Part shown: in pieces, positions 1-22,567 of the stretch
How positions within the stretch are numbered: position 1 is the first letter of the stretch
Layout of the letters: the number at the start of each line of letters is the position of its first letter
Source: a virus
Taxonomy: Duplodnaviria; Heunggongvirae; Uroviricota; Caudoviricetes
Direction: 5' to 3' (one strand)
Virus record (IMG/VR): IMGVR_UViG_2537562194_000013
Length of the DNA stretch: 22,567 nt
Program-made: the position numbers and the translations under genes
The notes under the pieces: generated by a model
What the model was told of the DNA's origin: nothing
Databases searched by the model: none
The model's input: only the letters and a program-made list of their open reading frames with translations

Positions 1-432
1 GATATCAACGTTATTACCAATTTTTACTCTTGAACCAGGCATGTCACCATCTATCTGTCCAATGGTAGTATTCTGTCGCAAAACCAGATTTTCACCAGCA
101 TCAACAGCAAAATGAACAACAATTCCAGTATGATGGGGAATTGTTAAACCTTTTCCAATATTTGCGCCCAATCCAATTTCGCAACCAAATCTGTTAATTA
201 TATTATTGTTTAACTTTCTGGCTGCTTTCTTATGTAATTTATTGCCATTAATATACATTTCATTAGCCAGTCTCCACCAGAAAAGGAAATTCCGATTGCG
301 CTGCTTCTTCTCTCTTAATAGTCGCCAAACATCCATTTTTTCACGCCTGATGATTTCAGCCATCCAGTAGCTCAATAGAGCTTTTGAATTCCCGAAGATG
401 ACAAAGTGAATAGCTATTAAGTAACATAACAT
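1..432 (-). CDS. Hexapeptide-repeat acetyltransferase (WcaB/CysE-like family), 5' part only; the gene runs off the left edge of the window
   Basis: Minus-strand frame is open from ATG at 432 to position 1, with an in-frame stop just upstream at 460-462. It was not in the supplied ORF track because it has no stop inside the window. Translation begins MLCYLIAIHFVIFGNSKALLSYWMAEII and ends with left-handed beta-helix hexapeptide repeats (RFGCEIGLGANIGKGLTIPHHTGIVVHFAVDAGENLVLRQNTTIGQIDGDMPGSRVKIGNNVDI) typical of serine/polysaccharide O-acetyltransferases. The region is clearly AT-rich compared with the rest of the window. Confidence 0.6.
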   Translation of the reverse strand, partial: MLCYLIAIHFVIFGNSKALLSYWMAEIIRREKMDVWRLLREKKQRNRNFLFWWRLANEMYINGNKLHKKAARKLNNNIINRFGCEIGLGANIGKGLTIPHHTGIVVHFAVDAGENLVLRQNTTIGQIDGDMPGSRVKIGNNVDI

Positions 433-902
433 ATTGCAACTGCCTATATTTTTTGGTTTCTATGGTTATATATTGACATTATAATTAAAACAATAATCAT
501 CAGTGTGTTACTGCGTTCCTGCTAAACTAAATCAACGCACAATGTAAACACAAATGTTAATTTTAAACTGAGCGCTAAAGGGATGTCAATATTGTATTGA
601 TAATGAGTTGCAAGATTGCCAACACTTTCTATATTTTTGGATGTAATAATTTATATTTTATCTATTTAGTGTTTCTTTAGACTTATTAAGGATGTCATTA
701 TTAATTTATGGCTTGCCATTTCTATACATATCTGTTAAAAATTTTGACTTGTTTGTTGAAAATAGATTTAATTGATTGGTTTATTTTTTACATGACGCTC
801 TTTAATATAGCTTCAGGTATATATAAGCACAATGCATTATTTCCAGAGGAAATTAACAAAATTGTTAGCTCTTATTTGTTGAGCTTATAGATATTAATTA
901 AG

Positions 903-921
903 GCCCGATTCCGGGCCTTTC
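903..921. terminator. GC-rich hairpin (GGCCCG-ATTC-CGGGCC) followed by TTT, at the boundary between the AT-rich island and the dar operon leader
   Basis: Perfect 6-bp inverted repeat with a 4-nt loop at 903-918. The flanking T-tract is short, so terminator strength is uncertain. Confidence 0.35.
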
Positions 922-922
922 C

Positions 923-1129
923 TCATTCCGGCTTTTCGGGAAACGTTACTGGAAGGATGGAGGTATCCGTGGATTCGACTTTCTGCGCATAGAGAATCCA
1001 CTCGGTTAATTTTTGTTTACCCTGAACGGAAATAATGCCTAGCCGTAACTGTGAGTCCCAGAGCTGAGTTTTATCCCTGACGAGCTGTAGCAGGCTTTGC
1101 TTTTCTTTTTCCGCTTGTTGTCTTTGCAT
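923..1129 (-). CDS. Possible small protein (68 aa), hypothetical
   Basis: This is the C-terminal 68 codons of the 165-aa track ORF 923..1420, starting at ATG 1129 (MQRQQAEKEKQSLLQLVRDKTQLWDSQLRLGIISVQGKQKLTEWILYAQKVESTD...). The composition is protein-like, unlike the upstream 97 codons, which are antisense to lydA. There is no convincing ribosome-binding site, so this is a weak call. Confidence 0.2.
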   Translation of the reverse strand: MQRQQAEKEKQSLLQLVRDKTQLWDSQLRLGIISVQGKQKLTEWILYAQKVESTDTSILPVTFPEKPE

Positions 1130-1161
1130 GACCGGTTGAGAAGTTACTTTGCATACCATTA

Positions 1162-1181
1162 CCTCCTGACAACGTAGGAGG
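1162..1181 (+). promoter_or_regulatory. Inverted repeat CCTCCT-N8-AGGAGG that includes the lydA Shine-Dalgarno sequence; possible translational control element
   Basis: CCTCCT at 1162-1167 is the exact complement of the AGGAGG at 1176-1181, which sits 6 nt upstream of the lydA GTG start at 1188. Confidence 0.35.
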
Positions 1182-1187
1182 GAACTT

Positions 1188-1517
1188 GTGCTTGACACAC
1201 AGGAATTAGCTCCAGTTGCTATTGCGCTCCTGCTTTCAGTAATTGGTGGGATAGGCACGTTCCTGATGGATGTCCGAGACGGTCGCCAGTCTGGCAATTT
1301 GTTGGGATTGGTTACGGAGATCTTTGTTGCAGTGACAGCTGGTGCGGTGGCGTACCTATTGGGGCAACACGAGGGCTGGGAGTTATCAATTACGTACTTA
1401 ATGGTAACGATAGCCAGCAATAACGGTCATGAGGTGATTTCAGGGATGAAACGAGTGAATATCGATAGCATTCTGAATGTTCTTACAAGTTTGGTGAAAA
1501 AGGGAGGTGGGAAATGA
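1188..1517 (+). CDS. lydA: Holin LydA (P1 dar-operon lysis determinant A)
   Basis: 109 aa, GTG start preceded by AGGAGG. Three hydrophobic helices (LAPVAIALLLSVIGGIGTFLM, LLGLVTEIFVAVTAGAVAYLL, LSITYLMVTIAS) and a charged C-terminal tail, which is holin topology. It is the first gene of an operon whose order matches the P1 lydA-lydB-hdf-darA-ddrA-ddrB arrangement. Confidence 0.7.
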   Translation: MLDTQELAPVAIALLLSVIGGIGTFLMDVRDGRQSGNLLGLVTEIFVAVTAGAVAYLLGQHEGWELSITYLMVTIASNNGHEVISGMKRVNIDSILNVLTSLVKKGGGK

Positions 1518-1957
1518 TTGGCTGGGGTGTATGCGCTCTTGCGTTAGCCTTAGCCGATCGCTATTTGCTAAAACGCAAGGACATCACGCATTTAGAACTT
1601 GGTGATGTGGAAATTAAACCGGGTTTCATCCGGGTGCCGTTCAAATACCGGTCTAAATTCCCGTTTTTGCGCGGCGCAACGGTCAGATATTGGATCCGCG
1701 ATGTTCAGAAGCCAACGACAGTGATTGAAGGCGAACAACGTTGTCTGACGTCGGCTGAACAGGGCGAAAACAGTGAATGGTTGTACATACCCACTGAATA
1801 TATGGGTAAAGGAGAACGGCTGTGGCATTTCAACGTCATGGTTACGCATGGCGACTCGTTCATTAACCCGTTGTATCGGATTTTCCCTGTTACTCAGCAA
1901 ATCCGCAGAAGTTACGTAATAAATCTCGCACAGGATGTGTCAGATGACGAAAAATAA
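1514..1957 (+). CDS. lydB: LydB (holin antagonist in the P1 dar operon)
   Basis: 147 aa. The start ATG overlaps the lydA stop (ATGA at 1514-1517) and follows GGGAGG. It has an N-terminal hydrophobic segment. Identification is by position and size relative to lydA and darA. Confidence 0.6.
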   Translation: MIGWGVCALALALADRYLLKRKDITHLELGDVEIKPGFIRVPFKYRSKFPFLRGATVRYWIRDVQKPTTVIEGEQRCLTSAEQGENSEWLYIPTEYMGKGERLWHFNVMVTHGDSFINPLYRIFPVTQQIRRSYVINLAQDVSDDEK

Positions 1958-2546
1958 GTATGCAACGGTCGATTTTGACCAGGTTAATGAAAAGGGGCTG
2001 AAATCCCTTATCGCGGCGATCAATAAAACCGGTGTTACGGTAATTGAGGTTGACTCCAGCAACCGCGCAACAACGAAAGATGGCGTTAAAGTTAAAACCG
2101 CAAAGCTGGTTCTTAACGACGGACAAATTCTTGCCATACAGGTAAACGATACTGGCGATATATCGTCTGTGAGGCTGAATGGAAAAGCTATTCCTAACGC
2201 TCAGTCGCCGGATATCAAGACGCTTGGTACCGTCATGGGGCAAGCGGCCCGCAAAAACTCCGCAAAATTCCAGAAATCACTGATCGCCAAAGCGAAACGT
2301 GTTGCCAATCCGGTAGACAAGAAACCGGCAGTAAAATCCAACTTTCAGCGCCTGCAAGAGGCAAAACAGCGGAATGCTCAGGTGGTTGCCGCTTATAAAT
2401 CAGCGCAGAACTCGGTGTCTTTCAATCAACAGCAGATCACTGATTTGCGGGCGAAGCTGGATAAGGAGACAGGCCGACTCAATAACGAAAAGGCCCGAAA
2501 TGGCGAACTCAAACGCCGTCTTAAGCAACTGAAAGCAGGAAATTAA
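1944..2546 (+). CDS. hdf: Hdf (homolog of DarA fragment), with a coiled-coil C-terminus
   Basis: The ORF is open from 1935; I prefer ATG 1944 (MTKNKY...), which has AGGA 9 nt upstream and overlaps the lydB stop. The protein shares a block with the downstream DarA ORF (KNSAKFQ motif followed by a K/Q/E-rich coiled coil), and the underlying DNA is repeated at 2254-2274 and 3151-3171. Confidence 0.7.
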   Translation: MTKNKYATVDFDQVNEKGLKSLIAAINKTGVTVIEVDSSNRATTKDGVKVKTAKLVLNDGQILAIQVNDTGDISSVRLNGKAIPNAQSPDIKTLGTVMGQAARKNSAKFQKSLIAKAKRVANPVDKKPAVKSNFQRLQEAKQRNAQVVAAYKSAQNSVSFNQQQITDLRAKLDKETGRLNNEKARNGELKRRLKQLKAGN

Positions 2547-2547
2547 C

Positions 2548-4467
2548 ATGGAACAGTTCAATATCAATAAAGGGGTGGCGATCAAGCCTGGGCTTGACGT
2601 GCTTCCCCCGCCAGTGACTGATGATGAATATCGCGCATTAATGGCCGGTGAGGACCGCTATCTGATGACGGAATCCAACACCCTGGAGGAAATCGAGGCT
2701 ACGTTCTTCTATGACACGCCGATCCACTGGTGTGCTACGGATTTACTGGAGGCGATTAGTTCTACTCGTTTGCAGCTACACCGGACCATGCAGGCATTTG
2801 TCCGGGCATTGAACCAGAAGCTGAATGGTACCGGAATCTCTGCGGGGAGTGATAAAACGGGGGACGTGGCCCAGAACGGTGCACGCGCGATCGGCGGGGC
2901 TGAAATTGGCCGGGCGCGTAACGTTAACGGGCTGCCGGTTCTGCCAGCCATTATTCCGCTCAGTGATGGTCAGACTATCAGCATTCTGTTTCATAGCCCG
3001 ACAGCGGAAAACCGGATCACCAATAGCGATACGCTGATTGCTTTCCAGTTCTTACTGAATAAAAAAGACGTTACTCATACCGTTGCTCCGATGAGTGGAC
3101 GTGATATGACGCTGGCGCAGGTCACCATGAAACTTGCCAACCTTGCAGAGAAAAACTCGGCAAAATTCCAGCGTGCGCAGAAGAAGAAAAAAGCCCTGGT
3201 TGATGAAATAACCCAACTACAGGCTGACAGTGACCAGAAAGAGGATGCCATGAGCGACCTCGCGGATCAGGTGGCAGCGGTAGAAGGCCAGAAGGCAGAT
3301 CTGGAGCAGAAAATTAACGTGGTTGCTTCGGAAGCGGATTCTCTTTATCAAGAAAATGAGCGTTTGCAGGCGGAGATTGATCAGCTCAATCGCACTGGTG
3401 GGCGCGATACCATTGCTCCTGCGGGGATGACTGGTGGGCACTCTCGCGCGCTGACGGATCGCCTTGCCAGTATCAAAAATCGTATGCATATGGACGGGGA
3501 AGCGACGCTCAGTAATGGTGCATCAATGAAGCAATTCATTGGGGATGGCGAAGGGTATATCCAGTTAACCGATCCGGATGGCAGCGTATACATGATCAAG
3601 GCTAAATCCATACAGGGTGTGGACATGGCAGAAGCGATCGGCAAGCTGTTTAAAGCCTATAAAGCGGGTAATGTATCGGAATATCTGGTCCAACCAGAAG
3701 AACATAAACCGGAAAACGTCGAACCTGAACCAGCGGAGGATACCGGTAGCTCTTCGCCTGAACCAGAAGTCTCTGTAGGTGCATATCGATATGCCCTGCA
3801 AATGCGTCCGGCGGCCCCTGGCGCAATACCTGAAGGTAACAAAGCAATTCTGCCGCGCCCTGATGAAGGTGACCCGTATTATGAATATGCACGCTACGGC
3901 ATTGCTACTTACGATACCCCGCTTTCTGATCAGCAAATGAGTGAGTACGACCTGAAGTTATTGCCTCGCGAGGATTCTTTCGACTTCCTGGCGAAGACAC
4001 TTACTAATGGTCCGTTTGGCAAATATGCACAAAAAGCTCTGGAGCTGGCCACCAGCTCACCAGACGAGTTCCGCGTAATGCTGAAAACTCAGTTTCAAAA
4101 AACTTTCCCCAATATTGCGTATCCGGGGGGCGCTGGCACCGAGAAAATGGTGCAGAGCATGATCAATGCATTGCAGGCCGAAGTCGGTGAGATTACTCAG
4201 CCAGAACCGGCCCCGGCACAGCCTGATGAAACGGTTAGCGAAGCAGATGCAGAGGCTAATAAAGCCATTGAATATCTCAATAACGTGATGGATATGCAAA
4301 GCACTGACATGGCGGAGATCCGTAACGCCCGGGGCAATGTCCGGGAAGCGATTGCAGCCCTTCAGGCTGCCGGACGTTTTGAGGAAAACGAAGAGCTGGT
4401 TAACGGCGCAGCTCGCCACCTGGCTGATCTGCTGGTAGCAATCCAGAAAGCGGGGGTAGCGGCATGA
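2548..4467 (+). CDS. darA: DarA (defence-against-restriction protein A precursor; head internal protein)
   Basis: 639 aa. ATG at 2548 follows AGGAA and sits 1 nt after the hdf stop. Size and position match P1 DarA. It has a central coiled coil and an acidic Pro/Glu-rich segment (PEEHKPENVEPEPAEDTGSSSPEPE). Confidence 0.85.
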   Translation: MEQFNINKGVAIKPGLDVLPPPVTDDEYRALMAGEDRYLMTESNTLEEIEATFFYDTPIHWCATDLLEAISSTRLQLHRTMQAFVRALNQKLNGTGISAGSDKTGDVAQNGARAIGGAEIGRARNVNGLPVLPAIIPLSDGQTISILFHSPTAENRITNSDTLIAFQFLLNKKDVTHTVAPMSGRDMTLAQVTMKLANLAEKNSAKFQRAQKKKKALVDEITQLQADSDQKEDAMSDLADQVAAVEGQKADLEQKINVVASEADSLYQENERLQAEIDQLNRTGGRDTIAPAGMTGGHSRALTDRLASIKNRMHMDGEATLSNGASMKQFIGDGEGYIQLTDPDGSVYMIKAKSIQGVDMAEAIGKLFKAYKAGNVSEYLVQPEEHKPENVEPEPAEDTGSSSPEPEVSVGAYRYALQMRPAAPGAIPEGNKAILPRPDEGDPYYEYARYGIATYDTPLSDQQMSEYDLKLLPREDSFDFLAKTLTNGPFGKYAQKALELATSSPDEFRVMLKTQFQKTFPNIAYPGGAGTEKMVQSMINALQAEVGEITQPEPAPAQPDETVSEADAEANKAIEYLNNVMDMQSTDMAEIRNARGNVREAIAALQAAGRFEENEELVNGAARHLADLLVAIQKAGVAA

Positions 4468-4829
4468 CACTATCAGCTATTGAGTTAATGGATCTCAGCG
4501 ATAAGTTGGATGCTCTGATGTCCAAAGCGGCTACCGCGAGTGGTATGGAGTTGCTGGATATCAGCGATGAAATTGACCAGATCATGCAACAGATGGGGTA
4601 CGGCGCGTCTGGCGGCGGTAGTGGCGAGGAGAAACAACCTTCGGAACATGATGGTGTGCCAAAACTGGTTGCTGATTTCCTGGCTGATAAATTCGTCGAT
4701 CAGAGCACCGATGCATTTATCGGTACCTTGCAGGATTTGAGTCAATATGTTGGCACATACATCGACCTGGACCAGGTTAAACAGCACACGGCGGCATGGA
4801 TAGCCGCCAACATTGAAGAGGCAGCATAA
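4464..4829 (+). CDS. ddrA: DdrA (small dar-operon protein)
   Basis: 121 aa. The start overlaps the darA stop (ATGA at 4464-4467). Position and size match P1 ddrA. Confidence 0.75.
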   Translation: MTLSAIELMDLSDKLDALMSKAATASGMELLDISDEIDQIMQQMGYGASGGGSGEEKQPSEHDGVPKLVADFLADKFVDQSTDAFIGTLQDLSQYVGTYIDLDQVKQHTAAWIAANIEEAA

Positions 4830-4841
4830 GGCGTAACAGGG

Positions 4842-7829
4842 ATGAGCTTAAGCGATCAGGTGGTAATGGCCACCAGCATAGAAACGCTGATCGAGCTGCT
4901 AAAGAACCTGCCCGATTATGGGCGGGTTTCGTATGTGGTGACAGCGAAGGGAGACGAGGTAAAAACAGCGTTTGATATCGTCGATGCCTCAGCTCTTTTG
5001 GTATCCAATACTCTGGATGGGAAAATTAATCCAGACTATCCCCAGGAACTTCAGCCGCGCGACCGGACCCGCGCATCCAGCCTTCTTCAGGTCAACCAGA
5101 TATCCAAGGATTTGCGTCCTGCCCAGCTTACCGATTCCGGTTTATCCAGCCATGGCGCGCCAATAATTGGTGAGGACAATGCCGTTGAGTCAGGTAATGG
5201 GCGGACCATGGGGATCATTAAAGCCTATCAGGACGGTAATGCGGATCGGTATCGGGAGTACCTGATTGAACATGCGACCGAATTCGGCATACGGCCTGAA
5301 AAGGTTGAATCAATGACGGCTCCGGTACTGGTGCGCCGCCGGTTAACGACGGTTGACCGTGTTCAGTTTGCCAAGGACTCAAATATTTCTGATCTCCAGG
5401 AAATGGCAGCCAGTGAAAAGGCTTTTGTTGATGCCGACAGCATAACACCGGCGATGATGGCGCTTTTTAACCCGTCAGAAAGCGGAGATCTGCTTAGCCG
5501 CAGTAATGACGCGTTTATTCGCGGATTTATGACGCAAGTTGGTGCCACACAGGCGGCTGGCCTTGTAACTGAAGATGGGCGACCAACACGGCAACTTGTT
5601 GACCGTATACAAAACGCGATCTTTGCCAAGGCATATAAGGATGCGCGCCTGGTAAGGATGGTTGCAGAAGAACCTGATCCGGATATGCGTAATGTTCTGA
5701 CGGCGCTTAATGCGGCAGCCAATGATTTTGTCCAGATGCAGGCTTTATCAGGAGAAGCGCACAAGCAGGCTGTGACAACCATTGTTGATGGTATTGAAAC
5801 AGCGGATAGCCTCGATAAAAAGGCGCTGGCGGCATTGAAAGATGCGGTAGACCTGGTAAGGCAATCGAAGGAGTCAGGCCAACATATTACCGATGTTATT
5901 GCTCAGGGGGATATGTTCAGCGAAACGGCCCCGGAAGTGAAAGCACTCGCGTTGTTCATCGTCGCGAATAACCGTAGCGCGAAGCGTATGGCCACCGCCT
6001 TTAAGTTGATGGCGCAACGTATCAATGATGAGTTACAGCACCAGGGCCAGGCGCTGGGGGATATGTTTGGCGGCGGCGATGTGTCGTTACAGGATATCCT
6101 TCGCCAGGTGTCTCAGGAACTGGAAAACGAAGGCATGCAAGGGATATCCGGCGGTCTTTTCGAGTCCGTTTCCGGCGGTAGTTACAACGGTGTTGCTCCG
6201 TATACCAGTTTGCTATTACATCGGGCATCCGGCATCAAAGACATTATTCATCTGATCAGGCTGCTTTCCCGCACAGATCCCCAGGATGAACAGCTTGTAC
6301 AAGTGCTTGCGCATTTTGTTCGAATGCCTGTTGCCGACGTGAAAAAATGGTGCCGATTATTCGGTATCAGCAATTCGTTACTTCGCGGCTTGTTAAATCA
6401 CGCATCCTCCCTTGGGCGCGATGGCTTTGACGAGATAGCGCAGGCGATAAAAAACGGAGATATGCCACCAGCTATTGACTGGTTTTCCATTCGCCCAACC
6501 AGGGTGAAAGCATTCCTTAGCGCGGCGCATTCGGCATCACCATTGGCAGAAATGGTTCAGAGGTTATCGCTCATATTCACAGACCATACCGCGTTGGGTG
6601 ATCTGACTCTGGACGAGATGAAGGAAGCCTCCATTCAGTGGGCCGATCAACAAAATGAGGTTAACTCAGACTTCTTGCCAGCATTCAGGAAGGCCGTTAG
6701 TAAAGCGGATGATGCCCGTGGAATTCTGAAGGCATTTAAGGCATTGCAAAGTCGTGTTAATAAACATGTCGGTGATATCGATGGGGTAACGGAGGAAGGC
6801 CGGGATATCCTTAAAGATCACGGCATAACGCCAGAGTTTATTGATGAGATCAGGACTGATATGCAGCGTGAGGTCGTATCGTCCCTGCAAATCGTAGCCA
6901 GAGCGTTGGCGGATGCTAATCCGAAGAGTGCGGCCATTGTTAACCGGGTTATTGGTGATATAGAAGCATCGGAGGGCATGGGGGCGCTGAAACTCTTCCT
7001 TTCGCGAGCGTTTAATCCTAACGGCAATATTCTCCCTGGCATTATTGGTGAGGCTAAAAAGTATGTCAGTGAAGAAGAACTTGAGCAGCTTGACCAACTA
7101 CTTAAGCGATTCTCATATAACCCGCAGACACGCTGGCAAATGAATCAGCGAAGTATGGGTTCGGTCCACGAGAAAGTGTTATCTGCCATGAACAGTGCGA
7201 TCGCAAACTCATCCGTATCTGAAGAAAAAGCTCTTGAGTGGGCCGACTCTTTTATCACAGAAGAAGTGGAAGAAGCCCGCGCTGGACAGAATGGTGGGAT
7301 AGACCTGCGCAAGGAACTTGCTGATATTTATCGCCTGACCGGCGGGAAAATATCGACCTTATCAAAGGTAGTTCACCACCAGGGAAGGGCATATGCAAAT
7401 CTAAATGGTGTTGTTGCTGTCAATTTGAACGATAAAAATGCAAGTGCACTGTGGCACGAGCTGGGTCATCATCTTGAGTACAGTAACCCTGGTTTGTTAG
7501 AGAAAGCCCGGTCATTCCTGAAGGCCAATGTTGAAGGGGATAAGCCATCATTCGTCAATATCGGTGGGCGTGGCAAGCCTGAATGGTGCTTCAGATCTCG
7601 ATTGAGTAATATTTATATGGCGAAGGTATACCCGCCAGCCTCAGTAAGTAATTCCGGGAAAATTCGGCAGAAATCACCGACTATTTCCAAAACGTCAGCA
7701 ACGGAAGTATTCTCTATGGCTCTTCAGTTGTATCATGACAAAGAGGCCGCTGCCGCATCACTGATGAATGGTGACGGATTGCTGGAACTGTTATTAGGTG
7801 TGGCAAAGGAGCTAAATAATGCAGATTAA
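4842..7829 (+). CDS. ddrB: DdrB (large dar-operon protein)
   Basis: 995 aa uninterrupted ORF immediately downstream of ddrA. Size and position match P1 ddrB. No catalytic motif was recognised by eye. Confidence 0.85.
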   Translation: MSLSDQVVMATSIETLIELLKNLPDYGRVSYVVTAKGDEVKTAFDIVDASALLVSNTLDGKINPDYPQELQPRDRTRASSLLQVNQISKDLRPAQLTDSGLSSHGAPIIGEDNAVESGNGRTMGIIKAYQDGNADRYREYLIEHATEFGIRPEKVESMTAPVLVRRRLTTVDRVQFAKDSNISDLQEMAASEKAFVDADSITPAMMALFNPSESGDLLSRSNDAFIRGFMTQVGATQAAGLVTEDGRPTRQLVDRIQNAIFAKAYKDARLVRMVAEEPDPDMRNVLTALNAAANDFVQMQALSGEAHKQAVTTIVDGIETADSLDKKALAALKDAVDLVRQSKESGQHITDVIAQGDMFSETAPEVKALALFIVANNRSAKRMATAFKLMAQRINDELQHQGQALGDMFGGGDVSLQDILRQVSQELENEGMQGISGGLFESVSGGSYNGVAPYTSLLLHRASGIKDIIHLIRLLSRTDPQDEQLVQVLAHFVRMPVADVKKWCRLFGISNSLLRGLLNHASSLGRDGFDEIAQAIKNGDMPPAIDWFSIRPTRVKAFLSAAHSASPLAEMVQRLSLIFTDHTALGDLTLDEMKEASIQWADQQNEVNSDFLPAFRKAVSKADDARGILKAFKALQSRVNKHVGDIDGVTEEGRDILKDHGITPEFIDEIRTDMQREVVSSLQIVARALADANPKSAAIVNRVIGDIEASEGMGALKLFLSRAFNPNGNILPGIIGEAKKYVSEEELEQLDQLLKRFSYNPQTRWQMNQRSMGSVHEKVLSAMNSAIANSSVSEEKALEWADSFITEEVEEARAGQNGGIDLRKELADIYRLTGGKISTLSKVVHHQGRAYANLNGVVAVNLNDKNASALWHELGHHLEYSNPGLLEKARSFLKANVEGDKPSFVNIGGRGKPEWCFRSRLSNIYMAKVYPPASVSNSGKIRQKSPTISKTSATEVFSMALQLYHDKEAAAASLMNGDGLLELLLGVAKELNNAD

Positions 7830-8133
7830 AATCGCAGCGCCATTAGGCGGAGATGCCATTATCGAATTTGATGATAATGAAGAAGTTTCCGGGCGTTTAA
7901 GCATTATCTCCGGTGACATTACCGAGGACATGATCGCTGAAGCCATAGCTGGGGCAAATCCCAATAGCTATATGGGATTCGTTAACACCCTTGATGCTCC
8001 CGCAAGTGATGTTCTCCGAACGCTGCATCTTTACGCTGGCTGGTTTGTTGATTGGCCAGCAGTAGAGGGTGGCGATGAGGACGACGATGATGACGATGAT
8101 TTTGGGGATCATGTAGACCAGATCGTATATTGA
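7819..8133 (+). CDS. Small, very acidic protein with a poly-Asp C-terminal tract; last gene of the dar operon
   Basis: 104 aa. ATG 7819 has AAGGAG 7 nt upstream and overlaps the ddrB stop, so it is translationally coupled. It has about 25 Asp/Glu against 3 Lys/Arg and ends EGGDEDDDDDDDFGDHVDQIVY. A strong terminator follows directly. Confidence 0.7.
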   Translation: MQIKIAAPLGGDAIIEFDDNEEVSGRLSIISGDITEDMIAEAIAGANPNSYMGFVNTLDAPASDVLRTLHLYAGWFVDWPAVEGGDEDDDDDDDFGDHVDQIVY

Positions 8134-8137
8134 AGAA

Positions 8138-8164
8138 ATCCCGCCAATCGGCGGGATTTTTTTT
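8138..8164. terminator. Rho-independent terminator between the convergent dar operon and the ssb operon
   Basis: 8-bp GC-rich stem (ATCCCGCC / GGCGGGAT), 4-nt loop, then a run of 7 T. It follows the stop at 8133 on the plus strand and overlaps the stop of the minus-strand gene at 8163. Confidence 0.85.
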
Positions 8165-8951
8165 AATCGCTTTCCACTTCTTCCGTGGTGTTTTCTTGCA
8201 GTTCTGTTAATGCAGCACGACATAGGTTCCGGGCATTGGATATAGCCACACTTTTGACTTCATCCGTCATCGTGCAGGTAATGTACTGATCGAGTTCTTC
8301 AGCGCGGATGATGCTTTTGCCAATCAGAAACTGTATTTGCCAGAGCAGATCGGCATCCATAATCAGAATTTCTGCCGGGCCTTCAGGGCCAGCCGGGAAG
8401 GAAACATAAGACTGTTTGCCCAGGCCGATAACTCGACAACTTGCTTCAAGAATTGCGCGCTTGAGGTCTGACTTTGTAACTGAAACAGGTTGATTTTCAC
8501 CTGCGATTACGCCGTTGACATGGATGTGGAAGGGCATGTAGCTTGAAATTCGCTCTACTTTCCATACGCCAGCAAGCGATCCTTCATGCAGCACAATGGG
8601 GGTAACCGCGAGTTTCATCTCACCATATAACTGCTGGCAGATAACTGGATTACTGAATACATCCAGAGGTTCACACTCAAACAGCGGCGCAATCTGCATG
8701 AGGTCCATCATGGTCATACCAGGGGTACGAGCAGTAATGAATCTGCGCATTCCAGTATCCATTGTGCGCCAGATAGCTACACCATGCTTTTTGCTCACTT
8801 CTTCAGTAAAGCCAAGGTGGCACATGATGGTTTTTTCGATAGCCAGATCAGAGATCGAAACCTTTTCGCCAGGCACACCATCATTATTGATGGTCACTTC
8901 GACACTCTGACCATTACGCAGGCGGTATTGAATTGCTTTAGTATTTTCCAC
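8163..8951 (-). CDS. Hypothetical protein (262 aa), last gene of the ssb operon
   Basis: GTG start at 8951 with GGAG 9 nt upstream; it begins 6 nt after the upstream gene's stop. Acidic C-terminus (ELQENTTEEVESD). No recognisable motif. I am not aware of an intact counterpart in P1, which as I recall carries an IS1 insertion around this position. Confidence 0.65.
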   Translation of the reverse strand: MENTKAIQYRLRNGQSVEVTINNDGVPGEKVSISDLAIEKTIMCHLGFTEEVSKKHGVAIWRTMDTGMRRFITARTPGMTMMDLMQIAPLFECEPLDVFSNPVICQQLYGEMKLAVTPIVLHEGSLAGVWKVERISSYMPFHIHVNGVIAGENQPVSVTKSDLKRAILEASCRVIGLGKQSYVSFPAGPEGPAEILIMDADLLWQIQFLIGKSIIRAEELDQYITCTMTDEVKSVAISNARNLCRAALTELQENTTEEVESD

Positions 8952-8957
8952 GTTAAA

Positions 8958-9635
8958 TCACTCCACTACAAACCAGTCACATGCCAGTAAGTCGCCTACA
9001 GAAGGAACCCACGGAACAACTACACCTTGTGCATTTTTTAAGGCGAAATAAGCACCATACGGAACGAGGTCGCCGGGGAAATATCCCTTAATGGCTTCCA
9101 TTCGTGCCGGGTACTGTCCTTCAGGAACCAGCCAGCAGAATTGGTTTTCGCCGTTCCACCCGCGTCGGGCAACTTTCTTGCCATCCTTCAGCCACATCAG
9201 CGCGTCAGAAAAGTCGGCTGCTTCAAGGTCGATTTCTTCTTGTAGAGTAGCGATACCGCCAGCAGAAATAGTTACGTCCCTGGCTGTAATGAATGTCACC
9301 CCATTGTGACCTTCAATGCTGAGCGATACCCCATTTTCGAAGAAGTCGTTAGTCCGACTAAAGCCTTCTTCAAATGTTTTTTCTGGTGAATAGGACAGAG
9401 ATCCGTCCTCATAAGCGACCAGATATCCGCCAATTTCTGGTCGGTGTTTTTGCAAAAATATTTTATCAACATGGACTTTTACCCCTTCTGGCTCAACGAC
9501 TTCGATGTTGCAAAAAAGGACCACATCCATTAGGGCGATAATTTCGATATCTTTGATTTTTGAGGCGCGAACTGTTTTATGGCTTTTGTATTTTGGAAGT
9601 GCCGTCAAAAGCTCTTTCGTTGTCATGTTATTCAT
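8958..9635 (-). CDS. Two-domain protein with a C-terminal DUF2829 (Tad2-like) domain
   Basis: I prefer ATG 9635 (MNNMTTKELL...), which has an AGAGGA ribosome-binding site, over the track start at 9803. The C-terminal ~80 aa (FSDALMWLKDGKKVARRGWNGENQFCWL...VVVPWVPSVGDLLACDWFVVE) fits the DUF2829 signature as I recall it: ALK-GKK-RR-GWNG, then PW-PS--DLLA-DW. The N-terminal ~140 aa is unrecognised. Confidence 0.7.
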   Translation of the reverse strand: MNNMTTKELLTALPKYKSHKTVRASKIKDIEIIALMDVVLFCNIEVVEPEGVKVHVDKIFLQKHRPEIGGYLVAYEDGSLSYSPEKTFEEGFSRTNDFFENGVSLSIEGHNGVTFITARDVTISAGGIATLQEEIDLEAADFSDALMWLKDGKKVARRGWNGENQFCWLVPEGQYPARMEAIKGYFPGDLVPYGAYFALKNAQGVVVPWVPSVGDLLACDWFVVE

Positions 9636-9832
9636 AGTCTTTCCTCTGCTTAAAACCTGATGTATTGCGCCTTCAGGTGGGTCAGGAATGTTTTCCCACC
9701 AGCGAACGCAATATCTCGGGGTGTTCTTTTCGTGAAAAGCGCGTGCCATTGCCAACTTTGGCGTTTGTTTGCGAGTTCGTGCTTTTGTCGGCGTCTGGAC
9801 CACCGCTTTTCTTTCAGTCGTTTTTTACACAT

Positions 9833-10321
9833 TCAAAACGGAATATCGTCGTCAAAGTCCATTGGAGGTTCGTTATTGGCGTTGCTCTGAGGTTTACCGC
9901 CACCACTGTATTGCTGGTGGTTTTGAGGTTGGTTTGATTGCCCCCAGCCATTTGAGGACTGTGAATCGTCACGGCGAGCGCCGATCATTTGCATGGTGCC
10001 GCCCTGGCTGACGATAATTTCCGTCGTGTAACGTTCTACACCGGCGTCATCTGTCCACTTACGGGTTTTAAGTTTCCCTTCGATGTAGACCTGAGAACCT
10101 TTTCGTAAATACTCACTCGCAATTTCAGCAAGTTTTCCGAACAAAACGACTTTATGCCATTCTGTTTGCTCTTTCTGTTGGCCCGTTTGCTTGTCGCGCC
10201 ATGATTCATTCGTTGCGATGCTGAGTCTTCCGACCGCTCCGCCATTTGGTATATACCTGATCTCCGGGTCTTGCCCCAGAGTACCAATCAGGATGACTTT
10301 GTTTACACCGCGTTGTGCCAC
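9833..10321 (-). CDS. ssb: Single-stranded DNA-binding protein
   Basis: 162 aa. N-terminal OB-fold signature ([20 protein letters not shown]...[37 protein letters not shown]), Gly/Gln-rich linker, and the canonical acidic tail [11 protein letters not shown] start at 10321. Confidence 0.92.
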
Positions 10322-10340
10322 TTATCTTACCTAATAAAAT

Positions 10341-10357
10341 AAATTAATTAGAGCAAT
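10341..10357 (-). promoter_or_regulatory. P1 C1-repressor operator-like 17-mer in the ssb promoter region
   Basis: The minus-strand sequence ATTGCTCTAATTAATTT matches the asymmetric C1 operator consensus ATTGCTCTAATAAATTT at 16 of 17 positions. It lies 20-36 bp upstream of the ssb start, just downstream of a TATACA -10-like hexamer in the ssb direction. Confidence 0.55.
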
Positions 10358-10490
10358 AATGTATATCTTTGAAACGTAGCTAACAAGTGATTTGCATTAT
10401 CCTGTGCCTTCTAAAGGGATCGAGTCAGTCGGTATTGGCTGTGAATGGGTGTTTGTCCTGGAGCGTAAAAAATTCGCTTATGAGGTCTTT

Positions 10491-11048
10491 ATGAAGGGAA
10501 AAACAGCCGCAGGAGGCGGTGCAATTTGCGCTATCGCGGTGATGATTACCATCGTGATGGGTAATGGCAATGTGCGAACCAACCAGGCGGGGCTTGAGCT
10601 GATTGGTAACGCTGAAGGTTGCCGACGTGATCCATACATGTGCCCGGCGGGGGTATGGACTGACGGGATTGGTAATACACACGGGGTAACGCCGGGTGTG
10701 CGAAAAACCGACCAGCAAATCGCCGCTGATTGGGAAAAGAATATCCTGATCGCTGAACGCTGTATTAATCAGCACTTCCGGGGCAAAGACATGCCCGATA
10801 ATGCCTTCAGTGCAATGACAAGCGCGGCATTCAATATGGGATGCAATAGCTTACGGACCTACTACAGCAAAGCGCGAGGCATGCGAGTAGAAACGTCCAT
10901 CCACAAGTGGGCGCAGAAAGGGGAGTGGGTGAATATGTGTAACCATCTCCCTGATTTCGTGAACAGTAACGGCGTGCCCCTGCGAGGTTTAAAGATTCGC
11001 CGTGAAAAAGAACGCCAGCTTTGCCTGACGGGGCTGGTCAATGAATAA
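10491..11048 (+). CDS. lyz: SAR endolysin (phage lysozyme, T4-lysozyme-like fold) of the P1 Lyz type
   Basis: 185 aa from ATG 10491, with GAGG upstream; the track ORF starts earlier at 10392. N-terminal Gly/Ala-rich signal-arrest-release segment (GGGAICAIAVMITIVMGNGN), then a catalytic region with Glu, Asp and Thr in the expected arrangement (NAEGCRRDPY...GVWTDGIGNTHG). Confidence 0.92.
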   Translation: MKGKTAAGGGAICAIAVMITIVMGNGNVRTNQAGLELIGNAEGCRRDPYMCPAGVWTDGIGNTHGVTPGVRKTDQQIAADWEKNILIAERCINQHFRGKDMPDNAFSAMTSAAFNMGCNSLRTYYSKARGMRVETSIHKWAQKGEWVNMCNHLPDFVNSNGVPLRGLKIRREKERQLCLTGLVNE

Positions 11049-11295
11049 ACTCCGGCAGCTCCGCCGACTTTCGACAATGAAGTTATCGCTGGCGGCGATA
11101 GTTTTCGACTCGATTTTCATGGCGGTATATGTGCTCAATGAGACGTGGCCACTGGAACCGCTATTGTATGCTGGGCTTCGGCTGTGCCTGACATTTTTGA
11201 GCATGGCTGCAAGATTGATGCAGCAGAAAGAAACCGCTTCAGATTGTCCACGCCGCGCGGTGCGCAAATATATGGCACGCAGGCGAAGGCGATAA
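11041..11295 (+). CDS. Small membrane protein with two hydrophobic helices and an Arg-rich C-terminus; candidate lysis accessory protein
   Basis: 84 aa. ATG 11041 overlaps the last 8 nt of lyz. Hydrophobic segments LSLAAIVFDSIFMAVYVL and LLYAGLRLCLTFLSMAARL, tail KYMARRRRR. The ribosome-binding site is weak, so this could be a chance ORF. Confidence 0.4.
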   Translation: MNKLRQLRRLSTMKLSLAAIVFDSIFMAVYVLNETWPLEPLLYAGLRLCLTFLSMAARLMQQKETASDCPRRAVRKYMARRRRR

Positions 11296-11306
11296 TAGTT
11301 AACGAG

Positions 11307-11335
11307 AACCCCGGCATCCGCCGGGGTTATTTTTG
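11307..11335 (+). terminator. Rho-independent terminator after the lyz transcription unit
   Basis: 8-bp stem AACCCCGG / CCGGGGTT, 6-nt loop, then ATTTTTGG. Confidence 0.7.
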
Positions 11336-11339
11336 GTGG

Positions 11340-14136
<2,797 letters not shown>

Positions 14137-17100
14137 ATGAACAAGCTATCTATGGGGGTGTTTCGCTGTTCAAGTGTCAGCGAAATATTAAAATACATTA
14201 GGGCAATAACATCTCACCAAGCGCCGATTAAATATGGCGTGGAAAAGGTGGAAGGCAAAAGCTATGACCGACTGCGCCGGGAGGCGAATCAGAAGGCGAT
14301 AGATTTGCTTAATTCGCTGGTGGACGGCGCGACACTGACAGATGAACAGCGCCAGATCCTGGCTGGGTACACCGGTGAAGGCGGCATTGGCGGGTCCGTC
14401 TCCGAATATTACACACCAAAGCCGATCGCTGAAGGTGTCTGGGAGATCATGAAGCTCTACGGCGCGGACGTAGGTAACACTCTGGAACCATCGGCGGGAA
14501 CCGGCGTTTTTAATGAGACAAAACCGGTTGGTACGGTGATGACCGCGACTGAGATCAGCAGTGTTTCCGGTCGTATAAACCAGTTGTTACACCCGGAAGA
14601 CAGCGTACAGATTTCCCCGTTCGAACAGCTGGCTATAAGCACGCCTAACGATTCATTCGACCATGTTGTGGGTAACGTTCCGTTCGGCGGTCGTGATAAC
14701 ACACGCAACATCGATAAGCCTTACGCAGAAGAAACGGACATGGGTTCTTACTTCATGCTCCGCATGCTGGACAAGATAAAGCCAGGCGGATTCATGTGCG
14801 TGATTGTGCCGCCGTCCATTGTTTCAGGTTCAAACATGAAGCGGTTACGCCTGCGCCTATCACGGAAAGCTGAATTTCTTGGTGCCCACCGCTTGCCTAC
14901 CGGTACTTTTGACGCAAACGGGACCAGTACAGTCGTTGATGTGGTGCTGATGCGCAAACATCCGGCAGAGATGGCTGAGAAAATCCCCCTGGTGGATGAA
15001 AGCACTCTTGAATCGGCAAATGTGCTTTGGCCAACGTTTATTTCTGGCAAGTGGTTTGAAAAGGATGGCCGCCGGTTTGTTCATGGCACCCAGGAAAAGG
15101 GCTTCCAGGGGCGTATTGAGGTTCGTGCCGACGGTCAGATTGATAACCAGGCTCTTAAAGCGAAGCTGATTCATCGTTTCGAAAGCCGTATCGACTGGTC
15201 TTTGCTCGATATGGCTGAACCGTCACTGACCGCAGACGTTGTTGGTGAAGGGGAAATGCGCCTGATTAATGGCGTATGGCAAAAATATGCTGGTGGTCGC
15301 TGGATTGAAGCTGATGCCGGGAAGGAACTTAAAATTGATGCTGCCAGTTATGGCGCGGATAGCTGGGAGGCTCTTCAGCGTAACCTGACTACAACAGAAG
15401 GCCGTCTCGGTATGACATTTACCCAGATGGCAAATGTCCGCGATAAGTACACCACATCAATCAGCGACGATATGGTGCAGCTGGTGGACTGGATTAACAG
15501 CCAGCCTGAAAAATACCGTGAACGCTTGTATCGTGGGGCGATGATTGGCCGGATGTTAATTGAATATCAGGATATGAAGGCCGCCGGGCATAGTGCTGAA
15601 CAAATCGAACAGCAGCGCCTTTCTCTGGTATCCCGTTTGCAGGCAGAGATTGACCGTTTTGGTAACCCTGGTCGCGGTCCGATAGCTAAATTATCGGGAA
15701 GCGGTGCGCGCGCCTGGTTTGCTTTCCGTGGTGCAATTAAGCTGGATGGCACTATTTCTGACGAGCTGACAGGAAAGCTGGTTACGCATGATTCCAGCGC
15801 CAGTTATGACTCCACCAGCTATCAGGACACCCTGCGTTATCTCTATAGCGATCTTACCCGCGATCCAATCCAGCTCGATGATTTCCGCCTTGCGTTTACC
15901 GGCGAATTGCCAGCCAGTGATGAAGAGTTGCTTAATTTATTGGCCAGCACTCCTGGTATTGCGGTTTCACCGTATGGCGGGATTGTTCCGTTCGCCCGCG
16001 CCACCAGCGGCGACATTAACGAGATAGTGGCTCCAAAACAGGAATTCCTCGCCACGCTCCCCGACGGTCCAGTAAAGAACAACGTCCTTAATCAGCTGGC
16101 AGCGATCGAAGAGAAGCGCATCAAGACGCCAGCAGAGAATATCCGGTTTAAGCTCAATAGCCGTTGGTTCGACCGTTCCGTCATTCTGGAGTTTTTGCAG
16201 GAAAACGGCTATCCGGATCTGCGCTATGTGCAGTCAGTGCAGCTGGAAGGCGACGAAATGGTTTCTGACACCTATCACGGTGGTGATGGCCTGTTCGTCG
16301 GGCACCGATACGGTGTCGTCCAGCGCAAGGATAAAGAAACAGGCGAGATCCGCTACGAGTGGGACCGTAAATCAGGTGAAAACGCGACCGGGTTCCCGGC
16401 ACAGCTGGAAAAGTATCTCAATGGTGCGCGTATCGGTGGCAAAGATAGCGCGACGGCGAACGGCTACCGCGAGCAGATGGCACTGCTTGAGGACCAGTTC
16501 AATAAGTGGATCAAGACGCACGATCGCTACGATGAACTGGTTGCCAAATACAACGATGTGTTCAATAGCAATATCCCGTATGAACACTCTGGCGATCCGC
16601 TTGGGTTGAAGGGATTAAGCGGTAAGCGCCAGCCATTTGATTACCAGAATAGCGAAGTGCGCCGACTGTCCGAAGATGGGCGCGGCATCCTGGGCTTCGG
16701 CACCGGGCTGGGTAAAACTACGACCGCGCTGGCGCTTGAGGCGTTCAACTATGAGAACGGTCGCTCCACCCGTACTGCGTATGTAGTGCCTAAATCAGTG
16801 CTGGAAAACTGGTATTACGAAGCAAAAGAATTCCTGAGTGAAGAGGCATTCAGTAACTACCTGTTCGTCGGTCTTGATGTGCTGATGGATGGCGATCAGA
16901 TTCGCCAGGTGCCGGTGCTCGATGAGAACGGTAAACCTGTTCTTGGTACTGATGGCACTCCAGTTATGCGCGATGCCCTAAAACTGGCAGATGAAGCCAC
17001 TATCACGGCGCGGATGAACGCGATCCCGCACTCAAATTACCGTGCAGTCGTGTTTACCAAAGAACAATACGCCCGCATTCCGCTACGTGATGACACCGTA

Positions 17101-20100
17101 GATGAGCATGCACAGGATATGCTTTATGACTTCGTTGCCGCCGGGCGCGTAGCCAGCGCAATGGACTCCGACTCCCACCGCAAAGAGGCCGCGCGTCGCC
17201 GGGTATTGTCGGAGTATTCAGATACCGGCACCGAAAAAGCAGAGAAGTATCCGTACTTTGAGGATATGGGCTTCGATAGTGTGATCGCTGACGAAGGTCA
17301 CAACTACCGCAATAGCTATAAAAATGGTCGCGAAGCGTCACAACTGGCCTATCTGCCCACCAGCGCGGTGGCGCAATCGGCGCGGGATATGGCAATTAAA
17401 AACGCGTACCTGATGAAAAAGAATGGTGGGCGCGGACCGGTTCTCCTGACTGCAACGCCAGTCGTTAACACCCCGATCGATGCATACAACATGCTTTCTC
17501 ATGTGCTGCCGAAGGAATACTGGCAGAAGATGGGGATCTACGGTCCTGATGACTTCGTTAAATTCTTCGGCAAGACCAGGCTGGAAACGGTACAGAAAAT
17601 CAGCGGTGAAGTTGAAGAAAAAATGGCGCTGGTGGGCTTTGAAAACCTTGATGCGCTGCGCGGCATATTCCATCGCTGGACAACGCTTAAAACGGCGGAA
17701 GACGTTAAGGATACCGTGGAGATCCCGGAACTGGACGAACACCAGCAGGATGCACCACTTACGGAAGAACAACTGGCGGCGTATGAAGAATTGCGTCAGC
17801 AGGCGGAAGCGGCAGCCAAAGCCAACAATGGCGTAACGACCTCGGTCAATGAAGACGGCGTGATTGAGCACGAGAAAGCCCGTCCGATCTTCTCAATAAT
17901 CAGGGATATGGACCGCGTATGTACTGACATGGACCTGTACTATCGCAGGATCACCTATCGTTTCCTGCCGGAGTACGCCGATGCGGTGCAGCAGCTGGCG
18001 GACAGTTTGCCTAAACAAGCCACCAGCGAAGACGACGACAGTGATGATTCGATCACGCAGCAATCGCAATACTCCCTGATAGATAAGGGCGAGTTTATTC
18101 AGTTGCAGGTACCGGAAGCATTTGAGCAGGAAGTGAATAAGCGCCTGGCCAAGTTTGGCATTGACGAACAGACCGTAACTCACCCCGTTACGCCCAAATA
18201 CGCGAAGCTGATTGCCACGCTGAAGGAGTTTTTCCCGGAAGGTAAGCAAATCATCTTCACCGATGAAAAAACGCAACACCAGAAGCTCAAGCGCATTATC
18301 TGCAATGCTCTTAACCTTGAACCTTCAAAGGTGGGGATCCTGAATGCTCAGACGGTTGCCGAGGCAGGTAAAACCGGTAAGAAACTGAAAGCGGTTAAAC
18401 CGCCGAAAGAGCTACCGGATGAACCAACAGATGCACAGATAGCGAAATACAACGAGCAAATGGCTCTGTATGACGCCTATATCGCGCAGCAAAATGAAAT
18501 GTCGCTGGGTGGGCTGGAAAAGATTGCTGCCGACTTCCAGGAGGGCCGGACTCCGATCATCATCTGCAACAAAAAGGCAGAGGTGGGTATCAACCTGCAT
18601 CGAGGAACGACGGATATCCACCACCTGACGTTGCCGTGGACACCAGCCAGTATCGCACAACGTAACGGTCGCGGTGCACGAGTTGGCTCCAACCGTGCAA
18701 GCGTTCGCGTTCACTACTACTGCGGCAAGGGGTCTTTCGATGAATACCGACTGAAGACGCTGAAGCGTAAAGCAGGCTGGATCTCCGATATCCTCCGTTC
18801 AGATAAGTCAGAAATGGAGAACGCCGACGCCAATGACATGATCGAAATGCAGATGTATACCGCGAAGGATGACGGCGAACGTCTGGTAATGATGCAGGTT
18901 CAAATGGATAAGGCGAAAGCTGCGAAACGCGCTCGCCAGAAAGAACAGGCTACTATCGACCTTCAGAACTACATCAAGGCGCAGCACGCAGCTGGTGAGG
19001 ATGTGGAGGTACTTACCGCTGAATTGGAGCGAAGCAAAGCGGAACTTGAAAAGACCACCGCCGAGGTAGCTAAATTCAAACAGGCGGTAATGGCCAAAGC
19101 AGCTGATAACGCAGACTGGAAAGCCCGCTGGGGTAGCGTCCATCACACAGACCGTACGTTGTTAGCACAGTATCGCGCGTCGTTGAAAAGCGCCATTCAG
19201 CGCAAGGCTAATATCTCTCAAGCCATCTCCCGCTATGAGAAATTATTGAACCGTACTCAGAAGGCCGCGACGGATATCAAACGCCTGCGCCCGCTGGTGG
19301 AGGATGCAATAAATAAAGGCATTCTGGATGTTGATCCTGACCTGGTTAACCATGCGAGTGAGTTCCTTGTTATCGGCGATCGCTCATGGCGTGTAGGCCA
19401 ATACTACGATTGTGCCGGTGATATCGTTCGCATTAAGTCGCTGGACTTCGACAGCCAGCGCGCAGACGTGGAGATTATCTTTACCTTCAAAGGTACCAAA
19501 TCGGGTAACTGGGATGTGAAGACGCTGGATAAACAGGTTGATGTAACTCCCGATGAAGATGCTGTTATGCAGAAAATCAGTGGTGGCGTCTCCATCGCCG
19601 GGATTAACGACATCATTTCCTGTGACGATTTCTACCGTTTCCAGCAGCGCGGCATGATCAAAATCACTGACTCATACGGCGTTCAGACTACAGAGTCAGG
19701 CTATAGCATCGATTTTGTTGGTACCTATACGGACCCACTGAAGCATGCGGTTTACCCGGATCGCCGTGACGGCGCGCTGAAGTCGTCAATTGCAAAATGG
19801 GTGCTTGGTATGATGTCGGAAGGGAATAACCGCCAGATCCGTTCGGCAGAAACATTCCTGGTTGAACTGTTTGGCTCCAATTATGGCGATGTAATCGCGT
19901 CATACGGAGATACGCTATCCCCTGAAGCAATTCAGGAGAAAATAGCGGATGCGATCGCCAGAATGCCGGAAAAAACAAGCCAGGGGGCTACTCGTAACGG
20001 GGATTCTGAACTTGAAGTCACCAATGCCATTTTCGGTACCAATGAGTTCCGGGCGTCAGATTATGAGATCACCACAGCACAGTTTGGCACCATTGGCATT

Positions 20101-20904
20101 TACAGCAATAAAGACGAGATCAAACAGTCAATGGACGCTGCAAGCGCGCGCATTGCAGCAGAACGCAAAGCCAATCTGAATCATGCAGTTTCCGCGCTGA
20201 CTCAATCGTGGGTAACAGCAATCAGGGAGGCCGCCACCACAGGAAAAATCACACCGGCAATTGCGGATGTCGTAAACGACGGCTCTAAATTTATGGATGC
20301 CTATAAAATGGATGCGGTGCAGTTGCCATCAGCCTATGGTCAACTCAGCTATCGCATGACCTACAACCTGGTATCAATGTTTTCCGACCTTGCCATCCTT
20401 GGGCTGGTGGATCTTAACGAGGTTACGCCGGAATTGCTCAGCATGCGCAAGAATCATGTGGAGATATTGCAGAGAATTAACACGGTTCTTGCCGGGCGCA
20501 CCGATGAAGAGAAACAGGCCGACGCTGATCGGATAAACCTGGCCCTTGGCAACATCACGGAGGAAGAGATTGCCGCCAGAAACGAGAAACAAGAAGAGTT
20601 ATCATCAATACAGGGTGATGCCACCAGCATAGCTCAGTCTCTTGGTCTGAATTATCGCGTATCCACCGCCGACCTGAAGATGATGTACGCACCAAAATTC
20701 GCCGCTGGCGAGGTATTTGGGCTTCAGGAAGCCTCAGGCATGAAAGGCGTTCTTTTCCGTGCGAAAGACGCAATCAAGGCGAAATTCGGCGCTCGCTGGC
20801 TGCCAGCGAAGGCGAAGAACAGCGATTTCCCGGGTAACTGGTGGATTATCGAGACAAAACACAACGTGGCGGACGTTCTGGCCGTCATCCAACAATACGC
20901 ATAA
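14137..20904 (+). CDS. darB: DarB: N6-adenine methyltransferase / DExH helicase fusion antirestriction protein
   Basis: 2255-aa ORF, which matches my recollection of P1 DarB length. It contains a methyltransferase AdoMet motif I (LEPSAGTGVF), an amino-methyltransferase motif IV (NVPF), helicase Walker A (GFGTGLGKTTTA), a DEGH box, and motif VI (QRNGRGARVG). Confidence 0.95.
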   Translation: MNKLSMGVFRCSSVSEILKYIRAITSHQAPIKYGVEKVEGKSYDRLRREANQKAIDLLNSLVDGATLTDEQRQILAGYTGEGGIGGSVSEYYTPKPIAEGVWEIMKLYGADVGNTLEPSAGTGVFNETKPVGTVMTATEISSVSGRINQLLHPEDSVQISPFEQLAISTPNDSFDHVVGNVPFGGRDNTRNIDKPYAEETDMGSYFMLRMLDKIKPGGFMCVIVPPSIVSGSNMKRLRLRLSRKAEFLGAHRLPTGTFDANGTSTVVDVVLMRKHPAEMAEKIPLVDESTLESANVLWPTFISGKWFEKDGRRFVHGTQEKGFQGRIEVRADGQIDNQALKAKLIHRFESRIDWSLLDMAEPSLTADVVGEGEMRLINGVWQKYAGGRWIEADAGKELKIDAASYGADSWEALQRNLTTTEGRLGMTFTQMANVRDKYTTSISDDMVQLVDWINSQPEKYRERLYRGAMIGRMLIEYQDMKAAGHSAEQIEQQRLSLVSRLQAEIDRFGNPGRGPIAKLSGSGARAWFAFRGAIKLDGTISDELTGKLVTHDSSASYDSTSYQDTLRYLYSDLTRDPIQLDDFRLAFTGELPASDEELLNLLASTPGIAVSPYGGIVPFARATSGDINEIVAPKQEFLATLPDGPVKNNVLNQLAAIEEKRIKTPAENIRFKLNSRWFDRSVILEFLQENGYPDLRYVQSVQLEGDEMVSDTYHGGDGLFVGHRYGVVQRKDKETGEIRYEWDRKSGENATGFPAQLEKYLNGARIGGKDSATANGYREQMALLEDQFNKWIKTHDRYDELVAKYNDVFNSNIPYEHSGDPLGLKGLSGKRQPFDYQNSEVRRLSEDGRGILGFGTGLGKTTTALALEAFNYENGRSTRTAYVVPKSVLENWYYEAKEFLSEEAFSNYLFVGLDVLMDGDQIRQVPVLDENGKPVLGTDGTPVMRDALKLADEATITARMNAIPHSNYRAVVFTKEQYARIPLRDDTVDEHAQDMLYDFVAAGRVASAMDSDSHRKEAARRRVLSEYSDTGTEKAEKYPYFEDMGFDSVIADEGHNYRNSYKNGREASQLAYLPTSAVAQSARDMAIKNAYLMKKNGGRGPVLLTATPVVNTPIDAYNMLSHVLPKEYWQKMGIYGPDDFVKFFGKTRLETVQKISGEVEEKMALVGFENLDALRGIFHRWTTLKTAEDVKDTVEIPELDEHQQDAPLTEEQLAAYEELRQQAEAAAKANNGVTTSVNEDGVIEHEKARPIFSIIRDMDRVCTDMDLYYRRITYRFLPEYADAVQQLADSLPKQATSEDDDSDDSITQQSQYSLIDKGEFIQLQVPEAFEQEVNKRLAKFGIDEQTVTHPVTPKYAKLIATLKEFFPEGKQIIFTDEKTQHQKLKRIICNALNLEPSKVGILNAQTVAEAGKTGKKLKAVKPPKELPDEPTDAQIAKYNEQMALYDAYIAQQNEMSLGGLEKIAADFQEGRTPIIICNKKAEVGINLHRGTTDIHHLTLPWTPASIAQRNGRGARVGSNRASVRVHYYCGKGSFDEYRLKTLKRKAGWISDILRSDKSEMENADANDMIEMQMYTAKDDGERLVMMQVQMDKAKAAKRARQKEQATIDLQNYIKAQHAAGEDVEVLTAELERSKAELEKTTAEVAKFKQAVMAKAADNADWKARWGSVHHTDRTLLAQYRASLKSAIQRKANISQAISRYEKLLNRTQKAATDIKRLRPLVEDAINKGILDVDPDLVNHASEFLVIGDRSWRVGQYYDCAGDIVRIKSLDFDSQRADVEIIFTFKGTKSGNWDVKTLDKQVDVTPDEDAVMQKISGGVSIAGINDIISCDDFYRFQQRGMIKITDSYGVQTTESGYSIDFVGTYTDPLKHAVYPDRRDGALKSSIAKWVLGMMSEGNNRQIRSAETFLVELFGSNYGDVIASYGDTLSPEAIQEKIADAIARMPEKTSQGATRNGDSELEVTNAIFGTNEFRASDYEITTAQFGTIGIYSNKDEIKQSMDAASARIAAERKANLNHAVSALTQSWVTAIREAATTGKITPAIADVVNDGSKFMDAYKMDAVQLPSAYGQLSYRMTYNLVSMFSDLAILGLVDLNEVTPELLSMRKNHVEILQRINTVLAGRTDEEKQADADRINLALGNITEEEIAARNEKQEELSSIQGDATSIAQSLGLNYRVSTADLKMMYAPKFAAGEVFGLQEASGMKGVLFRAKDAIKAKFGARWLPAKAKNSDFPGNWWIIETKHNVADVLAVIQQYA
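14374..15036 (+). other. DarB methyltransferase domain (approximate boundaries)
   Basis: Motif I EPSAGTG is at nt 14482-14505 and motif IV NVPF at nt 14674-14685. Domain limits are estimated by eye. Confidence 0.6.
16669..18696 (+). other. DarB superfamily-2 helicase core (approximate boundaries)
   Basis: Walker A GLGKTT is near nt 16700-16720, DEGH at 17290-17301, and motif VI QRNGRGAR at 18658-18681. Confidence 0.6.
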
Positions 20905-20937
20905 CAGGAGCGCCCGGTTCGCCGGGCGTCGCATAAT
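20905..20937 (+). promoter_or_regulatory. Stable stem-loop (7-bp GC stem, UUCG loop) between a Shine-Dalgarno sequence and the ulx-like start codon
   Basis: AGGAG at 20906-20910; perfect stem CGCCCGG / CCGGGCG at 20911-20917 and 20922-20928 with loop TTCG; ATG at 20938. There is no downstream T-tract, so this is not a classical terminator. Confidence 0.4.
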
Positions 20938-21378
20938 ATGGCCACACTATCTGATACAATAAAACCGAATAAAACATATCTTGAGGCGGTACTCCGTACA
21001 GCGTTGTTAGGAAAGACAGAAGACGAATACGTTGATTTCTTCCTGTCAGGGCTACGCGGGCGATTACTGAAAAATCCCCGCCTGTACCGCAGCTATGGCC
21101 CATACTGGCCGGAAATTAAAAAATTATTACTGGAGCGCGGTTATGGTAATTTCGGTCGTCTCGTTGACCGTGACGTTCGCAAAATTTACCGTTATGACCG
21201 CCCGGCGCTGACGCTCATAGCTGCGACGCTCTACAGCCAGGAGCGTTTTGATAATGGTCAGATATACTCAGCCTGGCATTTACTGCCAGTGCCTGAAGAG
21301 GTTGACGACCAGGACTATGAGTTTGAGTCTTACGATTTGGAAGTTGAAGCCTTGGCACAGGCTGGAGAGAAAACTTGA
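20938..21378 (+). CDS. ulx: Ulx-like protein (darB-associated)
   Basis: 146 aa, immediately downstream of darB and upstream of the 82-aa ORF, as in the P1 darB-ulx-lxc order. The name is assigned by synteny and size only. Confidence 0.5.
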   Translation: MATLSDTIKPNKTYLEAVLRTALLGKTEDEYVDFFLSGLRGRLLKNPRLYRSYGPYWPEIKKLLLERGYGNFGRLVDRDVRKIYRYDRPALTLIAATLYSQERFDNGQIYSAWHLLPVPEEVDDQDYEFESYDLEVEALAQAGEKT

Positions 21379-21623
21379 AGAAGCGATACTACACAGTAAA
21401 GCATGGGACGCTACGAGCATTGCAAGAGTTTGCTGATAAGCATAACGTTGAGGTGCGCAGGGAAGGGGGAAGTAAAGCTCTGCGCATGTACCGTCCTGAC
21501 GGAAAATGGCGGACGGTCGTCGATTTCAAAACTAACAGTGTTCCCCAGGGCGTCCGCGACCGGGCATTCGAAGAATGGGAGCAGATCATCATAGATAACG
21601 CATTGCTCCTGAATGCTGATTAA
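21375..21623 (+). CDS. Small basic protein (82 aa); Lxc/Bof-like by position
   Basis: TTG start at 21375 with GGAGAG 7 nt upstream, overlapping the preceding stop (TTGA). It sits where P1 has lxc, the modulator of C1 repression. Sequence identity to Lxc is not verified. Confidence 0.45.
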   Translation: MKKRYYTVKHGTLRALQEFADKHNVEVRREGGSKALRMYRPDGKWRTVVDFKTNSVPQGVRDRAFEEWEQIIIDNALLLNAD

Positions 21624-21638
21624 ACTTCCCGCCATTTT

Positions 21639-21656
21639 GCCCGGCATCAACCGGGC
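21639..21656. terminator. Hairpin GCCCGG-CATCAA-CCGGGC between convergent genes
   Basis: 6-bp GC stem with a 6-nt loop, followed by ATTCTTCC on the plus strand. The T-tract is weak. Confidence 0.35.
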
Positions 21657-21665
21657 ATTCTTCCA

Positions 21666-22535
21666 TTATTCAGCCGCCACCGGTTTTAACAAGCCAGCAT
21701 CGAGCAGTTTACGCGTCAACCACTGCTGGCCTTTACCCGTTAATTGAGGCGTCAACCGTATCTGGTAGCCATCTTCATCATCCAGCACCACTTCTTTCAC
21801 CGTGAAATACCCCGCGTTGATGTACTGCTGGAACGGCACATTTTTACGTCCACCGGACGCTATCAGGATGCCGTTCTCCCGTAACCAGACAAACAGCGCG
21901 TTTTGCTTAAGTCCAACAACCTTTGCAAAATTCCCAATCAGGATCCCTTTAGCTACTGATACCCGGTCGGCAAAATCGACTTTAGGAGCGGCGGCCACCA
22001 GCTGCTGATTTAGCTGGTGGGCTTTCTGTTCCAGAAGTTGCTTTTGTTCAGCCAGTTCGGCAGCCAGGCGTAGGGCTTCAGGAAGCGTCTGGGGGATTGC
22101 GATCGGTTGCTGTTCTTTTTGTCGGAAGTAGCTGTCTTCCAGTTTTTCAAAGAATGCCCATGCCTGATCGGTTTCGAGCATTTTAGCGTGGCGGGCTGCG
22201 CCGCGTTCTGTCCAGAGGGTGAGTGAGCGAACATTGCGAGCAATTTTTACAGAGTAGTTTAAAGCTACTCTGTGCTTCAACTCGCGCAATGATTCTCCTT
22301 CAACTTTGAAAAAGTGCTTCCCTTCAACAAAGCGTACTTTGTTCTCATGATGATTTTGGCGAATACGGATTGTTTCTGTCCCATACCCTCTAGCAAGAGT
22401 CTCGGTTGTCACTACACGCACTCCCTGCCATTCCAGAACGGGAATTTCATCAGACTGATTCTGAACAACCACCAGCTCCGATTCCTGAACTGAAGGTGCA
22501 TGAATTTTTTCTAATTTAACGTTATTTGCTTTCAT
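21666..22535 (-). CDS. Phage antirepressor-like protein with N-terminal ORF6N domain and C-terminal KilAC/Ant domain
   Basis: 289 aa. ATG 22535 with AAGGAGG 8 nt upstream. N-terminal signature (WQGVRVVTTETLARGYGTETIRIRQNHHENKVRFVEGKHFFKVEGESLRELK) and a C-terminal Ant-type region (FADRVSVAKGILIGNFAKVVGLKQNALFVWLRENGILI) flank a central Gln-rich linker. Confidence 0.75.
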   Translation of the reverse strand: MKANNVKLEKIHAPSVQESELVVVQNQSDEIPVLEWQGVRVVTTETLARGYGTETIRIRQNHHENKVRFVEGKHFFKVEGESLRELKHRVALNYSVKIARNVRSLTLWTERGAARHAKMLETDQAWAFFEKLEDSYFRQKEQQPIAIPQTLPEALRLAAELAEQKQLLEQKAHQLNQQLVAAAPKVDFADRVSVAKGILIGNFAKVVGLKQNALFVWLRENGILIASGGRKNVPFQQYINAGYFTVKEVVLDDEDGYQIRLTPQLTGKGQQWLTRKLLDAGLLKPVAAE

Positions 22536-22567
22536 TCTGTGTGCCTCCTTGCGTGCTTCGGCTGCGA

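What the first reader, a model, noticed from the sequence alone, without database searches (positions are those of the whole stretch)
1..900. AT-rich island with a hexapeptide acetyltransferase gene next to the dar operon
The leftmost ~900 bp are visibly much more AT-rich than the rest of the window (a 60-bp sample at 421-480 has 16 G+C). They carry the 5' 144 codons of a WcaB/CysE-family acetyltransferase on the minus strand, followed by ~470 bp of AT-rich non-coding DNA. In P1, as I recall, lydA is flanked on this side by the cin / tail-fibre region, so this looks like foreign cargo inserted at a module boundary. Polysaccharide O-acetyltransferases on phages can modify O-antigen or capsule (seroconversion or superinfection exclusion); that role is a hypothesis here.
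Basis: partly seen in the sequence, partly recalled or inferred. Interest (0 to 1): 0.55.

Follow-up and report, generated by a model that had tools for sequence, protein, structure and literature searches.

The report
Tail-fibre-linked acetyltransferase cargo gene
The AT-rich left end of the window is a foreign accessory gene for a sugar-type acetyltransferase that travels with phage tail-fibre genes and probably alters the host cell surface; it is common, already annotated and functionally untested, so a fairly ordinary finding.

Summary
Bases 1-900 are 31% G+C against 51% in the rest of the window (z about -9). They carry the first 144 codons of a minus-strand left-handed beta-helix (LbH) acetyltransferase, then about 463 nt of non-coding AT-rich DNA.

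The gene is foreign cargo: P1 and P7 lack it, and about 14% of P1-like plasmids have it. But it did not insert beside the dar operon. In cin+ relatives such as JL22 it lies inside the invertible C segment, convergent with a replacement tail-fibre-assembly gene (tfa). Near-identical plasmids occur in both orientations. The window lineage lost 2.9 kb (the 5' part of U', Sv', cix, cin, lydC). That deletion fused a U' relic to the lydA late promoter; 49 complete E. coli genomes, mostly Shiga-toxin-producing (STEC), share the exact junction.

The tfa-acetyltransferase pair is shared at 91% DNA identity with P2-like prophages of O157/O26/O39. The same layout recurs in acetyltransferase lineages only 34-46% identical.

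The protein has the CysE fold but fails the CysE, WcaB and EpsC equivalog cut-offs and lacks the SAT N-terminal domain. dN/dS is about 0.15. More distant chromosomal relatives sit in LPS-core or glycan loci.

The best reading is a cytoplasmic glycan O-acetyltransferase that modifies the lysogen's surface. That function is inferred, not shown.

The parts
1..432 (-). 5' 144 codons of a 190-aa CysE/WcaB-like LbH acetyltransferase (start ATG 432-430). The last 46 codons lie left of the window.
   Evidence: Translation. NCBIfam EpsC/CysE/WcaB hits below cut-off. Full-length copy in p95NR1A, L004 7860-8432, identical DNA. PHROG 2154, E 1e-83. G+C 35%, GC3 30%, dN/dS 0.15-0.19.
433..895 (.). AT-rich (27% G+C) non-coding leader/promoter region of the acetyltransferase. 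Found only on P1-like plasmids.
   Evidence: Composition. In 65 of 5426 E. coli genomes, all on plasmids, none on chromosomes. Only three phage records, from two phages. The 60-aa ORF 708-890 is not conserved in frame. No Rfam family. No tandem repeats.
560..589 (-). Best sigma-70-like promoter candidate for the acetyltransferase: TTGACA (589-584), 18-nt spacer, TAAAAT (565-560). It lies about 128 nt upstream of the ATG.
   Evidence: 11 of 12 consensus match. Both hexamers are identical in the window, Ro157c2YLVW, JL22 and pLH09-a-D. This is a consensus match only, not shown to be functional.
900..919 (.). G+C-rich hairpin (AAGGCCCG-ATTC-CGGGCCTT) just after the U' stop codon, at the AT/GC boundary. 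Terminator-like for the U' transcript.
   Evidence: Sequence. RNA fold -18.5 kcal/mol with an 8-bp stem. The U-tract is poor and the shuffle z-score is only -1.6, so its function is not shown.
923..1126 (-). Relic of the 3' end of tail-fibre-assembly gene U'. DNA homology spans 896-1127. RefSeq calls a 78-aa chimeric ORF at 923-1159.
   Evidence: 86-89% identical to the Mu and SfMu U/U' genes, 93% to JL22 U. Annotated as 'tail fiber assembly protein' in p95NR1A and Ro157c2YLVW.
1127..1127 (.). Deletion junction. Relative to JL22, 2877 bp are missing (5' part of U', Sv', cix, cin, lydC).
   Evidence: BLAST block map: window 1-1126 = JL22 L002 9001-10124; window 1128-2000 = L002 13002-13874. Junction sequences show no notable microhomology. 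The exact junction is present in 49 complete E. coli genomes.
1141..1159 (+). P1 late promoter LPdar (-22 box AAGTTACTT, -10 TACCAT), retained 13 nt inside the junction.
   Evidence: P1 annotation places LPdar at 31212-31230. P1 homology begins at P1 31243 = window 1128. Sequence read.
1188..1517 (+). lydA holin, first gene of the lyd/dar operon. This is the boundary of the feature, not part of the island.
   Evidence: 99.7% identical to P1 lydA. ORF list.

Best explanation
Window 1-900 is a moron: a compositionally foreign accessory gene with its own promoter-like and terminator-like signals. It encodes a soluble CysE-fold, WcaB-like LbH acetyltransferase.

Shown:
- The gene travels as a unit with the tail-fibre-assembly gene tfa, stop codon to stop codon.
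- In P1-like phage-plasmids this unit replaced the Sv-U arm of the Cin-invertible C segment, so the acetyltransferase sits in the middle of that segment.
- In the window's lineage, a later 2.9-kb deletion removed the 5' part of U', Sv', one cix site, cin and lydC. This froze the segment and placed the acetyltransferase region about 700 nt from the late promoter of the lydA/dar operon.

Inferred:
- The enzyme is made in the lysogen from a sigma-70 promoter in the AT-rich leader.
- It uses acetyl-CoA to O-acetylate a sugar of a cell-envelope glycan while that glycan is still at the cytoplasmic face. LPS core or an O-unit is most likely; ECA or colanic acid are alternatives.
- The result is a modified surface receptor: lysogenic conversion, superinfection exclusion, or protection of progeny from re-adsorption.
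For: Anatomy (shown):
- The compositional break has z about -9.
- JL22 gene order is R-stf-tfa-> <-AcT-spacer <-U <-S <-cin, with 602-nt inverted repeats enclosing the acetyltransferase.
- Plasmids at least 99.6% identical occur with the segment in either orientation, breaking exactly at the end of the repeat: 11 versus 4, plus pLH09-a-D.
- The deletion is mapped to the base and LPdar is retained.

Linkage to tfa:
- 1149 nt covering tfa plus the acetyltransferase are 90.7% identical to an O157:H7 P2-like prophage. Homology ends at the acetyltransferase ATG.
- The same pair occurs in O26 and O39 prophages.
- The convergent layout, with a stop-to-stop gap of -37 to +43 nt, also occurs in Citrobacter phiNP, Hafnia yong2 and vB_EcoM-613R2, where the acetyltransferase is only 34-46% identical.
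- In S. thermophilus 987-group phages a homologue follows the receptor-binding genes (PMC6213268).

Functional gene: dN/dS is 0.15-0.19, and family motifs including the HH(100)xG histidine are conserved.

Fold: the AlphaFold2 model has pLDDT 95, with five N-terminal helices followed by the LbH. The top 50 PDB matches are all serine acetyltransferases, TM about 0.7.

Glycan rather than cysteine role:
- Scores are 70 vs 150 (EpsC), 60 vs 211 (CysE) and 53 vs 195 (WcaB) bits.
- No SATase_N domain was found.
- Relatives at 39-50% identity sit in LPS-core or glycan loci: Leminorella GT8-WaaY-x-AcT-WaaL; Pseudomonas MsbA-kinase-AcT-NeuB; and GT2-AcT.

Moron signals: a conserved promoter-like site and a hairpin between the tfa and acetyltransferase stop codons.
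Against: - No experiment or expression data exist. The substrate is unknown.
- The position next to tfa may only reflect a permissive site at the end of a late operon. Some homologues lie elsewhere: after hok at a prophage end, next to an integrase, and next to an Abi gene and int in ESSI2_ev040.
- Carriers have unrelated O antigens (O157, O111, O26, O39). This argues against an O-antigen-specific target and leaves the target open.
- PADLOC has no model for the protein.
- The promoter and terminators are consensus matches only.
- The best structural and sequence relatives with known function are true serine acetyltransferases.
Confidence: 0.55

Rival explanations
1. It is what the databases call it: a genuine serine O-acetyltransferase, an auxiliary metabolic gene that boosts cysteine synthesis in the lysogen or during phage growth.
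For: RefSeq and PGAP name it 'serine (O-)acetyltransferase'. The best PDB sequence and fold matches are CysE enzymes. The catalytic histidine is conserved.
Against: It scores 59.6 bits against the 210.65-bit cut-off of the cysE equivalog. There is no SATase_N domain. At 190 aa it is about 80 aa shorter than the PDB CysE chains it matches. In the HMMER alignment, the Asp of the SAT 'DH' motif is His, and the 'GGDRHPKIG' substrate loop aligns with a gap in a region that varies within the family. Homologues lie in LPS or glycan loci or next to tail-fibre genes, not with cysK or cysM.
Confidence: 0.07
2. It acetylates something other than an envelope glycan. Candidates are a small molecule or antibiotic (as Vat/CatB-type LbH enzymes do), a signalling nucleotide, or a phage or host protein, as a defence or counter-defence function.
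For: LbH enzymes have very diverse acceptors. The gene occupies accessory-gene sites next to Abi, hok and HicAB genes in some phages. It is under purifying selection.
Against: No PADLOC hit. The NCBIfam ranking favours EpsC, CysE and WcaB over xenobiotic acetyltransferases. Chromosomal relatives are embedded in LPS-core or nonulosonic-acid loci. The repeated pairing with receptor-binding modules is not explained.
Confidence: 0.2
3. It is a selectively neutral hitch-hiker of tail-fibre module exchange, silent under H-NS in the AT-rich context, with no role in this plasmid.
For: It moved together with tfa. It is very AT-rich. Some copies are annotated as frameshifted or partial (pLH09-a-D, P0003).
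Against: dN/dS is 0.15-0.19 across P1-like and P2-like copies with dS up to 0.43. The ORF is intact in 530 genomes' worth of hits that are mostly annotated as intact CDS. The pairing is conserved at 34-46% protein identity. The frameshifts in pLH09-a-D affect many neighbouring genes, so they look like assembly errors.
Confidence: 0.12
4. One reading: an independent insertion of foreign DNA at the boundary between the lyd/dar module and the cin/tail-fibre module.
For: In the window, the island does abut the lydA promoter region.
Against: A 232-nt U' relic separates them. cin+ relatives show the island in the centre of the C segment, 2.9 kb from lydA. The junction at 1127 is a deletion end-point.
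Confidence: 0.03

Closest known systems
NeuO, the polysialic-acid O-acetyltransferase of E. coli K1 prophage CUS-3 (from my own knowledge: Deszo et al. 2005; not retrieved here)
   Same: A soluble LbH acetyltransferase carried by a temperate phage as an accessory gene beside the receptor-binding (tailspike) gene. It modifies the surface polysaccharide of the lysogen.
   Different: Not a close sequence relative: no NeuO chain appears among PDB hits at E <= 0.01. NeuO is phase-variable through 5' heptanucleotide repeats, and this gene has no tandem repeats. NeuO's substrate is known; this gene's is not.
WcaB / EpsC / CysE clade of LbH acetyltransferases (NCBIfam TIGR04016, NF041874, TIGR01172)
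   Same: Same fold (helical N-domain plus LbH), a conserved catalytic His, and the best profile hits.
   Different: It fails every equivalog cut-off by a factor of 2 to 4. It has no SATase_N domain. It is not in a colanic-acid, EPS or cys locus but on phages. It forms its own family, PHROG 2154, 'unknown function'.
Seroconverting phage O-acetyltransferases such as Sf6 Oac (integral-membrane Acyl_transf_3 enzymes) and GtrABC glucosylation cassettes
   Same: The proposed biological role is the same: a prophage-encoded change of LPS that alters phage receptors and serotype (background in PMC13123978, and PMC12373910).
   Different: An unrelated protein family and topology. Those enzymes act on the periplasmic side; an LbH enzyme must act in the cytoplasm. 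No Acyl_transf_3 hit was found.
P1 C segment / Mu G segment (Cin/Gin tail-fibre inversion switch)
   Same: In cin+ relatives the gene lies between the convergent U and U' type genes within the 602-nt inverted repeats and flips with them.
   Different: The classical C and G segments carry only fibre (Sv, Sv') and chaperone (U, U') genes, with 28 bp between U and U' in P1. Here about 1 kb of non-fibre cargo is inside. In the window itself the switch has been deleted.
'sacF' of phage-plasmid JL22 (PMC9603915)
   Same: The same gene (95% protein identity) in the same position relative to tfa. The authors noted that it replaced part of the U/S region.
   Different: They interpreted it as a cysteine-pathway enzyme and stated that the reason for its presence is unknown. 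JL22 keeps cin and the full C segment.

Membership tests
LbH (hexapeptide-repeat) acyltransferase superfamily | Tandem hexapeptide repeats that form a left-handed parallel beta-helix | tested here: met
   Pfam Hexapep and Hexapep_2 hits (E 3e-5 and 3e-3, below gathering score). AlphaFold2 model with pLDDT 95 and short strands at 84-179. Foldseek probability 1.00 to LbH enzymes.
LbH (hexapeptide-repeat) acyltransferase superfamily | Conserved catalytic histidine in the loop after the first coils | tested here: met
   H100 is present in at least 90% of 24 and of 36 family members. It aligns with the His of the SAT 'DH' motif.
Serine O-acetyltransferase CysE (TIGR01172 / PRK11132) | Score above the curated equivalog cut-off | tested here: not met
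   59.6 bits vs 210.65, and 35.6 vs 397.
Serine O-acetyltransferase CysE (TIGR01172 / PRK11132) | N-terminal SATase_N helical domain and full length of about 270 aa | tested here: not met
   No SATase_N hit at E <= 0.1. The protein is 190 aa. PDB SAT chains align from their residue 114-145 onward.
Serine O-acetyltransferase CysE (TIGR01172 / PRK11132) | Serine/cysteine-binding residues (Asp of the DH motif; Arg-His of the GGDRHPKIG loop; residue roles recalled from published CysE structures) | tested here: inconclusive
   The alignment to 4n69 shows HH in place of DH and a gap at the RH loop. That loop varies within the family. The residue roles are from memory, and no bound-ligand model was made.
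Serine O-acetyltransferase CysE (TIGR01172 / PRK11132) | Enzymatic acetylation of L-serine; complementation of a cysE mutant | not testable with these tools
   Needs an experiment.
Colanic-acid acetyltransferase WcaB (TIGR04016 / PRK10191) | Score above the equivalog cut-off and a position in the wca gene cluster | tested here: not met
   52.7 vs 194.65 bits and 54 vs 196 bits. The gene is on phage-plasmids and prophages next to tfa.
P1 core genome | Present at this position in P1, P7 and most P1-like elements | tested here: not met
   Absent from P1 and P7. Present in 65 genomes against 473 plasmid hits to the lydA-proximal query.
Moron (phage accessory transcription unit, in the sense of Hendrix and colleagues) | Absent from close relatives; deviant base composition | tested here: met
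Moron (phage accessory transcription unit, in the sense of Hendrix and colleagues) | Own promoter and terminator; expressed from the prophage | tested here: inconclusive
   A conserved 11/12 promoter-like site and a hairpin between the stop codons. No expression data.
Membrane O-antigen acetylases (Oac/OafA, Acyl_transf_3) | Acyl_transf_3 domain and multiple transmembrane helices | tested here: not met
   No such Pfam hit. The model is a soluble helical plus LbH fold.
Known anti-phage defence systems (PADLOC-DB 2.0) | Match to a defence-protein model | tested here: not met
   0 families at E <= 1.
NeuO-type phase-variable phage acetyltransferase | 5' tandem heptanucleotide repeats; close sequence similarity | tested here: not met
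   No tandem repeats in 1-1200. NeuO is not among the PDB hits.

The most novel reading that the evidence does not exclude
The acetyltransferase is a receptor-editing partner of the tail fibre it travels with. In cin+ relatives its expression is switched together with host range.

- In one C-segment orientation it is convergent with, and so antisense to, the late S-tfa transcript.
- In the other orientation it lies co-directionally downstream of S'-U' and would be read through from the late promoter.

A Cin flip would then couple 'which receptor my virions use' to 'which receptor I mask on my own cell'. The window lineage would be a frozen version that keeps only the lysogen-expressed state.
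Probability: 0.15. Interest if true: 0.65.

Novelty: new member of a known kind. Interest (0 to 1): 0.3.

Why it matters
If the enzyme acetylates LPS core or another shared envelope glycan, about 10% of complete E. coli genomes carry a phage-borne surface-modifying gene that is currently mislabelled as a cysteine-pathway enzyme. That includes most sequenced O157:H7, O26 and O111 STEC. Such a gene could affect phage susceptibility, which is relevant to phage therapy and biocontrol of STEC. It could also affect serology and host interaction.

The repeated pairing with tail-fibre chaperone genes gives a testable rule: the receptor-binding module and the receptor-editing enzyme move together.

For this window, the practical result is a correct map. 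The island is a remnant of the tail-fibre switch region, not an insertion into the dar module, and the P1-like plasmid lineage common in STEC has lost its host-range switch.

Tried and rejected
- Hidden RNA or small gene in the 463-nt spacer. Rfam found only chance-level hits (18 bits vs a gathering score of 70). The 60-aa ORF is not conserved in frame. There are no tandem repeats and only trivial short repeats.
- Origin of the spacer. No similarity outside P1-like plasmids, even with blastn word size 11. Its origin remains unknown.
- Defence-system identity. No PADLOC hit.
- My provisional idea that the P2-like copy sits in P2's Z/fun or the published P2 defence hotspot. I withdrew it. The hotspot described by Rousset et al. 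is old/tin, between gpA and gpQ. In the O26, O39 and O157 prophages the gene simply lies between tfa and the oppositely oriented tail operon.
- Systematic neighbour test on one genome per species. The 15 nearest loci were not prophage tail regions. Several of them were LPS or glycan loci. This was useful for function, but it does not measure tfa linkage in close relatives.
- One look-up of encoding contigs failed. Two others showed non-tfa contexts, so the linkage is frequent but not universal.
- Literature. No paper tests this protein. Accession and PHROG searches returned nothing. Only the JL22 paper comments on it.

Full report
**1. Observation**

The left end of the window is strongly AT-rich.
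- G+C is 0.312 for 1-900. All 900-nt windows of the remaining 21 kb give mean 0.507, sd 0.022, minimum 0.451, so z is about -9.
- A minus-strand ORF starts at ATG 432-430 and runs off the window after 144 codons.
- The next 463 nt (433-895) are 27% G+C and non-coding. The only sizeable ORF (708-890) is disrupted by a 1-nt indel in three relatives. Rfam gives nothing above chance. There are no tandem repeats.
- The composition jumps to about 48% at a G+C-rich hairpin at 900-919.

**2. What lies around it**

The window is 99.6% identical over its full length to plasmid p95NR1A, and 100% identical over the first 2 kb. p95NR1A is a P1-like phage-plasmid of an Australian E. coli isolate.

Megablast against phages shows that P1 and P7 homology begins only at window 1128-1137, 60 nt or less before the lydA start at 1188.

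Bases 896-1127 are 86-89% identical to the 3' end of the Mu-type tail-fibre-assembly gene U/U'. So a relic of U' sits between the island and lydA.

Only two phage genomes match the island itself: vB_EcoM-Ro157c2YLVW, which has the same layout as the window, and JL22.

**3. Comparison with JL22 and P1**

JL22 explains the anatomy. Its gene order is R, stf, tfa on one strand, then the acetyltransferase, the AT-rich spacer, U, S and cin on the other strand, then lydC and lydA.
- 602-nt inverted repeats, 99% complementary, at L002 6568-7169 and 11430-12031 enclose the acetyltransferase. The gene therefore lies in the middle of the Cin-invertible C segment.
- In P1 the U' and U stop codons are 28 bp apart with nothing between them.
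- Relative to JL22, the window lacks 2877 bp (L002 10125-13001): the 5' part of U, the variable fibre part, one cix site, cin and lydC. The junction is at window 1127 and shows no notable microhomology.
- The P1 late promoter LPdar (P1 31212-31230 = window 1141-1159) survives 13 nt inside the junction.

The island's adjacency to the dar operon is thus the product of a deletion, not of an insertion at that boundary.

**4. The segment really inverts with this cargo inside**
- Plasmid pLH09-a-D has cin and the segment in the opposite orientation. There S'-U', the spacer and the acetyltransferase are co-directional.
- Among JL22-type plasmids at least 99.6% identical, 11 show spacer-U'-S'-cin colinear. 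Four break exactly at query base 2599, the end of the inverted repeat.

**5. Distribution**
- DNA similar to the acetyltransferase occurs in 530 of 5426 complete E. coli genomes, mostly on chromosomes.
- The gene together with the spacer occurs in 65 genomes, all on P1-like plasmids.
- Of those 65, 49 carry the exact deletion junction. They are mostly STEC O111, O26 and O157 isolates from cattle and humans, and include pO111_3 of strain 11128.
- About 470 plasmid hits to the lydA-proximal half of the same query give the denominator. Roughly one P1-like plasmid in seven has the gene.

**6. Linkage to tail-fibre genes**
- A 1149-nt block covering most of tfa, the 43-nt gap and the whole acetyltransferase is 90.7% identical to a P2-like prophage remnant of O157:H7. 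Homology stops at the acetyltransferase ATG.
- Intact P2-like prophages of O26:H11 and O39:NM have H, then tfa, then the convergent acetyltransferase, then the oppositely oriented tail operon.
- The same convergent tfa/acetyltransferase layout, with a stop-to-stop gap of -37 to +43 nt, occurs in Citrobacter phage phiNP, Hafnia phage yong2 and vB_EcoM-613R2. There the acetyltransferases are only 34-46% identical to this one.
- In S. thermophilus 987-group phages a 31%-identical homologue follows the receptor-binding genes.
- There are exceptions. One paralogue follows hok at a prophage end, one lies next to an integrase in Salmonella, and one lies next to an Abi gene and int in ESSI2_ev040.

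The linkage is frequent and old, but not universal.

**7. The protein**
- It is 190 aa at full length.
- NCBIfam ranks EpsC (70 bits, cut-off 150), CysE (60, cut-off 211) and WcaB (53-54, cut-off about 195) highest. All fall far below their cut-offs.
- Pfam finds only sub-threshold Hexapep hits and no SATase_N domain.
- PHROG 2154 ('unknown function') matches at 1e-83. PADLOC has nothing.
- An AlphaFold2 model of an 88%-identical family member (pLDDT 95) shows five N-terminal helices followed by a left-handed beta-helix. The 50 best PDB fold matches are all serine acetyltransferases, with TM about 0.7.
- In the HMMER alignment to soybean SAT, the catalytic His is kept, the preceding Asp is His, and the substrate loop 'GGDRHPKIG' aligns with a gap in a region that varies within the family.
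- The gene is under purifying selection: dN/dS is 0.15-0.19 with dS up to 0.43.
- G+C is 35% and GC3 is 30%, against about 50% for tfa, the fibre gene and the dar genes.

**8. Clues to the substrate**

A scan of one genome per species found relatives at 39-50% identity, several of them in envelope-glycan loci:
- In Leminorella grimontii the gene lies between GT8, WaaY and an unknown gene on one side and the O-antigen ligase WaaL on the other.
- In Pseudomonas abyssi it lies between an MsbA-like transporter with a kinase-like gene and NeuB.
- In another Pseudomonas it follows a GT2 glycosyltransferase.

P1-, P2- and Mu-type fibres are known to use LPS core as receptor (my knowledge, not tested here). 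The E. coli carriers have unrelated O antigens, which favours a shared target such as core over a specific O unit. This is inference.

**9. Likely mechanism**

Shown:
- It is a foreign, selectively maintained LbH acetyltransferase gene.
- It is physically linked to tfa.
- It lay inside a tail-fibre inversion segment that has since been deleted down.
- It has a conserved promoter-like site (TTGACA, 18 nt, TAAAAT at 589-560 on the minus strand).
- It has hairpins on both sides.

Inferred:
- It is expressed in the lysogen.
- It carries out acetyl-CoA-dependent O-acetylation of an envelope glycan at the cytoplasmic face.
- This changes the phage receptor or serotype.

I put about 0.55 on this overall. 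The anatomy is near certain; the function is about even odds.

Rivals:
- A true serine acetyltransferase (0.07).
- Another acceptor, such as a small molecule, a protein or a defence-related target (0.2).
- A neutral hitch-hiker (0.12).

**10. Comparison with what is known**

In function, the closest analogue is NeuO of prophage CUS-3. NeuO is also a soluble LbH enzyme beside the receptor-binding gene, but it is not a close relative and it is phase-variable.

The classical seroconverting acetylases (Oac, OafA) are unrelated membrane proteins.

The JL22 paper noticed the gene, named it 'sacF', read it as a cysteine-pathway enzyme and called its presence unexplained. No paper was found that tests it.

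**11. Verdict**

It is an AT-rich accessory gene of a common STEC phage-plasmid lineage, already annotated (probably mis-named) in hundreds of genomes.

Two modestly new points come out of this work. The gene is cargo inside an active host-range inversion segment in cin+ relatives. And it is persistently paired with tail-fibre chaperone genes across deep divergence. Interest 0.3; new member of a known kind.

Noticed in passing
window 923-1159 (-): RefSeq annotates a 78-aa 'tail fiber assembly protein' here. It is a chimeric ORF: about 66 C-terminal residues of U' fused across the deletion junction to codons that overlap the LPdar late promoter (1141-1159). Probably a relic. Whether it is made, or interferes with LPdar, is unknown.
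   Followed up: partly
window 21634-22567: This stretch (the icd/antirepressor region) matches two places in p95NR1A, which carries two icd-ant copies about 7.4 kb apart flanking c1, an integrase (cre-like) gene and ref.
   Followed up: no
window about 9333-9669: The only other place in the window where 300-nt windows drop below 40% G+C. It lies in the 262-aa / 281-aa (DUF2829) ORF region annotated in p95NR1A between ddrB and ssb; from memory, P1 has its IS1/isaA-isaB region here (not checked).
   Followed up: no
L099 2327-3229 (E. coli O39:NM P2-like prophage): A macro-domain protein gene sits between the tail-fibre gene and tfa, immediately upstream of the tfa/acetyltransferase pair.
   Followed up: no
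L090-L093 3662-4573 (E. coli chromosomes): A 55%-identical paralogue of the acetyltransferase lies just after a hok/gef-type toxin gene at the end of a prophage, next to a metal-transporting P-type ATPase gene. This arrangement is listed in 594 blocks of the assembly collection.
   Followed up: no
L004 7826-7853 (p95NR1A, about 150 nt left of the window start): The hairpin AAGCCATCGAT-agaaat-ATTGATGGCTT fills the 43-nt gap between the convergent tfa and acetyltransferase stop codons. It looks like a bidirectional terminator.
   Followed up: partly
L094 8333-8567 (Salmonella enterica island): A second Hexapep-domain gene lies 4 kb from the acetyltransferase homologue, in an island with a phage integrase and a MazE/PIN pair.
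   Followed up: no
L097 (pLH09-a-D) whole locus: Many genes in this record, including the acetyltransferase, are annotated as frameshifted. This looks like assembly error rather than decay, so its pseudogene calls should not be trusted.
   Followed up: no

Follow-up and report, generated by a model that had tools for sequence, protein, structure and literature searches.

Seven tightly joined open reading frames lie on the plus strand between positions 1188 and 8133 of the window, the whole 22,567-nucleotide stretch of viral DNA analysed here. The question that this locus raises is whether they form a complete and intact copy of the darA operon of phage P1 and, if so, what such an operon would do for the element that carries it. 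The Dar system has been under study since 1987, and a recent in-situ structure exists. On the evidence set out below, we are all but sure that positions 1141–8167 are a darA late operon, complete and intact, and that it belongs to a P1-like (Punavirus) phage-plasmid, of which positions 1–22177 are identical to a plasmid from Escherichia coli, p95JB1A. The P1 reference records were AF234172.1 and NC_005856.1, and functional roles were drawn from four sources (PMC12810830; PMC9024508; PMC5512222; 10.1101/2025.09.12.675607).

Gene content and relationship to P1

The open reading frame list gives products of 109, 147, 203, 639, 121, 995 and 104 aa, and none of the seven genes contains a frameshift or an internal stop. 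Together with the promoter and terminator that bound them, they are as follows.

1141–1159, plus strand: late promoter LPdar, with the same sequence as LPdar in the annotation of P1 AF234172
1188–1517, plus strand: lydA, holin, 109 aa; GTG start; 100% amino acid identity to P1 LydA
1514–1957, plus strand: lydB, LydA antagonist, 147 aa; ATGA overlap with lydA; 98.0% amino acid identity to P1 LydB
1935–2546, plus strand: hdf, head protein with a DarA_N domain, 203 aa; 98.5% identity to P1 Hdf
2548–4467, plus strand: darA, internal head protein and antirestriction component, 639 aa; 98.0% identity to P1 DarA
4464–4829, plus strand: ddrA, acidic Dar component, 121 aa; 97.5% identity to P1 DdrA
4842–7829, plus strand: ddrB, 995 aa; 98.5% identity to P1 DdrB
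7819–8133, plus strand: hxr, final gene of the operon, 104 aa; 95.2% identity to P1 Hxr
8132–8167, no strand assigned: two-way intrinsic-terminator hairpin between the convergent hxr and isaA genes, AAATCCCGCC-AATC-GGCGGGATTT, followed by a run of T residues

The order on this one strand is thus lydA-lydB-hdf-darA-ddrA-ddrB-hxr, with coupled junctions throughout, matching P1 in order and lengths. The lydA gene is preceded by a ribosome-binding site, AGGAGGG, at 1176–1182, and overlaps lydB by 4 nt; lydB overlaps hdf by 23 nt, or by 14 nt if an alternative hdf start (ATG at 1944, giving 200 aa) is used. The darA and ddrA genes overlap by 4 nt and ddrB and hxr by 11 nt, while gaps of 1 nt and 12 nt separate hdf from darA and ddrA from ddrB, respectively. 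The likeness to the P1 darA operon extends to the kinds of junction, LPdar and domain content, and the encoded proteins are 95–100% identical. At the DNA level, positions 1128–8131 align with P1 at 98.07% identity over 7004 columns with a single indel, and every protein has its P1 length except Hxr, which is longer by 2 aa; the idea that the pattern of reading frames resembles P1 by chance, without homology, is refuted by this alignment and by the full-length protein matches.

An earlier note on this DNA had recognized a P1-type darA operon from its gene order, sizes and coupled junctions, and the open reading frame list and junction measurements bear this out. The comparison it proposed with P1 LydA, LydB, Hdf, DarA, DdrA and DdrB returned 97.5–100% identity over the full length of each protein, and its description of a known system is apt for what is a near-exact copy of a well-studied operon. 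The extent that it gave, 1188–8133, does take in all six genes it named, but the seventh gene in that range, hxr, had been left unnamed, and LPdar lies just upstream of where the operon was said to start.

Family matches agree with these assignments. LydA matches Pfam PF16083 and the holin family phrog_1527, LydB matches Pfam PF16084 LydB (4.6e-103) and DdrA matches the DdrA-like phrog_1855 (1.9e-57). Hdf contains a Pfam DarA_N domain (1.5e-21) and matches chain 9ukm_H of the P1 cryo-EM structure over its full length; DarA contains both DarA_N and DarA_C, matches PDB 9ukm_I over its full length and scores 1096.6 bits against the NCBIfam equivalog NF052326, for which the cut-off is 350. The N-terminus of DdrB is a DdrB-type ParB domain (Pfam PF18763, ddrB-ParB, 1.3e-39), and its C-terminal part carries the zincin motif HELGH (HExxH) at residues 872–876, a combination of ParB and zincin described previously for DdrB (PMC5512222). 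An antisense open reading frame annotated inside P1 ddrB, iddB, has its counterpart at 5363–5782 on the minus strand, where it differs at both ends (139 aa versus 132 aa in P1); no sign of its being protein-coding was seen here.

Distribution of the operon

The window is 100% identical over positions 1–22177, both flanks of the operon included, to plasmid p95JB1A of E. coli 95JB1 (NZ_CP021336.1), which differs from it only within 22178–22525, in a KilAC antirepressor gene; the RefSeq annotation of this plasmid leaves the Dar proteins unnamed. The operon is carried by 496 PLSDB plasmids, and the Dar-Ddr system has been reported in every P1/D6 phage-plasmid (2025 survey; 10.1101/2025.09.12.675607). 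A diverged P1-like phage, Cronobacter phage JK004 (MZ188976.1), also has these seven genes, arranged in this order and with junctions that overlap or abut; after them come, as in the window, ssb, lyz, pro, prt, darB, ulx and lxc. All of these JK004 genes are annotated as hypothetical, and its operon proteins have only 44–79% amino acid identity to those of the window, Hxr being the most diverged (44%); the zincin motif of DdrB is kept, as HEVGH.

Promoter, terminator and flanking DNA

LPdar was established by alignment to P1 and is an exact pattern match, with a −22 box, AAGTTACTT, at 1141–1149 and a −10 element, TACCAT, at 1154–1159. The hairpin after hxr was established by folding: it has a predicted energy of −21.4 kcal/mol (z = −5.46), and none of 200 shuffled sequences folded as well. 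A generic promoter and terminator scan of the window listed neither feature; for LPdar this miss was to be expected, because the promoter lacks a sigma-70 −35 box.

Both flanks of the operon differ from P1. Upstream of the −22 box, homology to P1 reaches back only 13 nt, to 1128; where P1 has lydC and cin, the window has a remnant of the tail-fibre-assembly gene U′ and AT-rich DNA. Given the lack of lydC and cin and the start of homology so close to the promoter, this different DNA may exert an upstream influence on expression of the operon. Phage vB_EcoM-Ro157c2YLVW (NC_050153.1) has the same upstream layout of acetyltransferase, U′ remnant and holin, at ~98% identity. Downstream, hxr and isaA are separated in P1 by isaB and IS1 but in the window only by the terminator hairpin, a stretch with no counterpart in the alignment to P1.

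A gene that is absent from P1 adjoins the operon at 8958–9635 on the minus strand. Its product contains a Tad2-like/DUF2829 domain (Pfam PF11195, 2.5e-22), and its C-terminal 89 aa match solved Tad2 structures (9eib_A, 6.2e-20; 8v3e_E, 8.1e-20), so that by its domain content it is a candidate Tad2 (Thoeris anti-defence 2) gene.

Predicted role of the Dar proteins

In P1, the Dar proteins packaged in the capsid are Hdf, DarA, DdrA, DdrB, DarB and Ulx (PMC12810830; PMC9024508). Packaging and protection had been attributed in the earlier note to the products of the operon as a whole; in P1 this is right for Hdf, DarA, DdrA and DdrB, but LydA and LydB are a holin and its antiholin and do not belong to the packaged Dar proteins (PMC12810830; PMC9024508). 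The same note held that darB, elsewhere in the window, completes the Dar system, and darB is indeed present, but ulx is needed as well and is also found. These two genes and that of the protease thought to act on DarA are located as follows.

11340–12359, minus strand: pro, prohead protease, with DarA as its presumed substrate; 99.7% amino acid identity to P1 Pro, with the P1 length
14137–20904, plus strand: darB, Dar component, 2255 aa; 99.1% amino acid identity to P1 DarB, equal in length and without internal stops
20938–21378, plus strand: ulx, Dar component, 146 aa; 100% amino acid identity to P1 Ulx, with the P1 length

Carrying over what has been described for P1, we infer that the operon would be transcribed late in lytic growth from LPdar, a −22-box late promoter dependent on the phage late activator; the genes for this activator, Lpa, and for the capsid protein are outside the 22.6-kb window. 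LydA and its antagonist LydB would set the timing of lysis. Hdf and DarA would be the first to enter the procapsid, and the N-terminus of DarA would be removed, probably by Pro, a cleavage that has been put forward as a proposal (cited in PMC12810830). Cryo-EM of P1 places 55 DarA-Hdf pairs at penton-hexon junctions on the inner face of the capsid, touching the DNA (PMC12810830). Later packaging of DdrA, DdrB and DarB, as well as Ulx, would require Hdf and DarA, and Ulx is listed as aiding the localization of DarB (table in PMC9024508). Ejected with the DNA, the Dar proteins would then protect it in cis against type I restriction, with DarA and DdrA guarding against EcoA-type enzymes and DarB, together with DdrB and Ulx, against EcoB and EcoK, and Hdf and DarA would probably also affect head-size determination.

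Like Dar, T4 IPI, T7 Ocr and the plasmid proteins ArdA and ArdC oppose host restriction as DNA enters the cell, and IPI is likewise packaged in the head and injected (PMC5512222). These proteins bind the substrate of restriction enzymes or mimic it, whereas Dar is a multi-protein set that is bound to the inside of the capsid and has the transferred DNA as its target (PMC5512222); there is no sequence relationship between Dar and any of them.

Alternative readings

An operon may look intact and yet be silent, and it could be argued that the window derives from a cryptic plasmid prophage that has ceased to produce virions and has no use for Dar; the element is, after all, known only as the plasmid record p95JB1A, most of whose proteins in this region are called hypothetical by PGAP, lydA being labelled a phage holin family protein. 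Such a relic is highly improbable given the state of the genes themselves. Neither the seven operon genes nor darB, ulx, pro, prt, lyz and ssb contain frameshifts or stops, the promoter is identical to that of P1 and Dar is reported to be universal among P1/D6 phage-plasmids. Relative to P1, moreover, the operon has 89 synonymous and 41 non-synonymous changes, a pN/pS (dN/dS) of ~0.14 that indicates purifying selection, and per-gene dN/dS values of the neighbouring structural and Dar genes are 0.00–0.09.

A different emphasis would make hdf and darA mainly structural here, acting in head-size determination and capsid stability, with antirestriction secondary. Their listing as head-size determinants in P1 (PMC9024508) and the binding of DarA-Hdf pairs to the capsid at penton-hexon junctions speak for this, but both roles are described in the same papers, so that a structural role is compatible with the main explanation, and CRISPRi in P1 found these genes to be non-essential for plaque formation. 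We regard a mainly structural function as possible but rather unlikely, and favour the reading of the locus as an intact, P1-type antirestriction operon, which no feature of the sequence contradicts.

The final gene, hxr

Hxr would be co-transcribed with the rest of the operon and has no known role. It is very acidic, with 25 D/E against 3 K/R residues and a net charge of about −22, and differs from P1 Hxr by a 2-aa insertion, two extra Asp residues within a poly-Asp run. Searches for a helix-turn-helix or any other family gave no Pfam or NCBIfam match at E≤0.01, and comparison with PDB sequences gave none at E≤10; the sole PHROGs match was to phrog_2292, a family of unknown function. Only 14 homologues were found among 5.8 billion proteins, all without Pfam domains, and those with a named source are from E. 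coli. An AF2 model (pLDDT 63.8, pTM 0.54) predicts the order strand-strand-strand-helix-helix-strand, and Foldseek found no match to it in the PDB below E=1.

The P1 annotation of Hxr as an Xre-type helix-turn-helix repressor thus finds no helix-turn-helix to match it, although a model of such modest confidence is not decisive; the net charge, too, is unlike that of a DNA-binding protein. One could go further and propose that the label of Xre-like repressor, given when the P1 genome was annotated, is wrong for Hxr. It would instead be a small, extremely acidic protein, restricted to this lineage and ending in a poly-Asp tail, whose role, when co-expressed with Dar, is that of a further anti-defence factor, for example a DNA mimic, or of a factor in assembly or charge shielding. 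We consider this full proposal improbable.

Significance

The darA operon described here is already known and ordinary, and carries little weight as a discovery. Its value lies in annotation: it identifies the element as a P1-like phage-plasmid and allows the proteins that are still hypothetical in the RefSeq entry for p95JB1A, the identical plasmid, to be named. The operon further marks out the conserved backbone, against which two variable slots become visible, one upstream of LPdar and the other between hxr and ssb, the latter occupied by the Tad2-like gene in the window and by IS1 in P1.

Identity of the operon

A blastn comparison of window positions 1128–8131 with phage P1 gave 98.07% identity with a single indel; the matching stretch is annotated in the P1 record (AF234172) as LPdar, lydA, lydB, hdf, darA, ddrA, ddrB and hxr. 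A megablast search of 50,697 phage records likewise matched P1 and its relatives to the region at about 98%. The mechanical ORF list places seven ORFs on the same strand within 1188–8133.

Promoter elements and genes of the operon, with identity to P1 (amino acid identity for the gene products)
1141–1149, +, LPdar −22 box AAGTTACTT, identical
1154–1159, +, LPdar −10 TACCAT, identical
1176–1182, +, ribosome-binding site AGGAGGG, ahead of the lydA GTG start
1188–1517, +, lydA, 109 aa, GTG start, 100%
1514–1957, +, lydB, 147 aa, 98.0%
1935–2546, +, hdf, 203 aa (200 aa from a second ATG at 1944, as annotated in some records), 98.5%
2548–4467, +, darA, 639 aa, 98.0%
4464–4829, +, ddrA, 121 aa, 97.5%
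4842–7829, +, ddrB, 995 aa, 98.5%
7819–8133, +, hxr, 104 aa, 95.2%, acidic run with two extra Asp

The junctions are tight: at four of them the genes overlap, by 4, 23 (or 14), 4 and 11 nt, and the other two leave only 1 and 12 nt between genes. The earlier note had described a complete P1-type darA operon of six genes, lydA to ddrB, whose sizes agree with the ORF list; its gene list holds for these six but left hxr, the seventh ORF within the range, unnamed. The P1-type designation is borne out by protein identities of 95.2–100% and by matching family models. Comparison with the P1 proteins revealed no internal stops in the operon genes, and the 89 synonymous and 41 non-synonymous differences correspond to a pN/pS of 0.14, so that, judged from these substitutions, the genes are under purifying selection.

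Pfam matches comprised Phage_holin_3_3, LydB (4.6e-103), DarA_C and ddrB-ParB, along with DarA_N in Hdf as well as in DarA, and the operon proteins also matched the corresponding PHROGs families. With the NCBIfam equivalog model ‘antirestriction phage head protein DarA’ (cut-off 350 bits), DarA scored 1096.6 bits, and both DarA and Hdf matched, along their full length, chains of the cryo-EM entries 9ukm and 9vz0 for the P1 virion. The C-terminal zincin motif described for P1 DdrB (PMC5512222) is retained as HELGH at residues 872–876. An antisense ORF inside ddrB (5363–5782, minus strand) is the counterpart of P1 ‘iddB’, differing at both ends (139 aa versus 132 aa), and nothing suggests that it is a real gene.

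Promoters and terminator

The late promoter LPdar is identical to that of P1 and sits at 1141–1159, upstream of position 1188, where the operon had been said to start. Matches to the P1 late-promoter pattern with up to two mismatches numbered four in the window, against 1.1 expected; those elsewhere include the following.

10385–10403, +, −22 box and −10 before lyz, identical to P1 LPlyz
14104–14122, −, −22 box and −10 ahead of prt-pro, pattern match

After the hxr stop, positions 8132–8167 fold into a strong hairpin with an accompanying T run (−21.4 kcal/mol, z = −5.46; none of 200 shuffles folded equally well). Positioned between the convergent hxr and isaA genes, it is, on structural grounds alone, probably a two-way transcription terminator.

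The remainder of the Dar system

All six Dar proteins (Hdf, DarA, DdrA, DdrB, DarB and Ulx) are intact in the window, two being encoded outside the operon.

14137–20904, darB, 2255 aa, 99.1% identical to P1
20938–21378, ulx, 146 aa, 100% identical to P1

The claim that the operon and darB make up the whole Dar system is thus correct as to completeness, but ulx is also required. Also present is Pro (99.7% identical to P1), a prohead protease for which trimming of DarA has been proposed (PMC12810830). The further statement that the operon's proteins are packaged has to be narrowed, as LydA and LydB are lysis proteins.

By analogy with P1 (PMC12810830; PMC9024508), late transcription would start from LPdar, and the holin LydA and its antagonist LydB would set when lysis occurs. 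Hdf and DarA would enter the procapsid early; cryo-EM of P1 has located 55 DarA–Hdf pairs at penton–hexon junctions on the inner capsid surface, touching the DNA, and the mature particle lacks DarA residues 1–69 (PMC12810830). For their packaging, DdrA, DdrB, DarB and Ulx would depend on Hdf and DarA, and the Dar proteins would accompany the DNA out of the head and shield it from type I restriction, with DarA and DdrA acting against the EcoA type and DarB, DdrB and Ulx countering EcoB and EcoK.

Hxr

The P1 annotation (AF234172) describes Hxr as a possible repressor and Xre homologue, a label that our results do not support. Hxr had no match in Pfam, NCBIfam or PDB sequences, and no HTH was found. 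Its composition is strongly acidic (25 acidic versus 3 basic residues, pI about 4, poly-Asp tail). Among 5.8 billion proteins only 14 homologues were detected, all close P1-like proteins, the named ones from E. coli, and none carried a Pfam domain. The AF2 model, of modest confidence (pLDDT 63.8), has the order strand-strand-strand-helix-helix-strand, in contrast to an all-helical HTH, and Foldseek returned nothing from the PDB at E < 1. The gene is the fastest-diverging of the operon (44% identity in Cronobacter phage JK004) and is non-essential in P1.

Flanking regions

Homology to P1 begins at 1128, 13 nt before the LPdar −22 box. Upstream, P1 carries lydC and the cin invertase gene, whereas the window lacks both; phage vB_EcoM-Ro157c2YLVW (NC_050153.1) and the E. 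coli plasmid p95JB1A (NZ_CP021336.1) share the window's layout, with tail-fibre genes in fixed orientation. The DNA upstream of LPdar includes an AT-rich stretch (about 33% GC), and a hairpin lies at about 901–920.

Flanking genes
1 to about 345, −, beginning of a serine O-acetyltransferase-like gene that continues past the window edge
923–1159, −, truncated remnant of a Mu-type U′ tail-fibre-assembly gene, 68–78 aa, overlapping LPdar
8163–8951, −, isaA, product 94% identical to P1 IsaA
8958–9635, −, Tad2-like/DUF2829 gene, about 680 bp (mechanical ORF to 9803), between isaA and ssb
21666–22535, −, KilAC-domain antirepressor gene, incomplete at the window end, replacing the P1 sequence beyond lxc

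Downstream, isaA and hxr converge on the single strong hairpin; isaB and IS1, which lie between hxr and isaA in P1, are both absent, and the junction appears to represent the form that lacks the IS1 insertion. Positions 8948–9631 have no P1 match, a gene-sized indel, and P1 lacks the Tad2-like gene. The C-terminal 89 residues of its product match the Tad2 anti-Thoeris structures 9eib_A (6.2e-20) and 8v3e_E (8.1e-20), and the product also matches AcrIIA7. This gene is already known in P1-like phage-plasmids: a 2025 preprint survey found Tad2 in 56% of them and the Dar-Ddr system in all (10.1101/2025.09.12.675607).

Origin and distribution

Positions 1–22177 are 100% identical to p95JB1A, a plasmid of E. 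coli 95JB1, and all 88 differences fall at 22178–22525, inside the KilAC antirepressor gene. A second KilAC copy on the plasmid (30221–31154) matches window 21634–22567 at 99.6%, which suggests recombination between the two copies. RefSeq/PGAP labels LydB, Hdf, DarA, DdrA, DdrB and Hxr of p95JB1A (2188–9133), and also Ulx, ‘hypothetical protein’, which reflects a gap in annotation rather than a biological finding.

The operon occurs in 496 PLSDB plasmids, with at least 80% of it in 439, and the diverged phage JK004 (MZ188976.1) has the same seven genes, order and kinds of junction at 44–79% amino acid identity. The observation made in the earlier note is confirmed and its interpretation supported with minor corrections. 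The darA operon described here belongs to a system that is already known and is nearly identical to the textbook P1 example, and its interest is accordingly low.

Follow-up and report, generated by a model that had tools for sequence, protein, structure and literature searches.

Hxr of P1-like phages: a small acidic protein encoded in an invariant pair with ddrB and a possible partner of DdrB

The strongest signal in our data is an invariant two-gene module in which hxr, a small gene for a highly acidic protein, follows ddrB at the end of the late Dar (defence against restriction) operon of P1-like phages. Our leading explanation, which is tentative and falls somewhat short of probable, is that the two genes form a conserved cassette whose second half, Hxr, serves DdrB as a dedicated partner and chaperones or restrains the C-terminal metallopeptidase region of DdrB during virion assembly. 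P1 Dar is a textbook case of virion-delivered antirestriction proteins, and current descriptions of the system list six proteins and omit hxr, although its linkage to ddrB is as tight as that of any operon pair.

Gene identity and composition

The window, a 22,567-nucleotide stretch of viral DNA (IMG/VR record IMGVR_UViG_2537562194_000013), contains at positions 7819-8133 on the forward strand an ORF that starts with ATG, encodes 104 AA, and ends with TGA (8131-8133), just as given in the preliminary description, where it was not confidently recognised as a named P1 gene. It is in fact hxr of phage P1 (P1_gp021, YP_006490; PHROG 2292), and the phrog_2292 profile matches residues 1-104 of the window protein with E = 6.1e-61. 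The window and P1 proteins are about 96-97% identical, and the genes share the same place after ddrB, the same overlap with it, and the same ribosome-binding site. They differ in the Asp run, which has five residues in P1 and seven in the window allele, in three substitutions (N56D, A81V, and E83D, with the window residue given first), and in the neighbour 3' of hxr, which is an isaA-like gene in the window, as in SJ46, and isaB/IS1 in P1. The gene is already named and has never been studied: our literature search returned no experiment on hxr itself, and the only phenotype found was non-essentiality under CRISPRi, where hxr was dispensable for plaque formation like all other genes of the Dar system (PMC10695390).

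Hxr has 25 acidic residues (18 D, 7 E) against three Lys or Arg, which confirms the earlier count, with a pI of about 4.05 and a net charge of -22, or -21 per 100 AA, the highest acidity among the products of the window's 16 genes. The run of eight Asp that had been described is one residue too long; the longest pure run is seven (D88-D94) and lies within nine consecutive acidic residues, D86-E87-D88 to D94 (positions 8074-8100, forward strand), that comprise eight Asp and one Glu. This stretch is written in mixed GAT, GAC, and GAG codons, and its length varies in frame among otherwise near-identical genomes. In the intact tracts of 78 near-identical IMG/VR copies the pure Asp run spans 4-9 residues, reaching nine where Glu87 is also Asp, and the reading frame is intact in all 78 readable copies despite these changes in length. 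Two of the IMG/VR copies carry an Asn that interrupts the run.

Operon context

The late promoter LPdar (1141-1159, forward strand), which matches the annotated P1 promoter exactly, -22 and -10 elements included, drives lydA-lydB-hdf-darA-ddrA-ddrB-hxr. The gene is the final cistron of this late Dar operon and a terminator follows it directly, which bears out its previous placement as the last gene of an antirestriction operon. The terminator (8134-8165) is an intrinsic one with a GC-rich 14-bp hairpin and a U8 tract; it was missed by a simple consensus scan and revealed clearly by folding (-21 kcal/mol, z = -4.6), and it is probably bidirectional, serving the convergent isaA-like gene as well. 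Hairpin-like sequences also occur 3' of hxr at three other loci (L004, L005, and L007).

The hxr start codon (ATG, 7819-7821) precedes the ddrB stop codon (TAA, 7827-7829), and the two genes overlap by 11 nt (7819-7829, forward strand). A strong Shine-Dalgarno sequence, AAAGGAG (7805-7811, forward strand), lies within ddrB codons 7 nt before the ATG, and AAGGA(G/A) stands at the equivalent position in nine of the nine diverged loci for which the junction sequence was read. The overlap and the strong ribosome-binding site had both been described correctly; the translational coupling to ddrB claimed along with them is suggested by the overlap alone. Folding of the mRNA around the hxr start revealed no structure hiding the ribosome-binding site (z = -0.7) and no hairpin that would enforce coupling, and with a ribosome-binding site that is strong and unstructured, translation of hxr need not depend on ddrB.

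Conservation of the ddrB-hxr pair

The ddrB gene (4842-7829, forward strand) encodes a protein of 995 AA with an N-terminal DdrB-type ParB domain (PF18763, E = 1.3e-39), a C-terminal HExxH zincin metallopeptidase (H872), and a basic stretch, seen in the charge profile, at about residues 896-955. Both the domain assignment and the processing of the protein have been reported; DdrB is cleaved to about 76 kDa ahead of packaging, with its own C-terminal metallopeptidase as the proposed agent (PMC5512222).

In P1, in the window, and in nine further diverged loci where Hxr identity ranges from 29 to 62%, the hxr start codon falls within the terminal part of ddrB. The two genes share 11 nt in P1 and in seven of the nine further loci (L004, L005, L007, and L100-L103); the overlap lengthens to 14 nt in JK004 and to 17 nt in L104. 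The gene 3' of hxr changes from locus to locus (a RelE/MqsA toxin-antitoxin pair, CHAP-domain, Arc-like, DUF905, porin, and isaA-like genes, and IS1), and in L102 the ddrB-hxr pair sits after ssb, away from darA and ddrA, with both the pairing and the overlap retained. Hxr is encoded by 504 PLSDB plasmids and the C-terminal domain of DdrB by 511, and the counts per genus match between the two sets; the CDS over hxr is mostly labelled "hypothetical protein". The only hxr copy found without ddrB (L003) has a TTG start and still retains the last 25 ddrB codons upstream, and was rejected as a free-standing gene in favour of a decayed remnant. The two proteins also diverge alike at the same loci, with about 31-37% identity for Hxr and 33-36% for the DdrB C-terminal domain.

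An exhaustive HMMER search returned only about 20 Hxr clusters, and all those for which we retrieved the genomic context lay in a P1-like element. Homologues keep their length down to about 30% identity, and length together with motifs is kept down to 29% identity across several genera. Values of dN/dS for unsaturated pairs were 0.14-0.16, indicating purifying selection, and because these values are low, homologue length is conserved, and 78 of 78 copies are in frame, hxr is not a chance ORF. One family member (P0015, from L104) is a natural tandem duplication, and three database copies (P0005, P0006, and P0010) are truncated or frameshifted. No paralogy of Hxr with DdrA or Ulx was found. Weak phmmer matches to FG-GAP-type repeat proteins (P0021 and P0026-P0028) involved a GD(I/V)T..(I/V)A..(I/V).GA stretch and were judged to be compositional and not homologous.

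Predicted structure

An AlphaFold2 model built from 19 family sequences, which replaced an earlier and poor one from six near-identical sequences (pLDDT 62.6), predicts a globular core at residues 1-82 (7819-8064, forward strand) with a core pLDDT of about 85, a β-β-β-α-α-β order, and a net charge of -10. Invariant alignment columns in the core define the motifs PNSxxGxVN, VLR(S/T)L, and WxVxWP. The core is followed by a polyanionic C-terminal tail at residues 83-104 (8065-8130, forward strand) that is predicted to be disordered, has a net charge of -12 without a single Lys or Arg, and ends in IVY; averaged in blocks of ten residues, pLDDT declines from 52 to 33 over residues 81-104, with residues 84-86 and 95-104 below 50. 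Of the 25 acidic residues of Hxr, 12 lie in this tail, which accounts for just over half of the net charge. All 19 family members carry such a tail (18-23 residues, net -7 to -13, no Lys or Arg), and the family is acidic in the core as well. Mimicry of the SSB C-terminal tip was considered and rejected, the family ending in V-N, V-Y, or I-H with no conserved Pro-Phe.

A possible role for Hxr as a DdrB partner

We infer that Hxr binds DdrB physically, and likewise which DdrB domain it contacts and in which direction it acts on the protein. A common late mRNA and an hxr start within the last ddrB codons would lead to both proteins being produced together. The α/β core of Hxr, by way of its VLRSL helix and WxVxWP motif, may dock on the C-terminal metallopeptidase region of DdrB, and the polyanionic tail may mask the conserved basic stretch beside HExxH or another nucleic-acid-binding surface. 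Consistent with such masking, DdrB residues 896-955, directly after HExxH, have a net charge of +5 to +8 in four diverged homologues, compared with -7 to -13 for the Hxr tails. Acting like an immunity protein, a trans-acting prodomain, or a packaging chaperone, Hxr would hold DdrB soluble or inactive inside the producing cell and would thereby govern both the cleavage that yields the 76-kDa form and the entry of DdrB into the procapsid; afterwards it may stay behind or be packaged with DdrB. The cleavage of DdrB before packaging is a step that would need control.

Against a partner role, adjacency and overlap show co-expression and not interaction, and DdrB is acidic overall (pI 5.5) with only a short basic stretch. 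We also know of no reported DdrB toxicity that would require an inhibitor. If Hxr does control the processing or loading of DdrB, mutations that delete or insert sequence in ddrB could have polar effects on hxr via the 11-nt overlap and, if so, published ddrB phenotypes might need to be read again.

Alternative explanations

We consider it unlikely that Hxr is instead a free anti-defence effector, a polyanionic decoy or DNA mimic that is packaged and injected with the other Dar proteins or acts late in the infected cell, and that ties up a DNA-binding component of host restriction, BREX, nuclease, or similar defences. A net charge of -22 over 104 AA at pI 4.05, in a family that is acidic in both core and tail, would suit such a protein, and both values are probably comparable to those of Ocr-class mimics. 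Hxr is like Ocr of T7 and ArdA in its small size, very low pI, and dense negative charge, and in being encoded by a mobile element in an antirestriction context; the other products of the operon are injected antirestriction proteins (PMC12810830, PMC12707154). Variation of the Asp run among near-identical genomes might suit a host-facing interface, and the tandem duplication in L104 suggests possible action as a dimer, as with many mimics. The DNA-mimic role raised in the preliminary description nevertheless found no support. The homology searches and structure prediction that it had proposed for a DNA-mimic fold were run, and Pfam, PDB-sequence, and fold searches returned no known fold and no mimic family, neither Ocr nor ArdA nor any solved DNA mimic. 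Unlike in those proteins, the charge is concentrated in the disordered tail, which carries about half of it and is unlikely to form a rigid phosphate-like array. Expression is late and not immediate-early, and a free effector leaves unexplained why hxr is never found away from ddrB. Mutants of darA and darB that keep hxr were reportedly still restricted in the work of Iida in 1987 and Piya in 2017, so Hxr alone would not block EcoK, EcoB, or EcoA. Dar protection operates only in cis (PMC12707154). Taken with those mutants, this speaks against Hxr diffusing freely and inhibiting type I enzymes in the manner of Ocr. The absence of Hxr from the published virion proteome (PMC9024508) is weak evidence against an injected effector.

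Less likely again is an internal procapsid protein, the kind of role also raised in the preliminary description, in which Hxr would serve as an acidic scaffold accessory or as a DNA stand-in that neutralises basic, DNA-binding Dar components before packaging of the genome, and would then be expelled, degraded, or kept as a minor head protein. The late operon is shared with head-internal proteins, and Hdf is very basic (+21, pI 10.3). DdrA, with a pI of 4.05, is as acidic as Hxr and is known to be packaged, so acidity is no bar to head entry. Furthermore, P1 has no identified scaffold protein (PMC9024508), and low-resolution density around DarA-Hdf is unassigned in the cryo-EM structure (PMC12810830). 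Against this role, the linkage of hxr is to ddrB and not to hdf or darA, and the L102 pair is separated from both darA and ddrA; hxr is non-essential, and the literature searched contained no hxr-specific capsid phenotype. Hxr is not among the 27 P1 virion proteins detected with at least two unique tryptic peptides (PMC9024508), which counts only weakly against a place in the head; in an in-silico tryptic digest a single Hxr peptide, at 2.3 kDa, has an ordinary size, and the remaining ones are 0.5, 4.2, and 4.2 kDa. Hxr has no clear N-terminal capsid-targeting peptide: a T4-like candidate, I-x-E16 (I-I-E16), falls within one of the strands predicted for the folded core and is not strictly conserved.

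The current database annotation of Hxr as an Xre-family helix-turn-helix transcriptional repressor is very improbable. Its sole support is the P1 annotation, which reads "possible repressor; homolog of Xre" and notes a resemblance to a phage Xre repressor (28% identity over about 58 residues), and which was copied into later records. Earlier distrust of a simple label for this ORF was justified, as the Xre-like label failed every test made here. A Pfam search with the window protein found no family at E up to 1, none of the 19 family members matched HTH_3 (PF01381) or another Pfam family of the helix-turn-helix type even with E values of up to 10 allowed, and an NCBIfam search returned no match. 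The predicted fold is mixed β/α with three N-terminal strands and not a five-helix bundle, and together with the Pfam and NCBIfam results for the 19 members it led us to reject homology to Xre. A pI of 4.05 with three basic residues in total makes specific DNA binding unlikely, and the setting is that of a late-expressed final cistron in a structural and anti-defence operon; Hxr has in common with the Xre family only its historical label and a similar length, about 100 AA. The name "Putative repressor Hxr" has been copied through phage and plasmid records and can mislead the annotation of regulatory circuits.

A non-functional, chance, or decaying ORF is just as improbable, as the low dN/dS, the conservation of length and motifs to 29% identity in several genera, the 78 intact copies, the ribosome-binding site conserved in nine diverged loci, and the hairpin-like sequences at three loci outweigh non-essentiality in the laboratory (PMC10695390) and the existence of truncated or frameshifted database copies.

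Comparison with known systems

A positional parallel in Vibrio phages counts in favour of a partner role. Certain large proteins of these phages, otherwise unrelated to DdrB, share with it only the metallopeptidase domain, and small ORFs of 87-90 AA lie directly 3' of these DdrB-type proteins, two of them overlapping the upstream gene by 4 nt (VAP7 QDB73363, misannotated as 'tetraspanin-15'; 207E48.1 QZI90498; D506 CAL9973898). Unlike Hxr, their products lack both overall acidity and an acidic tail. Homology between them and Hxr was not supported, with an hhalign probability below 1%, and the VAP7 small protein appeared only among the weak and non-significant fold matches to the Hxr model (TM 0.43-0.48, E = 1.7). 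Against a partner role, the DdrB-type metallopeptidase proteins of Xanthomonas phage Rb1, Luteimonas, and Uliginosibacterium are not followed by such a small ORF, and their C-terminal extensions of roughly 140 AA, considered as possible Hxr fusions, have no similarity to Hxr.

A broader form of the partner explanation, which we regard as doubtful, is that Hxr is an unrecognised seventh Dar component that founds a new fold-orphan family. It would act in trans as a regulatory subunit, its polyanionic tail gating the DdrB metallopeptidase and so controlling either the maturation and loading or the post-injection release of a polyvalent anti-defence protein that the virion delivers. The small Vibrio phage ORFs would then be functional counterparts, and a metallopeptidase with a small gatekeeper would be a general module of injected phage effectors.

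Close parallels for a dedicated DdrB partner are immunity proteins. The colicin DNase immunity proteins Im7 and Im9, and barstar, are inhibitors encoded just 3' of effector domains. The immunity genes of polymorphic toxins have been reviewed (PMC3482391). Hxr differs from these proteins in having no sequence or fold similarity to them and in carrying a long, disordered, polyanionic tail, and DdrB is a virion-delivered polyvalent protein and not a secreted toxin, with no known toxicity. The likeness lies in size, charge, and arrangement: Hxr is an acidic protein of only about 100 AA, its gene lies directly 3' of the sequence for an enzymatic domain at the C terminus of a large conflict protein and is co-expressed with it, and Hxr evolves at the pace of that domain. 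As with immunity or chaperone partners in general, the small gene stands directly downstream of its effector and its occurrence is strictly tied to that of ddrB.

The hxr gene and its operon

The small acidic open reading frame lies at 7819..8133 (+) of the window and encodes 104 residues. In the preliminary description it was not confidently recognised as a named P1 gene, but the window is a P1-like element that shares approximately 98% identity with phages SJ46, Ro157c2YLVW and RCS47, and the ORF is P1 hxr (P1_gp021), a gene known and named since the annotation of the P1 genome. SJ46 and further records carry the label "putative repressor protein Hxr", copied from the P1 annotation, and in the literature searched hxr appears in gene tables only. 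Knock-down by CRISPRi found it to be non-essential, as are all of the Dar genes (PMC10695390). The Hxr protein of the window is 100% identical to one encoded on the Escherichia albertii plasmid NZ_CP117623.1 (81.9 kb; hit H109), a hint as to what type of element gave rise to the window.

The earlier picture of an acidic ORF with a good ribosome-binding site overlapping the end of ddrB was borne out: the first 11 nt of hxr, from its ATG on, are shared with the end of ddrB (TAA stop, 7827-7829), and the sequence AAAGGAG at 7805-7811 is located 7 nt upstream of the ATG. The count of roughly 25 acidic against three basic residues also held (18 Asp and 7 Glu; 1 Lys and 2 Arg; computed pI ~4.05), but the reported run of eight Asp is a pure run of seven (D88-D94) within a stretch of nine consecutive acidic residues, and eight is reached by counting D86 too. 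With -21 net charges per 100 residues, Hxr is the most acidic product among the 16 genes of the window, followed by DdrA at -13. The late promoter LPdar (1141-1159), identical in sequence to the P1 annotation, is positioned upstream of lydA, and a terminator formed by a hairpin and U8 directly follows the hxr stop codon (-21 kcal/mol, z = -4.6 by folding); hxr therefore closes the late operon lydA-lydB-hdf-darA-ddrA-ddrB as its last cistron, in agreement with its proposed place at the end of an antirestriction operon. The products of this operon are strongly asymmetric in charge, with a very basic Hdf (1935..2546; +21, pI 10.3) and an acidic DdrA (4464..4829; pI 4.05, net -16). An antisense ORF of 108 residues at 7897..8223 (-), covering hxr and its terminator, was taken for a shadow ORF arising opposite the Asp/Glu-rich frame.

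Further downstream, between the isaA-like gene and ssb, an ORF of 281 residues (8958..9803 (-)) labelled just "hypothetical protein" in SJ46 has at its C-terminus a domain like that of Tad2 (Thoeris anti-defence 2; PF11195, E = 2.5e-22). The first 57 residues of P1 IsaA (320 AA; 8241..9203 of the P1 locus, L001) match the N-terminus of this ORF (86% over 65 AA), and those from 60 to 320 correspond to the isaA-like ORF of the window (95%; region compared, 8163..9803 (-)). Judged from these matches, P1 IsaA looks like a deletion chimera, and most of the Tad2-like gene therefore seems to have been deleted from laboratory P1.

Linkage of hxr to ddrB

The start of hxr falls within the final codons of ddrB in P1, in the window, and in nine other diverged loci (L004, L005, L007, L096, and L100-L104). 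Seven of the nine have an overlap of 11 nt, Cronobacter phage JK004 one of 14 nt, and L104 one of 17 nt, with AAGGA(G/A) inside Lys-Glu codons of ddrB at every locus where the junction sequence was read, and the gene 3' of hxr varies among loci. On a Klebsiella variicola contig (DAGDAP010000006.1; L102, 967-4288), ddrB-hxr directly follows ssb rather than darA and ddrA and the overlap is kept, so that ddrB and hxr travel together, independently of the remaining darA operon. Among PLSDB plasmids, 504 encode Hxr and 511 the C-terminal domain of DdrB, with matching genus counts. The ddrB-hxr pair is an invariant two-gene cassette, a result that is new here.

Only one hxr copy looked independent of ddrB, that of locus L003 (1948-2326; 62% identical), with a dinI-like gene nearby; it was rejected as such because it uses a TTG start and keeps the 3' end of ddrB upstream, being preceded only by the last 25 ddrB codons. 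This copy appears to be a decayed deletion remnant in a different element.

The Hxr family and its acidic tail

Hxr matched PHROG 2292 (function unknown; E = 6e-61), and searches of Pfam and NCBIfam returned no family. When 1.8 billion cluster representatives were searched exhaustively with HMMER, only 20 matches were found, including proteins of 96-100 AA at 36-45% identity; a profile search revealed further members on 80-96 kb contigs of Klebsiella, Citrobacter, and Rosenbergiella, and tblastn of the phage collection added the JK004 member. The family alignment showed invariant positions at G53, V65-L66-R67, L69, W75, and W79-P80 and near-invariant positions at P8, S50, V55, and N56, which define the motifs PNSxxGxVN, VLR(S/T)L, and WxVxWP.

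The core is acidic in all members (net -4 to -10), and each carries a tail of 18-23 residues of Asp, Glu, Pro, Gly, and Thr, free of Lys and Arg, with a net charge of -7 to -13 and ending in V-N, V-Y, or I-H. The conserved trait is therefore a polyanionic disordered tail, and its combination with an acidic core, described here for the first time, is family-wide. A pure run of Asp is characteristic of the E. coli P1 clade. Among the otherwise almost identical IMG/VR genomes (L009-L088), the length of this run (window 8074..8100) changes in frame from 4 to 9 residues in intact tracts, with Asn inside the run in two copies and a frameshift in none of the 78 copies read. Elsewhere, a few database entries (P0005 and P0006) are frameshifted or truncated at the Asp run. 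The metagenomic variant P0015 (184 AA; L104, 5001-5555) is a tandem duplication with two cores and the long acidic tail on the second only, and it still follows ddrB and overlaps its end.

Possible functions of Hxr

On the best-supported reading, which we advance tentatively, Hxr serves as a dedicated DdrB partner and is produced together with DdrB from the late operon. DdrB carries a DdrB-type ParB domain at its N-terminus (PF18763, E = 1e-39) and an HExxH zincin motif in its C-terminal part (H872); Iyer et al. classed it as a polyvalent protein that is cut to ~76 kDa ahead of packaging, with its own metallopeptidase domain as the probable agent (PMC5512222). The 60 residues that follow HExxH are basic (net +5 to +8) in four homologues at only 33-36% identity, and Hxr and the metallopeptidase domain have similar divergence rates. 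We infer that Hxr may bind the metallopeptidase region of DdrB, where its polyanionic tail would mask a basic surface, and that it could thereby chaperone or restrain DdrB until cleavage and loading into the procapsid.

It is unlikely that Hxr serves as a free polyanionic decoy or DNA mimic, the latter having been proposed earlier from its acidity. An AlphaFold2 model built from 19 sequences (mean pLDDT 75.7; ~85 in the core) predicted a fold that opens with three strands, continues with two helices, and closes with a short strand, followed by a disordered tail from residue 83 in which mean pLDDT by ten-residue blocks declines from 52 to 33, with residues 84-86 and 95-104 below 50. Foldseek searches of this model against PDB and BFVD gave nothing at an E of 0.001 or better, a sequence profile search of PDB gave nothing better than E = 0.2, and Ocr, ArdA, Ugi, and other DNA mimics were absent from every one of these match lists. 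As modelled, Hxr has a fold without known relatives, which is also new here. Late expression and the cis-acting genetics of Dar argue further against a free decoy, which would leave the obligate linkage to ddrB unexplained.

An acidic internal or scaffold-like head protein, the other role suggested in the preliminary description, is somewhat less probable again. In reviews and a 2026 cryo-EM study, Dar comprises six proteins that act only in cis, and density around DarA-Hdf is left unassigned (PMC12707154, PMC12810830). The P1 virion proteome, 27 proteins with at least 2 unique tryptic peptides, includes DdrB, DdrA, DarA, Hdf, DarB, and Ulx and not Hxr (PMC9024508), but this absence is weak evidence since Hxr has three tryptic sites yielding in silico peptides of 0.5, 2.3, 4.2, and 4.2 kDa, the last very acidic. 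DdrA equals Hxr in acidity by pI, and thus acidity alone does not distinguish Hxr from the known packaged Dar proteins.

The annotated Xre-like repressor is highly improbable, as none of 19 diverse Hxr members matched any helix-turn-helix family, even at E values up to 10, and the Xre fold was rejected since it is all-alpha and the predicted model mixes strands and helices; that the repressor annotation is unsupported is likewise new here. A non-functional ORF can be dismissed with similar assurance, hxr being a real gene with a dN/dS of 0.14-0.16 (Nei-Gojobori; non-saturated pairs) and intact in every one of the 78 readable, near-identical IMG/VR copies. The remaining probability belongs to mechanisms beyond those named.

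For the reading of Hxr as a DdrB partner, a positional parallel comes from Vibrio phages (VAP7, 207E48.1, and the D506 group), where relatives of the DdrB metallopeptidase, 25-30% identical, form the C-termini of otherwise unrelated large proteins. Immediately after each is an ORF of 87-90 AA (L095, 4759-5031; L097, 3699-3962; L098, 3567-3830), two of which overlap the upstream gene by 4 nt. The VAP7 ORF was independently among the weak BFVD fold matches to the Hxr model (TM 0.43-0.48, E = 1.7); it is misannotated as "tetraspanin-15". Profile-profile comparison found no sequence relationship between Hxr and these small ORFs, which unlike Hxr are not acidic, and the parallel is a lead, not evidence of homology. 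The metallopeptidase homologues of Xanthomonas phage Rb1, Luteimonas, and Uliginosibacterium have instead a C-terminal extension of ~140 AA unrelated to Hxr. As a dedicated partner of DdrB, Hxr would be comparable to immunity proteins or to prodomains that act in trans.

What the first reader, a model, noticed from the sequence alone, without database searches (positions are those of the whole stretch)
8163..8951. Uncharacterised 262-aa protein co-transcribed with the Tad2-like gene
It begins 6 nt after the Tad2-like gene, with its ribosome-binding site inside that gene's 3' end, and runs to the bidirectional terminator. I found no recognisable motif. Placement in an early operon with ssb and a putative anti-defence sponge makes it a candidate anti-defence or host-takeover protein. 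As I recall, P1 has an IS1 insertion with flanking isaA/isaB ORFs at the equivalent position, so this may be the uninterrupted ancestral gene.
Basis: inference. Interest (0 to 1): 0.6.

Follow-up and report, generated by a model that had tools for sequence, protein, structure and literature searches.

The report
P1 isaA ortholog, function still unknown
The 262-codon ORF is a real, intact, early-expressed gene and is the ortholog of bacteriophage P1's long-annotated gene isaA; it is not a gene that IS1 split in P1, and its function is still unknown, with no test yet of the anti-defence idea.

The parts
8163..8951 (-). isaA ortholog: 262-aa ORF with GTG start; acidic (pI 5.1) two-domain alpha/beta protein, PHROG 2326
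   Evidence: (95% identity to P1 IsaA 60-320)
8952..8964 (-). Translation-initiation region: SD GGAG (8964-8961), overlapping the last sense codon of the Tad2-like gene and abutting its TGA stop (8960-8958), then the 6-nt spacer TTTAAC. The same junction is found in D6-type elements
   Evidence: sequence read directly; alignment
8136..8164 (.). GC-rich hairpin (8136-8159) plus T-run (8157-8164, its first 3 T inside the 3' arm) between convergent hxr and isaA; probable terminator, strong for hxr and weaker for isaA
   Evidence: -21 and -17.1 kcal/mol; 0 of 200 shuffles as stable; conserved in SJ46; missed by the scan
8958..9635 (-). Tad2-like (DUF2829) gene, 225 aa from the ATG at 9635. It is a cassette present in some P1-type elements and absent in others, and is shared with D6-type elements (homology runs from 9656 to 8909)
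9636..9832 (-). About 197-nt leader between ssb and the next start codon, roughly 99% identical to P1 (within the 769-nt piece 9632-10400). It is annotated as coding in the 281-aa ORF here and in the 320-aa P1 IsaA, but is probably untranslated
9833..10321 (-). ssb, first gene of the operon
10341..10357 (-). C1 repressor operator (Op21/Ossb) over the ssb promoters
   Evidence: 1 mismatch; 0.09 matches expected by chance; P1 annotation
7819..8133 (+). hxr, a convergent gene that shares the hairpin

Best explanation
SHOWN: the ORF is the ortholog of bacteriophage P1 gene isaA (P1_gp017) in a P1-like phage-plasmid. It is a real protein-coding gene under purifying selection. It is the last cistron of the C1-repressed ssb operon, so it is made early after infection or induction. 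It is accessory rather than essential. In this lineage a Tad2-like (DUF2829) cassette sits between the operon leader and isaA; P1 itself lacks that cassette. INFERRED (about 0.35 likely): IsaA acts as a non-enzymatic, stoichiometric binding protein. Its conserved C-terminal alpha/beta/alpha domain would engage a host protein, and its acidic surface and disordered acidic tail would help to occupy or mimic a partner. On this view it neutralises a host factor (a defence component or a nuclease) while the phage-plasmid enters, establishes itself or is derepressed. The target is unknown. The identity part of this statement carries about 0.97 confidence; the single figure below refers to the mechanistic part.
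For: Identity: 95% identity to P1 IsaA residues 60-320. SJ46 annotates its ortholog as isaA. PHROG 2326 matches at E = 3.7e-150. Synteny is ssb ... isaA / hxr. Coding and selection: dN/dS 0.11-0.14; 457 of 474 matching plasmid records hold a full-length copy. Early expression: C1 operator; no terminator-like site on the minus strand between ssb and isaA; 6-nt gap with the SD inside the upstream gene; P1vir RNA-seq shows isaA tracking ssb at both time points in both hosts. Accessory status: non-essential in P1 by CRISPRi (efficiency of plating 0.86); absent from P7, which carries nmpC there, and from JL22, phi456 and 673R5; the locus is a documented variable region. Binder rather than enzyme or nucleic-acid binder: all 24 aligned members are acidic (pI 4.4-5.1, net charge -9 to -27) and most carry acidic or proline-rich low-complexity tails. 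No catalytic motif or family is found. The conserved polar residues are few: Y9, Q106, W130, E133, K/R179, D221 and Y223, all but Y9 in the C-terminal domain. Counter-defence context: the gene lies between the darA/ddr and darB anti-restriction clusters, the latter inferred from P1/P7 synteny. It lies directly downstream of, and is probably translationally coupled to, a Tad2-like gene in about 110 P1-type plasmids and in most D6-type plasmids.
Against: No direct evidence for any target or phenotype. The family is confined to P1-like elements: only 35 cluster representatives among 1.84 billion proteins. It keeps conserved synteny with cre across lineages down to about 19% identity. This is unlike typical portable anti-defence genes and points equally to a role in the element's own DNA transactions. 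The conserved E133, E219, D221 and K/R179 could be an unrecognised active site or a ligand pocket. The acidity argument is weak, because many cytoplasmic proteins are acidic. The only confident structural neighbours are themselves uncharacterised.
Confidence: 0.35

Rival explanations
1. IsaA is an accessory factor of the phage-plasmid's own DNA transactions (cyclisation, recombination, replication or nucleotide hygiene). It would work with Cre, Ref, SSB or dUTPase, for example as an adaptor that binds one of these proteins.
For: In every divergent lineage with enough flanking DNA, the homolog lies 1-2.5 kb downstream of a Cre-like recombinase on the same strand. The usual order is c1 / cre - about 110 aa - MarR-like wHTH - [dut] - [Tad2-like] - IsaA-like, followed in two cases by Ref (RecA_dep_nuc). 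In P1-type elements it follows ssb instead. The family occurs only in P1-like elements, as expected for a lineage-specific function. It is expressed with ssb.
Against: It is dispensable for P1 lytic growth and missing from about 30% of P1-type plasmids and from P7. It is acidic, so direct DNA binding is unlikely. Neighbourhood is the only evidence.
Confidence: 0.3
2. IsaA is a small-molecule (nucleotide-signal) sponge or a novel hydrolase. It would complement the adjacent Tad2-like sponge, forming a two-gene counter-signalling module.
Confidence: 0.15
3. One reading: the ORF is the uninterrupted ancestral form of a gene that IS1 split into isaA and isaB in P1.
For: P1 does carry isaA-IS1-isaB between ssb and hxr.
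Against: The ORF aligns end to end with P1 IsaA 60-320 at 95% identity and shares its stop codon. IsaB is unrelated (E = 1.2). IS1 lies in the intergenic spacer with a 9-bp target-site duplication, CAGAGGGCA. Gene callers give full-length 262-264 aa products for P1-type copies.
Confidence: 0.01
4. IsaA is a cargo gene ('moron') that benefits the lysogen, for example by superinfection exclusion or defence, rather than serving the phage.
For: The locus is a cargo hotspot: nmpC porin in P7, a phosphohydrolase and other ORFs in relatives, and IS or resistance-gene insertions. In D6-type elements the gene lies in the cre operon; cre is expressed in lysogens according to established P1 biology (from memory).
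Against: In P1-type elements it sits behind a C1-repressed promoter. No PADLOC defence model matches. G+C content is the same as in the flanks, so it is not a recent import. It is conserved across the whole P1-like lineage.
Confidence: 0.1

Closest known systems
Bacteriophage P1 IsaA (P1_gp017, YP_006486.1; 'IS1 insertion-associated gene A', function unknown)
   Same: 95% amino-acid identity over 261 residues. Same position, downstream of ssb and convergent with hxr. Same C1-controlled operon.
   Different: The reference P1 annotation is 320 aa because it adds a 56-codon leader that is probably untranslated; PGAP-type calls give 264 aa. Here the start is a GTG with the D6-type first ~14 codons, and a Tad2-like gene lies between the leader and isaA. 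P1 also has IS1 and isaB downstream, which are absent here.
D6-type IsaA-like proteins (e.g. P0013, 258 aa; phage D6 and about 138 plasmids)
   Same: Same family (46-48% identity, full length). Directly preceded by a 225-aa Tad2-like gene with the identical GGAGTGATTTAAC-GTG junction.
   Different: They lie in the cre operon after dut, not in the ssb operon. They are diverged beyond the first ~14 codons (dS saturated, dN 0.44).
PDB 1R7L, 'phage protein' from Bacillus cereus ATCC 14579 (structural genomics; from memory the founding structure of Pfam Phage_ABA_S, PF18066); also PDB 4PUP
   Different: 15% identity. No sequence or profile match to any Pfam family or PDB chain. That protein is a single ~110-aa domain and is itself of unknown function, so it names a fold, not a mechanism. 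I could not see which IsaA segment aligned.
Tad2 / DUF2829 anti-Thoeris sponge (the upstream neighbour)
   Same: Same operon, probably translationally coupled, and both are early accessory genes.
   Different: No sequence or domain similarity. DUF2829 is spread over many unrelated phages, whereas the IsaA family is confined to P1-like elements.
ssb-linked anti-defence/anti-SOS genes of conjugative-plasmid leading regions (ssb-psiB-ardA islands; comparison from memory, not tested)
   Same: Early-expressed accessory genes placed directly downstream of a plasmid-borne ssb.

Membership tests
P1 IsaA / PHROG 2326 | Full-length sequence similarity to P1 IsaA | tested here: met
   95% identity over 261 aa; PHROG 2326 at E = 3.7e-150, covering 1-262 of the protein and 1-261 of 264 profile positions
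P1 IsaA / PHROG 2326 | Position between ssb and hxr in a P1-like genome | tested here: met
   Window order is hxr(+) / isaA(-) Tad2-like(-) ssb(-) / lyz(+). SJ46 and P1 annotations agree
   IsaA alone covers the whole ORF. IsaB scores E = 1.2. IS1 has a 9-bp target duplication in intergenic DNA
Tad2-like / DUF2829 (PF11195) | Match to the DUF2829 domain | tested here: not met
   0 Pfam families at E <= 1 for the 262-aa protein. The neighbouring ORF matches at 2.5e-22
Known defence-system proteins (PADLOC-DB) | Match to any PADLOC model | tested here: not met
   0 hits for the query; one of 24 family members at E = 0.033
Curated anti-defence families (e.g. dbAPIS / AntiDefenseFinder) | Profile match to a known anti-defence protein | not testable with these tools
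   No such library was available. Pfam and NCBIfam, which hold several of these families, gave nothing
PD-(D/E)XK (restriction-endonuclease-like) nucleases | alpha-beta-beta-beta-alpha-beta core carrying conserved D...(D/E)xK catalytic residues | tested here: not met
dsRNA-binding domain (dsRBD) | alpha-beta-beta-beta-alpha fold with basic RNA-contact residues | tested here: inconclusive
1R7L-like phage domain (Phage_ABA_S, named from memory) | Structural superposition on 1R7L and a profile match to the family | tested here: inconclusive

The most novel reading that the evidence does not exclude
The IsaA family is a previously unrecognised counter-defence or DNA-end/recombination-protecting protein specific to P1-like phage-plasmids. 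It would be a non-enzymatic inhibitor built on a 1R7L-like domain, made early from the ssb or cre operon, and in many elements it would act together with the Tad2-like sponge as a two-gene module.
Probability: 0.2. Interest if true: 0.6.

Novelty: already known. Interest (0 to 1): 0.3.

Why it matters
The main value is as a correction. The ORF is P1 isaA, not a gene restored from an IS1-split one. Anyone annotating P1-like phage-plasmids should transfer the name isaA and a 262-264-aa gene model; the 320-aa reference model probably includes an untranslated leader. The work also gives a better starting point for an old orphan gene of a model phage: a confident two-domain structural model, a short list of conserved residues to mutate (Q106, W130, E133, K/R179, D221, Y223), the observation that the family is a lineage marker of P1-like elements normally tied to the cre operon, and a description of how the Tad2-like anti-Thoeris cassette moves in and out next to it. 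If IsaA turns out to be an inhibitor of a host defence or nuclease, it would add a new anti-defence fold. On present evidence it is an ordinary conserved hypothetical gene.

Tried and rejected
(1) Sequence families. Pfam, NCBIfam and PADLOC were run on the query and on 24 family members; nothing matched. PHROGs gave only the family's own unknown-function PHROG 2326.
(2) PDB by sequence and by profile: 0 hits at E <= 10.
(3) First AlphaFold run with 6 sequences was poor (pLDDT 56). The run with 24 sequences gave pLDDT 89.4.
(5) Literature on 1R7L and 4PUP: nothing usable. The Lobocka 2004 P1 genome paper is not held. No paper assigns a function to IsaA, and IsaA is not mentioned in the main text of the P1 virion proteome paper.
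(6) I asked whether NinX (PF10765, seen in L015) links by sequence to 1R7L or 4PUP: it does not.
(7) The search for related loci with the family alignment failed because no stretch was conserved enough.
(8) Rfam on 7700-10500 gave only sub-threshold hits that reflect the terminator hairpin. The leader folds only modestly (z = -2.4).
(9) The nuclease hypothesis was rejected for lack of conserved catalytic residues. The RNA/DNA-binder hypothesis was judged unlikely because the whole family is acidic.
(10) I could not decide whether the Tad2-like cassette was gained or lost. Both flanks (a 22-nt RBS block and the isaA 5' end) are shared, so homologous exchange in either direction fits.

Full report
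OBSERVATION. The window is part of a P1-like phage-plasmid. Region 7800-10400 is 98.4% identical to Salmonella phage SJ46, and 8100-9900 is 100% identical to E. coli 95JB1 plasmid p95JB1A. The ORF at 8163..8951 lies on the minus strand, starts with GTG and encodes 262 aa. PGAP calls exactly this CDS on p95JB1A. Reading the sequence, the upstream Tad2-like gene ends with GAG-TGA (stop at 8960-8958). A 6-nt spacer, TTTAAC, follows, and then the GTG at 8951. The isaA stop (8165-8163) abuts a hairpin at 8136-8159, which convergent hxr (7819-8133) reaches from the other side. The hairpin is far more stable than shuffled sequence (-21 and -17.1 kcal/mol; 0 of 200 shuffles). It has a perfect T-tail for hxr and a weaker one for isaA. 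The consensus terminator scan did not report it.

IDENTITY. The protein is 95% identical (250 of 262 aligned positions) to residues 60-320 of P1 IsaA and 96% identical to the SJ46 protein annotated as isaA. P1 IsaB is unrelated (E = 1.2). In P1, IS1 (768 bp) lies about 95 bp past the isaA stop and is flanked by the direct repeat CAGAGGGCA. That is a simple insertion into the isaA-isaB spacer and it interrupts neither gene. Where P1 has isaB, IS1 and their flanks (about 1.7 kb), the window has only the 29-nt hairpin spacer.

LOCUS ARCHITECTURE. The first 56 codons of the annotated 320-aa P1 IsaA are the same sequence as the first 56 codons of the 281-aa ORF found here for the Tad2-like gene. 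This shared 'leader' (9636-9832) is probably untranslated, for three reasons. PGAP starts the Tad2-like gene at the ATG at 9635, giving 225 aa. The PHROG 872 match begins at residue 57. D6-type orthologs are 225 aa, and P1-type isaA is mostly called at 264 aa. A 22-nt ribosome-binding block, TAAGCAGAG(A/G)AAAGACTATG, precedes isaA in P1, and precedes the Tad2-like gene both here and in D6-type elements. Homology to D6-type elements runs from 9656 to 8909, that is, from this block through the Tad2-like gene and into the first ~43 nt of isaA. The Tad2-like gene is therefore a cassette that can be exchanged by recombination between the block and the conserved isaA 5' end, while isaA is the constant partner. 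In PLSDB, about 110 records carry Tad2-like plus isaA at the ssb locus, and about 336 carry a P1-type isaA. A preprint reports Tad2 in 56% of P1 and 93% of D6 phage-plasmids.

EXPRESSION. The C1 operator Op21/Ossb is present at 10341-10357, with one mismatch to the consensus I searched with, in the position annotated in P1. No terminator-like site lies on the minus strand between ssb and isaA. In P1vir RNA-seq (PMC8201110, Table S1) isaA tracks ssb. In the wild-type host, isaA is 7.37 at 10 min and 11.92 at 30 min, against 7.53 and 11.66 for ssb. In the dksA host the values are 6.22 and 10.97 against 6.03 and 10.35. Late genes such as darB, prt, hxr and S are at 4-5 at 10 min. Co-transcription with ssb as an early unit is therefore well supported for the ortholog and is inferred here.

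SELECTION AND PREVALENCE. dN/dS is 0.14 against P1, 0.14 against SJ46 and 0.11 between P1 and SJ46. It is about 0.17-0.22 against the 48%-identical D6-type genes. tblastn finds the family in 474 plasmids, 457 with a full-length copy: 336 at >= 90% identity and 138 at < 60% (D6-type). The P1-type pro gene is found in 488 plasmids, and D6 does not match it even in distant mode. So roughly two thirds of P1-type elements keep isaA. P7 carries nmpC at this site, and JL22, phi456 and 673R5 also lack isaA. CRISPRi knock-down of P1 isaA gave no plating defect (efficiency 0.86). The locus is a documented variable region. G+C content matches the flanks.

FAMILY AND SYNTENY. An exhaustive profile search of 1.84 billion representatives returned only 35 proteins. 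Every homolog with usable flanks lies in a P1-like element: Escherichia, Salmonella, Pantoea and Enterobacter, plus metagenomic and other assemblies whose hosts I did not identify. In each it lies downstream of a Cre-like recombinase next to a C1-type repressor, in the order cre - about 110 aa - MarR-like wHTH - [dut] - [Tad2-like] - IsaA-like. The gap to the upstream gene is small (a 4-nt overlap up to about 90 nt), and Ref follows in some cases. The ssb-operon position seen in P1 and in this window is thus the derived one. By contrast, the DUF2829 domain of the neighbouring gene is spread over Vibrio, Bacillus, Klebsiella, Pseudomonas and other phages.

MECHANISM. What is shown: gene identity, coding status, early co-expression, dispensability, lineage restriction and the fold. 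What is inferred: I think IsaA is most likely (about 0.35) a non-enzymatic binding protein that neutralises or recruits a host factor early after entry or derepression. The reasons are its acidity, the lack of catalytic residues, its placement between the Dar anti-restriction clusters, and its recurrent coupling to a Tad2-like sponge. Nearly as likely (about 0.3) is an accessory role in the element's own DNA transactions, given the cre, ref, ssb and dut neighbourhood and the strict restriction to P1-like elements. A nucleotide sponge or novel hydrolase (about 0.15) and a lysogen-benefit cargo gene (about 0.1) remain open. The IS1-split idea is refuted.

VERDICT. The gene is already known as P1 isaA and its function is still unknown. 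Interest is modest (0.3). The useful outputs are the corrected homology and gene models, the cassette description, the family's synteny with cre, and a confident structural model with a short list of residues to test.

Noticed in passing
window 9636-9832 (-); also P1 NC_005856 isaA codons 1-56: The 281-aa ORF for the Tad2-like gene, and the 320-aa reference model of P1 IsaA, both begin with the same 56-codon 'leader'. PGAP, the PHROG 872 alignment and the D6-type orthologs all point to a start at the ATG at 9635 (225 aa). The three window-versus-P1 differences I could see in the aligned part of the leader all change the amino acid in that frame (by eye). The leader is about 197 nt, roughly 99% conserved, has no Rfam hit and folds only modestly (z = -2.4). 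Its role is unknown.
   Followed up: partly
window 8909-9656 (-); L007 5296-6043; L002 about 4300-4340: The Tad2-like gene is a cassette bounded by a shared 22-nt RBS block, TAAGCAGAG(A/G)AAAGACTATG, and by the first ~43 nt of isaA. Both boundaries are shared between P1-type and D6-type phage-plasmids. The window's isaA has D6-type first codons (GTG GAA AAT ACT AAA GCA ...) joined to a P1-type body.
   Followed up: yes
L002 (P1) 2670-2678 and 3447-3455: IS1 of P1 is flanked by the 9-bp direct repeat CAGAGGGCA. It is therefore a simple transposition into the isaA-isaB spacer.
   Followed up: yes
L013 (phage P7) 3652-4767: P7 carries an nmpC outer-membrane porin gene between its hxr-position gene (odaA) and ssb, where this window has isaA and the Tad2-like gene. 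The site is a general cargo hotspot.
   Followed up: partly
window 14191-14207 (-): A second, weaker C1-operator-like site (3 mismatches) lies between the prt/pro genes and darB. It corresponds to the hypothetical Op(pro) annotated in P7.
   Followed up: no
window 8136-8164: The consensus terminator scan does not report this very stable hairpin, probably because the flanking A-run and T-run can pair, extend the stem and use up the T tail. Rfam sub-threshold hits to Trp/Thr leader models here simply reflect the terminator.
   Followed up: yes
window 8070-8100 (+), hxr codons ~85-96: Hxr ends with a poly-acidic tract (GGDEDDDDDDDFGD). P1 Hxr is annotated as an Xre-like putative repressor, and the tract is unusual for one.
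   Followed up: no
L003, L009, L012 (gene directly or closely upstream of the IsaA-like gene; a similar-sized ORF in L007): A 140-176-aa protein recurs between cre and the IsaA-like gene in divergent P1-like elements. Two of them (L009, L012) match MarR_2 just below Pfam's cut-off (E about 2e-5). In L003 its stop overlaps the IsaA-like start by 4 nt. It could be a regulator or a partner.
   Followed up: partly
phage RCS47 FO818745.1 about 15495-15950 and 25579-28172: In RCS47 the Tad2-like gene is annotated in two parts, with an ISSod13-family transposase annotated under the same match, next to isaA. So in this family an IS appears to interrupt the Tad2-like gene, not isaA.
   Followed up: no
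L002 (P1) 1940-2545: P1 IsaB (201 aa) ends in a CxxC-containing tail (KCSICGERNAK). It has no counterpart in this window, is unrelated to IsaA, and is transcribed at levels similar to isaA in P1vir RNA-seq (6.39 at 10 min, 11.21 at 30 min).
   Followed up: no

Follow-up and report, generated by a model that had tools for sequence, protein, structure and literature searches.

The site at positions 10341–10357 of the DNA analysed here (a window of 22,567 nucleotides) is, by its sequence, Op21/Ossb, a named and already described operator to which the C1 repressor of phage P1 binds in front of the ssb gene. Its recognition in this window is a rediscovery, because three GenBank records (two for P1 and one for P7) annotate exactly these bases. 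Our overall explanation, to which we assign a probability of roughly 0.95, is that at this P1-type Op21 the C1 repressor, together with Lxc, would silence ssb, and that release of the repressor would turn on a leftward unit that extends to 8136–8159. What is established in it is that the sequence is identical to the operator and promoter annotated in P1, that the site is conserved, that the operator motif is enriched genome-wide in relatives and that induction of P1 ssb has been published. To judge from alignment, the window itself is a P1-type phage-plasmid (Punavirus). Over 88% of its length it has ~98% identity to phage P1; its identity to the E. coli plasmid p95JB1A (NZ_CP021336) is 99.6%, and 100% over 8900–10400. 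The coordinates of the features are collected in Table 1.

Table 1. Features of the window that bear on C1 control of ssb (strand cell left empty for the hairpin)
Feature	Position	Strand	Basis or remarks
C1 repressor operator Op21 / Ossb, ATTGCTCTAATTAATTT	10341..10357	-	monovalent, asymmetric 17-mer; 16/17 to consensus; same as the annotated P1 and P7 operator
sigma-70 promoter P2ssb (former Pr21)	10358..10386	-	transferred from AF234172 / AF125376.2, 100% identical stretch
second sigma-70 promoter P1ssb, predicted only	10324..10352	-	AF234172 annotation transferred
[quoted passage not shown]
Tad2-domain gene, 225 aa from ATG 9635	8958..9635	-	PF11195, PDB, phrog_872, PGAP
262-aa gene, core of P1 'IsaA'	8163..8951	-	phrog_2326 end to end, E 3.7e-150
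GC-rich hairpin AAUCCCGCC-GAUU-GGCGGGAUU, between an A-run and a T-run	8136..8159		folding
lxc (bof), co-repressor enhancing C1 binding to operators	21375..21623	+	82/82 identical to P1 Lxc

The plus strand of the site reads AAATTAATTAGAGCAAT, and its reverse complement, ATTGCTCTAATTAATTT, is the strand that corresponds to the C1 operator consensus known from the P1 literature, ATTGCTCTAATAAATTT. A scan of the window for this consensus (the initial annotation had proposed to scan the full element as a check) returned the site at 10341–10357 with one mismatch and a second match, at 14191–14207, with 3 mismatches. The minus-strand C1 operator that had been described from the sequence, matching at 16 of the 17 positions, is thus confirmed; its sole deviation is A12 to T, and the ATTGCTCTAAT core is intact. 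Sites with one mismatch or fewer are expected by chance at ~1.4e-4, given the base composition of the 22,567-nt window and counting both strands, and dinucleotide shuffles of the window contain a mean of 0.09 sites with three mismatches or fewer. Similarly, a PWM trained on the operators of two related elements, from which the ssb and darB sites had been left out, gave the site a score of 23.5–26.5 bits, which is in the range of the training operators themselves (19–28), and the best of 30 shuffles scored at most 19.6 bits.

The operator ends 19 nt before the GTG start of ssb, and the proposal that it lies directly upstream of this gene holds. The site is identical to P1 Ossb, and the operator together with the ssb promoter is 100% identical to P1 (AF234172 and AF125376.2), and the only differences from P1 in the spacer between ssb and lyz are one SNP and one indel, both of which fall farther along, in the lyz leader. 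The P1 counterpart occupies 5683–5699 of AF125376.2, which labels it ‘operator 21 (Op21); binding site for the major P1 repressor protein C1’ and places the ‘promoter of ssb-P1’ and the ssb ribosome-binding site on either flank. The same bases are 21015–21031 of the P1 genome record, AF234172, in which they are a ‘monovalent C1-controlled operator Ossb; corresponds to former Op21’ with a cited identity to GenBank M25412, locus PP1OP21A; in the P7 record they are ‘Op(ssb); controls expression of ssb’. The window shares with P1 and P7 the 17-mer, the promoter, the distance to the ssb start, the orientation and the divergent late promoter of lyz. There is no difference in the operator itself, whereas the genes downstream of ssb differ. 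We take AF125376 to be the record of Lehnherr et al. 1999 (J Bacteriol), who are said to have found P1 ssb repressed in lysogens. For binding of C1 to Op21 in vitro, our basis is the GenBank annotations, one open-access rt-qPCR paper and the P1 literature in general; a full-text literature search for the name ‘Op21’ returned no match. Op21 itself is nothing new. It shows the element using the standard P1 immunity circuit, and it serves as a positive control, a real regulatory site that is recognisable from sequence alone.

On the minus strand, the elements of the promoter region follow one another in the order -35, spacer, -10, operator, AGG-containing ribosome-binding site and ssb GTG. The promoter P2ssb has a -35 hexamer TTGTTA (10386–10381) and a -10 hexamer TACATT (10363–10358) separated by 17 bp, and the operator begins at the first base past TACATT. 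The initial annotation had pointed to an adjoining -10-like TATACA (10365–10360); this hexamer does overlap the real one, but it is displaced by 2 nt from the annotated -10, and its use would leave a spacer of only 15 bp. The predicted promoter P1ssb has its -35, TCTAAT, inside the operator and a -10 of TAAGAT. The ssb gene behind these signals is ~99% identical to that of P1.

Because the operator covers the expected transcription start, C1 would block P2ssb, and from this geometry we infer that it most likely does so by sterically excluding RNA polymerase. In a lysogen, C1, aided by its co-repressor Lxc, would occupy the single asymmetric 17-bp site; the bound repressor would then cover the start region of P2ssb as well as the -35 of the predicted P1ssb, keeping polymerase off and ssb silent. 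If Coi or an antirepressor inactivates C1 at induction, or if a fresh infection has yet to produce C1, the host polymerase would transcribe leftward through ssb, and would most probably go on across the next two genes (Tad2-domain and 262-aa) as far as the hairpin. In P1, ssb is listed among the C1-controlled genes, and rt-qPCR found it induced after thermal inactivation of C1.100, with a peak that was both earlier and higher than that of ref (PMC4713147). In a CRISPRi screen, P1 ssb and isaA were both non-essential (PMC10695390). It had been suggested that the whole ssb operon is off in the prophage and switched on at induction. For ssb this is supported by the P1 and P7 annotations and by the rt-qPCR result, whereas the extension to all three genes is something that we infer.

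The second gene of the unit had been called Tad2-like, and the designation is well founded. Its C-terminal domain matches Pfam PF11195 (Tad2/DUF2829) with an E value of 2.5e-22 and 79.6 bits, compared to a cut-off of 25, and the C-terminal 89 residues align with the solved Tad2 chains 9eib/8v3e over essentially their full length (residues 2–89 of 89, E ~6e-20). The 225-aa protein is thus a member of the Tad2 family by domain, with a putative anti-Thoeris activity. In comparison with the Tad2 anti-Thoeris proteins (PDB 8v3e, 9eib and 8sme; PF11195), it is alike in these C-terminal 89 residues but has an extra N-terminal domain of 136 residues, which is without assigned function (phrog_872, phrog_11049) and is absent from the solved Tad2 proteins of 88–104 aa. 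A longer reading of 281 aa, which the open reading frame allows up to a GTG at 9803, is less likely than a start at ATG 9635. We prefer the latter on three grounds that agree: the 225-aa form covers phrog_872 from end to end, PGAP calls the same form in p95JB1A, and the break in homology with P1 (below) falls at this codon. The ATG is preceded by AGAGGAAAG.

The third gene, which encodes the 262-aa protein, starts 6 nt past the stop codon of the Tad2 gene and at the DNA level is 95% identical to the last (3') 785 bp of P1 isaA; searches of Pfam and PDB with its product returned no match. Simple scans of the minus strand from 8163 to 10321 found neither a terminator nor a sigma-70-like promoter. 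Immediately beyond the last gene lies the hairpin at 8136–8159, which folds with -17.1 kcal/mol when read from the minus strand and with -22.6 kcal/mol (z -4.5) when read from the plus strand, and which is likely a bidirectional terminator that would serve both the ssb unit and the converging ddrB–hxr unit. This hairpin was found by reading and folding; the simple terminator scan missed it, because an A:T extension of the stem probably consumes the T tail. The simplest reading is that all three genes are transcribed together from P2ssb, under the control of Op21, because the scans found no internal terminator or promoter, the last two genes are 6 nt apart and the hairpin follows the last gene. 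We consider such co-transcription probable.

A competing explanation is that Op21 controls ssb only, and that expression of the Tad2-domain and 262-aa genes is independent of it, either from a promoter of their own or constitutively in the lysogen. The gap of 197 nt that separates the stop of ssb (9833) from where the Tad2 gene probably starts (9635) fits such an arrangement. So does the exchangeability of the module behind ssb, which is nmpC in P7 and missing altogether in JK004, a Cronobacter phage, and which suggests cargo that brings its own signals. However, no sigma-70-like promoter or intrinsic terminator was detected on the minus strand of the gap, the P1 annotation has no promoter there, and the sole terminator-like hairpin comes after the 262-aa gene. 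Moreover, the RNA of 9700–9840, 141 nt that follow the stop of ssb and span most of the gap, folds no better than shuffled sequences (z +0.36). Simple scans could have overlooked a weak promoter or Rho-dependent terminator in this spacer. Weighing these points, we regard independent expression of the two genes as rather unlikely, and we retain co-transcription from P2ssb as the preferred reading.

Comparison with P1 bears on the position of the Tad2 gene. P1 is without window positions 8948–9631, and the homology breaks exactly at the junction with ATG 9635; in P1 this ribosome-binding site and ATG are followed at once by the coding sequence of the 262-aa homologue (MTAQNTK...). The Tad2 gene therefore behaves as a cassette in a precise slot. 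The same junction implies that the annotated 320-aa IsaA of P1, which is read from a GTG, is probably 56 codons too long at its 5' end, and the 56 extra codons had no match to a PHROG family. P1 also differs from this element in having isaB and IS1 inserted at window 8132–8162. The slot from the ssb stop leftward to ~8132 thus holds variable cargo among P1-type elements: the window has the Tad2 and 262-aa genes in it, P1 the 262-aa homologue with IS1 and isaB, and P7 the porin gene nmpC, and in JK004 it is empty.

The full arrangement of Tad2, ssb and Op21 occurs in 106 of the 619 PLSDB plasmids that match 8900–10400, and a 2025 preprint (bioRxiv 10.1101/2025.09.12.675607) puts the share of phage-plasmids with Tad2 at 56% for P1-like and 93% for D6-like ones. 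Our literature search found no discussion of the placement of Tad2 under Op21. We lean slightly towards the view that, in this subset of plasmids, insertion of the cassette right behind the ribosome-binding site and ATG of the P1 262-aa gene would have brought Tad2 under Op21 and C1, such that C1 would double as a timer of anti-defence, keeping it silent in the prophage and letting it come on at infection or induction. Such a role would stay hidden in the classic P1 laboratory strain, because that strain is without the cassette. The only mildly new part of the analysis is this anti-Thoeris-type gene, absent from the reference P1, which probably rides on a C1-controlled unit. The practical gain is for annotation: genes behind ssb in P1-like plasmids, among them the Tad2-domain gene, become predictable as repressed in the lysogen and on early, which matters for work on the escape of phage-plasmids from Thoeris and comparable defences of the host.

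The remainder of the C1 circuit was sought in the window and in its relatives. The gene that had been described as lxc-like is indeed lxc, with 100% identity of its product to P1 Lxc, and the annotation of AF234172 gives the role of Lxc as enhancing the binding of C1 to all its operators. The c1 gene lies outside the 22.6-kb window; among relatives, the nearest complete one, p95JB1A, does carry it (WP_000611662.1, ‘phage repressor protein C1’), and to judge from its relatives this particular element would have C1 as well. The P1-type C1 circuit that had been proposed is supported by Lxc, by the operator and by the C1 of p95JB1A. Operator-like sites with three mismatches or fewer number 16 in p95JB1A, compared to 0.2 expected; 15 of them are intergenic, and each single site is oriented toward the gene behind it. 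There are 18 such sites in JK004, all outside annotated genes. Overall, the operator motif is enriched ~80-fold in the complete relatives, almost exclusively before genes. In JK004, in which ssb has ~70% identity, the spacer has largely diverged, and ATTGCTCTAATAATTAT and the -35 are kept at the same place before ssb.

Op21 shares with the other P1-type C1 operators (at ref, ban, kilA, c4/ant, lpa and coi/c1) the asymmetric 17-bp consensus with its invariant core, the location on or beside a sigma-70 promoter and the orientation toward the controlled gene. It is monovalent, in contrast to the paired sites at ban and c1, and T at position 12 is its single deviation from the consensus. As at the OR and OL operators of lambda, a repressor bound at the promoter silences lytic genes in the lysogen. 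The lambda operators, however, are symmetric, cooperative and clustered as triplets, whereas C1 sites are asymmetric, mostly single and spread over the genome, a scatter that is seen also in the distributions of p95JB1A and JK004.

Orientation also bears on the idea that the operator chiefly controls the divergent genes lyz, lydD and lydE by blocking a rightward sigma-70 promoter whose transcripts run through it. Such a promoter, Plyz, is predicted in AF234172 (-35 TTTACA at 10302–10307 and -10 TATCTT at 10323–10328), and transcripts that began there would cross the operator. Plyz is a prediction only, however, and the recognised promoter of lyz is the Lpa-dependent late promoter LPlyz (10385–10403), which lies beyond the operator. 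Furthermore, all single operators of p95JB1A face the gene that they control, Op21 faces ssb, and both the P1 and the P7 annotations assign the operator to ssb. We thus consider lyz very improbable as the chief target and ssb the controlled gene, with a secondary roadblock on the predicted Plyz being possible. Finally, a chance match without regulatory role, for which one might cite the AT-rich intergenic setting and the mere 17 bp of the site, is excluded for practical purposes, because it is at odds with the 1.4e-4 sites expected, with the identity to the annotated P1 and P7 operator, with the retention of the site in JK004 amid diverged flanks and with the ~80-fold enrichment of the motif before genes in relatives.

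The second operator-like site in the window, ATTGCCCTAATGTATTT at 14191–14207 on the minus strand, is located inside codons 19–24 of darB and has among its 3 mismatches a change in the core, T6 to C. It is oriented toward prt/pro rather than darB. The same site is found in P1 (AF234172 17166–17182), where it bears no operator annotation, and its homologue in JK004 (MZ188976 77919–77935), ATTGCTCTAATAAATCT, has only 1 mismatch to the consensus; conservation of the darB site is partly due to a conserved peptide, IRAIT. With the PWM the site in the window scores a marginal 15–17.7 bits. We do not claim it as an additional functional operator in this window, because the score is below those of all training operators and within the reach of shuffled sequences. 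It may be a decayed or weak operator, and it may be a relic of C1 control of prt/pro or of the darB region. In JK004 the annotated start of darB (gene_107; region 77899–77990 of MZ188976) appears to be ~30 codons too short, since the in-frame stretch upstream aligns with the N-terminus of P1-type DarB with conservative substitutions and no indels.

The gene order of the window was confirmed with Pfam and PHROGs. A plus-strand block of lydA, lydB, hdf, darA, ddrA, ddrB and hxr is followed on the minus strand by the 262-aa gene, the Tad2-domain gene and ssb; beyond ssb come lyz, lydD and lydE (plus strand), pro and prt (minus strand), darB, ulx and lxc (plus strand) and, at the right end, an antirepressor-like gene (minus strand). 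Both ends depart from P1. At the left, positions 1–1127 are absent from P1, and 1–432 (minus strand) map by coordinates to the 5' part of a p95JB1A gene annotated as serine O-acetyltransferase; the 144-aa fragment encoded there had no Pfam match. At the right, homology to P1 stops just past lxc, and in 21630–22567 the EcoP1 mod and res genes are replaced. The antirepressor-like gene at this end (Pfam ANT and ORF6N), which runs off the window on the minus strand, has 86.6% identity over 335 bp to P1 ant1/ant2. The plasmid p95JB1A has three icd/ant-type modules, and a C1 operator-like site precedes each of them.

Follow-up and report, generated by a model that had tools for sequence, protein, structure and literature searches.

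Bednarek et al. asked in 2022 why the SAR endolysin of phage P1 seems to have no adjacent pinholin (PMC9025707). The same question is raised by the DNA analyzed here, a stretch of 22,567 nt referred to below as the window, in which the SAR endolysin gene lyz is followed by a small overlapping ORF that encodes two putative membrane helices and a basic tail. An earlier note on this DNA had described this arrangement from the letters alone and had placed the recognizable holin gene, lydA, about 9 kb away in the dar operon; both observations hold, with lydA lying upstream of lyz and ahead of darA. The small ORF is lydD, and the region is very probably the late lyz-lydD lysis operon of a P1-type phage, in which LydD acts as a pinholin beside LydA and LydB. 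The pinholin role of lydD is already known, the gene being annotated in the P1 record and characterized in 2022, and nothing new on P1 is added in this respect. The minor additions beyond the literature are the probable link between LydD and the family DUF7940, the case against the nested frame lydE, and the position of the operon terminator.

By megablast, the window falls in the P1 group (Punavirus), with 98-99% DNA identity to P1-like phages and the phage vB_EcoM-Ro157c2YLVW as the best overall match, and it is accordingly classified from these matches as a P1-like phage or plasmid-prophage. No match to Rfam was found anywhere in the window. As judged from the ORF list and the sequence, lyz and lydD lie on the same strand and share 8 nt, ATGAATAA. 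The genes lydA and lydB, with 99.4% DNA identity to their P1 counterparts, match PHROG 1527 holin (E 4e-49) and PHROG 1898 lysis determining protein (E 1e-84), respectively. The coordinates of all of these features are collected in Table 1.

Table 1. Features of the lyz-lydD operon and of the unlinked lydA and lydB genes, with positions in the window
Feature	Position	Strand	Basis or remark
lydA (holin, 1188-1517) and lydB (antiholin, 1514-1957), head of the dar operon	1188..1957	+	PHROG matches
Late promoter LPlyz (Lpa-dependent) of the lyz-lydD operon	10385..10403	+	AAGTGATTTGCATTATCCT, identical to the P1 AF234172 feature
lyz, SAR endolysin, 185 aa	10491..11048	+	Lyz 100% identical to P1; Pfam and PHROG matches
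Putative SAR domain of Lyz, residues ~5-27, including Cys13	10503..10571	+	Hydropathy; literature on P1 Lyz
lydD, pinholin, 84 aa	11041..11295	+	Identity to P1/P7, PHROG 21930, selection, PMC9025707
Predicted LydD transmembrane helix 1, residues ~14-32, with invariant Asp23	11080..11136	+	Hydropathy, AlphaFold model, alignment
lydE ORF, 71 codons, GTG start, -1 frame relative to lydD	11145..11360	+	Most likely no functional gene
Predicted LydD transmembrane helix 2, residues ~40-58	11158..11214	+	Hydropathy, AlphaFold model, alignment
Putative basic cytoplasmic tail of LydD, residues 60-84	11218..11292	+	Charge +8; P1-clade-specific
Intrinsic terminator of the lyz-lydD operon, within the lydE ORF	11307..11336	+	Stem and T-run, fold energy

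The lyz reading frame has 185 codons; its ATG is internal to a longer ORF and its stop codon is at 11046-11048. The product is 100% identical to the Lyz proteins of both P1 and P7 and matches Pfam Phage_lysozyme (E 2e-22) and PHROG 7 endolysin (E 7e-69). Its N-terminus, MKGKTAAGGGAICAIAVMITIVMGNGN, is weakly hydrophobic and rich in Gly and Ala (five of each in residues 6-27), with the Kyte-Doolittle maximum at residues 7-23, and the translation contains Cys13, Glu42, Cys44, and Cys51. The protein therefore has the three traits of a SAR endolysin, namely the Gly/Ala-rich N-terminus, a T4-type lysozyme domain, and Cys13 together with the Cys44/Cys51 caging pair; the N-terminus and the residues Cys13, Glu42, Cys44, and Cys51 can be recognized as the signature of the P1 SAR endolysin. 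According to Xu et al. (2004, 2005), as these papers are cited in PMC9025707, P1 Lyz is exported by Sec, remains tethered to the membrane, and is activated by disulfide isomerization after its release.

LydD is 84 aa long and identical over its whole length to LydD of P1 and P7 (GenBank AAQ13988.1 and AAQ07492.1). It matches PHROG 21930 "holin" over its full length (E 9e-59), and the GenBank records of P1 and P7 name the two genes lyz and lydD, the latter as a "putative holin"; the ORF is thus not the unannotated one that the earlier note had taken it for. The annotation in P1 dates from 2004. Hydropathy locates two hydrophobic segments at about residues 13-33 and 40-57. The first 12 residues include four positive charges, and the tail (residues 60-84) has a net charge of +8 and ends in RRRRR. 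The AlphaFold model is a two-helix hairpin (helices 3-32 and 40-83) of low confidence (mean pLDDT 68.7, pTM 0.33). With hydropathy, this model agrees with the holin-like topology previously proposed from the two hydrophobic segments and the Arg-rich C-terminus. Both termini are probably cytoplasmic, as suggested by the basic ends, the short polar loop, and the hydropathy profile. LydD therefore combines the structural traits of a pinholin: it is small, has two hydrophobic helices and a charged C-terminal tail, and its gene adjoins that of a SAR endolysin. A profile search of the PDB sequences gave nothing at E 10 or better, no Pfam holin family matched at E 1 or better, and NCBIfam has no model for the protein.

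Many spurious ORFs of similar size occur in the window, and the length of lydD is not significant by itself; for this reason, the case against a chance ORF rests on evolution. An intact 84-codon orthologue occupies the same place in divergent P1-type plasmid-prophages of Salmonella, Klebsiella, and other Enterobacteriaceae, with proteins 75-83% identical to LydD and DNA only 68-73% identical to lydD. The pairwise dN/dS against these orthologues is 0.06-0.15, and in the comparison with one of them (L003), 42 of the 72 differences fall at third codon positions. Further support came from 84 close relatives, whose 330 nt compared comprise 48 different DNA sequences: all have an intact ORF of 82-84 aa, just nine protein variants exist among them, and nearly all of these variants differ in the tail alone. 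Outside the overlap with lyz, 33 of 36 SNP alleles are synonymous in the lydD frame. These alleles comprise 12 in the part free of both overlaps (10 synonymous, two non-synonymous, no stop) and 24 in the overlap with lydE (23 synonymous, one non-synonymous, no stop). The tail is the most variable part (dN/dS 0.17-0.36), with three to five terminal Arg residues among natural variants. Codons 1-12 are under purifying selection (dN/dS 0.04-0.12), and because this N-terminal extension is constrained, Met1 is a real start. Conservation across P1-like genomes, which had been proposed as a check, is therefore found in close and divergent relatives alike, and the chance-ORF reading can be regarded as refuted by the strong purifying selection in the lydD frame.

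The ribosome-binding site of lydD is weak, as the earlier note had it (duplex -5.7 kcal/mol), and comparable to that of lyz (-6.3 kcal/mol). The weakness is understandable because lydD overlaps the lyz stop codon, and translation of lydD is probably coupled to that of lyz given the 8-nt overlap of the two genes. Start/stop overlaps of 1-13 nt with the lysozyme gene are found in the P1-type relatives and in the distant members that adjoin a lysozyme gene (L011-L015); their occurrence in every lysozyme-adjacent relative examined points to translational coupling. Upstream, LPlyz was placed in the window by direct sequence comparison with P1, with a 1-nt offset, and its function is that given by the P1 annotation. 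Downstream, a hairpin (11307-11328) followed by a T-run begins 12 nt past the lydD stop codon. Its stem has nine pairs, seven of them G-C, and the fold energy is -21 kcal/mol (z -2.98); across the 84 relatives, the stem is near-invariant and the loop variable. From the P1 annotation and the sequence, transcription would start at the Lpa-dependent promoter and end at this hairpin, just past lydD.

The nested ORF lydE, which overlaps the 3' part of lydD, is called a "putative antiholin" in P1 and is not annotated in P7. Several stops interrupt its frame in each of the divergent relatives; the frame is also shortened in P7 and truncated in 19 of the 84 close relatives. In the overlap with lydD, the lydE frame is without coding selection, only one of 23 SNP alleles being synonymous (21 non-synonymous, one stop). 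LydE has no PHROG match and no hydrophobic or membrane segment by hydropathy, and its last 18 codons are a translation of the operon terminator. Removal of lydE gave no phenotype (PMC9025707). From the sequence and the published lack of phenotype, lydE is most likely a non-functional overprinted frame, and the "putative antiholin" should probably go from P1-type annotations. A programmed -1 frameshift from lydD into lydE at the T5 run (11193-11197), suggested by the fused variants P0005, P0006, and P0008, was also considered. It was rejected, because the fusions occur at three different places, each of them rare, and the lydE frame is without coding selection; the fused variants are best read as mutations or sequencing errors.

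The function of LydD has been studied directly in P1, and because the LydD and Lyz proteins are identical, the published results transfer to the window. Bednarek et al. reported that lysis was faster and more complete with a plasmid carrying both lyz and lydD than with one carrying just lyz, with no effect of lydE, and that induction of LydD kills cells (PMC9025707). A P1 lydA lydC double mutant still formed plaques but a lydA lydD double mutant did not, so that LydD is sufficient for plaque formation without LydA; in liquid culture, lydD mutants lysed late (PMC9025707). When paired with lambda R, a soluble endolysin, LydD gave no lysis, whether the two were supplied from separate plasmids or R replaced lyz in the phage (P1 lyz::R), although colony-forming units fell, and the lysis morphology of wild-type P1, which is of the pinholin/SAR type, became canonical in a lydC lydD mutant (PMC9025707). 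From these data, the authors concluded that LydD is a pinholin (PMC9025707), and lydD is listed as such in a later paper. The guess that the ORF might be a pinholin was therefore correct, and the sequence-only logic behind it, that a SAR endolysin expects an adjacent pinholin, pointed to a gene whose role was demonstrated only in 2022. A genome-wide CRISPRi screen found lydD and lydE non-essential and lyz essential, with an efficiency of plating near 1 upon lydD knockdown (PMC10695390). A point against the pinholin reading is that LydD is dispensable: without it, lysis in liquid culture is only late. A second is that LydD is unable to bring about lysis of E. coli in liquid once both lydA and lydC have been removed, a result that the authors called "surprising" (PMC9025707).

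Several other explanations of the locus were weighed against this one. The probability that lydD is a chance frame, or that lydD and lydE form a nested spanin pair of the Rz/Rz1 type, is close to nil: the weak ribosome-binding site and the frequency of spurious ORFs of similar length in the window would fit the former, and the nested out-of-frame geometry recalls the latter, but lydD is under strong selection in its own frame and lydE lacks conservation. LydE has neither a lipobox (AIVC) nor a signal-peptide n-region, and the P1 spanins have been assigned to ppfA/mlp, in a different operon (PMC9025707). The nested pair was rejected on these grounds and on the structure of LydD itself, which has two membrane helices and a short loop. 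A dual start has also been considered, by which the 84-aa form from Met1, with its basic N-terminus, would be an antiholin and a 72-aa form from Met13 the active pinholin, like S71/S68 of phage 21 and S107/S105 of lambda. Met13 is indeed invariant in the P1-type clade (75-100% protein identity), one database entry (P0006) is called from it, and the 12-residue extension carries four positive charges, the addition of charges to the N-terminus of S21 68 being known to make it an inhibitor (PMC9025707). Nevertheless, this arrangement is unlikely, as no Shine-Dalgarno match precedes Met13 (duplex +0.4 kcal/mol) and four of the seven more distant relatives have Leu, Ile, or Val at position 13 (P0016 and P0017 have Met). 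Furthermore, the distant relatives with an N-terminal extension retain a basic, Trp-rich one, and the purifying selection on codons 1-12 implies that the long form is made.

A role as a canonical large-hole holin, or as part of such a holin, in place of the pinholin role is quite improbable for LydD. The databases label it just "holin", some core DUF7940 cassettes have a non-SAR enzyme as their sole endolysin (an M15 peptidase in L100, soluble lysozymes in L105 and L107), and P1 lyz::R without lydA still plaqued on E. cloacae (PMC9025707), so that LydC and/or LydD may pass a soluble endolysin under some conditions. On the other hand, LydD did not lyse cells with lambda R, whether from two plasmids or in liquid infection by P1 lyz::R without lydA, and the pinholin-type morphology was lost in the lydC lydD mutant (PMC9025707); the non-SAR cassettes also hold another small membrane protein, possibly the real holin. 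The idea that LydD is mainly a regulator of LydA/LydB, either a timing modulator or an antiholin, and itself no membrane permeabilizer, is very improbable. Its phenotype in liquid culture is accessory, and its contribution varies with host and growth conditions (PMC9025707), as might be expected of a regulator, yet the loss of an antiholin should advance lysis and lydD mutants were delayed. Moreover, LydD with Lyz and no other P1 protein accelerated lysis, and LydD alone was lethal (PMC9025707).

The pinholin reading of LydD suggests the following course of events. LydD would sit in the inner membrane as a hairpin of two helices, its N- and C-termini facing the cytoplasm, as its charge distribution and hydropathy indicate. 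Lyz, according to the literature on the identical P1 protein, is exported by Sec and held in the inner membrane in its inactive form by the SAR helix. As LydD accumulates, it would produce small lethal lesions and the membrane potential would collapse, the depolarization and the pore size being deduced from the phenotype. Depolarization would then free the SAR helix of Lyz, and Cys13 would reshuffle the Cys44-Cys51 disulfide, so that the enzyme becomes active along the whole cell wall. LydD shares the labor with the unlinked LydA/LydB, as an accessory in shaken liquid culture and as a sufficient agent on plates.

The relatives of LydD are few. An exhaustive HMMER search gave only 12 representatives at E 0.001 or better, and two long proteins (P0010 and P0014), each with 7-8 short matched stretches, were set aside as repetitive membrane-segment matches. 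Against Pfam DUF7940 (PF25612), LydD scores 22.8 bits (E 1.4e-4), where the gathering threshold is 27 bits. A protein 52% identical to LydD (P0009) reaches 49.8 bits; it comes from a P1-like element that is further removed and likewise has the order ssb / lysozyme / small gene. At 31-46% identity, relatives reach 36-48 bits. By these profile scores, LydD probably belongs to a divergent branch of DUF7940, linked via P0009. A search of viral contigs with another relative (P0011) found nothing. In the second helix, Pro40, Tyr43, Arg47, Thr51, Met55, and Arg58 are invariant; across the aligned set as a whole, the invariant positions also include Ala19, Asp23, Glu34, Leu50, and Ala57. They amount to an acidic residue in helix 1 and an i, i+4 polar stripe along helix 2. 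The tails of the distant relatives are short and acidic, the Arg-rich tail being found in the P1 clade only.

In every relative of the LydD branch that was examined, the gene comes directly after one for a PF00959 lysozyme with a SAR-like N-terminus, and the two genes overlap; in the non-P1 phages of this branch, a gene for an Rz-like spanin comes next. The core DUF7940 proteins score 70-78 bits, start with "MKLIPNWKK...", and occur in the lysis cassettes of unrelated phages. Their neighbors are SAR lysozymes and also soluble M15 peptidases and soluble lysozymes; because core members adjoin non-SAR endolysins too, the pinholin label cannot be extended to all of DUF7940. In one case, a single ORF joins the core protein to a SAR lysozyme. 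Both PHROG families related to LydD (21930 and 1356) are already called "holin", and a literature search found no mention of Pfam DUF7940 (PF25612).

These family data invite a broader proposal, which must be regarded as tentative and, taken as a whole, rather doubtful: LydD would be the first experimentally characterized member of DUF7940, and the family a separate lineage of hole formers, with a mechanism unlike that of S21 68, with timing set by the Arg tail, and with endolysins specific to each branch. If so, LydD would be a stable hairpin with both ends cytoplasmic, and helix 1 would remain in the membrane. Its function would depend on the intramembrane Asp23 and on the polar stripe of helix 2, Tyr43-Arg47-Thr51-Ser54-Arg58. 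The Arg tail of the P1 clade, with its three to five Arg residues in nature, would serve as a timing dial, and different branches of DUF7940 would serve either SAR or soluble endolysins. Two parts of this proposal can also be considered separately. The conserved Asp23 and the face formed by Tyr43, Arg47, Thr51, Ser54, and Arg58 may contribute to helix packing or face the lumen, and the Arg tail, specific to P1-type proteins, may tune the timing of lysis. It is the pore mechanism of LydD that is of remaining interest, given that the protein has conserved Asp and Arg residues within the membrane, a strongly basic N-terminus, and no glycine zipper.

The closest functional parallel is the pinholin S21 68 of the lambdoid phage 21, which, together with its antiholin S21 71, is paired with the SAR endolysin R21. 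Like LydD, S21 68 is a small two-helix protein of the inner membrane with a charged C-terminus, encoded beside a SAR endolysin; S21 68 also supports SAR and not soluble endolysins and is lethal alone, which places both proteins in the same functional class (PMC9025707). The gene order is reversed, lydD coming after the endolysin gene, and four positive charges precede helix 1 in LydD as opposed to one in S21 68, whose weakly charged N-terminus lets helix 1 exit the membrane. The very basic N-terminus and the absence of a glycine zipper, which set LydD apart from S21 68, were also pointed out in PMC9025707; helix 2 of LydD, PLLYAGLRLCLTFLSMAAR, has no GxxxG or GxxxSxxxG motif. Because of the four charges before helix 1 and the missing zipper, the activation pathway of phage 21 cannot be assumed for LydD. 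BLASTP found no alignment between LydD and S21 71/68 at E 100, and hhalign gave a probability of 0.3%, the S21 71 query matching the phage 21 record at 100% identity. Judged by these comparisons, LydD is to be seen as a functional analogue of the phage 21 pinholin and not as its homologue.

LydA and LydC of P1 (PHROG 1527) are, like LydD, small membrane lysis proteins that cooperate with Lyz (PMC9025707). LydD and LydA are unrelated in sequence (hhalign probability 0.1%), and LydA supports the soluble lambda R endolysin, which is canonical holin behavior, whereas LydD does not (PMC9025707). With P1 and P7, the locus of the window shares the LydD protein, the gene order (convergent with pro; ssb lies upstream, on the opposite strand), the 8 nt common to lyz and lydD, the sequence of the late promoter, and the terminator position. 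The element differs from P1 elsewhere, having no lydC upstream of lydA and a different isaA/IS1 region; there is no difference in the lydD gene itself. The members of DUF7940 / PHROG 1356 "holin" resemble LydD in length, in the two-helix layout, in the basic, Trp-rich N-terminus, and in the conserved Asp, Glu, Pro, Tyr, Arg, Thr, and Arg positions; their genes likewise adjoin an endolysin gene, usually with a start/stop overlap, and spanin genes often come next. LydD differs from them in falling below the Pfam threshold and in its Arg-rich tail, confined to the P1 clade, and the core members often accompany non-SAR endolysins. The experiments on P1 provide a functional anchor for DUF7940, which Pfam lists as being of "unknown function".

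The lydE frame, an ORF nested in another frame within the 3' part of the pinholin gene lydD, is probably not a gene. Coding selection is absent from this frame, many relatives carry a truncated or broken lydE ORF, and the 3' end of lydE is what the terminator hairpin of the lyz-lydD pair yields when it is translated. The databases also hold rare LydD-like variants (P0005, P0006 and P0008) in which an N-terminal LydD part is joined to the lydE frame; programmed frameshifting was rejected for these proteins, which are taken as frameshift mutations or sequencing errors.

The arginine tail of LydD varies in length among natural P1-like elements, either by conversion of the last codon from CGA to TGA or by loss of one AGGCGA repeat, and Lys or Ser stands within the terminal run in some rare cases. 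This variation in Arg number may tune the timing of lysis.

Features of the window and of loci encoding DUF7940 proteins
Feature	Location	Strand	Remarks
LydD-lydE frame junctions	window 11190-11240		three different points, one being the T5 run 11193-11197
lydE	window 11145-11360	+	'putative antiholin' in P1 annotation; coding selection absent
LydD C-terminal Arg run	window 11278-11295		3 to 5 Arg
Two ORFs (262 and 281 aa)	window 8163-9803	-	PHROG 2326 and 872, unknown function
Core Pfam DUF7940 proteins	L100, L102, L103, L105, L107, L108, L112; match ~1501-1725 in each		70-78 bits
DUF7940 two-helix domain and SAR-type lysozyme, one ORF	L104 1501-2226		34.6 bits DUF7940, 116.7 bits Phage_lysozyme (Pfam)

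The core DUF7940 proteins, which begin with MKLIPNWKK, come from unrelated phages, where they are encoded as part of complete lysis cassettes. Their genes adjoin endolysins that are soluble M15-peptidases or lysozymes, and also SAR lysozymes, and often lie near spanin genes and a gene for another small membrane protein. The Pfam entry for the family still reads 'unknown function'. The single ORF of L104 may represent a holin-endolysin fusion that exists in nature, or else an artefact of assembly.

Upstream of lydA, window positions 1-1127 are not the lydC-cin region of P1 and match phages vB_EcoM-Ro157c2YLVW and JL22, where the corresponding DNA is annotated with serine acetyltransferase and tail-fibre assembly genes. 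Because tblastn with P1 LydC reached only the paralogue lydA, the element appears to be without lydC, at least inside the window.

On the 3' side of lydD, the divergent P1-like plasmid-prophages (L003-L011) carry in place of pro a ProQ/FinO-domain gene convergent with lydD, followed by a repL-like gene. The 3' ends of lydD and the ProQ/FinO-domain gene overlap by 23 nt in L003-L010, and space for lydE is lacking in L003-L011. In the window, the interval between ssb and the dar operon lacks IS1: the site taken there by the 262-aa and 281-aa ORFs is occupied in P1 by isaA-IS1-isaB.

Follow-up and report, generated by a model that had tools for sequence, protein, structure and literature searches.

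The antirepressor-like gene at the right end of the window (the whole 22,567-nt stretch of DNA analyzed here) is very probably the 3′ end of the ant1/ant2 gene of an additional P1/P7-type immI operon, which is inserted as a ~2.2-kb module between lxc and mat at the hot spot RD-1. Earlier work has already covered the gene family, how it is regulated and its occurrence at this hot spot: the res–mod interval has been defined as RD-1, and icd-ant1/2 homologs at RD-1 have been reported, with p95JB1A named (Venturini et al. 2019, PMC6906374). The features of the gene in the window are as follows.

21666–22567, minus strand: ant1-type antirepressor gene, 3′ 299 codons plus stop; frame open to the contig end; ~370–372 aa in complete relatives
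21666–22535, minus strand: nested ant2-equivalent ORF of 289 aa, the ORF seen in the sequence-only reading; ATG aligned with the annotated ant2 start
22544–22550, minus strand: ant2 ribosome-binding site AAGGAGG, inside the ant1 frame (codons K-E-A)
21702–22007, minus strand: KilAC domain (PF03374, Pfam), closely related to the C-terminal part of P1/P7 Ant
22179–22439, minus strand: ORF6N domain (PF10543, Pfam), in the place of the central segment of P1/P7 Ant

The ORF list gives a 289-aa ORF at 21666–22535 (minus strand), near the window end, and its reading frame continues without a stop from the ATG at 22535 through base 22567 (..AAEARKEAHR-M..). In a protein alignment, this ATG coincides with Met84 of both P1 Ant1 and P7 Ant1, the codon annotated in X15639 (P1) and AF503408 (P7) as the start of ant2, which is ‘contained within ant1 and translated in the same frame’ and has its own ribosome-binding site. 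Because the frame is open to the window end and the ATG falls on Met84, the window covers the last 299 codons of an ant1 of ~370 aa; this portion aligns to residues 74–372 of the 370–372-aa Ant proteins from p95JB1A, pLH10-b-1-B and pUMNF18_103. Of the Ant1-specific N-terminal ~83 residues, only the last 10 codons (AAEARKEAHR) lie inside the window; in complete relatives the segment is present and P1-like. The sequence-only reading had credited the gene with a strong ribosome-binding site. The motif is there, 8 nt ahead of the ATG and at the same offset as the site annotated before P1 ant2 in X15639, but because the ATG sits on the annotated ant2 start, it is the internal ant2 signal and not that of the gene start. 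The 289-aa ORF is not a stand-alone gene; it is a cut-off part of a nested ant1/ant2 gene of ~370 aa and should be annotated as such.

The same reading had described an antirepressor-like protein with ORF6N and KilAC domains, and this description holds. Pfam places ORF6N at aa 33–119 (E = 1.3e-19) and KilAC/ANT (PF03374) at aa 177–278 (E = 2.6e-31) of the 289-aa ORF, which matches PHROG 63 ‘anti-repressor Ant’ (E = 8.9e-83) and has the N-terminal ORF6N and C-terminal KilAC architecture of PHROG 63 antirepressors. The ant DNA is 86.6% identical to P1 ant1/ant2. The likeness to P1/P7 immI (c4-icd-ant1/ant2) covers the nested ant2 start with its ribosome-binding site at the homologous codon, as well as the Ant1 N-terminal segment and the KilAC domain, both highly similar, whereas the center of Ant here is ORF6N. 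This central segment cannot be aligned with P1/P7 Ant, to which homology does not extend here, and Pfam gives no ORF6N match for P1 Ant1. The ORF6N half best resembles lambdoid Roi and the KilAC half AntB of Stx phages, at ~59–63% identity per part; unlike here, Roi and AntB are encoded by two adjacent genes without the ant1 N-terminal extension, icd coupling or C4 control. Within ORF6N, alignment reveals a ~55-aa cassette (window ~22215–22380) with at least four sharply different alleles between near-identical flanks. These alleles are independent of genomic site, with one common to the c1 site and RD-1 and another to RD-1 and the ref site, and they are also independent of C4 type. A PDB sequence search returned no relative of Ant, and NCBIfam returned nothing for Ant, for mat or for a 103-aa ORF described below. 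As a separate observation, P1 Ant1 in X15639 ends 25–26 residues before P7 Ant1 and all plasmid Ant proteins, while the downstream DNA is still homologous.

The gene abuts the following backbone genes, whose darB-ulx-lxc DNA is 97.5% identical to P1.

14137–20904, plus strand: darB (2,255 aa), the start of the darB-ulx-lxc stretch
20938–21378, plus strand: ulx (146 aa), backbone gene; PHROG 1629 ‘Ulx-like anti-restriction’, E = 4.5e-66
21375–21623, plus strand: lxc (82 aa), C1 co-repressor gene (immT); PHROG 2160, matches P1 and P7 lxc; final backbone gene before the variable site
21639–21656, no strand assigned: GC-rich hairpin GCCCGG-CATCAA-CCGGGC between the convergent lxc and ant

Pfam gives no match for Ulx or Lxc. 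The window has ant convergent with lxc, whereas P1 has mod and res after lxc in the same orientation, and a convergent mat; comparison with this lxc-mod-res layout bears out the earlier statement that the gene stands where P1 carries its restriction genes. The type III EcoP1 arrangement, in which lxc and the mod and res genes behind it read in one direction, is not found here. The hairpin folds at −13.8 kcal/mol (z = −2.9, plus strand). Its loop and right arm are identical after every ant copy, and empty sites keep the stem with a different loop; the joint between backbone and inserted module falls in the left stem. A promoter/terminator consensus scan did not call a terminator here and there is no T-run, and we refer to the element as a hairpin, not as a proven terminator.

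The lxc site is a variable cargo locus and not conserved core, in line with the proposal that the gene marks the edge of a variable region. Both ulx and lxc are present in 674 of 5,426 complete Escherichia coli genomes; among these 674, the P1-type lxc–mod junction is seen in 55 and an ant gene close to lxc in 13. In the four ant-less records that we inspected, and in the hit table, lxc stands directly against mat, and relative to such empty plasmids the module measures ~2.2 kb. A query for the lxc–mat junction taken from pO111_2 undercounts empty sites (mat alleles diverge to 90–95% identity) and was not used as a frequency. The ant family is near-ubiquitous in P1-like elements, and ant at the lxc site is rare: icd–ant1 junctions occur at 896 places in 570 genomes, with 1–6 per genome, and icd-ant copies can also stand in place of ref (pUMNF18_103 and pO111_2). 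Synteny across P1-like elements, which the earlier reading had proposed to compare, has res/mod not adjoining ant in the near-identical complete plasmids. Adjacency to res/mod was rejected on the grounds that none lies between lxc and cre in p95JB1A.

Several relatives show what else this site can hold. The RD-1 icd-ant1/2 region of pSvP1 and of p95JB1A/p95NR1 is the same module at the same hot spot, with CP021336 and CP021340 named as best match in Table 1 of PMC6906374; pSvP1 differs in having two more ORFs, including a putative regulator, and the layout of pUMNF18_103 looks similar. There, two extra genes separate lxc from ant, encoding a DUF3944 protein and an HTH protein, and the hit-table row for ETEC1731, our one source for that genome, gives the same layout. 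In the lxc–ant interval of pUMNF18_103 (L006, 10400–11623), the DUF3944 protein has a strong PADLOC match to JukA (E = 3e-66) and is followed by the 151-aa HTH protein; PADLOC gave no JukB match in this interval. The JukA-like gene, which is absent from the window, may be defense cargo at RD-1 in these relatives.

Beyond the window end, the near-identical complete plasmids carry what is, judged by its sequence, a complete P1/P7-type immI operon, described here for the RD-1 copy of p95JB1A. The order in p95JB1A, pLH10-b-1-B and contigs L009 and L010 is darB, ulx and lxc, then convergent ant (370 aa), icd (73 aa) and an RNA region, followed by the 103-aa ORF on the other strand, mat (213 aa), ref, c8, cre and cra. 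The icd stop and ant1 start overlap as ATGA in p95JB1A and other relatives, with icd outside the window. Upstream of icd, Rfam identifies the C4 antisense RNA (RF01695, 70.7–72.1 bits, threshold 45) and the c4-a1b1 element (RF03163, 55.5–56.8 bits, threshold 46.7) in relatives. A C1 operator, ATTGCTCTAATAgATTT, lies at 14515–14531 of p95JB1A (L003), outside the window, with one mismatch and no such matches in shuffled sequences; a TTGATC/TATAGT promoter is present as in P1, and the icd ribosome-binding site is embedded in the b2 target. The ATGA overlap, a1b1-type C4 RNA and upstream C1 operator of the complete relatives are shared with P1/P7 immI, from which the module differs in lying between lxc and mat and not beside kilA-repL. 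RefSeq names the genes in relatives ‘phage antirepressor KilAC domain-containing protein’ and ‘Icd-like’. By extension from these relatives, the source strain of the window probably has the same upstream genes (icd, C4 and operator). The 103-aa ORF of the inserted module (p95JB1A, L003, 14637–14948, plus strand) starts with MKLGNLLAAAIVLTITAC, resembling a lipoprotein signal that includes a lipobox; a match exists to PHROG 16031, a family of unknown function, and Pfam, NCBIfam and PADLOC give nothing.

The window is the entire draft contig AEZV02000124.1 (22,567 bp, assembly GCA_000194355.2, identified by an exact DarB protein match), which means that the assembly stops at its right end within a gene present in several copies. 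The complete plasmid p95JB1A (CP021336) encodes an identical 2,255-aa DarB. Full-length BLAST of the window against it gives 66 mismatches and 14 gaps, all at or past 22178, and positions 1–22177 are identical. Two segments bear on the origin of the contig end.

21774–22177, no strand assigned: exact repeat of 404 nt, shared by the two ant copies of p95JB1A that adjoin lxc and c1; the interval in which the hybrid crosses over
22178–22567, minus strand: stretch of ~390 nt from another paralog, with no mismatches to the c1-adjacent copy of p95JB1A and ~90 differences from its lxc-adjacent copy

Either the contig end was misjoined or gene conversion produced the segment 22178–22567. With moderate confidence we favor a contig-end chimera, in which the ~170 C-terminal codons come from the lxc-adjacent copy, the ORF6N part comes from the c1-adjacent copy and the assembler joined the two over the 404-nt repeat. 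The window carries the bases of the lxc-adjacent copy at 21637, 21747, 21755 and 21773, which ties the 3′ part to that copy, while everything from 22178 onward fits the c1-adjacent one. The contig ends at the edge of a ~290-nt stretch that is near-identical in all three p95JB1A ant copies. Among the contigs listed, the long ones with identical DarB (L009, L010 and L011) have the other cassette beside lxc, and further draft contigs end at the cassette or ahead of it (L013 at the position equivalent to 22208, and L014). The exact hybrid of the window was absent from phage, plasmid and complete E. coli collections when a full-length match was sought. Against a chimera, assemblers tend to stop at repeats of this kind instead of guessing, and real gene conversion would look alike; it is a plausible alternative because the RD-1 copy of pUMNF18_103 has the same cassette allele, as does that of ETEC1731 according to the hit table, our one source for that genome. 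The N-terminal part of the ORF may belong to another locus, and the N-terminal half should not serve as a reference before the repeat has been sorted out. That an ant gene abuts lxc is secure under chimera and gene conversion alike; the chimera concerns sequence authenticity and is compatible with the immI-operon explanation.

The modules differ in the two loops of their C4 RNAs, which read as follows.

P1: b′ CACUAAC, a′ CUGUCAA
P7: b′ CACAAUC, a′ CUGCUAA
p95JB1A, RD-1: b′ CAUGUAC, a′ CUGCUAA
pLH10-b-1-B, RD-1: b′ CAUGUAC, a′ CUGUCAA
pUMNF18_103, RD-1: b′ CGUAAGU, a′ CUGCUAA

Throughout this a1b1-type set, each module’s own loops are exactly complementary to all four of its targets, namely a1 and b1, which lie upstream of c4, and a2 and b2, which lie at the icd ribosome-binding site. 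The RD-1 modules differ from P1/P7 immI in their new b′ loop (CAUGUAC or CGUAAGU), which is paired with a P1 or P7 a′ allele. P1 and P7 differ from each other at the very loop positions that vary among modules, and their heteroimmunity has been ascribed to minor nucleotide differences in immI (PMC6906374). C4 specificity was not analyzed in that paper, and beyond its remark our literature searches found no paper on orthogonal C4 specificities of multiple immI modules.

p95JB1A has three intact immI modules, at the canonical site before kilA-repL, in the pacB–c1 interval and at RD-1, with three different loop sets that each match their own targets; the c1-adjacent isrK-type module has one G–U pair in a2 and one in b1 and b2. 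The modules at the canonical and pacB/c1 sites form a second subtype, in which an isrK-like RNA (RF01394) precedes C4 in place of c4-a1b1, and the RD-1 module is the only P1/P7-type (a1b1) one in this plasmid. Copies of this second subtype lie at L003 21845–22035, L018 29152–29361 and L002 21445–21655. The immI-type copy in the pacB–c1 interval (p95JB1A, pO111_2, RCS47 and vB_EcoM-673R5) shares with the window an Ant that is 99.7% identical over the window’s 299 residues, together with the terminal hairpin, and differs in the isrK-like element ahead of it and in its other C4 subtype. From the loop and target sequences, we infer that the RD-1 module would provide a third, independent immunity specificity.

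If it behaves like its P1 and P7 homologs, the module would work as an antisense-controlled switch. Its predicted layout runs from a C1 operator and promoter through a1/b1, C4 RNA and a2/b2 over the icd ribosome-binding site to icd, ant1 with nested ant2 and the hairpin. The module’s own C4 RNA would pair with a2/b2 and block translation of icd and with it that of the coupled ant1. If C4 control failed, or if the module entered a cell without matching C4, Ant1 and Ant2 would be made, bind the C1 repressor and lift repression. With C4 loops and targets unlike those of the other immI copies, the module would add a separate immunity specificity. The P7 record AF503408 annotates Ant1/Ant2/C1 complex formation, the action of C4 on icd/ant and Op(c4). 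Binding of C1 by Ant1/Ant2, known for P1 and P7 only, and an effect on immunity are presumed here by analogy, and because the central domain is ORF6N and not of the P1/P7 type, C1 binding should not be assumed from P1 Ant biochemistry.

Some points weigh against the immI-operon explanation. The window holds nothing upstream of ant1 codon 74, and icd, C4 and the operator are putative here, projected from relatives; the 5′ 390 nt of the gene in the window are probably from another paralog; and Ant has no solved structure or curated NCBIfam model. Redundancy and decay also occur, some extra copies being IS-interrupted or split (pO111_2), and one could read the RD-1 gene as a redundant duplicate that has no role of its own, was spread by recombination between paralogs and is on its way to decay. 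Its presence at the lxc site in only 13 of 674 elements agrees with such a fate, as does the state of pO111_2, whose ref-site copy consists of pseudogene fragments and whose c1-adjacent ant is parted from icd by IS1203. We nevertheless consider a decaying duplicate improbable, given that the ORFs are intact in p95JB1A, pLH10-b-1-B and pUMNF18_103 and that the C4 loops and all four targets have changed together, which requires selection for function.

Equally unlikely, in our estimate, is that the protein acts as a Roi/AntB-like antirepressor on the repressors of other prophages (lambdoid, Stx), causing cross-induction without acting on a P1-type C1. The affinity of its ORF6N half to lambdoid Roi and of its KilAC half to Stx-phage AntB (~59–63% identity), together with a central domain unlike that of P1/P7 Ant, speaks for this possibility, but the N-terminal 83 aa of Ant1 and KilAC are close to P1/P7 Ant, and relatives have the gene in a complete immI operon with a C1 operator and a P1/P7-type C4. 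The suggestion that the neighbors beyond the window could include an uncharacterized system fared worst. RD-1 does carry defense cargo in some relatives (EcoP1 res/mod in P1, JukA-like and HTH genes in pUMNF18_103), but the next genes in p95JB1A are icd, C4 with its targets and the C1 operator, and the 103-aa lipoprotein-like ORF, then the backbone genes mat, ref, c8 and cre. PADLOC gives Ant only weak ORF6N-level matches (E ~1e-5 to 1e-6, candidate families) and none for icd, the 103-aa ORF or mat. We regard it as very improbable that the gene is the edge of an uncharacterized defense or anti-defense system just beyond the window, and for the window’s own element this reading was rejected, PADLOC having returned no significant match.

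The array of modules invites a wider, tentative idea that goes beyond the finding itself and is only modestly novel. P1-like phage-plasmids might collect orthogonal immI modules as keys in an arms race, each with its own C4 lock, freely combined a′ and b′ alleles and a swappable ORF6N cassette, and the RD-1 copy would then be one exchangeable key and not a passive duplicate. If this were true, an incoming ant module that escapes the C4 set of the resident would break the resident’s immunity, and residents carrying a larger range of C4 types would withstand a larger range of relatives. To study how antisense-RNA immunity specificities diversify, P1-like plasmids that bear two or three immI modules of different C4 specificity would be a well-suited natural model, and they could show whether extra antirepressor modules decide competition between related phage-plasmids.

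Further observations concern individual copies and the rest of the window. Extra immI copies decay in some plasmids: at the c1 site of pO111_2, IS1203 separates icd from ant, and the ref-site copy is split into an ORF6N and a KilAC pseudogene fragment. In vB_EcoM-673R5 (L001, 5151–5560), the gene annotated ‘repressor protein C1’ beside the icd-ant copy is 192 nt long, which suggests that c1 is disrupted in this record. Elsewhere in the window, a 281-aa ORF at 8958–9803 (minus strand) has a precomputed Pfam match to PF11195 (Tad2-like/DUF2829), the family of the anti-Thoeris sponge Tad2, and no PADLOC match. Finally, a C1-operator-like site, ATTGCTCTAATtAATTT, is found at 10341–10357 (minus strand) with one mismatch, where 0.02 such sites are expected by chance, and it lies just upstream of an ssb-like ORF at 9833–10321 (minus strand).
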